From Azolla caroliniana (Eukaryota > Plantae > Polypodiophyta), in NCBI GenBank assembly GCA_043228905.1, contig JBHGNT010000013.1, forward strand, positions 7,626,001 to 7,690,000: DNA of 64,000 nucleotides, in the 5' to 3' direction. Under the pieces are notes generated by a model. The model had not been told where the DNA came from and made no database searches. It saw nothing but the letters and a program-made list of their open reading frames with translations. Below, in pieces: positions 1-64,000 of this stretch. Positions within the stretch are counted from its first letter, which is position 1. Each line of letters starts with the position of its first letter. Position numbers and translations under genes: made by a program.

Positions 1-641
1 GGCCATGTCGTTGACAAGATTCTCATCTTCCTCTCATCATGTCTCCGGCATACCCTTTTGACTTTGGCCCAATCCTCGGTAAGACTGTTCGCACCGTCAT
101 AATCTTCGAGCTCGATCCCGATGTCCATCCTTTCTTTCCGATCAATCAATCTTACGAACATTAGGACTTTATCCTCCTCCACCAATCTTTGTTCCCGCTC
201 CGAGAGTCGAGCAAAACGATGCTCGAACTCTCGGAATGCTTGTGTTGCACTTCAGTGGGTCTTCTCCGATGCCACCCATTCGTCGAATTCTCGCCGATCT
301 TGTCCCTTCGATCTCTTGTAATCATATGCCTCTCGTAAAGCTTCTTTGAATGGCCCCCATGTCAAGTTTTGTTGCCGTATCTTATGGATTCTCTCTTGTA
401 GCTCATCCGTGGCAATCCGATTGAAGGATGTCACTTGCAATCCTTCCGGTATCCCACATCGCATCATCTCCGCCTTGTAGTCACGTAGATAGCGTGAGAC
501 ATCGTTTCCGTTGAATTGTCCGTTTCGTTGTACGAGCCACTTTACTGCCGCCGTGATCTCAGACATCGCTCGTTGTTCTTGTAGCATCCGCTCGAACATC
601 ATCACCATTGTTATGCTCATCGCCTCTTGTTGATTCTCCAT
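1..641 (-). pseudogene. retrotransposon gag with a premature stop at 252-254
   Basis: ORF 252..662 (ATG at 641) lies directly after the PBS and aligns by eye with the gag of the 18987-22339 element. Confidence 0.7.
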
Positions 642-657
642 CTCCTTGCCACCGGCC

Positions 658-675
658 TTCACGTCGGGTTCACCA
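658..675 (-). promoter_or_regulatory. primer binding site complementary to the tRNA-Trp 3' end
   Basis: Plus strand reads TTCACGTCGGGTTCACCA, the 3' 18 nt of plant cytosolic tRNA-Trp(CCA) as I recall it. It sits 4 nt from the LTR edge. Confidence 0.8.
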
Positions 676-1258
676 CTTGTGTCGTGCCTTTCGGCGTCAG
701 ATCGTTTGCGTGAGTCGGGTGGAAAACGCTGGGGTTTTGGACTAGGAAGAGGAGAGTTTTAAGGCTAATAAGAATATAAATATGTTGTAAGAAAGAGTTA
801 TAGCAAACTCGTGAATCCCACGAGTGTATTGTATTAGATTAATCAATATGAATATAAGAATATAAATTTGGGTTGAAAGAGAATGATATAGAATCCTCGT
901 GAATCCCACGAGTATAGTTTATTAATTGGTGTTTTTTAGAAACATATCCAGTTTCCAAGTATTTCACACACCTTTTACATTGTGCTCCTCATCCTTATAT
1001 AGAGATGAGAGAGTCTTTTCCAACCCATGCGTTTTGTCTAACTATAGACTCCATGCTTTTTCTATAGATAGACTATATGCTTTATCTAAAGTGATCATGC
1101 TTTTTCTAACTTGTGCATTTTTTATAAACTATAGCGTTCATACACGCTAGATATGCATGCACAACTTTTTCTTTTAGCATGCGTTTTTTTCTTTTAACTA
1201 AAGTTTATCCTATGTGAACTTAACTTTCTATGTGGGACATCTACTTTTTAACACTAAT

Positions 1259-1330
1259 GAAATGCTAGTGTAATGGTAAGACATTACATTATTAATATGG
1301 ACGTGCAAGGTTTGAATCTTGCCCTATGCA
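1259..1330 (+). other. degenerate tRNA-like (Pol III A/B box) module inside the LTR U3
   Basis: A box TAGTGTAATGG at 1266, T-arm-like GCAAGGTTTGAATCTTGC, 3' end CCCTATGCA, tRNA-like spacing. Confidence 0.55.
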
Positions 1331-1770
1331 TGTTATATATATTTTAATATTTTCTACTATTTATTCATATTTATTAAATCGGTACTTTATAAGTTTTTCA
1401 CGTAGTGTACGAAATACACTACGACAACGTTTGATCCGTTGGACACCAATCAAGCCACGGTTGTTCTCCTTTTTTTAGAGGTAAGGGACCTTGCATCAAT
1501 GCAATATTTTTACTCATTTTAACATGGCTCTACAAAACTCCTATGCTCAAATAACATCAGGAAACATGAGCAATATCGGCAATGAAGAAATCCAAGTCCT
1601 GTTGACAACAGCTAATATATTATGAAAGATAAGTACAAGTGGTTGAGAGGCATAAACACTTTGGAAGAAAGACGAAATATATCAATTCATTTCTCAATCA
1701 TCAAAATTAATAGTGAACTCCAAGTGGATGTTTTTCAGTTTTCTGGTACAATGTATTGATAGGGTGACTT

Positions 1771-4700
1771 TCAAGCATTAAATAGAGAGACCTCCCCTAA
1801 TATGTGCTCATGAACCTCTTGGGGGACCTTGTAGACAGTGTTGTATCCCTTAACCTTGTGCTTTGCTTGAGTCATATTGAATTTGATCGCAAGAATGGCA
1901 TCAACGTAGATTATTGCGATGGGTGCTTCTTTTAGTAATGCATATGTGTTCTTGCACTGCGGCAACTTTGCATAATAGTTTCCATACACAACAGACTCAC
2001 CAACATTGAAATTGTTGCCCCAACTATCCCTCACCACTTCTTTCAATAATGTCTTTCCTTGCTTGCACACCACAATGTAGTAGTCTTCTAAATCTTCATT
2101 CTGAGGATATTTGAGCACTGCAAAATGATCTCCAACTTCCAATAAAACTGCCAAGTCTTGATTTTGGTTGTAGTATACAATATCTTTTGAATGCACATCC
2201 TCTTCAATATCATCTTGTCATTCAGGCTCAAGCTTCTGCAACTTCCAGGGCTCCACGATTGATAGGTTGATGCATTTATCCCAAGCTTCATCTAGACACA
2301 TGGAACAAAAGCATGATAAACTACGGAGTAACAATTGGGTTGTGTCCTTGCGGCTAAACCCTAACACACAATGGGTGTTGCGTGTGCCTTTCACGGTTTT
2401 ACAACCATATGATTTAGTTCTATCGACCTCATCAGCGCGAACTTCAACAAACAATCTGTTCTTACCATCATTTGACATCTTCCATGTTAGCCACTGCACA
2501 ACATCATGTGCATTTTGTAACTTAGCGCCATTATTATCCAACTGCTCACTTGTAAGGGCACGTTTGATCACAGCCCCCGCGCCATCATGCTCTCCTTTTC
2601 CATGTCCAGACCCGAAGTAATTCCATTGCATAGGAATATTGAATAAGGAGAAATACCTGCTTTGGTATCTCAGGTTTCCAACAAAATTAGTACTATGTTG
2701 TCAATTGAGAGTACTACACTTCCATTAATACTGATTTAGTACAAATACAAAACAAAGCATAGCACAACGTATCCATTGAGAACACTCTACACTTATTACA
2801 AGATAAATAGTACTATGTTGTCGACCAACAGTACCTGGCATCCATTTAATACTAACTTAGTATGGATATAGCACAAAGTATAGTACAATGAGTTCATGGA
2901 AAACACTCTACATGTATTAACAGATAAATAGTACAAAATGTTCAATATTGGATAGTACAATACAATGTGTCCACGGAGAACACAACCCTCCTTAGAAGAT
3001 CATTAGTACTACAAGACATGTACTTTACATCCCCCAATAAACACTGATTTAGTATAGATACAACACATAGTACAATACAGTGTGTTCATGGAGAACGCTG
3101 AACATTGATTAATAGATAATCAGTACCACACAGTGTGTTAAAAAGATGAGTACAAGATGAGTACAATACTATGAGTACAACATGAGTAAATACTGATTTA
3201 GTACAATTCTCTTAAGGACGGACAATACTATGAGTACAAGATGAGTACTTTACATCCTCCTGTAAACACAACATAGTACAGATACAACACACAACATAGT
3301 ACAATGTGTCTATGGAGAACCCTTCACATGGATAAAAAGATAATTAGTACAATTCTCTTAAGGACGGACAATACTATGAGTACAAGATGAGTACTTTACA
3401 TCCTTCTGTAAACACAACATAGTACAATGTGTTAATGGAGAACACTTCACATGGATTAAAAGTTACTTAGTACAACATAATACAAACAAAATTAGTATGC
3501 ATGCATCCATTCACAAGTGCAAGATTCGAATAGTTACAAACATAATTAGTATGCATCCATGTGAATAGTACTGTTTGTTAATAGTTACAAACATAATTAG
3601 TATGCATCCACTAACACAAGAATTACTTCCTTACACATTGCATGATAAGTACTAAACATATGGATTAAAAATTACCTGGCGATAAAGTAGAACGATCGTG
3701 CCGCCTTAAACTGCGAGGCAGCACCATCAGAGCAAACCCAATGACGGTTAAAGGTTAACCCTAGAGAAAATAAATCAGCATGGTGAAGCTTAAAACAATG
3801 TTGAACAAATAGTGTATCATGCTTTTTATCATCTGAAATGTAAAATATTGATTTCTTATGTAACTCACCGTCTTGCCTCCAATAGCAAATATGTACAAGT
3901 ATTGTACATTGATCATTGTAGCAATGCATTGATTGAACCTCATTTTGAACTTTAAATGTATAGTTTTCTGCAAAATCAATAACGGATACGATGACACCCG
4001 TTGGTAAGTTATTAATACATTCCTTGAACTGTGAATTTTGCCAATAACTCCAGAAGTTATGTGGAATAAACTCCCCAAGTTGTTTCTTAAATTCTGAGAC
4101 AAGGGTAGCAGCACATGTCTCCTTATATACTTCCTTGATACGCTTAGTTACAACTCCCTTGCCAATATTTTCAGTCACATACTCCAAATATTTCCATTTC
4201 ACGATATGACTATTTCCCATATCAAGCTTCTGCCTACAAAATAATGGTAGCGGACAAACCTTACATGTTCTTAATAGACATGTACGACGATGCCACTCAC
4301 ATGATGGTTCTTTTTCACAAACACAAGACCTCCATAGCTTAGAAACGGATGCATAAGTCATGTTTCGTGCATTACACCTATTATCCTCCCCATTTGGTCT
4401 ACAAATCTCACAAGTGCAGACACATAATTCCCCGTGTATACCCTTAGAATCAGTACGCATTGCATTCACTGCTAGCCTTAACATGTCCATCTTCACATGG
4501 TACACACAACAACATGTATTCCTCTCATTTAATTTTCTAACATAAAATGGTTTCAAACCTTGGAACTTGCGGAATCCAACAATCAAGCTTGGATGTTGGT
4601 CTTTAAAGTTCATGTACAATTCAGCCTACATCAACCAATATATATAGCAAACATTAATATACACTTGGTCAAAACACAAAGTTATGGAATGTGAATTGAT

Positions 4701-5323
4701 ATAAAAAAATGGAATACCTTTGTCATCTCCAAGAAGTGTCTAGGGTGAATCTGGTACTTACCCTGACTTATTCGTTGTCTACACACGTCCTTCTTATTTG
4801 GTGAGACACGCGTATTTTTGGCCCAAAATGAATCCACTTTCTCAATAATCTCTTGAGATAAGGCATCACATCGTCGTCTACGTCCCGACCCCAGCCACTT
4901 GAATTTGCTTGAGTGTATATTTCGACGATGTTTCCTCAAGTTCCTTCTTTGAATACCCAGGGCTAAGGCAACTTTAGTATCACTATATTTTTTTTCTCTC
5001 GCACCGTTCACAACCATGTGTAGGGTTGCCCTCTTTGCAGCCAGTTTGTCTAAGCTCTCTACACCTTTCACTAAGTCTAGGGATGACTTCATAGACTCCA
5101 CAATCTCTTCTGAAACACATTGGTCCCTAAATTTTATTCTCTCCATGTCTTCATTCAAACTTTGATGGTGTAACACTCTACAGATAATATCCCTACGATC
5201 CTCTTCACTAAATCTCTTCGTTATTTCTACCAAATAATGGACTATGTGAAGAACCACTCGTCTCTTAGTCCTTTCAGATATGCATGAGTTACTTGACAAC
5301 TCACTCTCGTTAGGAACCCCCAT
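1771..5323 (-). pseudogene. Sola2-like DDD transposase, 3 coding exons (5323-4718, 4625-3676, 2656-1771), one premature TGA at 2218-2220
   Basis: Motifs DFAENY..QNEVQSMH, ISDDKKHD, SDGAASQFK, WNYFGSGHGKGEHDGAG and Cys clusters. GT-AG introns 4626-4717 and 2657-3675 both splice in frame. The frame continues past the TGA (EPE*QDDIEEDVHSK). Confidence 0.7.
2680..3660. repeat. AGTAC-rich degenerate tandem repeats filling the 1019-bp transposase intron
   Basis: Recurrent ACTGATTTAGTA and GAGAACAC units; near-exact duplication starting at 3198 and 3344 (period 146). Confidence 0.75.
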
Positions 5324-5556
5324 TCGGTCACTAGATTTATCCACAAAAATTAAGTGGCTTGCGAAAGTAGTTAATGTTATATAGACTCAACCAAGAAAAC
5401 ACAATCAAATGTTTTTAAATGTGGCCTGCAAAGTGAGAAATATTTTGTTTCAAACACTAGAATTACATATCAAATATGACAAATGTCAATTCTAAAAATT
5501 TAGTACTGAAATATGAAGAAATGAAACATTTTAGTACTGAAAATAAAAAAATGGAT

Positions 5557-5855
5557 GGAAGGAACCTCCAATGGTGGAGGGAGCGTTGGATATGCCGCCT
5601 CGATTTGGTGGAAGGAACCTCCAATGGTGGAGGGACCGTGGATATGCAGCCTCGATTTGGTGGAAGGAACCTCCAATGGTGGAGGGAGCGTTGGATATGC
5701 CGCCTCGATTTGGTGGAAGGAACCTCCAATGGTGGAGGGACCGTGGATATGCAGCCTCGATTTGGTGGAAGGAACCTCCAATGGTGGAGGGAGCGTTGGA
5801 TATGCCACCTCGATTTGGTGGAAGGAACCTCCAATGCCACCTCGATTTGGTGGAA
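5557..5855. repeat. minisatellite of alternating 53/52-bp units (105-bp higher-order repeat)
   Basis: GGAAGGAACCTCCAATGGTGGAGGGA(GCGTT|CCGT)GGATATGC(C|A)GCCTCGATTTGGT, 5 copies plus a partial one. Confidence 0.95.
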
Positions 5856-6059
5856 AAAGCCCCAAATCACCACGACATCAACTACAATCGGTGGAAGTAA
5901 GAAAGTCGTTGTCGAAGAAGTGACTATTGGCTGCTACCTAAACCCTCAGAACAGTCTCTATACCTCAACCTAAACCTAACAAAAACAGAAACCCTAAAAA
6001 AATCAAAAATCCTCAACTCAAACTCTCCAACCAGACATGGATGTCTGAGATTTAGATTG

Positions 6060-9000
6060 TGTTGTAAATCGGTGCTCGGCCACAACCGAGGAATAGGATC
6101 AACTCACAGAAAAACAGGAAATACAAAATGCACGAGTACAATAAAGAGAAGAGTACACTGGATGTTTTACGTGGAAAACCCTAAATGGGAAAAACCACGG
6201 GAGTCCTCGAACTCCAACTATCACTATAAACAGAGGTGTCCAATGGTGAAGCTACAAGGCAACAACCTTGAGCCCACTGTCTTCGCCACAGGCGGCGGTA
6301 ATACACAGAGGCAACGACCTCGTCGTCGCCTCTCTCTCTCTCTCTCTCTCTCTCGGCTGCTCTCTTCACTCCCTCTCTGAGTGAAAACAGAAAAAAATGA
6401 GCAACAACATAAAACTGTTTGCCCTAAGTCATACTTATACACATATGACTTTCGGGCTATTTACAAATATAGCCTCAAGGGCCCTTGGCAAACATATTCA
6501 CAAATATGTCCCCGCATCCGGATCTCTCTCCGGGTACATTCGTCATCCGGCTCCGTAACCGGGGTCTTCATCATCCGGATCCGTATCCGGGTACTCTTCA
6601 TCCGGCTTCATGCCGGGTACTCTTCATCATCCGGTTCCGTAACCGCAACCGGGCTTGCCGTCATTCATCTCCGGACATCCCATCCGGAGGGACCGAAATC
6701 CCAACAAACTCCCCCTTCACTTCGGCATGGGATGTCTCTCCAATCCGACTCTCTTCCGGCACGCTCCCAGCTTGTCGGGTGTGAGCACTTTGGTCAGCAT
6801 ATCTGACCCGTTCTCTTCCGTGTGGATCTTCGTCAGCACGAACTCTTGGTCTTCTATCCTTTCCCGGATCCAGTGATATCTTCGCTGGATGTGCTTCGTC
6901 CGGGAGTGATAGGCCGCGTTCTTCGCAAGGTGGATGGCACTCTGACTGTCGCAGTAGAGTCGGTACTCCTCTTGCCGGATACCGAGCTCTCTAATGAAGT
7001 CCTTCATCCATATTATTTCCTTGCCGGCTTCAACAGCCGCCATGTACTCCACCTCCGTGGTTGACAACGCAACCGTCTTCTGCAGCCTCGACTGCCACGA
7101 AACAGCTCCCCCTGCATACGTCATCACATACCCTGATGTGGACCGGCTGGTATCTGCATCAGCCGACATATCCGAATCAGTAAAGCCGTCGAGTTCGGGC
7201 TTACCGGAGCCGAATCGGAGGCACACGTTTGCCGTGCCCTTCAGGTATCGGAGTATCCACTTGACCGCGTTCTAGTGCTCTTTGCCGGGATTGCTCATGT
7301 ATCGGCTCACCACTCCAACTGCATATCCTATGTCCGGTCTTGTACACACCATTGCGTACATCAAGCTTCCAACGACAGAGGCATATGGTACTTTCATCAT
7401 GTCCTCCTTCTCAGCCTTTGTCTTGGGGCTTTGCTTGCTGGACAACTTGCAGTTTGCCGGGAGGGTTGACCCGACCGGTCTTGCTTCCGACATGTTGAAC
7501 CGGTGAAGCACCTTTGTCACGTACTTCTCCTGTGACAGCCACAACTGCTTCTTCTTCCGGTCCCGGATGATGTGCATCCCTAGTATTTGCCTCGCCGGAC
7601 CCAGGTCCTTCATTGAGAAGGTTTGGTGAAGCGCTTTCTTCAGCGTCCGTATCTTGACCTGGTCCCGTCCGACGATCAACATGTCGTCCACGTATAGGAG
7701 GAGTATTAGAGAGTCTCCTCCTTCGAACTTCTTCACAAACACGCAGTGATCGGACTGCGTTTTGTGGTACCCTTCGTCAGTCATGAAGGAGTCGAACTTC
7801 CGGTACCATTGCCGGGGAGCCTGCTTCAGTCCGTAAACACTCTTCTTCAACCGGCAAACCAGGTGCTCCTTCCCTTTCTTCTCGAATCCTTCCGGTTGCT
7901 GCATGTAGATCTCTTCTTCGAGGTCACCGTGAAGGAATGTCGTCTTCACGTCCATCTGTTCTACCTCGAGGTCCATGCTTGCCGCTATGCTCAGCACCGT
8001 CCGGATGGAGGTCATCTTCACTATCGGGGCAAATATCTCGTCGAAGTCGACGCCCTTCTTCTGCTGGAACCCCTTCACCACGATCCTGGCTTTGTATCTC
8101 GGGGGGTTTCCGGCATCTCCCGGTTTCAGCTTGAACACCCACTTGTTTCGAAGTGCCCGCTTTCCTTTCGGCAACTCCACAAGTTCATATGTGTGGTTCT
8201 CATGCAGGGAATCCATCTCCTCCTGCATGGCACTTAACCACCTGCGGCTATGGGTGTCAAGTTTTGCTTCTTCAAAGCTCTCCGGCTCCCCTTCGTCGGT
8301 TAGCAGCACGTGCTCTGGTTCCGGAAATCTCCGGGGGGCCCTTCTCTCTCTTAGAGGATATCTCCGTTCCGGAGCTTCGGTAACCGGCTCCTCCGTTTCC
8401 TCTTCATCCGAATCCATTTCGGGATCGGGGCCGGTTCCGGTATCAGTTTCATCTTCCTCGGCCGGTTCTGTTTCTTCACCGTCTTCGGCCGGATCCTCGA
8501 GTGCTAACCGGTCCCTTGCCGGTCGGGACTGCTCTTCGTAGAGTTGATCCTCGCCGGTCGACTTGGAGCTCTTCATCTTCTTCTCCGACTCCCAGTCGGC
8601 GAGTGTCTTGTCCTCCATGAAGATGATATCTCGACTCCTGAATATCTTCTTGTCGACCGGGTCCCATACTCGGTAGCCGAACTCGTCGTCGCCGTAACCG
8701 AGGAATATGCATGGCCGGGTCTTTGGATCTAGCTTTGCTCTCCGGTCCTTTGCCACATGCACATATGCGAGACACCCGAACACCTTCAGATGCCGGTAGG
8801 ATACTTCCCTATCGGTCCACACTCTCTGCAGCGTGTCTCCGTCCAAAGGTACTGAGGGTGATCTGTTTATCACGTATGTCGCCGTCGACATTGCCTCAGC
8901 CCAAAACCCCTTGGGTAATTTCGCATGCGCCAGCATACTCCGGACCCTCTCCATTATGGTCCGGTTCATCCTCTCGGCCAGCCCGTTCAGTTCCGGCGTC

Positions 9001-11467
9001 TTCGGCACAGTAAACTCAAGCCGGATTCCCTTCGAGCGACAGTACTCCGCGAACTGCCCCCGGTATTCCCCTCCGTTATCCGCTCGTATCGCTTTCAGCT
9101 TCTTGCCGGATTCCCTTTCCACTCTCGCGTGGAGTTCTTTGAAGATGCACAACACTTGGTCCTTTGTCTTCAACGGTGCCGTCCACAGCTTCCGGTTGTG
9201 GTCATCAATGAATGTTACGAAGTACTGGGCTCCGCCATGTGACTTCGTTTCTACTTGACACACGTCAGTGTGCACCAACTCCAATGGTGCGCTACGTCTC
9301 GTCGGTGGCCTTGAGTGGAAGGAGGCTCGGTTCTGCTTACCGGCCAGGCAATCGGTGCACTTCTCCAGATGCACATGCTTCACTGGAATAAGGTTGTCTT
9401 CTGCAAGCCTCTTCATCCCCTTCTCGCTCATGTGGCACAGTCTCTTGTGCCACAGCTCACCGGCAGTGTCAGCTGCCACGTTCAGCTCCTCCGGACATAG
9501 CCGGGAATTCATCAGGTACAGTGTGTTGACTTTCCGGGCCCGAGCCACTATCAGGCTCCCTTTGCTGAACTTCATGACACCGTTCCGGATGCTACCCGTG
9601 TAGCCTTCATCGTCTAGCCTCCCGGCCGAAATCAGGTTCAATCGAACCTCCGGCACGTGTCGAACATGCTTCAGCAGCATCTTGCATCCGGTTGATGTTA
9701 TCAGCCACACATCTCCTATGCCGGTAATCCGGCATGTACCTTCATTTCCCATCCGGACACAGCCGTGCTCACCGGCTGTGTAGGATGAGAAGTATTTCTT
9801 CTCCGGGGTCAGGTGGAACGACGCTCCGGAATCGACCACCCAGGTCATCTCTTCATCGGCAAGGTTCAGCTCCCTCTCTTCGGTAATGAGCATTATCTCT
9901 TCTTCACTTGCCGCGAGTGCCGTCGTTCCTTTCCGGTCCTGCCCTCGCCGATCCGGACCTCTCCGGTCCGTGGCTCCCCGGTATGCACCGTTTCGCTCCG
10001 GTGACTTCTTCGAATCGGTGTCGTCGGCTCCGTTGTCTTTTCGGTAATGCCGACAGTTCTTCCGGAAGTGCCCCGGCTTCCCACAGTGGAAGCATGTGGG
10101 CCTTCCTCTTGACTGCGAACGGGTCCCCGACTTCTCCCGTCTTTGCGGACTCCGGTTCCGTTGTCTTCCCCGTTCCGATTCGGTAAGCAGCGCCTTCGAG
10201 TCGGAGGCCGGTTCTTTATCTCTCCGACGCGCTTCTTCGTTCAAAATACTTGTCTTTACCGTTTGTAGGGACAAGTTATCTTCGGTGCAGGAGGTGCTGA
10301 GAGTCACCACCAAGTTCTCCCAGCTGTCCGGCAATGTACACATCAGGATGATGGCTTGCATTGCATCCTCCAACGGGAACTTGATCGCCGCAAGCTGGTT
10401 CACGAATCCCATGAACGTGCTTACGTGTTCCACCATGCTCTCGCCGTCCCGGTACTTGAGGTTCACTATCTTTCTCATCAGGGAGGTCCGGTTCAACGCA
10501 TTCTTCCTCTCGTAGAGGCCCGACAGCTTCCGCCACATCTCATATGCGTTGGTGTCGTTCGCCACGTGTTGTAGAACGCTCACGTCGACGTATTGCCGAA
10601 TGGTTGCAATGGCTTTCCGGTTCAGAAGCCTCCATTCCGTCTCAAGTACCCCCTTGGGTATTTCCGACCTGTCAATCGGTTCATACAGGTCCCGAACAAT
10701 GAGCAGATCCTCCATCTTTATCTTCCAGTCGGCGTAGTTCTGCGCATTCAGCACCATCATCCCCGGCTGCCCGCTGCTGCCGCCTTCCATTTTCTGTGTT
10801 ACCGTCGCTCTGATACCAAATGTTGTAAATCGGTGCTCGGCCACAACCGAGGAATAGGATCAACTCACAGAAAAACAGGAAATACAAAATGCACGAGTAC
10901 AATAAAGAGAAGAGTACACTGGATGTTTTACGTGGAAAACCCTAAATGGGAAAAACCACGGGAGTCCTCGAACTCCAACTATCACTATAAACAGAGGTGT
11001 CCAATGGTGAAGCTACAAGGCAACAACCTTGAGCCCACTGTCTTCGCCACAGGCGGCGGTAATACACAGAGGCAACGACCTCGTCGTCGCCTCTCTCTCT
11101 CTCTCTCTCTCTCTCGGCTGCTCTCTTCACTCCCTCTCTGAGTGAAAACAGAAAAAAATGAGCAACAACATAAAACTGTTTGCCCTAAGTCATACTTATA
11201 CACATATGACTTTCGGGCTATTTACAAATATAGCCTCAAGGGCCCTTGGCAAACATATTCACAAATATGTCCCCGCATCCGGATCTCTCTCCGGGTACAT
11301 TCGTCATCCGGCTCCGTAACCGGGGTCTTCATCATCCGGATCCGTATCCGGGTACTCTTCATCCGGCTTCATGCCGGGTACTCTTCATCATCCGGTTCCG
11401 TAACCGCAACCGGGCTTGCCGTCATTCATCTCCGGACATCCCATCCGGAGGGACCGAAATCCCAACA
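6060..11467 (-). mobile_element. full-length Ty1/Copia (Tnt1/Tork-like, family A, copy 1)
   Basis: 647-bp LTRs 6060-6706 and 10821-11467 (TG..CA, identical by eye); TSD GATTG/GATTG; iMet PBS 10807-10818; PPT next to 6706; domain order gag-PR-INT-RT-RH. Confidence 0.98.
6717..10790 (-). pseudogene. Copia gag-pol polyprotein with TGG>TAG nonsense at 7272-7274
   Basis: CCHC knuckle, DSGAS protease, HTD..D..E integrase, YVDD RT, RNase H. The single in-frame stop replaces W of EHWNAVKW. Confidence 0.95.
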
Positions 11468-12196
11468 GATTGAAGGAAAATTAGAAACGTGACATGGATG
11501 TTTGTGATGAAAAGCTCAGAGGGATAGAGGAAGAGCAGTATGAGGGGAAGCGCCAAAACGATGTGAGGGGGAGCGCCAAAATCGACGTGAGGGGAAAATA
11601 GCCCCCAAAATGGAAGAACATCTCCTCACGTGTTCCCCCCACTCCTTCTACAGTAAATGACACTTGTACTACAGTCACCCCACTCTCCAAAATCGATTTT
11701 CTTTTTCTCTAATTTTTTTTCTGAATTATTCAATACTAACAGTATTGAAAGTACTGACAATTTTTGTGGCCAAAAACAGTACTTTTCTGGTACACCGTAG
11801 CGTGCTTCGACCCAGATGCATAAACGGCACCTACATCCCCTGGTCGACGATCTGCCCAACCGACACCAGGTTCTTTGTGATTGTCAGGACGTGAAGCACA
11901 TTCATAAGCTTCCCTTTTTGTTGAACATGACTCAAGGGGACTTCTTCGACATGCACTATCAAGTGAGGAGTGTCGTCTCTGGTTTTGACAACTCCCAGTT
12001 GCTCCAACTATTCTAGATACGAGAACCACTCTTCATGGCTCGTCATGTGACTAGACGCACCAGAGTCAATGTACCACATTTCCTCCAATTCGGAGGTGGT
12101 CTTCTTCTTTGAGTTCACCTTCTGCTTCATCATAAAGGTTGGCCCTTTACTGGTCTTTTCGATTCCGGATCCTTCCGACTCTTCTACGTAGTGCGA

Positions 12197-13292
12197 TGTC
12201 GTGAAGTACGAAAGCTTCACATGAAAAGTCTACAATAAGATAAATACGTAACTAAAATAAAATATATCTTGATAATGTTTTATAAAGGTAATATTAAAAA
12301 CACACTATGATAATATTATACATTATATGTAGAGGCAAATAAATAAATAAATAAATATATATATATATATTACCAATAACCCCCAGCGTATGACGCTGAA
12401 ACCTTACCATTTACCATATACTTGTAGTATATATATATATAAACCATACGTCTTGCTTTATTTGAAGTAATATTGTATGGTTTAAATCCTAAACCATATA
12501 ATGTACTACATGTACACCATATATTGTATTATATGGGCGAGAGAAGACTTGAACTAACAACCTCCACATTATGAACCTCAAAGCCTACCATTTAGCCAAT
12601 CCTCATTATGTGTAAAAAAAAATGTGTTATTTTATTTGAAGTAGCATTGTATAGTCTAGACTCTAAACCATGTAATGTACTACATGTGCACCATATAGCA
12701 CACATGCAAGAGCCCTCTTTGCATGTGTGACATATGGCCCACATGCAAAACCATCCCCTTCCTATAAAAGGAGAAGGGAGTATAGTCACAAGGACATCAA
12801 GGAATCAATCAATCATATTGAATAAAATTATTGTATGCAATTGAACAAAATTATATTGTAAGAGATATCATAACAGAGAAAGAGGGAGAGAAGGTAAAAG
12901 CTATATACAATCTTTAAAAGACAAGGGAAGAACTAGCTTGGCGGCGGCGGTGCTCAACTCGCAACGAAAAGGCGGAGGTTCGAGTGTTATCCTCATCGAA
13001 AGATAGAAGGGAAGATTGTGATCTACTTTCAAGAAAGAGAAGAGTGACTACCTTGTGAGACAAAGTTCGACGGTTCAACAACGCTCACAACCATTTTGTA
13101 ACTCTTTCATGAAATAATTATAAATTTCTTACATTCCCTCAATTATCCTTTTACATCCTATCTTGTTGATCACTATTTATCTATTTCCACTCTTTCGTCT
13201 CTTCTGTCCGAAATCCCAGCGATTCCTTCCTCACTTTCTCGTTATCTTCTGTCTACGCAATGTTGCGCTTCTAGGCAAGCCACGCCACAACA
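12197..13292 (+). mobile_element. solo LTR of Gypsy type (TGTCGTG..CACAACA) with a decayed 4-bp TSD
   Basis: Flanks GCGA/ACGG. Removing it with one TSD copy restores host GNQQNPHY, which aligns with GNRQRTHY in a paralog. TATA-like CCTATAAAAG at 12761. Confidence 0.75.
12534..12605 (-). other. tRNA-like (Pol III A/B box) module inside the solo LTR
   Basis: A box TGGCTAAATGG, anticodon-like TTCATAA, B box GTTCAAGTC. Flanked by ~66-bp direct repeats (12458-12523, 12632-12697). Confidence 0.6.
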
Positions 13293-14665
13293 ACGGGTTT
13301 TGTTGGTTCCCTTGTTTGGTCTTAGTGGATCCGTATTTATCTGAATCGGTTCACTTCTTCTCGTACTTGATATCCGGTGTCCTTTCTTGCCACAATAGGA
13401 GCATTCTGTGTAGTCCTTCCCTTGCCGGTTTCCGGCATCGATTTGACTCCCCCTGCTTGTGGAGGGTTCGAAACTACCGTGGGCCCTATCTCCAAGCCTT
13501 TGGTTCTACTCTTGCCGGGCGCCGCTATTGCGTGCCAACCCACCTCATCCTCCACTCCCACGCGGATGATACGCCTCCGTGTACAACATTTGGTTGTCTG
13601 ATTGAGTGGTCCTCAACCCACTTGTGTGGTTTTCTTCGACCATCAGCATCAACTACAGGTCGAAGAAGGACGGTGGCTTCTCCCAGGTGCAAATTACCAT
13701 CCAGATTGGCATGTACCGTTGTGTTAGACCACTGAGGTAGATCTAGACCAACATGTCCCATTGCCGGATACTGGTGAGCTCTTGCCAGAGTTGCAACTTC
13801 CGAGCCATGGTACTTGCGGCGAAAATCTTCCGGAGATTTTCCTAGGTCTCCTTGAGCGACTTTGCATCTCTAATGTAGCCGAGCATCTAGTCGTGCACAC
13901 AGGACGCGAGACAATACAACACTCTACTCACTCCTTGATCCCATGCCGGGAAGTCCTTGTGTGCTGAATCTGGCACCGCTACATTTGCTCCTTCCACAAA
14001 GCTCTAGTATCCATGCCTTAGTAGGTACTGGTGCATTTTATACAACCAGGACGCATAGTTCCTCTGGTCGAGCATTTCTGTAGGAAGCGAGCTCAACATG
14101 CTTCTGTCCATATCTTTCTTCTCTCTTTGGTTCTTTACCGATGATTAGGGTTTGTCCGTTTTGAGCAGTTGTCGGCATAAGAGGTTCTCAACCCTCACGC
14201 TCTGATACCATGTGAAGAATTTCGTGCGGAAGCTTGTAGACAAACCGGCTCAGCCAGATAACAATAGTAAACGAAAATGAAGGTTTAATAGAAGCTTGAG
14301 AATACACAGTACGCGGGAGAGACAGAGAGAGAGCTAAATTGTAAAAAAAACTCTATCCAAAATAACAACACTCTGTATCTACAAATTTCCTACATAACAC
14401 TTTTTTATACAAGTCCTTTAAAGGACTGACAAAAATACTAACAAGTACTTCAATGCTCATAGGAGCGACTGACACTAACTCCAATGAATATGCCTACATA
14501 CTAGGCTACGATTGTAGGCCTCTAATGGCCTACCGGTTACAATCTGATACGTCTCTCCGATGCGGCTCTTGGTTCTAGATACCTATCCAGTTCTCCGTTT
14601 CGGATACCAATCCGTCTCCAGCTTATTTAGCTGATCTAGATTCGGTTGAGCTTTTGTGCTCAACA

Positions 14666-15215
14666 TTCTGTCAGTCCTTTTAAGAACTTGTATAAAAGTG
14701 CGCACTAAACACATTCTATGTACAGAGTAATTATTTGTAATTTGAGTTTTATGTTGTTCTGCTCTCTCTGTCTCTCTCACGTACTCTATGTGTGTGTAAT
14801 TCAAGCTTTCCATTAAATGTTAGTTCTATTTTTTGTTGTTATCCAACTGAGCCGGTTTGTCTAAGCTTCCGCACATTAGCTTTCACATGGTATCAGAGCG
14901 CGAGGGTTCACAATCCTCTACTGCCAAGAAGCGAATCATCAAAGACAAACCCAAACTTAACACCCGTTAAGATCAGTAACAAGATATGGACAGAGGGATG
15001 CCAAGCTCGCTTCCGACTGAGAAGCTCGACAGGAACAACTATGCATCTTGGTTGTACAAGATGCACCAGTACCTGCTGGGGCACGATTACTGGAGTTATG
15101 TCGAAGGAGAAAAGTAGTGTCGGAGCCGGAACACAAGGAATTCTCGGTATGAGAACAAGGAGTGAGTAGGGTGTTGTACTCCCTCGTGTCCTGTGTGCAT
15201 GATCAAATACTTGAC
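14666..15215 (+). mobile_element. Copia family B fragment: 3' part of LTR (to 14887), PBS 14888-14899, start of gag
   Basis: LTR end TTTCACA followed by TGGTATCAGAGC; gag start (MDRGMPSSLPTEKLDRNNYASWLYKMHQYLLG) like that at 16532. Confidence 0.85.
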
Positions 15216-18200
15216 TTTCGAGTTGTTGCATGCGTAACGATAGTTCCCCATGTTGTTGTTGCGTCTGCTGCTTTTCTAAGGAGATTTGTTGAAGATCCCC
15301 CAACAACCATTGATTTTCTTGTTCCAAAGCAAGGAACTTCTCTTTCAAGCATTGCAACTCCGAGAAAATGGATTGATATTCTTGAGTGCTAACAGTGGCC
15401 ATAGGATGAGAGGAATGAGGAATAAGAGATTAGTATGAAGGGAGGGAGACGTAAAAAGATAAAAGGAAGAGGAGAGGAGGAAAAAATTGGTTCAAACTAT
15501 TAGGAATAGTATTGATACAAAGAGGAAATTAGAACTAAGAGATGAATATTAGTACTAGGAGGAAAAGAGGGTGTAGAACACTTGAGAGAAGGAGAGAGAG
15601 AGAGAGAATGATGATGACAACGATATATTATGTGAAAGAATATACAAGGCGTGCCGTTGGCAAACAATATAAAGCTCACGTTGACCGACTTTGCTTGGTC
15701 GCTCCGACCTTCACAGTCGGTGGCATGGTTTGGCTGCTACGTCGCTACGTTGCCACATCGCAACCACATGTCCCTGCGCGAAGCTCGACTACAGAAAGCT
15801 AGGCCCCTTCCGTATCCTCGAGCCCGTTAACCCAGTCACCTTCCGGTTAGCGCTTTCCCCCACATTTCGGCTTCACAATGTTTTCCACATCTCTCTCCTC
15901 GAACCCTACCATCCTTCTCGCATTCCGGGATGACAACCTCCTCCGTTGCCGCCCTCATAAACTGGTTGCGGGTGTTAGGAAGCGGCCTTAGAGGAAGGAT
16001 AATGTCATAGACATATGCCACAGACGAAGTGTTGAGATACAAGCTCAACATTGGTTGGATTGGCTGTGCAAGCTAAGAACCGGATCGGTGCGTAAACTGG
16101 TGTGCAACAAGAGGCCGGATCAGTGTAGAAACTGGAAGGCCGTTGAACAGATATTCCGCAAGGGAATATATTTGGGAGTTAGTGTAGGAGCTCAGTTATG
16201 AGCATTCTAGTACATGTCAGTACTTTTGTCAGTCCGTATGGACTTGAATAAAGGTGCTCTCAGAGCACATCCTATGTATGTAGTTTTACACATTATTTTG
16301 AATTTAGTTTTTTCTGTGTGTTCACTCGCTCTCTGTCTCTCCCGCGTACATTGTGTCTTAAGCTCTCCATTAAACCTGTTTTTCCCTGTTGGTATTCAGT
16401 GTTTCATATAGCTTCCGCACGTAAACATTTCACATGGTATTATTAGAGCGTGAGGGTTGAGAACCTCTATAGCCGACTTCAGCTCGAAACAAAAAAAGAC
16501 TAATCTCGGTGAAGAACAAAAAGGGGAAAAAATGGATAGAGGTATGGCTAGTTCGCTTCCAACGGAGAAGCTCGACAGAAGTAACTACGCATCTTGGTCG
16601 TACAAGATGGACCAGTACCTGCTCGGACATGGATACTGGAGCTATGTCGATGGAGCGAATGATGCAGCACCTAAATTGACACAAAGAGACTTTCCGGCCT
16701 GGGAACAGTCGGCGAGCAGAGTTCTCTACTGCTTTGCGCCCTGTGTGAGCGAATAGCTCTTCAACAACATTTGGGATTCAAGAATGCCGAAGGATGCTTG
16801 GGGAAATCTCAAAAAGATTTTCGCCGCAAGCACCACAGCCAGGAAGCTCCAACTCTGATAGGAGTTGAGCAATGTGCGTCAGCGCGACATGACGGTGGCT
16901 GACTACACCTCCAAGATAAAGGATATCTATGACTCCCTCGTCTCCAACAATGTGAACATTGAGGAGGGCGAAATGGTGCAGATCTGTCTCGGAGGATTGG
17001 CATCGAAGTTCGAAGCATTCCGAACTGTTGTTTGTACAAGGGAGAATACGGCGTCATTTTTTGACTTGCAGTCGATGCTCCTTGTAGAGGAGAATCACGT
17101 GGGTGCATCGACAAGTATGCATGCCGACAACAAGATGTACATGGAGGGAGATAGGCCCCGTGGTCGTGGCAGACGAGGAGAGTCGGCGCGCAATGGAGGC
17201 GGCCGACAGGAGCAAGGAAGAAGGCATTGTGGTGATGCCGACAGCAATTCCGGACCCTACGGAAGCAGGGGGAATCGAGGAGGCGACGAGAACCGGCAAG
17301 GGAAACACGCCATGGAATGTTGGTATTGTGGCAAGAAAGGCCACAAGGAGAGTGAGTGCTAGAAGAAGCACGCCGATTTGGAGAAAACCGGATCCGGATC
17401 CGGACCAACCGAACAAGGAAATCGGCAACGGACACACTACGCCGAAGGATACGAAAAAGTCGGAAAGGGGGCAGCCTTCGTGACAAGACACGAAGCGAAC
17501 TCGATGAAGAAGACCACCCGGAAATTGGAGGAAGTGTGGTAAGTTGACTCTGGAATGTCAAACAATATGACGAACCATAAAGAGTGCTTCTCATATCTGG
17601 AAAAACTGGAACAACCGGGAGTAGTCGCAATAGGAGACGACACTCTGCATCCGATCATACATGTCGATGAAGTTCCCCTCAGCCACATCGGGCAAAAAGG
17701 GAAGCTAATGAACATGTTGCACGTCCCGAAAATTACGACGAATCTGGTGTCGATTAGATAGATCGTCGACCACAGGATGCAAGTCCGGTTCACGCATCTC
17801 GGGTGCTTCATCGAGGAAGAAGGCCAAGTTATTGCGCAAGGGCGCAGAGATGGGAAGATGTTCATCCTCGACACCAATGACCTTGGCACCGCCATGTTCA
17901 CGAAAGGACAAAAATTCGAGTTGGATATCGACTTGTGGCATAAGCGGATAGGCCACGTCAACTACCAAAGGCTTCAGGACCTACAATCGAAACAAGTTGT
18001 GTTCGGATTGCCAATATTTAGTGCTCGAAACGCCCAAATTTGTGAAGCCTGCCAGCTAGTGAAGCAACACCGACTTCCTTTCCCCATCGAGCATAATTGG
18101 AGACGAAATAACCTCGACTTGATACATTCATATGTATGGGGACCGGCCCAGAATGTGAGTCTTGGCCGGAGTCGATATTTCGTCTCCTTCATCGAAAAGA

Positions 18201-18986
18201 AGAGTGAAGTCTTCGACTGTTTCCAGAACCTCAAAAGTCTTGTCGAAAGGGAAACAGGGAGGAAGATCAAGTGTCTGCGGTCGGATGGAGGAAAAGAGTA
18301 CTTTTCTAGCCAATTCAATAGTTATCTGCAACAAATGGGAATTCGGCGCAAATTCAGTTGCTGGTATACGCCGGAGGCAAAACGGCGTAGCCGAAAGGAA
18401 GAATTGGTCGGTTGTGGAAGCGGCACGGGCAATGCTGGAAGAAAAGAGCATGCCCAAGTTCTATTGGGCTGAAGTGGTTCGAACCGCGATCTACATCCAG
18501 AATCGGATCGGCGAAAAAGTGTCAGCACATGAGTTGTATTTCGGAAGGAAGCTGAATCTATGACACTTCAGGGTTTTTGGTAGCATCGCGTATATGCATG
18601 TGCGGAAGGAGAAGCGAAGGAAGCTGGACGCGGAAGCCGAGAACTGTATCTTGGTCGGCTATTTGGACGAACAAAAGGGTTATAAGTGTTATAACCCCCG
18701 AACCAAACAAGCTCGCGCCAGTCGCGATGTCGTGTTCGATGAGTCTGCGTCTTGGTATTTTCCTCCGACTCCAGACCTCAACTCCAATTCGAGTTCTGAA
18801 GATGAGGTCACCGAGGCTGAGATGCCTCCTGATGAACGCGAAGTTGGAACTCTTGAAGAGAGTCCAATCTCATTTCGGCTAAGTGGACTGAATGAGCGAC
18901 TGAGTTGGGTTGACTAGTCAGATGAAGAGCCAACGAGTAGTGGAGACTCGGTCGTGCATTTCCCGCGCAGGAAGCCGAAGAGACGA

Positions 18987-21900
18987 TGTCGTGAAGATCC
19001 ATCACTATGTGCGGATCGTGAGGCGGAACCACCGGGGTCTTGGACCAGAAGGATTCGAAGTTTGCACCAACTTTAATGAGAAAGTATTGAAGATAGATTG
19101 AGAGAGATTGATATGACGAAAGAGAGATATTGAGATAAAGATTGAACTTTTAACTTTTAGATTTAAGAGAGAAGATATATTAACAATAGGATTACAAGTT
19201 TCTTATTTTTCCCAAATTTTTCATTCACATAACTTGACATTTAGTTGTCCATTTCAAATGTAGTAAAGTACATTCAGAAGCTCTTGAAAACATCCATCTT
19301 TCCGTACCAAGATATTAAACTAATCTAAAATAGTATCTTTACTATTACTGTTTCATATTGTGAGTGAAGAACCACACTCGATTTTGTATGTTCCTCGCAA
19401 TTTTCTCACCGTTGCCGAAAATCTTCACAACATCCACCCCCACCAAACCGCACGTCCTCCGGTACATGCCAAGAAGAGAGAGTGTGAGATTTCGGCTACG
19501 GTGATTAGTACGATTCTTTCTTCTTCTTATTTTTGAGCATGTCCATTCCCTTCACTCGAACCATTGTTGCCACCCAATCCACCCTATCATTCGCTAATTC
19601 TTGGATTTACCATGACTTGTTGTCAAGGCCCCTTTTTCTCCTTCCGAACATAATTGTTTAGGCTTTATGCATGTTCCACCTTTGTCTCGATCGTCTCCTT
19701 GCTCAAGGCACTTTGACCCATCACACATTTTTGTTTTATGTTTTTCTCCCCAAGCCTTTATCTGAATAATGACATTGACTACCCCATGTAGTACCTTCAA
19801 GTGCATGCCCACTTTGAGATCCTTACGCGAACATGCTCTATGTTTCTCACTTTGTCCAGTTTCATGATACAATCTCATGTTAGAGTTGAAAATCTTCACA
19901 CTAGCATCTTCTCTAGATGTTTTGATCACATCCTTCGGATCCTGATGGCTTGCTTGGCCATCATCATCCTTTGTCATTATTTCCTCAGACTCTTTGTTGT
20001 ACGCATCAGCTTTTGTCTCTATGCTTTGCTTGACCTCTTCCTCCCACACATCAGCTTCAACCCTTGCTTCTTCGTCGTCACTTTCCTTCTCTTGGGTCTT
20101 ACATCAGTTAATGCCCAAGTCTCCAGAACGAGTGTGGAGAGATCCATATGTATTTGTCGACCACTCCCCAACATCGTTATTTGTAGCAGCTTGGACCTTC
20201 GCTTCCCTGCCATCATCTTCTATCTCTTGGGTCTCACGTTGGCTTTGGACCACAACTACCCAAGTCTCTAGAACATGTGCGAAGGAATCCGTTTTGTCTT
20301 TGGTCAATTGCCTCGACACCTTTGTCTTGATGTCATCTTTCACATTAGATTTGAATTCCCCCTTGTTGCCACCTTCCTTCTCTTGGGTCTTATGTTGGTT
20401 CTCGGACGCAACTGCCCAAGTCTCTAGAACCAGTGTGGGGAAAGTGTTGTCACTGCCATCAGTCACCATCGACTCGTCCATATCTATCTTCGCCTCAATG
20501 TTGTGCACACCATCTTGGTCCTTCCCCTTACTACCACCTTCCATCTCTTGGGTCTCACGTTGGCTCTCTACAACTGCCCAAGTCTCAGGAACTTGTGTGA
20601 AGGAATCCTCGACACGGCTATCTGCCATTAATTCTTCCATAGCCACCTCTGACTCGATGTGATTTTTCGTGGCTATCTCTTCAATCTCATGGGCCTCATA
20701 CCCATTGACCCTCTTGATCGAGCAAGCTTTGATTATGCTTCTCCCTTTTTCGCATGTATTCATTTCGACCTTCAGCTTCTCGCTGACACCTTCCGTCTCT
20801 TGGGTCTCACGTTGGTTCTTGGATGCAACTGCCCAAGTCTCTAGAACAAGTGCGGAGAAAATCTGGCCATCATCATTGTCGATGCTTGTTGTCTTGTTCA
20901 TAGCCACCTCGTCGATGTTGATTTCAGTGGCTAGATCCTTCATCATGTCAATCTCACACTCTTTATCTCCCTTAATGCAAGCTTCGATTAAGCTTGCTCC
21001 TTCATCATCTGTTGTTTCGAACACAAAGCGCATCCCGAAACATTTGTCCTCCTTTGAAGTGGCCTTCACTGTCCTCGAGTCATCATCAATCTTCTTTTCA
21101 TGTAGGTTGCTTTGTTTAGGCGTCTCTACTTCTTTAGATGGTCTTGATTTTTCTATGCTTGACCTTACCAAGTCAATATCATCAAACCATTGACGACGCT
21201 TGTCGAGGTTGTTGCATGCTTGCTTCACCGCAATCCAGTCTGCCACAAGTCTGTTCGCTCTTGGGTATCATCTTCGAGGAGACTCCCCAATTCTCATCTA
21301 TCCTTCATGTCCATAGCTTTCAAGAAGTACAAAGTCTTGTCCTCCTCAAGCAGCACTTGGTCCGTGTTGGGGAGACGACTAAACATCTGCTCGAACTCAT
21401 CGTACACCCTCGACAAGGCATGTTGAGTCATCCTCTTATTCTTCTTTTCTATCCACTTCATCAAGGCATGTTGAGTCATCCTCAAAAAATCTTCCATCGC
21501 AAACTCGGTTAATATTTCTTTCTCAAACTCCAACCACGTTGTCTTCCCTTCTTGAAGCTCGATGGCGCGCCTTTGGATGTTGTTGGCGACCACTCTCTTG
21601 AAACTTGTGATTTGACGCGCTTCAAACATGCCCCTCTGATTCATCTCCCTTCTGTATGCATCAAGGAACTTTGTAATGTTCCTTTAATCAAATTGACCCT
21701 CGAGCTCCATGACACGGTCGACAACCTTCTCCACGCTCGCATCGTTGTCCCAAGATCTCATCATTTGTTCGACGATTAGCAACATCCTTTCGAACTCTCC
21801 TGCTTGATTGCTTGAGGACGCCATCTCCAAGTATCAGTCGATCCTCGACTTGCTCCTTCCTAATGCCTCTTTCACATTGGGTTCACCATTTAATTATGTC

Positions 21901-22339
21901 GTGAAGATCCGTCACTACGTGCGGATCGTGAGGCAAAACCACCGGGGTCCTAGACTGGAAGGATTCGAAGTTTGCACCTTTAGCGAGAAAGTATTTAAGA
22001 GAGATTGAGAGAGATTGATATCACGAAAGAGAGATATTGAGATAAAGATTGAACTTTTAACTTCTAGATTTAAGAGAGAAGATACATCAACAATAGGATT
22101 ACAAGTTTCTTATTTTTCCCAAATTTTTCATTCCAGTAACTTGACATTTAGTTGTCCATTTCAAATGTAGTAACGTACATTTGGAAGCTCTTGAAGACAT
22201 CCATCTTTTCGTACCAAGATATTAAACTAATCTAAAATAGTATCTTTACTATTATTGTTTCATATCATGTGTGAAGAACCACACTCGATTTTGTATGTTC
22301 CTCGCAATTTTCTCACCGTTGCCGAAAATCTTCACAACA
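18987..22339 (-). mobile_element. non-autonomous gag-only LTR retrotransposon, tRNA-Trp primed
   Basis: LTRs 18987-19432 and 21897-22339 (TGTCGTGAAGAT..ATCTTCACAACA); PBS 21871-21888; purine tract next to 19432; TSD ACGA/ACGG; no PR, RT or INT motifs inside. Confidence 0.9.
19594..21824 (-). pseudogene. gag fused to a long acidic repeat-containing extension (disrupted)
   Basis: ATG 21824 MASSSNQAGEFERML..GQFD*RNITKFLDAY; five ETWAV..QRETQE-type repeats in ORFs 20104-21246 and 20019-20216. Confidence 0.7.
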
Positions 22340-25053
22340 ACGGCTTACGCGCAAAGAAAAGGGAAAGAAGAAGATGTCGGAGTACGGCACGGATAGGGAC
22401 GAGTCGGCTCGACGCGAATCCAACTCCGAGAAGAGCGATAACGGGCCTTCAAGAACGAAGCCCGTGTCGGCTAGAACAGTCTCAACATCAGCTAATGAAC
22501 AATTACGCCGATCAACCTGTAAGAAGAACCCTGTTGTGCGGTTCGGATACAAAGAGTACATGTCGCATCACTATGTGTACATGACACGTGTAGCGGAAGT
22601 GCGTGAGCGGGAGAACTACGTAGAAGCGGCAAAGGACGCAAATTGGCGTGCCGCCATGGAGGAAGAGATGAATGCACTTGCGGAGAATGAAACCTAGGAC
22701 TTGGTTGACGCCCCCAAGGGTGTAAAGCCGATTAGATGCATGTGGGTGTACAAGGTCAAGTACAACACTGACAGCTCGTTCAATCGATACAAGGCCCGAT
22801 TAGTAGCAAAAGGCTACGTGCAGCAACACGACATCGATTACGATGAGACATTTGCCCCGGTCGCGAAGATGACGATCGTCCGTGTTTTGCTTGCGGTAGC
22901 TGCGGCGAAGGGGTGGCACTTACTTCAGATGGATGTAAAGAATGCGTTCCTACAAGGCGAGCTTGAGGAACAAGTGTACATGGTACAGCCCCCCGGATTT
23001 CACTCCGGAACGAACACTTTGGCGGTATGCCGGTTGAAGAAGTCCCTTTACGGACTAAAGCAAGTATCGCGTGCCTGGACGTGACAATCACGCAGCGATT
23101 GCGTCGGATGGGATTTGCGACATCCAAATCAGACTCTTCATTGTTTGTCCGGCAAGTTCAACTTGGGTTGGTTAGTATTTTACTTTATGTTGATGACTTG
23201 GTCATCGCCGGCGTTGACCTAGGTGAAATTGACCGCGTAAAGCTCTAGCTTGCGGCATCATTTGATATGAAGGACCTGGGGGACCTTCATTACTTTCTCG
23301 GGATTGAAGTGATTCAAACCCCCGAAGGCATACTGATCAGCCAACAGCATTACATGTTGAGTATGTTCTTCAACTTCGGGATGGCAGACTGTAAGTCCGT
23401 CTCAACTCCTCTGGACAGAACCGTGAAGCTTCGTCCCGACTCCAGAAAGGTTTGCAACCCGAAAAGGTTCTGACAGATTGTCGGAAGCCTCATATACTTG
23501 ACTATCACCCAGCCGGACCTCAGTTATCCGGTCGGCTTGATTAGTCAGTTCATGGCGCGGCCAACCGAGGAGCACCTCCAGTGCACGCAATGTGTACTCA
23601 GGTACGTTAGTGGCACTACGGACCGGGGGTTACTATATTAGACCGGTACTGCCGCACAACTAGTCGACTATACAGATCTTGACTAGGCCGGAAACGTCGG
23701 CGATCGCCGATCCATATCCAGATTCCCATTCTCCCTTGGGAGCCATATGGCTGAAGCACTGTTGAGCACAAAGGTCGAGTATCGAGGAGCGGCTATCGCA
23801 ACGTGCGAAGCCATATGGGTGAAGCGGTTACTTCAGGAACTGCAGGTGGAGGTGTCCGGTCCGACGACGATCTACTGCAACAACCTCAGTAGCATCCAAC
23901 TTGCGAAGAACCCCGTCTTCCACGCCCGGACTTAGCACATTGAGGTGCATTACCACTTTGTCCGCGAGTGTGTCCTCTCTGGTGAGGTCAAACTTCAGTA
24001 TGTTTCGACAGATCGGTAGAACGCTGACATCTTCACCAAGCCCCTTGGTCTAGACAAGTTGCGACAATTCTCGGGTGCGCTTGGGTTGCCGCACCTCGAC
24101 ATGCCGAGCTTGAGGGGGAAAAAATTCCCGCATGACCACAGAAAGGAGCAGGAAAGGAGCGGAAGAGACCACGACATCAAATCGGATGACGAATTCGATT
24201 TAGTGTCGGCTGAAGAAGCCGAACGTGGATCCACAGAAAAGTCCGGAAGCGGACGAGAGGGCAGCAGCCGAAAGAAAGAGCCGGAGCCAGCCAAACATGG
24301 GGGAGATGAAGCCAACAAGGGCAAGAAGGCCAAGATTGAGGACGAATTAGAGACAGCCAATTCGGACAGAAGCAAAGACGAATCGGAGGCAGCCGATTCG
24401 GCTCGGATGTTTGATTCAGAGACGCCAAATCAACTAAAGGCCAAGCAGAATAAAGGGCAGCAGAAGAGGCGCCAACACCGTGACAACAAGGGAGCTAGAA
24501 AAGGCCGCACGAGTAGACAAGCCGACTGCAAGGGTTGAGGCACGCGGAATCGAACAGGTCGAGGCGCGCGAGTGAGGCGTGAAGCCAAGAGAAACCAAAG
24601 CAAAGGATTGGAAGAGCCTCAAGTTGAGCTTGAGGGGGAGTGTTGAGATGCAAGCTCAACATTGGCTGGATTGACTGTGCAAGCCGAGCACCAGATCGGT
24701 TTGGACCGATCGGTTAGGTTGGATCAGTGCGTATACCGGTGCGCAACAAGAGGCTAGATTGGTGCGGAAACCGGAAGGCTGTTGAATAGATATTCCGCGA
24801 GGGAATATATTAGGGAGTTAGTGTAGGAGCATTGTAGTACGTGTCAGTACGTATGGACTTGTATAAAGGTGCTCCCTGAGCACATCCTATGTATGTAGTT
24901 TTACACATTATTTTGAATTTAGTTTTTTCTATGTGTTCACTCCCTCTATGTCTCTCCCACATACATTGTGTCTTAAGCTCTCCATTAAACTTGTTTTTCC
25001 CTGTTGGTATTATGTGTTTCATATAGCTTCCACACCTAACATTTCATAGGAAG

Positions 25054-25118
25054 GTAGGGATTGAACCAAAAACCTCATGGTCTCTATTGAGCAACCCTAC
25101 CAATTGAGCTACCTATGC
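25054..25118 (-). other. tRNA-like (Pol III A/B box) module near the 5' end of the chromovirus-like LTR
   Basis: Minus strand GCATAGG TAGCTCAATTGGTAG ... GGTTCAATCCC. Confidence 0.65.
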
Positions 25119-25427
25119 ATCCTTGTACCAAATCCAACTTCATGTAGTGTAGATTGAAAATTGGAAGTTTCTAGGTTGCACACATTCTCGTGCATTCTCT
25201 ATTGCATGCATCCTCATGCATTCTCCATTGCATGCATCCTCATGCATACTCTATTTCTAGTTGGCTTACATAGCCCTACTTTCTTGTATAAATACTCATG
25301 TGCACCTTGATTCTAATCAAGGTGAACAACACCAGTTACAGATTCTATAAGTTGAGTCCTTGTTCTTTTCCTTTCTCTTATGTTCTAGTCTTGTCTTCTC
25401 TTTGCTCTATTATACTTGTCTGTGACA

Positions 25428-25700
25428 TCGTGGAGGATTTATGTGGCACATGCCCTAATATTAAAGTTACAATTGGGGACATGTCAGTTGATCAAAACTT
25501 CTTCATCCAAGAGAAGTCATTTTATCCAGTAATCCTAGGGCAACCGTACATCATAGCAGTATGAATGGAGAATAAAGTGATTGATAATGAAGCAGCATTT
25601 GCCAGGATTCGAAGCCAGGATGGAAAGAGGTCAGTACAATTCCTTATTGTTCCACCAAATCACGAAAGGAATCATCCACTACGAGATGTGGGGGATTTCG
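25428..25700 (+). pseudogene. Gypsy aspartic-protease C-terminal fragment
   Basis: CPNIKVTIGDMSVDQNFFIQEKSFYPVILGQPY*..RIRSQDGKRSVQF; ILGQP resembles the retropepsin C-terminal motif. Confidence 0.55.
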
Positions 25701-26299
25701 TACAGGATTTCTAGAGAGAGCCCTTACAAAAAGGGGTTGTGATGGGATGAAGAACTTTTTCGAAGTGGATCAAAATGAAGTGGCGTGAATTCGCCCACAG
25801 GTGTGCAAGTTCAGAGGGGGTGGGTGTCGTGAAGTTGATGCTTCACAATGATAAAAAAATGTCAAAAATATATATAAAGACATTTCCTATCTAGAGCTTA
25901 TGACGAGGAGCATGTAGGATTTCTCGGTTCATGAATCGGAGTTCAGAAACCCAAGATACAAGCTTCAAAAGGATTAATGCAACTCGGGACACAAATGTAA
26001 TTATGTCAAAAGGGGGAGTCGAAATTAAATAAGGGTCATTTTTGTAATCTCTCAAATGTACAACTACAAAAACGAATTTGTAGAATTTAAAAATAAAATA
26101 AACTGCCTGCAAGGACACGGTTTGTCAATCGCCTCAAGGTGCTTGGGCGGTTGACCTCCCCCCCCCCCCCCCCCCCCCTTGCTCGTCACTATTGTATTCA
26201 ACTTCTACCTCAGACAGCTTCATAAATGTGATGAAGAAGCGGTGAATGTAGGTCATGGCTTGGAAACCTTTTCTTTTCTTTTTTTCCAAAAATATTTCC

Positions 26300-29066
26300 T
26301 TCATCAGTATTAAGAAAAAATGCCATAAGGCTACAAACTGTACAATTTAGAGAGTATTATATACAAAAAGGATAATCAGGGGAAGGGCCAGGGATGATGA
26401 TACTTCCACATTGGTCCTTGAGAGCAAATCTTGAATAGAGGCAACTTCCTCCATAATTGTAGTAATTTTTTCCTTTTCTTAAGAACAACCTCCGAAGGGC
26501 CCGACATATTTTCATACTGCCCACGCACTACCGCCAGTAAGTTGTCCCATAATTCTAGCAATATATCTGAGAGAAGGGGTACTATGGAATCATATCGTCT
26601 TTTACATCGATACTTCCATAAGGTCCATAATGTAACCGTGGATACTGTTTTCCATACTTGGGCTGCACACGCATTTGCTTTCGAGGCTGCTGAAAAGGCG
26701 AGATAGATATTAGATGCCTGTTGATGATAGTCTTAGCCTCTAGAGCATCATTTGCCTCATACAATAATAGACTGGAATGGAGAACCCCCCATACCGCTGA
26801 TCCCCAGGAGAATAGGCAACCTACATTAATTGTCAGGAATAAAGAAAGAACTTTATTCCATACCTGTTGAGCTAGTGAACAAGACAAGAGAGCATGCTTG
26901 GTAGTTTCCTACAAGTCACCACAATAACTACACTGTCTAAGAACGGGTGCCACGTTTCCTTTCAAAGATTGACCTATCGGTAGTGCTGCATGTAGCAAAA
27001 GCCATCTGAAGAGAGTGTATTTTGTTGGTCCCCTAAAAGACCAAATCCATTTCCAATAAGCCTTCGAATGACTGCTTGATACACCCCACTTATTCTAGTG
27101 CTTTTGAGCCGCAGGAGTTGGAATATTCTTAGACATGAGTAAGGTTCTACCAAATTTCACAGTATACTGAAAGAACGGAACTTTTTGCATTGGATCCATC
27201 TTGGGACTAGTCTAAGACCATCCCCTTGAGTCCCACATTAGCCTATTAATTGGTTGGTGTGCATATAGCCAAAGCATATCCAACAAATGGGCTATTGACG
27301 GTTGTGGATCCAGGAGCCATTTCTTACCAGTTTTGGCATTTCTTACCAGTTTTGGCAATCACCCTAATTGGAACAGTAAGTAGGTTTTGTAGCAAATTAT
27401 CAAAGGGTGTATAAGGCTGCAATTTATTATCCTGTTGAATATGGAAATAAAAAATACACCCGTCTGTAGAAAGTCCCTTAACAAAGAGCATTATGCCATT
27501 CATTAGGCAACCAAACCACATATGCTCCTGCATTGGCTGAAGTCGCGATGAGGCCTGAGAAAAGGCTACTGAAATATCCATTGTCATTGTCTTTGCCCCA
27601 TATATCGAATGTAACTACTTAAGGCGATCCACTTATGGCATTTGCTGAAAATGAATCTAGGATCCTACTGATGTTGCTGCCCCATTATCAAGTTTTCCCC
27701 ATGCAAGACGAGGTCTAAGGCCCAATACATTTCCAATAGAATCCCGAACGAGAGAATTAGCCAAAATGGTTGATTCATCCAACCATCCCATGTGTTAGGC
27801 ATCTCCTTGTGTAGAAAAATCTTGATTGCATCCCATGCTCTGACAATCCCCAATAGAAATCTATTGGACGTTAGATTCCGTCTCAGTGTTTGAATATCTA
27901 TCAAGAACATCCATTTTAAAGAAGGCAACCAGTTTCCTCCCGTCTTGGGATATAATTGCATCAACTGATTAAGCAACATGCCCTTCCATGCTTCTATCCC
28001 TGGCAATAGTCCTCTGACTACAAACTTTATCAAGAGAGCTCGAGATTGTATCAAGGGATCTATTAGACCCAACCCTCCCTGACTTTTTGGCCTAATCAAA
28101 ACATCCCATGCCACCTTGGCCATTGCACGAGATCCATTTTTTCCACCCCAAAGGAAGTTACATATGAGGCTTTGAACTTTCATGATTGCCGACCGAGAGA
28201 ACAACCAAGCTGATGTGATAAACCACATTGAAGCCAACAACACCGAATTTGCAATGACAACGCGACCTGCAAGGGATAACTGTTGCAAGTCCCAATATAA
28301 CAACTTACGCTTAATTGATAATAGAAATGGTGATAGCATCACTCCAGATGGTAAATCTATACCAACAAGACAACCTAAGTAACGAATCGGCTCCCCATGA
28401 TTTAGCCAACGGAATGCAGGGCCTGGATACCATTGTGGACGTGGTTCATCATTGGCCCAAAGGCCTACAGATTTATTCCAATTGAGAGAGGCTCCAGTAG
28501 CATCTGAAAATATCTATAAAGCATTCTGTACCCGATCAAGATTAACAACATCTCCGCGAATATAAAGAGCAGTGTCATCCGCAAACTCTGCATCAAGAAC
28601 TGTTGAGTTCGCAATAGGTAAGGCTATTCCTTGGATGGCAGCCATCGAGGATCTAAGAAAAGCTGATAAAGCTTCCCCAAAAAAAATAAAAAGAAATGGT
28701 GCTAACAGACAACCTTGTCGAACAGATCTGGAAATTGGAAATAATGTACCATTGCCTCCAGAAAATAAAACTGAGCTAGACGCGTGTCTATATAATGCAG
28801 ACACCTCTTTTATCCATGCACTTGGAAACCCTAATCTTGATAGAACTGCCTCCAGAAAGTCCCAATCTACTTTATCATATGCTTTCTCAAAATCTAATAA
28901 TAGTATAGCAAGGGACTTTTTGTGATGTTGAGCCAGTGCAATCATCTCCCAAAAAAGGAAGATATTGTCAAAGATGCTTCTATCTTGAAGGAATCCTGAT
29001 TGTGTATCATGTATAATCGAGGGAAGCAACGGTCGCATTTTATTGGCTATAGTTTTGAACGAGTAT
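26300..29066 (-). mobile_element. 5'-truncated, decayed L1-clade LINE ORF2 (RT + zf-RVT)
   Basis: QSGFLQDRSIFDNI, LLDFEKAYDKVDW, VRQGCLLAPFLF, FADDT, LSLAGRVVIANSVL, KVAW..PKSQGGLG; A-rich tract on the minus strand near 26270-26287. Confidence 0.9.
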
Positions 29067-30372
29067 TGTCTTGGGAATCTCGGATGATCAGGGCCGACCA
29101 AGCACACAAAAAAAGTAAAAAGTAAAATAATAAAAAATAATAAAAAAAGTAAAAGAAACTCGAAAAAAGTATAAAAAAAAGTAGAAGAGAGAGAAAACTT
29201 TTTGGGGGAAATTCAAATTGTCTCTGTGGAAATCTCCTCTCTCTCTCTCTCTCTCTGGTTTTCTATTTTTATTTCTCTCTTTCCCATCCCTTTTCTATAC
29301 ATTTTCTTTTCTGTGTGTTAGAAATCTCATTCTCTCTTTCCCTCCCCCTTTCTTTCGATGGTTTTCTGTTTTTGTTTCTATTTCTCCCTACCCCTCTCTC
29401 TACGTGGTTTTCTGTTTTCTCTCTCTCTCTCTCTTTGTGCTTCCTCTCGTGATTCTGTTTCTTATGGTGCACATCCTCATCTTCCCCATCCACACTTTAA
29501 TCATCTATTTGGACAAGCAGGCCTCAATGGAGAAACATATCCATGATGCATATTCTTAGGTGTTGGTTATGATTGCCATAATTATTGGATCTGTGTCTAT
29601 TTCTATGCTGAGTTAGTTTCTATAATGCTAGAAGTATGTTGGTTAATGTCTATTACTATCTGTTTATTAATTTTAGGCCAAATGCATATTTACGTTATGC
29701 CAATGTGCTTGTAATGGCCAATGATGCTTGAATCTAAGACCTTTGGCTGAAGACCATGAAGTTTGAGTATTCTATATAAGGATATATGCAACTTTCTAGT
29801 ATCATTTTCTAGTATCATTGTTGAGAACATATATAACCGATATAAGATATCTGACTCATCGTGGAAAACTTGGAAATTCCTTATACTTGACCCCTACATC
29901 CATCAATACAAATTTGTTCACAATAAGTTACATGGTGGATGTCGAAAGCATCCTTTCAGGCTTCACATATATAACACAGACATTAATAAGACCTAAAGAT
30001 ACATATTTCATAGCTCTCCAATGAATCAATGCATGATTTAAATGTTAACAGATTGTGTGCCTGTCAAATAGATCCTTTCAGCACAAACGACCATATTATA
30101 CATATATATCTCAAATTATAATATACATGTATCTCAAACCATAAACATCACTAGATCTGAGATGCATCATTTCAAACAGTAAAACATGTCCATATTCCAC
30201 AAATCTTAAAAGCCTCATTATATAAAATCATAAATGACCGATTACACAAATCCCCAATGCATCATTGCATAAAACCATACATGACCACACAACACACATA
30301 TATTCAAAAGTGAAGATACAAAGTGAAGAAAGTTAAAGTAAATTTGCCATTAACGCATAAAACCATTACATA

Positions 30373-30575
30373 AAACTGAAGATACAATATTCGAGTTTGA
30401 GTATTTGCAGAAGTTGTAACTGAAGATACAATATGGGAGATTGTGTATTTATAGAAGTTGAAACTAAAGATACACTATTAGAGTTTGTGTATTTACAGAA
30501 GTTGAAACTGAAGATACAATATTCTAGTTTGTACTCTATTATCCAAAATTGAAACTGTCGATACAATGTTCGAGT
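30373..30575. repeat. 44-bp minisatellite, ~4.5 copies
   Basis: AACTGAAGATACAATAT..GTATTT.CAGAAGTTG at 30373, 30417, 30461, 30505 and 30552. Confidence 0.85.
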
Positions 30576-30775
30576 CAACCTCCCTAGTTGCAAAAAGGCA
30601 TCAAAATCTTCTCATGTCCATGAACCCTACAAAAGGCACCAAACAAGTTTACCATTCAACAATGTACAAAATATGAAAGCCGCAAATAAGAAACAATATG
30701 GATTTAGGAATGAGAATCAAACCTGGCAAAACTGAATTACACCAAAGTCTAAACAAATCTGTTTAAACAACAAAT

Positions 30776-31820
30776 CTATGTAGCAAGAATTCTAACTTTA
30801 GAAGCATAAATATTAGTGATAGATACTCCATCGCTATTTGTTATTGTGAACCATTGTCCTCCCTTACTATCTAGGTAATGAACATCAACAATTGTAGCAC
30901 TTGTTATGCACTCTGCCCCATCATCAATCAATATACGTTGGCCCTTCAAACCTTTCATAGCAATCGAAATGTCACCATGATTATGATTTAAAGGCAACAT
31001 GCTATCACAATTGCAATGTGATGTTTGGATTTTAGCCAATATTAGCACCAAATAATTACAATGCATACATCGAACCTTAATATGTCTCGGTAGACGAACT
31101 CGCTTTCGACATCCTTGTATGTCCCACCCATGCCTTCTTGGACCTTTATCCTTATTGATAGGAGCTACCTCGATATCTTCAAAAGGTACTACAGAGCTAA
31201 CAATGGGCCTTTTGTTACCATAGGGGTTTTCAATAACATTTTGTTGCAAACATCTAATACTCTCATTTTACGGCAAATCTTTCATCGGAGGGGAAATATC
31301 AGACCTCAATTGATGGCAAAATGCAAGCATTCTTTCCTTACAAACATTAACATCCACCTTAGACATAGAATGTGGACACTCTTCAAAGTTTCTCATTGTT
31401 TCCTTAACAAGAGAAATAGTTGCAAATATAGACTCATCATGGCCACCCTCAAAGTTGGCATTTGCATCTTGTCCACGCATTTCTAATGCACCATCAATCA
31501 AATGCAGCTCCTTTCTTGAGTCAGGCATGTGTTGTTCAATAAATAATCTAATACACATCAAGTGCTTGCATTTACATGCATAATCTAAGCAATCGCAAAA
31601 AGAAGCTTGAAAATATACATTATACCATGTATCTTCCTTTGACATATGTACTTAAAACTCTAAAATACAATCTTGTCTCATCCATTACTTGAATAGTTGT
31701 TGGACTTTGTTTCTATTCCTTGTTTCGTTCTTTTCCATGATCTAAGATCCACTATCACTCCGTCATTGGCATCTCTCAATACCTCAAGTGATATATTACG
31801 GAGGCCTAATATATCGCTAA
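30776..31820 (-). pseudogene. MULE/MuDR-type transposase C-terminal remnant with a SWIM zinc finger
   Basis: WYNVYFQASFCDCLDYACKCKHL fits the SWIM CxC..CxH pattern; the frame is broken by stops. Confidence 0.6.
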
Positions 31821-32489
31821 CCATTAATTGATAACAAACTTTATTAAATGTAAAATAACCCCTAGGCATAAATAAACGGGGGAAGGGGGAAGGGAGAGGA
31901 GGAGAAGAAGAGGAGGAGAAGAAGAGGAAGAAAAAACGAGTGAAGAAGCTCGCGTGGGTGTGGGATGCAGATCTCGCCAAAGAAGATGGTGGCCTGCATA
32001 AATCAAGACAAAATTTAAAGAAAAGAAAGGAACGAAAGGTTATGAGTTCGAATGCTCTCAAAACAATTTTGTAAGATAAATTTGGTATATATACGGAGAA
32101 AGAGAATTAAATTAATAGAGAAAACAACGAACGAACAAGGTTGAATAGAGAGGTTGTGAGTTTGAGTCTTGCCAAGTACCTTTTGGCAAATGAATATTGT
32201 AAGTGGTGTTTTACAAATAAAATTCAAATTCTTTTCGCGACAACGTAGCATCTATCTTGCCTTCTCGACTTCTTGTCATCGCACCATCCACACGATCATT
32301 CCCGAGTCACAGAACCCGGGCGGTTGCGATACGATACACAACCACAATCTTTACGACATCATCGCATGAGTGAGCAGCAGCGACGCCATCCATAGTTGTG
32401 TGCGATTTAGACGCCAAGAGAGCTGAGCTACGTGACTGCTCTGCTCTGCTCTGCTCTGCTGATACACTCTCTCTCTCTCTACCGAGAGA

Positions 32490-32690
32490 GTGTGTTGTAA
32501 CTTACCATTCTTCTTCCATGTGTCTTGTCATAGTAGTAGTAGTAGTAGGAGTAGTAGTGATTCTCTGTTGTTGTCCTTGGTTTTTCCCTTGTTTAGGGTT
32601 TCCACGTAAAATACTGTGTGTGTTTTGCGTTTTTCGCTGTTTTCTGCTTTCGCGCTGTCTATTTCCGTTCATCTATCTTTCTTATACATC
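32490..32690 (+). mobile_element. old Copia LTR remnant upstream of the PPR gene
   Basis: TGGTTTTTCCCTTGTTTAGGGTTTCCACGTAAAATACTGTG at 32578-32620 matches the U5 motif of the family A LTRs (TGGTTTTTCCCATTTAGGGTTTTCCACGTAAAACATTCTGTG). Confidence 0.55.
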
Positions 32691-32935
32691 TACTACGATC
32701 CGATCTCGTCAAGAAGAAAAAGATAGATAGATTGATTGATACATAGAAAGATATATTTCATGATCTTCTGCAGCACACCGAGATTGAATACGATCTATGA
32801 GATGGGGCTGAGCCCACGCTGAAACATCACTTGACCTGAGGACTCTCTCATTACTACCAGCAGAGGACCACAAAATGCTGACTCCTAGTAAAGGGACCCC
32901 TCACCAGAAATTTTTTGATCAGTATACAGATCCTT

Positions 32936-35374
32936 ATGGCGATGACTAAAGATTGCATCATTATAACTCCTGAACACATTCGTGCTGGAAATACATTGAT
33001 CAGCTTGCATATGAGGCGTGGTCATCTTGCTAAAGCACAAGAAGTATGTGACCAACTTGAAGCTCGTGATGTGGTATCTTGGAATGCCCTAATTGCAGGG
33101 TATAATCAAAACGGCCATGGTGAAGAAGCAGTAAGGTGTTTCGTGCAGATGCAACATGAAGGTTTGTTTCCAAACGCTGTTACATTTGCCTCTACTTTGA
33201 AAGCTTGTGGTAGCATACTTGCAGCTGACAAGGCTAAAAAAATACATGCGGAAATATCGAAGGATGGTCTTATAGGAAACAATGTTATCGTTGGCACGGC
33301 ATTAGTTGATACTTATGCTAAATGTGGGATGCTGGCGGAATCGCAACAAGTGTTTGACCAGCTCAAAATCAGGAATTCTGTTTCCTGGAACGTTCTTATT
33401 GCAGGGTATGCTCAATATGGATGTGGTGAGGAAGCAATACAGTGTTATGAGAAAATGCAGCTGGAAGGTCTATGTCCAAATGCAGTTACATTTCTATCCC
33501 TACTAAAAGCCTGCGGCAGCATACGAGCAATCGAGAAGGGTGAAGTTGTACATGCTGACATGCATTACCGAGGGTTGGTTGGAAACAATGTGATGCTTGA
33601 TACAGCACTAGTGGATATGTATGCAAAATGTGGGGCATTTGCTAAAGCAGAAGAAATGTTTCATCTGCTTCACTTTCGGAACTTATTTTGCTGGAGTGTA
33701 CTCATGGCAGGATATATTGAGCAAGGGCAGGGTGAAAACGCATTGAACTGCTTTGAACAGATGCAATGTGAGGGCATCTTTGCAGATGCAGTGACTTTCG
33801 TTTGCACCCTGAAGGCTTGTGGCATGCTAGATATTCTTCATAAAGGCAAAGCAATACATGCTGTGATTCTAATACAAGGTTTGATAGAAGACGTTTTAAT
33901 TGGCACTGGATTGCTAGACATGTATGCCAAGTGTGGTGCACTTGCAAAAGCACAATATGTTTTTGACCAGCTCCACAAGCAAAATAGGGTGTGCTGGACG
34001 GCTTTGATTGCAGCGTATACAAAACATGGACAAGGTGAAAAAGCTCTAAAGTGTTTTGAACAGATGCAAGAAAATGACTTTTCACCAGATGCAGCCACGT
34101 TTGTTTGTATCCTAAATGCTTGTGGCAGCATAAGAGCTATTGAAAAAGGTGAACAAATACATGCTGAGATCGTGAAAGGAGGATTATTAGAAAAGTGTAC
34201 TTCAGTTGGTGCGGCATTAGTGGACATGTATGCCAAATGTGGGGCTCCTGTAAAAGCAAGGGAAGTACTGGATAAGCTTCAGGTTCGGGATGTTGTCTCT
34301 TGGACTGCACTCATTGCAGGGTATGCCCGACATGGGTATGATAAGGAAGCACTAAACAGCTTTCACCAAATGCAACATGAAGGACACTCTCCCAATGTGT
34401 TAACCTATGTTTGCATCTTGAAAGCATGTGGTAACGTAGGAGCAATAAATGAGGGAAAGGAAATGCATGCTGAGATTCTTAAAGAGGGTTTTTTGCGTAC
34501 AAACATTTTGGTTGGCAATGCATTGGTGGATATGTATGCTAAGTTTGCAATACATGAGAAAGCACAAGAAGTGTTTGATCAGCTTCCAGTACGGGATGTA
34601 ATCAGCTGGAATGCACTAATTTTTGCATATGTTCATGAAGGTTCTGCTGAAGAAGCGCTAAATCGTTTCTGGGAGATGCAAGATGCAGGCATCGTGCCAG
34701 ACATAGCCACGTTCCTTTGCATCTTGAAGGCCTGTGGCAACATAGGATGTATTTATACTGGTGAAAAGATACATGTTAATATTGCCAGAGATAGGTTATT
34801 GGAAAAAGATGCATTAATTGGTACGGGCTTGGTGGATATGTATGTCAAATGTGGGTCATTGACAAAAGCGCATGAAGTATTTAATGAGCTTATGGTACGA
34901 GATGTGATCTCATGGAGTGCTTTGATAACAGGATATGCACAGTTTGGGAAAGACGAAGTGGTTGTAGATTTACTTAACAAAATGATACAGGAAGGTTTAA
35001 AACCCGATTTCCTCACATTTACTGTTGTGCTTAATGCTTTCAGTCATTCAGGACTACTGGAGAAGGGAGAACTAATTTATGAGGCTTTAATTGGAGGCTA
35101 TGGAACAATCCCTACGTTAAGGCACCACACTTGTATGGTTGATATGTTTAGTCGTGCTGGGCATTTTGATAAGGCGGTCACAGTGCTCCAGAACATGCCA
35201 ACCTCTGATTATCTTCCAGCATGGATTGCTTTGTTGAGTGGTTGCAACAAATGGAGGAATGTGAAGCTTGGTCGAGTGGCATTTGAACATGTGGTACGAC
35301 AAAATAAAAGGTATCCAGGGACATATGTCTGTATGGGAAACATGTATGCAGCTGCTGCCATGCATGAGAATTGA
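32936..35374 (+). CDS. PLS-class pentatricopeptide repeat protein (S-[PLS]x6-P2L2S2-E1-partial E2), probable organellar RNA-editing specificity factor
   Basis: 812-codon open frame with regular triplets (VVSWNALIAGY, AVTF..LKACG, VGTALVDMYAKCG) and an E domain; no DYW. An upstream exon is possible (CAG acceptor at 32929). Confidence 0.93.
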   Translation: MAMTKDCIIITPEHIRAGNTLISLHMRRGHLAKAQEVCDQLEARDVVSWNALIAGYNQNGHGEEAVRCFVQMQHEGLFPNAVTFASTLKACGSILAADKAKKIHAEISKDGLIGNNVIVGTALVDTYAKCGMLAESQQVFDQLKIRNSVSWNVLIAGYAQYGCGEEAIQCYEKMQLEGLCPNAVTFLSLLKACGSIRAIEKGEVVHADMHYRGLVGNNVMLDTALVDMYAKCGAFAKAEEMFHLLHFRNLFCWSVLMAGYIEQGQGENALNCFEQMQCEGIFADAVTFVCTLKACGMLDILHKGKAIHAVILIQGLIEDVLIGTGLLDMYAKCGALAKAQYVFDQLHKQNRVCWTALIAAYTKHGQGEKALKCFEQMQENDFSPDAATFVCILNACGSIRAIEKGEQIHAEIVKGGLLEKCTSVGAALVDMYAKCGAPVKAREVLDKLQVRDVVSWTALIAGYARHGYDKEALNSFHQMQHEGHSPNVLTYVCILKACGNVGAINEGKEMHAEILKEGFLRTNILVGNALVDMYAKFAIHEKAQEVFDQLPVRDVISWNALIFAYVHEGSAEEALNRFWEMQDAGIVPDIATFLCILKACGNIGCIYTGEKIHVNIARDRLLEKDALIGTGLVDMYVKCGSLTKAHEVFNELMVRDVISWSALITGYAQFGKDEVVVDLLNKMIQEGLKPDFLTFTVVLNAFSHSGLLEKGELIYEALIGGYGTIPTLRHHTCMVDMFSRAGHFDKAVTVLQNMPTSDYLPAWIALLSGCNKWRNVKLGRVAFEHVVRQNKRYPGTYVCMGNMYAAAAMHEN

Positions 35375-36565
35375 ACCTACGGAAGTGAAAATATAACCAT
35401 GCTACTTTTTGGAGCTGTGCGAAAAAAATGCACCCAAATGCAAATATACGTGATCACAAAGTGTGTCACGGCAGTAGCCATGGATGTTGACCCAGGAGGA
35501 AGCTCTGTATTTGATATGATGGGGCCAGATTTAGGTGCATCTCAAGCCCTGCCAAGAACTCAGATCTAGTGTCATTTCATATGCATTGTTGTGAAAAGAG
35601 ACACATGGTTGGAAGGAAAAACTTAGCAAAGAGAATTTGTCACCAATCTATTTCACATGGCAGGAAGGAAAAATATAGTAAAGAGAATTTGTCACCCATC
35701 TAGTTCTTAGAAGAGTCTTTGTTTCTGTGGATCCTCACTTTGCAAAGAGACCCTAGGATGGTAATGTAGGTACAATGTGAGATAACTTCTGAAAGTATTA
35801 GACATCCTATGTTGAATCGCCTACTGTTGGATACTACCTTGATTGCAGGAAATCTTTTCATCAGTTGATAGGTTGAAATGTACAGTTACTCATATAATTT
35901 TGGTGGTATGAAATATATCCAGATTGAGATTTAAGGAAGATGGAGCAGTTGTACTGGTTATAAGGGACATCATCAATTGGGTAGTCAGTTCTACTATGCC
36001 AGAGTACTTGTATAATATATGGTGGACACTGGACAATGGCACATGTCAATGATTGATAGTTGTTATGCCATATTATCATTGTTGTAATCATTGGCATAGG
36101 AGCAATGATTTGTATATAAAATGTGTGAGAATATTGAATAGAATAGATTTTTTATCCTCCATGAGCAGGCCAATTTTGATTGCTACTTTGTAGTAAAACT
36201 CTGTATGTGAAAATAATGCACCCATAATGTGCTCATCCTTATTGGTGGGATTTGTTTCTGGCGCTTAATTATCATGCATGTCTAATAAGCAGCATACTTC
36301 CCACAAATTAATTTATACATTGATAATGAGAGAAGTGGTATTCATCTACCGCCAAGTTTTCATGGCATACCGTGTATGTACATATTCATACTATGGTAAT
36401 GATACCTCCACACCTAGCTTGCTTGGGTGAGGCTATATCCCATACCAATCATAGTACCTCTAGTTATAACTTGGTTCTTGGATACTTGTTTGAATGTCAT
36501 GATGTAGCATGTTAAGGAAAATGTTAAGAAAACGGAAATAAAGGACATCAAAATCAAACCAATAA

Positions 36566-36640
36566 TTGAAGGTAGCTCAAATGGCAAGAACTAACCACAT
36601 GGATAATAAGGTTTATGGGTTCGAACCCAACTAGGCGCAA
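36566..36640 (+). other. tRNA-like (A/B box) module, possibly inside a decayed LTR (~36496-37068)
   Basis: TAGCTCAAATGG at 36573; GGTTCGAACCC at 36618. Confidence 0.55.
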
Positions 36641-37788
36641 TAAAGGGGAAAAAAATAAATTATGATATGCATACATGAAGACAATGAAGTGATCGATAGA
36701 TATGATAATCTTAACAAACATTGTGCTAGGATTCGGCACAAGCATGGATAAGATCACGTGTGGAATAAAAGAGGCCCCAATGTTTAAGGAGTGTAAACAA
36801 GTACGCATCGATCAAGACGAAAAATACATTGATTAGTAATCAAGAGATTAAGCTAACTCATTTAGAATGTTTCTAGATAGAAGCCAAGGGTTTGAGTTGG
36901 AGTTCGAGGTGCCATTGACATTGATAGTGGTAGAAATGTCGAGGACAACACTACACTCAAACCTTCACCGGAAAATTGACAACAACCCCCTCCACTTGGG
37001 TTCTTAGTTAATCATAGTTAACTTGTAAAAAGCACCGTATTCGACGCACAGATCACAAATTTTACAACACAATTTTGGATGTTATTTGTCCATAGACTAT
37101 GTGGTCAATATGATGATCTGCAGGGTTCGGCTAATGTTCTTTGGCGACGGCAAGTGGCCTTTAAGAACCAATGGCAAGGACTTTACTTATTTTCTGATAC
37201 AACTTCTGGGCTGAAGTGGAATTATGCCATACCTTTTTTATGTTGCACAACTGATATTTATTGTTCTACTTGTTTCATATATGACATCACCTGTTGATCA
37301 GATGCTTATACTAGCCTTTGTATCACAATAGAAGTGAGATGAAATGTCTCCTTCTGTTTTCTCTATGTATAGTTGTCAAGTAATATACTAAGGTGCATCT
37401 TTCTTTGAAAATAAAATTAAAAATAAAAAATTTTTACAGCATAAATTTGGTGCATCGAGATGTCGTTGCCATCGATAATGGTCGATGTCTTGAGGACACC
37501 ACTAAACCTTCACCGAAAAATCAACAACCTCCTTTTTCATTTAGGCCTTTGTTTAATCTTAGTTATTTTGTAAAACCAACGTATCTGTGGTAAATATTTG
37601 GTGATCCTTAGTCTTATTGGTAAAAGACTAATTCTAGCCTAATCAAGTGATTTTGGGGTCTAAATCTTGAGTTGTTACCATTAATTGAGTGTCTTTAGCT
37701 CTAAGCACATGCGATTAACACTAAATATGCGTTAATAACCACATACACCACCATCATGTGACAGAGGGAGAGAGTGTAATGTTGTGTC

Positions 37789-38733
37789 CTTGTACTCTAA
37801 TGTTTTTCAAATGTTACACAAAATGGTCTAAATCTAAGCCCTTTCGTAAAAAAGTTGTAAACGTCACTTTTTAGCCTCTTCTTGATCTCTTAGTTTAAGT
37901 CCCCTTTAACTTAAGCTAGAGCTCTATCTTTGCCTTAATTCCATATACTTATTGTGAGTTGACGCATTAGGTTTAAGTGCTAATATGCCAAACTCTAATC
38001 ACTCCTCTTTTTGTATGCATTGTATGACTTCCCCACTTAATCGAGGAGTGTTTCGTTTTACTATGTGTAATCTTGTGTTTTCATGTGTGTACATAAAATT
38101 TAAACTTTTCTAATGCTTTAATCAACTTCTTAATTAGAGATGCCTTAGGCAACTCTCAAGGCAATGTGTTGATTCTTTGTAAACAAATTCCCTCTAGTGC
38201 ACGATTTTGGTAATATTACCCCAAATTCCTCTTTGAAGGACCTATCTCAACTTGTGGAATCTCACCATATTGTGCCACCACCATAATTAACTAGTGTTCA
38301 ACTGAGCAAGAGAGGTTGTCCATTACTTTTGAGTCACTTGCCTCCTGAACCCTAACCTTGTGAACCCTCATTCTGACCTTACTAAGGCATCCCTAATTAA
38401 GAAGTTAACTGATGCCTTAGAAAAGTTTAAATTTTACGTACACACATGAAAACACAAGATTACACATAGTAATACCAAACACTCGATTAAGTGGACTTCA
38501 TATAACGCATACAAAAAGAGTGATTAGAGTTTGGCGAAGTAGCACTTAAACCTAACGTGTCGACTCACAATAATTATATGGAATTAAGGGAGAGAAAGAG
38601 CTCTAGCTTAAGTTAAAGGGGATTTAAACTAAGAGATCAAGAAGAGGCTAAAAAGTGACATTTACAACTTTTTTACGAAAGGGCTTAGGTTTTGACCATT
38701 TTGTGTAACGTTTGAAAAACGTTACAGTACAAG
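37789..38733. mobile_element. non-coding foldback/MITE-like element with ~360-bp inverted arms
   Basis: 37789-38148 is the reverse complement of 38382-38733 with scattered mismatches; 233-bp spacer. Confidence 0.85.
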
Positions 38734-39119
38734 AAGGAACAAATATCAAAGATATTTTCAAATATGACATAGAGATGAGCTTACATTTAACATTCTTTTT
38801 AATCATACATTTCAAGTGGATGGTCAATCTTGTAACCGTGTTGACTAGATCAAGATAAATGAAATACCAAACGTTTGTGTGAGAAGACTTTTCGAGTCAA
38901 GTTGAAGGGCTTTATAAAAGAAGAAAGTTGTGGAAATATTTTGATTTTAACTTCACGGCGTTGTTTATCAATATAGTTTCATCTCTCAAATTTTGGGATC
39001 AAGATTCCAATGAAGCATGTGATTTCTTCTCAATCCTTGGGATTGGGCTCACTTTGATTACAACCTATAACTATTTAGAAGTTTATGAGAAGATAGAGCC
39101 CAATTGTTACTGTACGAGA

Positions 39120-39566
39120 TGTACGGGTGATTGATAACTGTGATAAGTGAGGGTGAAAGATGTAATGTGTTGATATGTATGTGTAATGTTATACGATTAT
39201 GAGTGTGAATGTAAGTGTGAGTGTGGTGGATACAAAGAGGTGTGAGTGAGTGACTAGGTGTGAATGCCCAAGGGGCTTGCACCCTTGTGTATCTACCCTT
39301 TTGTACCTATTTAACCCCTTATGGGGAATGAATGAAGAAAAGGAACATTTCTCTCTCAATCTCTCTCTTGTCATTTCTCTGTCTCTGTCTCTGTCTCCCC
39401 CTTATGTTGAACCCCCTTGGGAAGGGGGTGGAGCCATTCTAGGCACCACCCCCCACTCCACAATGCTTTTCAACATCTTCATGATCTCTCACCATCATCA
39501 TCACACATACATTATCATTTATCATCATCATCATCATCCTCTACCCTAACCCTAAAACCATTAACA
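39120..39566 (+). mobile_element. Gypsy-type LTR or LTR fragment (starts TGTACGGG; end uncertain)
   Basis: Shares TGTACGGG, AACCCCTTATGGGG and GGGGTG.AGCCATTCTAGGC with the inverted copy at 60830-61261. Confidence 0.55.
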
Positions 39567-41192
39567 CCACTAAGGCGACCCCCTTTGAAGATGAAGTCGA
39601 AGACTAATACGTGGCAAAACCTACAACAATGAAATGCAGCAAAAGGCTACGATTATGTGCGGAAGAAATTGGAAATGGAAGATTGATTGCCACACAATTT
39701 TAGACCAAATTAATCTCTATATATGTGTGTTTTATTTGGTCTGTTTTTGTCATAAATTTCCAAGAAATGGTGTGAAAAATGTACGAGACTCATTGTGAGT
39801 GTGTGAGAATGGCAACAACATATGTGTAGATTTGCGGTTAGCAACGTGTGTGTGCAAGAAAGCATGGTGTGAGAGACAACCAGAAAGACGAAGACAAGTA
39901 ACTAGAAAGATGGTCAGACGAACGACGGAGCAGGAACCGACACAGAAACTCCGGATAGAAGGGACCCGGTGCTAGCACGACTGGAAAGAGACGCCCACCA
40001 GGAGACTGTGGATGAAGACGAAGACACAATGTGTGGAGCGGAGGTTGGCAAGATGTGCTGAGAATGCACGGGACCAGAATCGGAAGTGTTCACAATGTCC
40101 AGAAGAAGCAATGCGGAGAGAGTCGGAACCAAAACCGGAGTTGGTTAGCACCGAAGCCGCCATAATGGCCGAACGGCACCCAGAAAGCCCGATGGAGTAG
40201 ACGGCCGAAACAATGACAGTGACGCTGAAAAACGACGGATGGAGAGACAACCGTCAGACATCAACAGCCGAACGAAAACCGGATGATGACTGAACAGAGT
40301 GGCCAAGCAACAGACCTCGGCCAAAACAGACAGCCGACTGCAGACTGGCCGAATAGGGCTGGTGACAACGAGAAATGGAGACAGTGATGACCGGATAGGA
40401 GCCAGATAGACAGAGATTCCGGATAATGAAGATAGACGACAACAACAATGGGGCTGGATAGACACACAAAAACGGACGAAGCGATAGAGATGGAGACGGT
40501 AATGGAGACAGATGGAAACCGACAGAGACAATCACGGAGTCGGCAACACAAAATGACCGGACAGAGACAGACAAGGACGGGCAGAGACGACTGGAGATGG
40601 AGAGGGAGCTGGAGGACAGGGCCGAACAATTACGGACGAGCGGCCGAAATGCAGTTGGAATGGCTGGACAACGACTAAATACCGGCTGGAATGGCAGAAC
40701 ACCCCATAACGGAGGTGGCTGGACCGGATGGGATGGACAAACTGAGGACATCGGACAATGACGAAGATGGAGACGACCGGATGTTTGCAACGAGAACAGA
40801 TAGATGAAGGGTCGGCTAGAAGACGACCACGATGACAGAAGACGGACATTGAACGAATAGATGACAAACGACATGACAGAGATGGACAACTGACAACCAA
40901 AGAGCAACTGGAGCGGCTGGAGTGGCCGGACAACAGTTGAAGCAGCATCCAGGACAACGACTGGATAGCCAAAGTCCGAACAGTGGCGACCAGAAACGAA
41001 CATACAATCGACAATGATGAAAGAGAAGAAGAAGATGAAGAAGAGAAGAAGGAATAGGAAGGAAAGGAAAAGAAGAAGCACCAGAGGCAGCTGAATAACC
41101 AAGAAAGAAGAAGAAAAACGCAGACCAAAGCAACTCAAAAGAAGGAAACAAAGAGGAGGAGCAAAGCAAGATTCGGGCAATAGAGATAGAGG

Positions 41193-43052
41193 CTGGTCAA
41201 AAGAGTTCCATGTCTTCGTGGACGCGTGGGATATCGCCATTGGCAGCGTACTCATGCAACTTACCGAACCAAAGTGGTACTGACCGGTGTACTACGCTAG
41301 CCGGAAGCTGTCAAAGGTTGAGTGGAATTATTCCACTACAGAAAGAGAAGCCCTAGGAATGATATACAATGTCACCAAATACCGACATTATTTGTTGGGC
41401 CAAAAGTTTTCATTCCATGTAGACCATTCAATGCTTTTATACTTGGTCTCAAAGGCATCACTCACCGGCAAGCTGGCCCAGTGGACATTATTATTACAAG
41501 AATTTGAATTTGAGATCTATCACTGGTCGGGTATACAACATGCGGTTGCCGATTACTTGTGCCGGTCAGAATCCGGAGAGACTGGTGACGGTGTTCAAGA
41601 TGAATTTCTGGATGCCACATTGTTTAAAATTACAGTGGAAACCACGGTAGATGGGACAGTCGCAGACGAGGACAAATGGCTAACGAATATGCACCAGTTC
41701 TTAAGCACCGGAATACCCCCAAAGGAGATGAACCGGGATGAACGTAAACGGTTGGCAGTGCAAAGCCAACACTTTTGTCTAGTACAGGATAGACTGTATC
41801 ATAAAGGAGCGGACGGCATATGGCAGTGAGCGGTCCGGAGTGATGAAAAAGACATCATTTTATGGGAAGCGCATTGTGGGGTCGCCGGAGGACATTATGC
41901 TAGTGAAGCTACGGCAAGGAAAATATGGCGCAACGGCTTATGGTGGCCAACAACACTAAAGGACTCGGTCTGATATACGAAGGAATGTGATATGTGCCAA
42001 AGAATGGGCCAGCCCACGGAACAAGCGCGCATGCCACACCAACCGGTACTACCTTTAGAGCCATTCCAGAAATGGGGGCTGGACTTCGTTGGACCATTCA
42101 AACCACCGACAATGCGAACTAACAACAAGTACATAATTGTCGCCACAGATTACTGTACAAAATGGGTGAAAGCCATAGCAGTAGGTGACAATACCACAAC
42201 GTCAACGACAAAGTTCCTGTACGAGTACATTTGGTGCCGGTATGGATGTCTAATTGAATTAATCAGCAAACAAGGTGGACACTTCCTCGGCCAAGTGGTG
42301 GAAAGCCTAACAACATTTTATGCGGTCGTACATAAGAGAAGCACCCCTTATTACCCGTAGGCCAATGGATTGGCCGAGTCCACCAATAAAAATCTGCAGA
42401 ACATTCTCCGGAAGATTGTCAATGAGAACCGACCCGATTGGGATACAAAGCTACACAACGCGTTATGGGCTTACCGGATGGCATACAAAACAAGTATCCG
42501 GACAACACCATTCCGGTTAGCGTTTGGTCTCGAAGCAGTGATGCCAATTGAATTCCAGATTCCAAGCTTACAGATACAGGTCAGGGAGCGGCTGAGCGAG
42601 AAGGAGTTGGAAAAAATCCGGTTAGCAGCACTATGCGAGCTGGAGAGCACCGAATAGTGAGCCTAATGCAGATGGAACTCGAACAACAACGAAGGAAAGC
42701 ATTCGTCAACCACCACCAGAAGGGTAATGAGAAGATGTTTGGCATCGGCAAGCCGGTACTAGTGTTCCAGACCCGGATGGGCAAGATGCCGGGGAAGCGA
42801 CGGTTCTAGTGGACCGGACCATATTGGATAATGTGAGAGTTCAACGGCTCATATCAACTGGGAATGCTAGCCGGCGAGGTGCTGGCCAAGTGGGTAAATG
42901 GGTTCCGACTTAAACCATATTATGGATCCATGCCACAGAACCCGTTTCAGCAACCGGAGAACAATGCGGAAATAGGCAATGGCAAGCAGTTGGTCGACAA
43001 CCATGAAGAACAACAAACAAGGGAGCCGGGGTTACCGGGTAACCGGAACTAA
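41193..43052 (+). pseudogene. Gypsy (Athila/Tat-like) pol fragment: RNase H + integrase
   Basis: WSKEFHVFVDA, YYASRKL..NYSTTEREALG, HAVADYL, PFQKWGLDFVGP, NGLAESTNK, WVNGFRLKPY. Confidence 0.9.
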
Positions 43053-43301
43053 AGAAAAAACAAAAACAAAAAAAAGATCATCATGCAGAGGCGAGGAACG
43101 AATGGACACCTCGCAAAGGTGTAGTGGCTATTTAAAGCCTAGTTAAAGCACACCACGGGTCACACAATTGCTATTATAGTACACAACGTGCATGCGCGGG
43201 AATTGAGAAAGGCGCCAAGCATGGGAACACGAAACCTCCACCTCGCAGAGTCTCTTTCATTTCGCGAACACTGAGCACTGAGCGGAGAAAGGACAATACA
43301 A

Positions 43302-44830
43302 GTGAACAGATGGATGCAAGAAGCACAAACAAGCATATCAGCCCTACCTACCCCCGCAGAACCAGACGACGAGATCGAACCTATGGCACTTTTCGAAATA
43401 GCTAAGAAGTGGTTCAACCAACATGGGTTGGGAGGCTTCCTAAGGATAGTAGAGGCACCGCCGCACGACGAAGCAGAAGAAGTTGTGCAGAAAATCAACA
43501 CGGAGGTCATAACGGATGAAGCCATCCGCATGCTAATCGGACTACCGGTAAGGGGTATCTACTCAATCGATAACCCTTCTCCTAAAACACTAACCAAGTT
43601 TTTTGGCGAGTATTCCCTCGCTAGTAAGGCTCATCGGACACAGGGCGGCGGGGACCCCCTGTTCAGAGAAGTGGATCGTGTCCTCCACGAGTATGGGTTC
43701 GTGTACCCCTGACCCTGGCAATGCCAAAGAACAAAGCTGGTTTCATCATTGCTACGCACACAGGGGTGCAAGTGGATTGGTCGGTAATCATCGTCGATTG
43801 TTTGCAGACGGTGATAGAATCAGTGTAGAACGACAAGAAATTATGGACGGCCGTGGCTCAATGGCTGACTCTTTTGGTGCCACCGGTGGAGCCGGTAAGG
43901 ACTAAGAAGCGGGTTTGAGTAATGGAGACCACGCCTAACAAACCTTCAAAACGGTAGCAAACTCCCGGCCAAGCACACGCCTGGATGGAAAGAGGATAGT
44001 ACGTCACAACAAGGGAAAGAACCGCCAAGTCGGAATAGGCAAGCAGAGACAGAGACATCGGTGGAGCCACAAGTAAAGCCTTTGAAAATCAAGCTGCACC
44101 GACAATAACAAGAATCAGATCCCTTGGCAACGAAGATCAATATTAGGACCCAAGAGGAGGAGGCGGAGGAAGACCCCACCGAAAACCTACTAGGTCGCCA
44201 GAAGCGTAGCGACGTGGAGCAGAAGGGGGATGAATCGGGTCCGGTGAAGGATAATGCATCAACACCCCGCTTCGAGGAACCAGAGCCAAGGAAGGAGGCG
44301 GAACCGGTTCAACTAGAACAGATGAAAGAGTTACCTATGCAGCAAGAAGCTGCAGTGCCGGTGGTCCAAGAACCGGTAATTGAATTGCCTATCTCACTGA
44401 GGCAGCAGGCACAACAAGAGTAGGAGTTGTCGCTGCAGTCAACAATCCAAAAAGGGCTTCCAACAAGAATAGAGGCCACGCCACAACCAGAACCGGCACG
44501 ACAAAAAGGCACCGACAATCAATGGCTACGGTGGATCGGCGAACAAGTGGTCGGGGTTGTGTGCGAAATAGAAATGGAGGAGAGAGCACAGGGGTTCTAG
44601 TTGTTTGCCACAATCGAAGAACTTGAGAAGGCCCGGTCGAGGATACGGAGCATGGAAGCGGAAATTGCGCAGGCTAAAGCAGAGGTGGGTAAGCAGGTCA
44701 CAGAAGGACCAAGACTACTAGAACCGGTGGCTCCGGTGAATGAACAAACTAATAAGATGCCGGTAACTGAAATAGCACTGGATGCACATAAGGCACAAGA
44801 ACAAGAACTCGCCACTCTTAGAGACAAATG
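43302..44830 (+). pseudogene. additional sense ORF downstream of the integrase (disrupted), ending in an acidic coiled-coil
   Basis: The frame can be followed through stops: ..HEYGFVYP*PLAMPKNKAGFI..VDWSVII..WLTLLVPP..; position is typical of extra ORFs in Athila/Tat lineages. Confidence 0.5.
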
Positions 44831-45032
44831 ATACTTTTTTTTCATTCAGTCCCCATAAGGGGTTAAATAGGTACAAAAGGGTAGATACACAAGGGTGCAA
44901 GCCCCTTGGGCATTCACACCTAGTCACTCTAGCTTAGAACACCGGTCGGTACCACTTCGGTTCGGTAAGTTGAGTACACTGCCGATGGCGATATCCGACG
45001 CGTCCACGAAGACATGGGACTCTTTTGACCAG
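44821..45032 (-). repeat. inverted composite duplication of 41193-41298 joined to 39248-39356
   Basis: 44929-45032 is the reverse complement of the RNase H start; 44821-44929 is the reverse complement of the LTR segment (79 bp identical). Confidence 0.9.
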
Positions 45033-48000
45033 ACAATCAATCTGATTGTCAAAGTGCTCATGAAGTATTGTGATGGGAAAGTTAGTGAGTGTTCATTCCA
45101 TATCAATTATGGGCGGATTGAACTACCCATAATATGGTCAACAATTACATGCCTATCAAGGTTATGATAAGACAAAAATCGGTGATGCCCGTCGAAAGTA
45201 TAATTTCCAACCTGAAGAAAATGAGCTAAGATGTTTTAAGAAGTAAGAAATGGTGCTACCTATTCTCACTCTAGACTATCGAAAAGAAGACCGGGGATAC
45301 TCCAGGGCACATAGGAGAAGATGTACGAGTTCAATGGGGGTGTCTCATGTTACCATCACCGCATAATGTGCACCAACATCAGCAAATGGATGTTGATTGA
45401 AGAAGTTAGGTCGACTCAACACATGCACATTACACAAATTTGTAACATTGTAAATCATTAATGTATTCACCCTTGGGATAAGTGATCGGCAAATCGAAAT
45501 CACGTGCATGCATCATGATTGTAGTGAGTGTTAGAGCATTATCTCCTTGTGATAGAATATTTAAGCCAAACAAAGAAAAAGCTAAGGCTAAAGATATAAG
45601 TACAACAAAATCACAACAAAATCAAGCTAACTCAAACCATGAGGAAAAGACTATCCAATATTAACAAGATAAAAAAACAATAAAGTAACTCCTTTGGATG
45701 GACATTCATCTACTTGATATCAACGAAGGAGAGAATCCGTTTTATACATTCCATATGTCCACTACATGAGCTATACATGTGACTTCTCAAGGATATCACC
45801 TTACATCCTCACAAGTATAAGCATATATTGGCTGGGACTTTATAAGCATGTATAGTCATAGAAACTTCCACCACTTGCAAGCTCCCTAACTTATGAATTT
45901 TCCATATATTGGTTGGGAGCAGTGTTGGGCAAAGTCTCTAACCCCTACCGGAAATTTTCCCGCTACTTATGATCTGAACCGGAATTTAGAATTTTTAATT
46001 GGCCATTTTCCTACAAGCGATAATATCAACCGGAACACGTTGATTTTTTTTTTGCACATACCAAATCAAATCATTTTTTTGGGCACATACCAAATCAACA
46101 TTCATTCGATCTGTGCAAGGTCAAGCTTAGAATGGCAATATTTCATAGAGACCTACAATATTTGTTACCGAGATGGTGCTAACTAGTTTCCTTTTAATGT
46201 GAACACAACAATGCTTGACATTCAAAAAACATCATAAACTTTAAATAAAAAAATTGACCATTGTGGAACATTACTGCATATACAAACTTTACAACATTAA
46301 CATAATCAAGTACCAGAAAACAAGTATGAACATTTATAATCTCTCATTATTTGATCATCTATTATATACATTAGTTATATTGCAAGCATAGTCCTTGCTT
46401 TCATATACAAGAAACAATTAGCTGAATCAATCAAATAATCAAATCAAGCATGCTAATCTTTTTTGATGCATTGTTCGATTATCAGGACTAGCATTGCTTT
46501 TCGATTCAGACACTGTTTTGAAATAAAAGGAGTATACTATATGATTTCTATTAGATTGGTAAAGCTTCTCAGAAGAGCTATTGCACTCTCCAAGAATAGA
46601 CCTTCTAAGAAGAACTGAGTTAGGCTCCCCAAACAATAGGAAGACCCCTAGAACGGGAGAACTAGGAAATTCCATCGATTTTGCCATCCCCTGACCTTTG
46701 CTCCCATGGTGCCTTGACAACTCAAGTATCAACAACATTGAGCTCATCAATCAGCACATCTGGGATATTGAGGGGGCTTTGCTTGTTTTAGGGGAAAGAA
46801 AGGGGGGAAAAGGGAGAAAGAGGGGGAAAAGGGAGAAAGAGGGGGAAGAGGAAATTCAAGATAACTACATGTAAAACGTTTATTTTTCTACATTTTTTTA
46901 TATGAAAATACATAAATAGCTGACTCTAAATATATGAACCGGCTAGATTCCGGATTTTGGGAAATTCTAGCCGGAATCAATTCTGACTCTCTCCCACCTT
47001 GGCCGGCAAAAGTACCAATTCAACCAAAACGTTAACATTGTTCCTGGGACTTTTCCCAACACTGGTTGGGAGGCGAATGAGATGTTTACCTTTATATTGT
47101 TGGCCGAACATGATGGCCAAAGGTGTGAAAGGGGAAAGGAAGTCAAGCACAAAAAGCCGAACAAATGGAGCTAGCCAAGGGCCGAATAAGGCGTTAATAT
47201 AACGCCAAGTAGTCAATGAGTAAAAAACAATTGTAACTGACCATGCTCCCCAAAACTAGGAATCATGCAATCTTATATAAGGGCGGGGTGAATGAATGAG
47301 AGTGCAACTATAATTTAGATTATAAATTGTACAAGAGAGGAGAGCACTTTTAGAGAGAACAAAGAGCTATACCGATAGTTGATGAGCTTGTAACAAGTAC
47401 GGACAATAAGTACGACCAAACTTCAAATCCGGATAGATGCCATTAGGAGTAGGCATATTCAAACTCACCTTCTGATTTACATGCCCTGATGATGTTGGCT
47501 CTATTGTGTAAGAGTTTGACGGATTACTATCTCTATTATTCTTCCTTTTCTTCTTTTTCAAATTCCTCGGTTCAGAATCCATTAAATCATTATCTTTCCC
47601 ACTCGGTGTAGAAGGTTGTTCTTCCCGATGCTTCTCTACCATGGCATCAATCCGATCGAGCTCATTACTCATCTGTTTCTTTTTCTTCTTCTTCTTGTCT
47701 GTCTACTACTCCTTTCTTTTCGTAAAAGAATAGTGTGTGCGGAAGCGTATGCAAAATACAGAGTACACAGTTCGGAGGAATAAAATAGTTCGGTAGAACA
47801 AAAGAAACGCAGAGGAGATGGAGAGGGAGAGAAAGAGAAAGAGAGCAGACAATAGACAACTCTAATTCAAAATAGTGACTCTCTGTGTACATACACCATG
47901 CTCAGTGAGCGCCTTTTATACAAGCCTTGACAATCGGGCTAACACAAGTACTAACAGTACTTGACGCTCATAAATGAGCCGCTACACTCACTCCCAAAAT

Positions 48001-48937
48001 TATTCCTTTTGTGGAATATCTTTGTAACGGCCTCGCGGTTTACGCACCGCTACGCTTTTTTAAGATTGCTTAAAGTGTGTGGCACTTCATCGGGGGTTGT
48101 TTGGGGTGGACTCAAGTTTAGATCTTATTTGTATGTCTAAACATAAGTAGTGATATAGTTTTAGAAGAATAGAAAAGTGAGGGCGTGGGTGGGGGTTAGG
48201 GGAGTGTAGCTTGTTGAAGATATCAAAAGTATTTAAACCTAATCAAAGTTTTTAGAACATATTAAAGATCATTGGGATAACTTAAGTTATTAGACACCAA
48301 TAAAGTATTATTAAAACACCAATATAGAGTATTATTACAACGGGACCACACGCTTAGATGAAAGGGAGTTGTTTAAACACATGCTTAAGCAAACACTTAA
48401 AAGAAAGATTGTTATAAAAATAATAATAAATAAATAAAAATAAAAATAGAAAAGAGAGATTGAGATTAAAAAATGATTATGGTTAAGAAGGGATTATGAT
48501 TAAGGGGGAAGGGGTTGCTAAAACAAAGTACTTAAACGAATGTTTAAACAAATATTTAGTTAAGAAAACACTTGGGCAAACACTTAACGCAAGGTTATGA
48601 TTAAAAGAGAAGGGAGGGATTATGGTTAAAGAAAAGGGGTCATGGCTAAGAAGAGAATGATTATGATTAAGAGAGGAGAATACTTAAACAAATGTTTAAA
48701 CAAAAAGTTAAACCTAAAAATGATTGAACAAGTACTTAAAAAAAGGGGTTAAACAAGTACGTAATAGAAAATGATTAAATAAATACTTAAAAACTTAAGA
48801 CAAAAAAATTTGATAAAAAAGTGATTAAACAAGTACTTAATAAAAATTTATTAAATAAGTACTTAAGAACTTAAGACAAAAAATTAGATAAGAGCAACAC
48901 ATAGAAGGAAAGAAAGTTTTACTATCATAAGGCAACG

Positions 48938-48983
48938 ATCGGCAAATGCATTTCGCCTCGATGGAGGCTCTTTAGTGCCCGAT
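48938..48983 (-). ncRNA. minimal type I hammerhead ribozyme with a G5>A core substitution
   Basis: ATCGGGCA CTAAAGA GCCTC-CATC-GAGGC GAAA TGCA TT TGCCGAT: stem I, CUGANGA-like box, 5-bp stem II, GAAA, palindromic UGCA, UH site. Confidence 0.8.
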
Positions 48984-49145
48984 GTACAAATGATGAAAAC
49001 TAAGCCTACTAGGTTGCTCTTTTTATAGGGAGAGGGAGGAGAGTCCTTTGTATGTGGGACATACAAAAGTGTGTACAAAGGGAAAGTAAAAGAATGTACA
49101 CAAGACTTTAGGTGGGGGTTAAGAGGGGTGAGAGTACATAAAACA

Positions 49146-50078
49146 TTAGGTGGGGGGAAAGGATGCGTGTACTAGGTGGTTTCTTAGTTTTTTACCATTT
49201 AGCCAACACGTGAGAGGGGGTGTAAGGAAACTGTATTGTAGTTGTCCTAGAAGGGGTTTAAGTTTGTTTCTCACGAGCGCTCCGATTTGGAGTTTTTTGA
49301 TACATGGGGAGTAACGAAGCTTAAAAACAATGGGTGGAGGTTTTTTGTTGTTGGGTTGATTAGAGAGTAGTTGGTTTTGTATGGAGTAGGGGACGGTCGA
49401 AAAACACTTGACTAGGAACTTCGATGGGTAGCCCCTAGCTCTTAGGCAGTCGTACAACTTTTTGCGTAGTTCCATGTAGCCATTTTCTGAGCTCTCCCGG
49501 ATAGCATACCGTTTTAGTTCTCCCGTGATGAAGCCCTTTTTGTGTGCTATGGGGTGCGAGGATTTCCACGGGAGGTACATGTAGGCATTGAGAGGTTTTT
49601 GGTGGCCTACGGTGTCGAGGATGCCGAATTCTTTAAAGTATGGGCCTTTGAAGAAGACGATGTCTAGGATGATGATCTCTTTAGGGGAGGTTGTTGATTC
49701 AATACGGATGTGTTGTTGTAGAGGCACACCGTATTGGTGTAAGAAGGTGTGAAGTGTATCGGGGGAACCTTCCCAAACTCCTATGGCATCATCAATGTAG
49801 CGTTTGTAGTAGAGTAGTTGCGGTGTTTGAAAAGCTAGGTTGTCGTCCTCTAGCTGCGAAAGAAACAAGCAAGCGTAAACAACGGCAAAATTACTACCCA
49901 TTGCGGTGCCTTTAATTTGTAACCAAAAAGCATTATTAAAGGAGAGAAAATTGTTTCTAAGTATAAGTTCGGCGACACTCATAATGATTTTTGTTTTGTG
50001 TGGTGGGAAATGATGTGAAATACATTTTTTAAAAACCAATAGACCTTTCGTGGTAGGTATACTGGGATATAGTGACAC
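49146..50078 (-). pseudogene. Penelope-like reverse transcriptase (RT core to thumb), no C-terminal GIY-YIG
   Basis: SLYPSI, QIKGTAMGS, RYIDD, ILDI, QKPLN.YMYLPWKSSHP..KKGFITGELKRY, LRARGYP; ends KKLRNHLVHASFPPT*; 310 codons without a stop. Confidence 0.9.
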
Positions 50079-53000
50079 GGCCAGTCCGAAATCGAATTCT
50101 TCAGCCGATTCCTCATCACGGTCACCTCCGCTCCTTTCACACTCTTGTTCCTATTCTTCCCTTCTCCCCCTCAAGTTCGGCGTGTCGAGGTGATGCAATC
50201 CTAGCTCACCCGAGAAATGCCGCAACTTGTCGAGACCAAGAGGCTTGGTGAAGATGTCGGCAACCTGCCGATCTGTCAGAAGATACGCTAGTTCAACTTC
50301 ATCTGAAAGGACCCGCTCGTGGACAAAATGGTAATGCACCTCAATGTGCTTGGTCCGGGTGTGGAACACGGGGTTTTTCGCAAGGTGGATACTACTGAGG
50401 TTGTCACAAAAGATCGTCGTCGGATCAGACACCTCTACATGCAGATCCCATAATAGTCATATTAGCCAAATGACTTCGCATGTAGCGATAGTCGCCCCTC
50501 GATACTCGGCCTTCGTGCTCGACAGTGCTACTGTCGGCTACTTCTCACTGCTCCATGCAATCGCCGCACTGCCTAGATAGAATGCGTATCCGGATGTGGA
50601 TCTACGATCGTGGGCATTTTCGGACCAATCGGCATCCGTGTAGCCGACTAACTGTTCGGCTACGCCTGCCCAATAAAACAACGCCATGTCTTTCGTGCCG
50701 CTGACATAACGTAGTATCCTTGCGTGCACTGAAAGTGTTCAGCCGTAGGCTGCGACATGAATTGACTGATTAGGCCAACTGGATAACTAAGATCCAGCCG
50801 AGTAATCGTCAGATAGATAAGGCTTCTAACAATCTATCGGAACTGTGTCGGGTAGCACGCCTTCCTCGAATCTCAACGAAGCTTTGTGTTTCTATCCAAA
50901 GGGGTCGAGATGGGCTTACAGTCTGCCATCCTGAACTTGAAGAGCATATTCAGTGCGTAATGACGCTGGCTCATCAATATGCCTTCGGGGGTACGGATCA
51001 CTTCGATCCCGAGGAAGTAATGAAGGTCTCCGAGAGCCTTCATTTCAAATGATGCCACAAGGTGAGACTTCACATGGCGGGTTTCGTCAAGGTCGGCATC
51101 GGCGATGACTAAATCATCAACGTACAAGAGGAGGCTGACTGGTCCATATTGACCTTGCCGAACAAATAGAGAAGAGTCCGATTTCGACGGCGCAAACCCC
51201 ATCCTACGCAATTGTTGCGTAATCTTTGTGTTCCAAGCTCGTGGGGCTTGCTTTAGTCCATATAAGGACTTCTTCAACCGGTAAACTGCTGAGGTGTTTT
51301 GTTCGGATAGAAATCCGGGGGGTTGTACCATGTACACCTGCTCCTCAAGATCACCTTGCAAGAACACATTCTTTACATCCATCTGATGTAAGTGCCACCC
51401 CTTTGCCGCTGCTACGGCTAGTAGGACTCGCACGGTAGTCATCTTCGCGACAGGCGTGAAGGTCTCGTCATAGTCCACACCATGCTTCTGAGCGTAGCCT
51501 TTTGCTACTAAACAGGCGTTGTAGCGGTTGACAGAGCCATCGATGTTGTATTTCACCTTATACACCCATCTACATCTGATTGGCTTTACACCCTTTGGTA
51601 CGTCAACTAGGTCCCAGGTTTCATTCTCCGATAATGCGCGCATCTCTTCCTCCATTGCGGCACGCCAGTTCACATCTTCCGCCGCTTCTGCGTAGCTCTC
51701 CGGCTCACGCACTTCCGCCACTTGCGTCATGTACGCATAATGGTGCACCATGTACTCATTATATCTGTATCTCTTTACGGGGTTTTTCAGGCGGGTAGAT
51801 CGGCGTAATTCGTGATTACCCGATTTCATGACCTTTTCGGCTACTGTCGACCTCTTTCGTGGAGGTTCCTTTTTAGTTTGCCCGTAGTCAGACTCGCTCC
51901 GATCTGACTCGGCACTACTAAAGTCGTATTCCGGCATTTTCTTCTTGCCCTTCTCCTTGCATGTAAATTGTCTCCTCTGTTCTTTATGCGGGGACATCAC
52001 GGTTGAGTCTCCACTACTCGCCATCTTTTCAATAGGTTGGCCATTTCGGCCCAACCCCTCATTCGGCCCACTGAGCCGAAATGAGATCGGACTCTTTCTC
52101 AAAGCTCCAATTTCCTCATCATGCAGAGGCATCTCAGCCTCGCTGACTTCTTCCTCAGAATTCGAAATGGAGTCTTGAGGTACTTGGAGGTGAAGGCAAG
52201 TACCACGAAGTGGACTCATCGAACACGACGTCACAACTTATAACACTTATACCCTTTCTGCTCATCTGAATAGCCAAACAAGATAAATTTCTCAGCTTTA
52301 GCATCCAGTTTCCTCCTTTTCTCCTTCGGCACGTGCACATACGCGATGCTGCCGAAAATCCTCAAGTGTGCCAAGTTCGGCTTCTTCCCACAATTCAGCT
52401 CATGTGGCGACACTCCTCCATTAGCAGAAGTCCAATTTTGCAGGTAGAAAGCCGTCTTCACGGCTTCAGCCCAATAGAATTTCGGCATATGCTTCTCTTT
52501 AGGCATTTCCTTGGCCGCTTCTTCAATCATCTGATTATTCCGCTCGGCCACGCCGTTCTGCTGCAGCGTGTATCTACACGAGAATTCGTGTCGAATTCCC
52601 TCCTTCTGTAGATAACTTGTGAACTGCTCGGAGAAATACTCCTTCCTGCCATTGGACCATAGGCATTTGGTCTTATGCCTTGTTTCACTTTTTGCAAGGC
52701 TCTTCACCTTCAGGAAACATGCGAAGACTTCGCTCTTCTTCGCGATTGTGCATACCCACGTGTGCCGAGTGAAGTCGTCGATGAAGGTTACAAAGTAATG
52801 GCTTCCACCGAGACTCATGTTTTGTGCCAGACCCCATACATCCAAATGGATCAAATCCAACGGACTTCGACTGCAATTACGCTCATTGGGGAATGGAAGT
52901 CGAGGTTGTTTTCCCATATGACAGGCTTCACAAACTTGGCCATTACGGCCCCGAAATTTCGGCAAGCCGAAAACAATGTTCGTTGTCTACATCTCACGAA

Positions 53001-53199
53001 GCCGTGGGAAATTTACATGGCCAAACCGCTTGTGCCACAAGTCGATATCCGATTCGACCTTTTGTCCTTTCACGTACAACGTAGTGCCGACTTGATTAGT
53101 GTCGAGGATAAACATCCTCCCTTCACGGCGCCCTTGTGCGATCACTTTGCCTTCCTCTTCTATGAAGCAGCCGAGGTGCATGAATCGAACTTGCATACC

Positions 53200-53496
53200 T
53201 GTTGGGATTACGGTCCCTCCGGATGGGATGGTCAGATGTCCGAGAACCGGATGATGAAGACCCCGGCTACGGAGCCGGATGATGAAGACCCCGGCTACGG
53301 AGCCGGATGATGAATGTACCCGGAGAGAGATCCGGATGCGGGGACATATTTGTGAATATGTTTGCCAAGGGCCCTTGAGGCTATATTTGTAAATAGCCCG
53401 AAAGTCATATGTGTATAAATATGACTTAGGGCAAACAGTTTTGTTGTTGTTCCTCATTTTTCTGTTTTCCACTTAGAGGGAGCGAAGTGAGAGCAG

Positions 53497-53527
<31 letters not shown>

Positions 53528-56500
53528 GAAGAGGTCGTTGCCTCTGTGTATTACCGCCGCCTGTGGCGAAGACAGTGAGCACAAGGTTGTTGCCTTGTAG
53601 CTTCACCATTGTACATCCCTGTTTATAGTGATGGTTGGAGTCTGAGGACTCCCGTGGTTTTTCCCATTTAGGGTTTTCCACGTAAAACATTCTGTGTACT
53701 CTTCTCTCTATTGTCTCGTGCATTTTGTATTTCCTATTTTCTGAGAGTTGATCCTATTCCTTGGTTGTGGCCGAGCACCGTGTTTAACAAAGTGGTATCA
53801 GAGCAAGGTTAACACAGAAAATGGAAGGCGGCGGTAGTGGGCCTCCGGGCATGATGGTGTTGAACTCACAGAACTACGCCGACTGGAAGATAAAGATGGA
53901 AGACCTTCTCATCGTCCGAGACCTATACGAACCGATCGACAATGCCGAGATACCCAAGGGGGTAATAGAGTCGGAGTGGAAGCTCCTGAACCGGAAAGCC
54001 GTAGCGACGATCCGGCAATACGTCGATGTAAGTGTTCTGCAACATGTGGCGAACGATACGAACGCCTATGAGATGTGGCAGAAGCTGTCCGGACTTTATG
54101 AGAGGAAGAATGCTCTGACCCGGACCTCCCTGATGAGGAAGATAGTGACTCTTAAGTACCGGGACGGCGAGAGCATGGTCGAACACATCAGCACGTTCAT
54201 GGGATTCGTGAACCAGCTTGCGGCGATCAAGTTCCCGTTGGATGACGCAATGCAAGCCATCATGCTGATGTGTACCCTTCCGGAGAGCTGGGAGAACTTG
54301 GTAGTTACTCTCAGCACCTCCTGTAAGGAAGAGAACTTGTCCTTACTAACGGTAAAGACAAGTATTCTAAATGAAGAAGCGCGTCGGAGAGATAAAGAAC
54401 CGGCCTCCGACTCGAAGGCGCTGCTTACCGAATCGGAACGGGGAAGACAACGGAACCGGAGTCCGCAAAGACGGGAGAAGTCGGGGACACAGTCGCAGTC
54501 GAGGGGAAGACCTACATGCTTCTACTGTGGGAAGCCGGGGCACTTCCAGAAGAACTGTCGGCATTTCCGGAAAGACAACGGAACCGACGGTACCGATTCG
54601 AAGAAGTCAATGGAGCGAAACGGTGCATACCGGGGAGCCACGGACCGGAGAGGTCCGGATCGGCGAGGGCAGGACCGGAAAGGAACGACGGCACTCGCGG
54701 CAAGTGAAGAAGAGATAATGCTCATTACCGAAGAGAGGGAGCTGAACCTTGCCGGTGAAGAGATGACCTGGGTGGTCGATTCCGGAGCGTCGTTCCACCT
54801 GACCCCGGAGAAGAAATACTTCTCATCCTACACAGCCGGTGAGCACGGCTGTGTCCGGATGGGAAATGAAGGTACATGCCGGATTGCCGGCATAGGAGAC
54901 GTGTGGCTGATGACATCAACCGGATGCAAGATGCTGCTGAAGGATGTCCGACACGTTCCGGAGGTTCGATTGAACCTGATTTCGGCCGGGAGGCTAGACG
55001 ATGAAGGCTACACGGGTAGCATCCGGAACGGTGTCATGAAGTTCAGCAAAGGGAGCCTGATAGTGGCTCGGGCCCGGAAGGTCAACACACTGTACCTGAT
55101 GAATTCCCGGCTATGTCCGGAGGAGCTGAACGTGGCAGCTGACACTGCCGGTGAGCTGTGGCACAAGAGACTGTGCCACATGAGCGAGAAGGGGATGAAG
55201 AGGCTTGCAGAAGACAACCTTATTCCAGTGAAGCATGTGCATCTGGAGAAGTGCACCGATTGCCTGGCCGGTAAGCAGAACCGAGCCTCCTTCCACTCAA
55301 GGCCACCGACGAGACGTAGCGCACCATTGGAGTTGGTGCACACTGACGTGTGTCAAGTAGAAACGAAGTCACATGGCGGAGCCCAGTACTTCGTGACATT
55401 CATTGATGACCACAGGCGGAAGCTGTGGACGGCACCGTTGAAGACAAAGGACCAAGTGTTGTGCGTCTTCAAAGAACTCCACGCGAGAGTGGAAAGAGAA
55501 TCCGGCAAGAAGCTGAAAGCGATACGAGCGGATAACGGAGGGGAATACCGGGGGCAGTTCGAGGAGTACTGTCGCTCGAAGGGAATCCGGCTCGAGTTTA
55601 CTGTGCCGAAGACGCCGGAACTGAACAGGCTGGCCAAGAGGATGAACCGGACCATAATGGAGAGGGTCCGGAGTATGCTAGCACATGCGAAATTACCCAA
55701 GGGATTTTGGGCTGAGGCAATGTCGACGACGATGTATGTGATAAATAGATCACCCTCAGTACCTTTGGACGGAGACACGCCGCAGAAAGTGTGGACCGGT
55801 AAGGAAGTGTCCTACCGGCATCTGAAGGTGTTCGGGTGTCTCGCATACGTGCATGTGGCAAAGGACCGGAGAGGAAAGTTAGATCCAAAGACCCGGCCAT
55901 GCATATTCCTCGGTTACGGCGACGACGAGTTCGGCTACCGAGTATGGGACCCGGTCGACAAGAAGATATTCAGGAGTCGAGATATCGTCTTCATGGAGGA
56001 CAAGACACTCGCCGACTGGGAGTCAGAGAAGAAGATGAAGAGCTCCAAGTCGACTGGTGAGGATCAACTCTAAGAGGAGCAGTCCCGACCGGCAAGGGAC
56101 CGGTTAGCACTCGAGGATCCGACCGAAGACGGTGAAGAAACAGAACCGGCCGAGGAAGATGAAACTGATACCGGAACCGGCCCCGATCCCGAAATGGATT
56201 CGGATGAAGAGGAAACGGAGGAGCCGGTTACCGAAGCTCCGGAACGGAGATATCCTCTAAGAGAGAGAAGGCCCCCCCGGACATTTCCGGAACCAGAGCA
56301 CGTGCTGCTAACCGACGAGGGGGAGCCGGAGAGTTTTGAAGAAGCAAAGCTTGACACCCATAGCCGCAGGTGGTTAAGTGCCATGCAGGAGGAGATGGAT
56401 TCCCTGCATGAGAACCACACATATGAACTTGTGGAGTTGCCGAAAGGAAAGCGGGCACTTCGAAACAAGTGGGTGTTCAAGCTGAAACCGGGAGATGCTG

Positions 56501-58173
56501 GAAACCCCCCGAGATACAAAGCCAGGATCGTGGTGAAGGGGTTCCAGCAGAAGAAGGGCGTCGACTTCGACGAGATATTTGCCCCGATAGTGAAGATGAC
56601 CTCCATCCGGACGGTGCTGAGCATAGCGGCAAGCATGGACCTCGAGGTAGAACAGATGGACGTGAAGACGGCATTCCTTCACGGTGACCTCGAAGAAGAG
56701 ATCTACATGCAGCAACCGGAAGGATTCGAGAAGAAAGGGAAGGAGCACCTGGTATGCCGGTTGAAGAAGAGCCTTTACAGACTGAAGCAGGCTCCCCGGC
56801 AATGGTACCAGAAGTTCGACTCTTTCATGACCGACGAAGGGTACCACAAAACGCAGTCCGATCACTGCGTGTTTGTGAAGAAGTTCGAAGGAGTAGACTT
56901 TCTAATACTCCTCCTGTACGTGGACGACATGTTGATCGTCGGACGGGACCAGGTCAAAATACGGATGCTGAAGAAAGCGCTTCACCGAACCTTCTCAATG
57001 AAGGACCTGGGTCCGGCGAGGCAAATACTAGGGATGCACATCATCCGGGACCGGAAGAAGAAGCAGTTGTGGCTGTCACAGGAGAAGTACGTGACAAAGG
57101 TGCTTCACCGGTTCAACATGTCGGAAGCAAGACCGGTCGGGTCAACCCTCCCGGCAAACTGCAAGTTGTCCAGCAAGCAAAGCCCCAAGACAAAGGCTGA
57201 GAAGGAGGACATGATGAAAGTACCATATGCCTCTGCCGTCGGAAGCTTGATGTACGCAATGGTGTGTACAAGACCGGACATAGGATATGCAGTCGGAGTG
57301 GTGAGCCGGTACATGAGCAATCCCGGCAAAGAGCACTGGAACGCGGTCAAATGGATACTCCGATACTTAAAGGGCACTTCGAACATGTGCCTCCGATTCG
57401 GCTCCGGTAAGCCCGAACTCGATGGATTTACCGATTCGGACATGTCAGCTGATGCGGATACTAGCCGGTCTACATCTGGGTATGTAATGACGAATGCAGG
57501 GGGAGCTGTTTCGTGGCAGTCGAGGCTGCAGAAGACGGTTGCGTTGTCAACCACGGAGGCGGAGTACATGGCGGCTGTTGAAGCCGGCAAGGAAATAATA
57601 TGGATAAAGGACTTCATTAGAGAGCGCGGTATCCAGCAGGAGGAGTACCGACTCTACTGCGACAGTCAGAGTGCCATCCACCTTGCGAAGAACGTGGCCT
57701 ATCACTCCCGGACGAAGCACATCCAGCGAAGATATCACTGGATCCGGGAAAGGATAGAAGACCAGGAGTTCGTGCTGACGAAGATCCACACGGACGAGAA
57801 CGGGTCAGATATGTTGACCAAAGTGCTCACACCCGACAAGCTGGAAGCGTGCCGGAAGAGGGTCGGACCGGAAAGACATCCCATGCCGAAGTGAAGGGGG
57901 AGTTTGTTGGGATTACGGTCCCTCCGGATGGGATGGTCAGATGTCCGAGAACCGGATGATGAAGACCCTGGCTACGGAGCCGGATGATGAATGTACCCGG
58001 AGAGAGATCCGGATGCGGGGACATATTTGTGAATATGTTTGCCAAGGGCCCTTGAGGCTATATTTGTAAATAGCCCGAAAGTCATATGTGTATAAATATG
58101 ACTTAGGGCAAACAATTTTGTTGTTGTTGCTCATTTTTCTGTTTTCCACTTAGAGGGAGCGAAGTGAGAGCAG

Positions 58174-58212
<39 letters not shown>

Positions 58213-58474
58213 GAAGAGGTCGTTGCCTCTGTGTATTACCGCCGCCTGTGGCGAAGACAGTGAGCACAAGGTTGTTGCCTTGTAGCTTCACCATTGTACA
58301 TCCCTGTTTATAGTGATGGTTGGAGTCTGAGGACTCCCGTGGTTTTTCCCATTTAGGGTTTTCCACGTAAAACATTCTGTGTACTCTTCTCTCTATTGTC
58401 TCGTGCATTTTGTATTTCCTGTTTTCTGAGAGTTGATCCTATTCCTTGGTTGTGGCCGAGCACCGTGTTTAACA
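53200..58474 (+). mobile_element. full-length Ty1/Copia family A, copy 2
   Basis: LTRs 53200-53789 and 57905-58474 (differ by one 28-bp unit, 4 GA units and ~4 substitutions); TSD ATACC/ATACC; PBS 53793-53804; PPT 57893-57904. Confidence 0.98.
53821..57894 (+). pseudogene. Copia gag-pol with TAC>TAA nonsense at 56071-56073
   Basis: Collinear with copy 1, which has Y at this codon. Confidence 0.95.
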
Positions 58475-60249
58475 ATACCTTGGTCGACGATCTGTCCGAT
58501 CGACACAAGGTTCTTGGTTATTGTCAGGACGTGCAATACATTCATGAGTTTCCCTTTCTGCCCGACGTGGCTGAGGGGAACTTCTCTGACATGTTCGATG
58601 GTATGCAGAGTGTCGTCTCCCGTTTCGACCACTACTTGCGATTCCGGTTTCTCCAAGTACGAGAACCATTCCTCGTGACTCGTTATATGATTTGACGCTC
58701 CAGAATCAACATACCACACCTTGCTTGATTTCGAGGTGTTCACGATCATAGAATTGGCCTTATGCTTCATTATGAAGGTTGGGCCCGATTTGTTTTCGGC
58801 TTGTTCAGAGCCTTCTGCGTAGTGCGATTTCTGACGCCTCTTTGTGTCTCTTCTACTTGATCCGTCTTTGTCCGAATCGGCTCTCTTTTTCCAGCACTCG
58901 CTCTCCTTGTGGCCCGTTTTGCCACAGTACCAGCATTCTAACGCGGCCTTCTCTTGCCGGCTTCTGGCGCCGCCAAGACTCCCCCTGCTTGTGGAGGGTC
59001 CGGAATTGTTGTCGACACATCGATTATGCCACTTGTTCTGCTCTTGTCGGCCGCTTCCATTGCGCGCCGATCTGCCTTGTCCACCATGACCACGGGGCCT
59101 GTATTCCTCCATGTACAACATCTTGTTGTCGGCGTGCATACTCGTCGAAGCACCCATGTGATTTTCCTTCACGAGCAACATTCACTGAAGCTCGAAGAAC
59201 GAAGGCATATCCTCCCTCGTACAGACCACCAATCGGAAGGCTCCGAACCTGGACGCTAGCCCACCAAGGCAAAGCTGCATTATTTCATCTTCCTCAACGT
59301 TCATGTTGACGGAAGCGAGAGAATCACAGATTTCCTTGATTCGGGACATGTAATCAGCCACAGACAGATCTTTCTGCCAGACATTGCTTAGCTCCTGCTT
59401 GAGTTACAGCTTCCTGGCTGTTGTGCTTGCGGTGAAAATCTTTTTGAGATTCGCCCACGCTGCCTTTGGCGTCTTAGCATCCCGAATATAGCTCAATAGC
59501 TGGTCGCTCACATAGGATGCAAAGTAGTAGAGAACTCAGCTTGCCGTAAAATCTCTGTGTCGAATCGAGTGCTACATCATTAGCTCCTTCGACATAACTC
59601 CAGTAGCCATGGCCAAGCAGGTACTAGTGCATCTTGTACGACCAAGATGCGTAGTGGCTCCTGTCGAGCTTCTCAGTCGGTAGCGAGCTTCCCATACCTC
59701 TGTCCATATTGTTGTCTTTTTCTTTTCCGAACAAAAAACAAAGAACAACTTCAACTCTGTTTTGTCGCAAGTTTTTCTTGTCGGCTGCAGAGGACTTCAA
59801 CCCTCACGCTCTAATACCATCTAAAAGAATAGCGTGTATGGAAGCATATGCGAAATACAAAGTACACAGTTCGGAGGAATAAGATAGTTCGGTAGAACAC
59901 AGAAAACGCGGAGATGGAGAGGGAGAGGGAGAGACAGAGAGAGAGAGAGAGCAGACAACAGAAAACTCTAATTCAAAATAGTGACTCTCTGTGTACATAC
60001 ACCGTGCACAGTGAGCACCTTTTATACAAGCCATGACAATCGGGCTGACACAAGTACTGACAGTACTTGACACTCATAAGTGAGCCGCAATACTCACTCC
60101 CAAAATTATTCCTTTCGAGGAATATCTTTCTAACGGCCTATTGTGTGCACGATTTTACGCACCCACTTTACGCACTGGGTTACGCACCCAATTATGTACC
60201 GAATGTTGAGCTTGTCTCTCAACACTTTCCCTAAACCATGGTCTTTCTC

Positions 60250-60640
60250 AAATACCCCATCTTCTGCATCTTCTTCTTCACCATCTGAGTCTCCTGTGGA
60301 GTCGAGATTTGTCACAAATTTCCATCTGACGAGCTTTTCGGAGACGATCCATTGTGCTTTGGGAGTGTTACCACCAACATGGCGATAAAGCTTGGCGGTC
60401 TGCTTGGTAGCACCTATAGCGACATTAGGAGTGCGAGAGCCGTGGAGTGAGAGAGCTGGGACTTAGATCTGCCATGAGTGATGGCGATGGCGAAGCATTC
60501 TGTGTAGTGGAGGGGGGATAAAAAGCAGTGGAAGAGGGCGTGGTTTCAGAGAGTTGGGTGGGTGTAGAGGAATTGGAGGATGAGTCATCTTCGCTGTCTG
60601 ATACGGATAAGGTCCCTTCTCTACTGTTGGAAGCTCCCAT
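60250..60640 (-). pseudogene. DEM: N-terminal fragment of a DEM/CYPRO4 (VID27-family) gene, frameshifted near 60455
   Basis: MGASNSRE..SDSE.. then ALSL..TAKLYRHVGGNTPKAQWIVSEK..WKFV..acidic tract; resembles plant DEM as I recall it (MGA.HSRE.., KLYLHVGGNT..KW.VS.K). Confidence 0.7.
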
Positions 60641-60829
60641 GGAGGATTTATGGTGAGGAGGAAGCTCGGTAGGCAAGAAGGCAGACAGTAGAGAGCTGCA
60701 AATGGAGAGACAGAGAGATGGATAGAATCAAAAACACACACAAAGAGATCCGCAGATACACAAAGATGAGATTATACTCAGAGAAATACATAGAGAAATG
60801 CTTAGGCAGAATACACATATATAGAGAGA

Positions 60830-61261
60830 GAGAGGGACTTCCTCTCAAGGGAGGAAAGGATGAGTTAGGAGAGAGCGAGGGAGGGAGAGAGTGACCTCTT
60901 CTCAAGGGAGGTTGGCCGTTCAAGCGTGCCAAAAGTGTTGTTGGGGTGGGGGGTGAAGCCTAGAATGGCTTCACCCCCCTCCCAAGAGGGTTAATTTAGA
61001 GAGAGAACGAGAGAGAAAGACAAATAGAAAATGACACCAAGTGAGGGGGGAAAAATCTCTTTCTATTATGTGCCCCATAAGGGGTTTTTATAGTACATAA
61101 TGTAATGGTAAATAATGACCGTTACAAAAAGAAGACCGTTACACTCTTGTCAGATGCACATAATTGTGCATGTGCTCACACATACTCATCCTCACACTCT
61201 CGTATACATATTACATATTACACACCACACCATACACATTACACCCTATTCATCCCGTACA
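60830..61261 (-). mobile_element. truncated Gypsy-type LTR related to 39120-39566
   Basis: Starts TGTACGGG on the minus strand; TATA-like CTATAAAAACCCCTTATGGGG; shared blocks with the 39120 LTR. Confidence 0.55.
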
Positions 61262-61376
61262 CCTATATGGATAACAGATACCAATTTTAAAGTGTTGAGT
61301 TTGTGGCGATTTAGTATTGCTTTGATTTTTTCTTCGCCCATACTTGTGTTGTATTGTGCCACGGCCAATTGCTTTT

Positions 61377-64000
61377 TGTGAAAGTTAGCGTGCGGAAGCT
61401 TGACAAAACTAGTTTAGCCGGGCAGCAACAAAGAATAGGAAACATAGGTTCAATGGAAGCTTGAGAATATTTAGCATACACGGGAGAGATAGAGAGAGAG
61501 CATAACATAAAACTCTATTCTAAAATAATAATCCTCTGTGTACATAGAATGTGCTCAAAGAGCACTTTTATACAAGTCCATAAAGGACTGACAAAAGTAC
61601 TGACAAGTACTTCAATGCTCATACTAGTGACTGTCACTGATTCCCAAAAATATGCCTACGTACTGGGCTAGATCCGTAGGCCTCTACCGGCCTATTGGTT
61701 TCAATCTGATCCGGCTCCTGGTTCCAGATATCATCCGGACAACGATCCGGTTCTTCATTTTGGATACTGGTCTGACTTTGGCTTATTCAGCTGATCCGGA
61801 TCCGGTTGAGCTTGCTCGCTCAACACTCCCCCTCAAGCGCAACTTGAGGTCAGATCATGGTATCAGTGTTTGCAGTAGTCGGTCCTTTCCTCTGGCTCCT
61901 TTTGACGTCCTCCCGCCTTTCTCGCGCTCCTCGTCCAGTCCGGTTTTGCTTCCCACGACTCGTCCAGTTCTACGCACCTCGTCCTCCTTGATCTTCTTGT
62001 CTATTCAATAGGCCCATTTCAGCTCCTTCGCTGCTATGACTCCGACTCTTGTCGACCCATCGGTTCATCCGTGTTGGTGTCAATTTCCGCTGCCTTCTTG
62101 TCTGCTTGGCCCTTAGTTGTTCCGGCTCTTCCGAATCCAACTATTGAACTGAATCAGCTTCCTCCGATTTGTTCCAACTCTTGTCCGAGTTGGTAGTCTC
62201 CAACTCGTCTTCCATTTTAGGCCCTTCACCACCTCGGACCACGTCCGGGTCTTGGCCTTCTTCCGGTCGGCTCTGTCCTTCTTGACTCTGTCGCAGCTGC
62301 CGCTTGCTTTGACTTGTTCGGATGTGCCAACTCCTTCAGTCGGCTCGGCTTGCCCTATCTGCTCATCTCCCCCCTTGGTTCTTTCTTCCTCATCGGCTCC
62401 TTGGCCAATGCCATCCGTTCTCGTTCTTGTTCTCCCCCTCAAGTGTGGCACATCGAGATACTCAATGCCGAGCATCTCCGAAAAATGTTGCAACTTGTCC
62501 GATCCGAGCAGCTTGGTGAAGATGTCGGCAACCTGCCAATCCGTGTGAACATACCGAGGTTCAACTTCACGGTTCAAGACCCGCTCACGAACAAAGTGAT
62601 AATGCACTTGTATGCGCTTTGTCCGAGCATGGAATACAGGGTTCTTGGCGAGTTGTATGCTGCTTACGTTGTCACAATAAATCAGGATCGGGGTCAGCAC
62701 CTCGATCCAGAGGTCTCCTAGTAGTCGCCGAAGCCAGATGGCTTCATAGGTGCCAATGGTAGTGCTGCAGTACTCAACCTCAGTGCTCGATAGAGCCACT
62801 GTTCGCTGCCTTTTGCCGCTCCATGCAACAACCGCGATACCAAGAGAAAACATGTAACCGGAGGTGGATTGGCGATCCAATGCATCACCAGCCCAGTCGG
62901 CATCGGTATATGCGACCAACTTTCCAGCTATATCGTGTCCGTATAACAGTCCCCAGTCCTTCGTGTCGCTCACATATCGCAATAGTTGATGCGCGCACTG
63001 AAGGTGCTCCACAGTCGGCTTTTGCATAAACTGGCTGATCACCCCGACTGGATAACTAATGTAGGGTCGGGTGATCATCAAGTATATAAGGCTTCCGACA
63101 ATTTGTCGGAACCGTTTCTCATTGTAGGCCGGGCCAGAGTCAGGACATAGCTTCCCATGTGTCATTGGCATCAAATGCCTGCATTTCTTCCTCGATAGTA
63201 GCACGCCAATTTGTTGCCAATTTGCGCCTTTTGTTGCTTCTATGTAGCTCTCTAGCTCACGCACTTTCACCACCTTAGTCATGCATGCATAGTGATGTGC
63301 CATGTACTCATTGTAATCGTACCTCTAGACGGCTTTCTTTTGACGGGTTGAACGGTGTAACTTTTCATTACCCGGTTTGAGGCCCTTCTTGGCTGGTTCG
63401 GACACTCATTGTAATCGTACCTCTGGACGGCTTTCTTTTCACGAGTTGACTGGCGTAACTTTTCGTTACCCGGTTTGAGGCCCTTCTTGGCCGGTTCGGA
63501 CTTCCTTTTTGAAGATCCGCCTTCTTCCTTTCGGGGGTCAAATTCGTTCCGATCCAACCCTTCACTGTTGATATCGTATTTCAACATCTTCTTCTTCCAC
63601 TTCTCTTTGCGCGTGAATCGTCTCCTTGGTTGCTTGCGCGGGGAGAGCACATCAGAGTCTCCACTACTCGATGGTTCATCATCCGACTAGTCATCCCGAC
63701 TTAGCCGCTCGTTTGGCCCACTTTGCCGGAATGAGATCAGACTCTCATCTAGAGTACCGAAGTCTTCATCTTCTACCTGGAGCTCTTTGGGCTCACTAGC
63801 CTCATCTTCAAGAATCGGGTCGGAGTCAGAAGTTGGAATCGATAGAGAGTACCATGATGCCGATTCATCAAACTCGACATTTCGGCTTACTCGGACCTGT
63901 TTAGTCTGGGGGTTATAACACTTATACCCCTTCTGCTCATGCGAGTAACCGACTAGGATGCACTTCTTCAACATCGGATCCAGCTTCTCCGTTTCTCATC
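61377..64000 (-). mobile_element. Copia family B 3' part (3' LTR 61377-61825, RH, RT with internal deletion, INT end)
   Basis: PPT 61826-61836; YTDADWAG..RQSTSGY; RT core missing near 63150; 98-bp tandem duplication at 63307-63502. Confidence 0.9.

What the first reader, a model, noticed from the sequence alone, without database searches (positions are those of the whole stretch)
48050..50078. Penelope-like retroelement without a C-terminal endonuclease, carrying a hammerhead ribozyme
Seen: a 310-codon PLE-type RT that stops right after the thumb/linker motif (KKLRNHLV), with no GIY-YIG. A minimal type I hammerhead follows 163 nt later (48938-48983), then ~0.9 kb of AT-rich repeats. Known: PLEs without a C-terminal endonuclease are either EN-deficient, telomere-associated types (Athena, Coprina) or Chlamys types with an N-terminal GIY-YIG, and PLEs often carry minimal hammerheads with a palindromic 4-nt loop. 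Inference: this is a poorly described land-plant PLE-ribozyme family. The 5' truncation means EN-deficient and N-terminal-EN architectures cannot be told apart here.
Basis: partly seen in the sequence, partly recalled or inferred. Interest (0 to 1): 0.85.

Follow-up and report, generated by a model that had tools for sequence, protein, structure and literature searches.

The report
Endonuclease-free Penelope element off the telomere
This is a shortened, decayed copy of a telomerase-like jumping gene that has no DNA-cutting enzyme and carries a predicted self-cutting RNA; its kind is known from the chromosome tips of a spikemoss, but this copy sits inside another transposon with no telomere repeats at either end, likely because it was copied into a DNA break.

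Summary
In detail: a 310-codon RT remnant, no C-terminal GIY-YIG, a type I hammerhead, an AT-rich tail. Full-length relatives (about 5.2 kb, RT 95% identical) have no endonuclease at either end and no Chlamys IFD or CxC. They encode a helical ORF1, and the RT lies in its -1 frame behind a conserved A-AAA-AAC heptamer plus hairpin (39 of 44 loci). The RT groups with Selaginella and gymnosperm proteins and matches the published Selaginella EN-minus (Coprina-type) motifs, so the kind is known. Not found in the papers I could read: a TATA box at a fixed distance upstream of the hammerhead (26 of 30), and internal insertion without telomeric repeats. This copy splits a copia element, with about 0.5 kb of target lost, no duplication and a 4-nt microhomology, as expected of copying into a break. 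One sister family does attach to telomeres. Three key papers were unavailable, and no genome was held to map copies. The scan had already noted this element type on other DNA of this genome. Verdict: new variant of a known kind, moderate interest.

The parts
48052..50078 (-). 5'-truncated copy of the EN-deficient Penelope-like element (3' 2.0 kb of a unit of about 5.2-5.3 kb)
   Evidence: 96% nucleotide match to L001:3205-5171 and match to the 3' end in L002:12-343
49146..50078 (-). RT remnant, motif A to thumb/C-terminal extension, 310 codons plus stop; catalytic Asp of motif A lost by truncation; 12 amino-acid changes against L001
49020..49027 (-). TATA-like box (TATAAAAA), 52 nt upstream of the hammerhead core; predicted promoter for the next unit in tandem
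   Evidence: sequence; fixed position in 26 of 30 distinct relatives, 0 of 136 control windows
48938..48983 (-). Type I hammerhead: core 48975-48969 with G5A at 48973, stem II 48968-48955, GAAA, palindromic TGCA loop, predicted cut after 48945
48090..48937 (-). AT-rich 3' tail, with a 76-nt tandem repeat at 48739-48891
   Evidence: shared with L001 and L002
48052..48089 (-). 3' terminus: small hairpin (48089-48071), A6 run, then GCGT shared with the target; no CCCTAAA
   Evidence: hairpin z only -1.6
50079..50456 (-). Host copia: end of RNase H and start of its 3' internal region, joined to the truncated 5' end of the PLE
47721..48055 (-). Host copia 3' LTR remnant, lacking about its first 51 nt; followed by AAAAG
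59820..60224 (-). Host copia 5' LTR (405 nt), preceded by GAAAG and followed by a primer-binding-site-like TGGTATTAGAGC
   Evidence: 30 mismatches in 326 columns against the 3' LTR

Best explanation
It is a 5'-truncated, decaying copy of an endonuclease-free, two-ORF Penelope-like retroelement of the Selaginella (likely Coprina-type) lineage, sitting inside an older copia element, where its telomerase-like RT likely used a free DNA end at a chromosome break as primer. Shown: the anatomy of the full unit (5' leader, helical ORF1, RT in the -1 frame, TATA box, hammerhead, AT-rich tail, terminal hairpin), head-to-tail joins between units, and the junctions of this copy. Inferred working cycle: (1) the TATA box at the 3' end of one unit would drive transcription of the next, starting at or just before the hammerhead; (2) ribosomes would make much ORF1 protein and, by -1 slippage at A-AAA-AAC, a little ORF1-RT fusion; (3) the hammerhead, likely as a dimer through its palindromic loop, would trim the RNA and might allow a circle, but the copied template must include the 0.9 kb beyond the cut site; (4) RT would start at the fixed 3' motif on any exposed 3'-OH, a telomere in families whose 3' end carries CCCTAAA, an internal break with a few bases of pairing in this family; (5) early fall-off gives 5' truncation and repair deletes target DNA; (6) the copy was then likely methylated and decayed.
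For: Full-length RT P0010 is 577 aa and 95% identical; relatives end at the same motif. No GIY-YIG pattern in 155 RT proteins, median tail 222 aa after the RYIDD motif, one longer low-complexity tail; none in 39 ORF1 frames; none by Pfam. The AlphaFold model (pLDDT 89.6) best matches TERT 3du5, E 1.5e-9, over 592 columns. RT overlaps ORF1 in the -1 frame in 33 of 45 loci; in-register AAAAAAC in the first 100 nt of the RT frame in 39 of 44 loci against 0.054 expected; downstream hairpin z at or below -3.9 at 12 of 13 sites. Window groups in a 40-row clade with Selaginella, Picea, Cryptomeria and Gb_ proteins, SH-aLRT 99. Both flanks belong to one copia (LTR pair, 5-bp GAAAG/AAAAG duplication of the copia itself); the PLE has no duplication of its own, about 51 nt of LTR and about 440 nt of internal sequence are missing, GCGT is shared at the 3' join. 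No plant telomere array in the 64 kb. 13 of 14 5' junctions of relatives are not telomere-capped; 3' ends of L004, L005, L040 run into non-telomeric DNA. 21 of 33 substitutions against L001 are C>T/G>A, 8 of 104 CG and 3 of 33 CHG sites against 10 of 601 CHH.
Against: One sister family is plainly telomeric: L034 ends in a (CCCTAAA)n run and L035 begins with one, and L003/L004, the closest sister subfamily, keep one CCCTAAA at or just beyond the 3' end, so telomere priming may still be the main route. Only one insertion site of the window's own subfamily was read; no genome was held. Target deletion size rests on a copia paralog of about 78% identity. Junctions in metagenome contigs of repeats can be assembly paths, and the 14 junctions were picked by hand. 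EN-plus Penelope copies can also insert without a duplication, by microhomology. The tree is a quick search and holds no named Athena, fungal Coprina, Neptune, Chlamys or Dryad sequence. The local Pfam copy also missed the RT itself, so its silence on GIY-YIG is weak alone. L007 lacks the hairpin; 4 of 30 lack the TATA box. Cleavage, frameshifting and the start site are untested; in a Poseidon element hammerhead cleavage was not needed for insertion in vitro.
Confidence: 0.68

Rival explanations
1. An ordinary telomere-targeted Coprina-type family; this copy is a rare stray that healed a break, and most copies sit in subtelomeric chains.
For: Telomeric joins in L034 and L035; head-to-tail units in L002 and in contigs of runs X1 and X6; published behaviour of Selaginella and fungal EN-minus PLEs.
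Against: The window family's 3' end has no telomeric motif; 13 of 14 5' junctions of relatives are non-telomeric, several next to copia or LINE remains; no CCCTAAA loose end at the 3' terminus among the rows shown (32 rows not shown).
Confidence: 0.2
2. The element is mobilised with an endonuclease borrowed from another element (an EN-plus PLE or a LINE), so insertion is ordinary target-primed reverse transcription.
For: LINE remains occur in the window and beside relatives L028/L030; EN-plus copies can lack duplications.
Against: No duplication and about 0.5 kb lost here; no sign of such cross-mobilisation in rotifers, and fungi hold EN-minus PLEs only.
Confidence: 0.05
3. The piece was copied at DNA level from another copy as filler during break repair, without reverse transcription.
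For: Deletion plus microhomology also fits synthesis-dependent repair (general knowledge); the family is multi-copy.
Against: The piece ends exactly at the family's 3' end and is cut only at 5', the signature of reverse transcription.
Confidence: 0.05
4. A Chlamys/Naiad-type element with an N-terminal GIY-YIG, or the EN-minus PLE-X1 group, whose 5' part was lost.
For: PLE-X1 and Chlamys-2_cBra occur in plants and carry hammerheads.
Against: No IFD (55 residues from SLY to GxAMG, 56 in the Selaginella relative), no CxC, DKN motif, no GIY-YIG upstream.
Confidence: 0.02

Closest known systems
Selaginella moellendorffii EN-minus PLEs (Coprina Sm1/Sm2; 'Selagine1' in Craig et al. 2021 Fig. S1)
   Same: No endonuclease, no IFD, same motif B string GTAMGSNFAVVYAC; 37 of 76 residues identical over motifs A-B by my own count by eye; canonical type I hammerhead in the terminal repeat; a Selaginella protein is the earliest branch of the same clade.
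   Different: This family has no telomeric repeat at its 3' end and the window copy is internal. Coprina is described as usually one ORF; here two ORFs with a conserved -1 frameshift signal. The 2007 description could not be read, so Sm1/Sm2 may share these.
Coprina-1_Alen of Ascochyta lentis (PMC13159263)
   Same: Two ORFs, coiled ORF1, DKN motif, RT plus thumb, no endonuclease.
   Different: All 13 copies in one isolate are at chromosome ends; the word frameshift does not occur in that paper.
Athena/Terminon elements of bdelloid rotifers
   Same: EN-minus, coiled-coil ORF1 that can be separated by a frameshift, hammerhead near the 3' end (Fig. 1 legend).
   Different: Rotifer-specific clade; RT motifs differ; telomeric repeats sit right beside the hammerhead, whereas here 0.9 kb of tail follows it; frameshift element is a pseudoknot there, a hairpin here.
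PLE-X1 of Selaginella and Chara (Chlamys group)
   Same: Plant EN-minus PLEs with hammerheads that insert away from telomeres by an unknown route.
   Different: They have CxC and belong to the IFD-bearing Naiad/Chlamys clade; Selaginella copies target 28S rDNA.

Membership tests
Penelope-like elements | Telomerase-related RT with N-terminal GxKF/Y and DK motifs | tested here: met
   GL[DK]FIP and DKNLG in the full-length proteins; best fold match TERT
Penelope-like elements | 5' truncation, tandem units or pseudo-LTRs, hammerhead in the terminal repeat | tested here: met
Coprina (EN-minus) | No GIY-YIG at either end | tested here: met
Coprina (EN-minus) | RT groups in the Coprina clade | tested here: inconclusive
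   Groups with a Selaginella protein and matches Selagine1 motifs, which the literature files as Coprina; no named fungal Coprina, Athena or Neptune row in my tree
Coprina (EN-minus) | Reverse-complement telomeric repeats at the 3' end and attachment to telomeres | tested here: not met
   Not met for the window copy and L001/L002; met for sister family L012/L014/L034/L035; genome-wide position not testable
Coprina (EN-minus) | Single ORF (usual description) | tested here: not met
   Two ORFs in 33 of 45 loci; a two-ORF Coprina is already published
Chlamys/Naiad (N-terminal EN) and PLE-X1 | IFD between motifs A and B; CxC motif; N-terminal GIY-YIG (absent in PLE-X1) | tested here: not met
Penelope/Poseidon (Dryad), Neptune, Nematis, Hydra | C-terminal GIY-YIG | tested here: not met
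Type I hammerhead ribozyme | CUGANGA/GAAA/UH core with stems I and II | tested here: met
   Met for the family; the window copy itself has G5A
Type I hammerhead ribozyme | Self-cleavage | not testable with these tools
   No RNA run listed as holder; needs an in vitro assay

The most novel reading that the evidence does not exclude
A land-plant lineage of telomerase-like, endonuclease-free retroelements has let go of telomeres: this family lost its telomere-pairing 3' end and spreads through chromosome interiors by priming on DNA breaks, using a Gag/Gag-Pol-like -1 frameshift and a TATA-plus-hammerhead module that starts each transcript at its own ribozyme. Sister families that still dock on telomeres would give a natural before-and-after pair for how such an RT chooses its primer.
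Probability: 0.4. Interest if true: 0.75.

Novelty: new variant of a known kind. Interest (0 to 1): 0.5.

Why it matters
EN-minus PLEs are the closest mobile relatives of telomerase and are described as rare in plants and tied to chromosome ends. How EN-minus PLEs reach internal sites is stated as open. Intact, compact members of this clade (L001, L002) with a defined frameshift signal, promoter candidate, ribozyme and 3' motif, and sister families with and without a telomeric 3' end, make priming specificity testable in vitro. They also show that annotation misses these elements: named relatives are labelled uncharacterized host proteins. The window copy itself is a dead fragment.

Tried and rejected
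No whole genome was held, so copies could not be mapped. Rfam found no hammerhead; single-sequence folding was not above shuffles. Pfam gave nothing for the window RT; a PDB sequence search with the profile gave 0 hits. Viral contigs gave no relative. No RNA holder listed. (CCCTAA)n runs in several relatives first looked telomeric but most lie inside ORF1, where they encode Asn-Pro repeats; not counted as telomere evidence. One X1 loose end with TTTAGGG-like letters after L002:260 is a single short contig in the orientation opposite to the telomere model; not used. Contig depths (3' end about 350-900, tandem join about 10-70 in X6 and X10) suggest most 3' ends do not continue into a next unit, but the tool warns that depth is no copy number; not used as a count. 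ORF1 has no Pfam family, no Atlas hit at 0.9, 51 unnamed relatives with none of 13 checked showing an RT or nuclease family, and no fold match; its model is four long helices. The idea that ORF1 equals the N-terminal helical region of EN-plus PLEs stays untested. Exact look-up of the window's PPR protein to learn the host lineage found nothing. The bacterial promoter scan is irrelevant here. The careful tree did not finish. No complex was predicted.

Full report
OBSERVATION. The minus strand carries an open frame from 50078 to the stop at 49146, 310 codons, beginning inside RT motif A and ending HLVHASFPPT. A hammerhead-shaped motif follows at 48983-48938, then an AT-rich tail to 48052. Pfam and Rfam see neither and the motif folds no better than shuffles, so the case rests on relatives. 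In this copy the core reads CUAAAGA; contigs of 4 of 4 runs read G at that place and so do all 21 relatives aligned. The copy's ribozyme is therefore likely dead (G5 is a conserved core base; established knowledge).

FULL-LENGTH ELEMENT. A search for longer proteins gave P0010, 577 aa, 95% identical, with a cluster of near-identical proteins on contigs of about 4.6-6.1 kb. A scan of metagenome contigs gave 49 loci. L001 (5171 nt) matches the window copy at 96% and shows what was lost: a 655-aa ORF1 and the RT N-terminus. L002 and contigs of runs X1 and X6 show the 3' end joined head to tail to the next 5' leader. No GIY-YIG was found: none by pattern in 155 RT proteins, whose tail after RYIDD has a median of 222 aa, none in 39 ORF1 frames, none by Pfam in 13, 15 and 12 proteins (weak alone, as this Pfam copy misses the RT too). 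The Chlamys/Naiad marks of Craig et al. (IFD, CxC) are absent. The model of P0010 (pLDDT 89.6) best matches beetle TERT along nearly its whole length. So the family is EN-deficient.

RELATIONSHIP. In a quick ML tree of 87 rows the window falls in a 40-row clade (SH-aLRT 99) with Selaginella, Picea, Cryptomeria and Gb_-labelled proteins; Closterium proteins lie just outside. The tree has no named Athena, fungal Coprina, Neptune, Chlamys or Dryad rows. In Craig's Fig. S1 only 'Selagine1' shows the motif B string of this family; I count 37 of 76 identities by eye over motifs A-B. Sm1 and Sm2 are filed as Coprina and carry canonical type I hammerheads.

CONSERVED SIGNALS. (a) Frameshift: RT overlaps ORF1 in the -1 frame in 33 of 45 loci (the rest are cut or broken). 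An in-register AAAAAAC lies in the first 100 nt of the RT frame in 39 of 44 loci, 0.054 expected (5 of the 49 loci left out because their match did not reach the RT start or was not entered). A hairpin follows at 12 of 13 sites (z -3.9 or lower against mononucleotide shuffles; L007 fails); for L001 z is -5.25 against dinucleotide shuffles, and one stem pair is C-G in L001 and U-A in L003. (b) Hammerhead: strict pattern in 38 of 49 loci, RT strand only, 0 in 20 shuffles; all 39 loops are palindromes of four kinds. On 22 rows (21 of the 39 hits plus the window) 95% of cells pair and 10 of 12 pairs change on both sides; slid controls reach at most 38% (relatedness inflates the shuffle test). (c) TATA box: in 26 of 30 distinct upstream sequences, at -36 to -39 or, in this family and L007, -51 to -53 from the core; 0 of 136 control windows. 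A start about 30 nt downstream would lie at or just before hammerhead stem I (inference). (d) A 3'-terminal motif with a weak hairpin is shared with L002-L005. ORF1 has a conserved helical core, no known family or fold.

INSERTION SITE. The 5' end abuts the 3' region of a copia just after RNase H; the 3' end abuts that copia's 3' LTR. The 5' LTR (60224-59820) and the remnant (48055-47721) are flanked by GAAAG and AAAAG, so both sides are one element. About 51 nt of LTR are gone and a paralog has 439 nt more before its LTR: about 0.5 kb lost, no duplication, GCGT shared between the element end and the target. The LTRs differ at 30 of 326 columns, the PLE from L001 at 33 of 1938, mostly C>T at CG and CHG sites: the PLE came later and has decayed like methylated DNA. 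The window has no (TTTAGGG)2 or (CCCTAAA)2 array. Among relatives, 13 of 14 hand-picked 5' junctions are non-telomeric, and 3' ends of L004, L005 and L040 run into other DNA, but L034 ends on and L035 begins with a true (CCCTAAA)n run, and that family carries CCCTAAA at its own 3' end. The clade thus holds both telomeric and internal copies.

MECHANISM. Shown: anatomy, tandem joins, junctions. Inferred: promoter use, frameshifting, cleavage, priming on a break. Because the copy includes 0.9 kb beyond the cut site, the template was uncut, or circular as Cervera and de la Pena propose, with copying started at a fixed inner motif as shown for an EN-plus Poseidon.

LITERATURE SEEN. Craig 2021 (PMC8557442): parts 1-5 of 10, passages, supplement part 54 and term searches. 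Cervera 2014 (PMC4209133) and Frangieh 2024 (PMC11167929): parts 1-2 of 4 each. Passages only: PMC13159263, PMC12477314, PMC3846280, PMC10088271, PMC6515669, bioRxiv 10.64898/2026.07.22.740005. PMC4607520 and PMC12868710 (fern genomes): the word Penelope does not occur. Ten searches listed no paper on fern EN-minus PLEs, a TATA box beside the hammerhead, or this frameshift in plants. Gladyshev and Arkhipova 2007, Arkhipova 2017 and Lin 2016 were not held, and they or their supplements may already report the frameshift, internal copies or gymnosperm members; an earlier scan note mentions conifer EN-minus PLEs as known. EN-minus PLEs away from telomeres have a precedent in PLE-X1.

VERDICT. A real element of a known kind, with a dead copy in the window.

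Noticed in passing
L011-L037, inside ORF1 (e.g. L025:5101-5160, L016:799-834): Tandem CCCTAA runs of up to 10 units lie in ORF1 and encode Asn-Pro repeats; they look like the C-rich strand of TTAGGG telomeres although the true telomere runs seen are CCCTAAA.
   Followed up: partly
L033:996-1020: A 5' junction falls inside the upstream hammerhead, just before GAAA.
   Followed up: no
L031:463-896, L025:571-960, L026:1499-1746, L029:312-404: Other families also have copia remains next to their 5' ends; may be a preference or just the abundance of copia.
   Followed up: partly
window 53200-58475 (+) and 6060-11120: Two 95% identical copia elements in opposite orientation; the first is nested in the copia that hosts the PLE, the second keeps a 1195-codon frame and near-identical LTRs.
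   Followed up: no
window 32882-35374 (+): Intronless 830-codon PPR gene with a weak E motif, the only clear host gene seen.
   Followed up: partly
window 1771-5386 (-): Fragmented Cys-rich frames that look like a DNA transposase (recalled resemblance); no Pfam match.
   Followed up: no
window 37789-38733: 221-nt inverted repeat, 91% complementary, around a 503-nt spacer; possibly a MITE.
   Followed up: no
window 63306-63501: 98-nt tandem duplication inside a third copia, upstream of its RT.
   Followed up: no
P0065; P0090-P0096: A Picea glauca relative is annotated as a mitochondrial gene, and Closterium gene models fuse an ORF1-like region to the RT.
   Followed up: no
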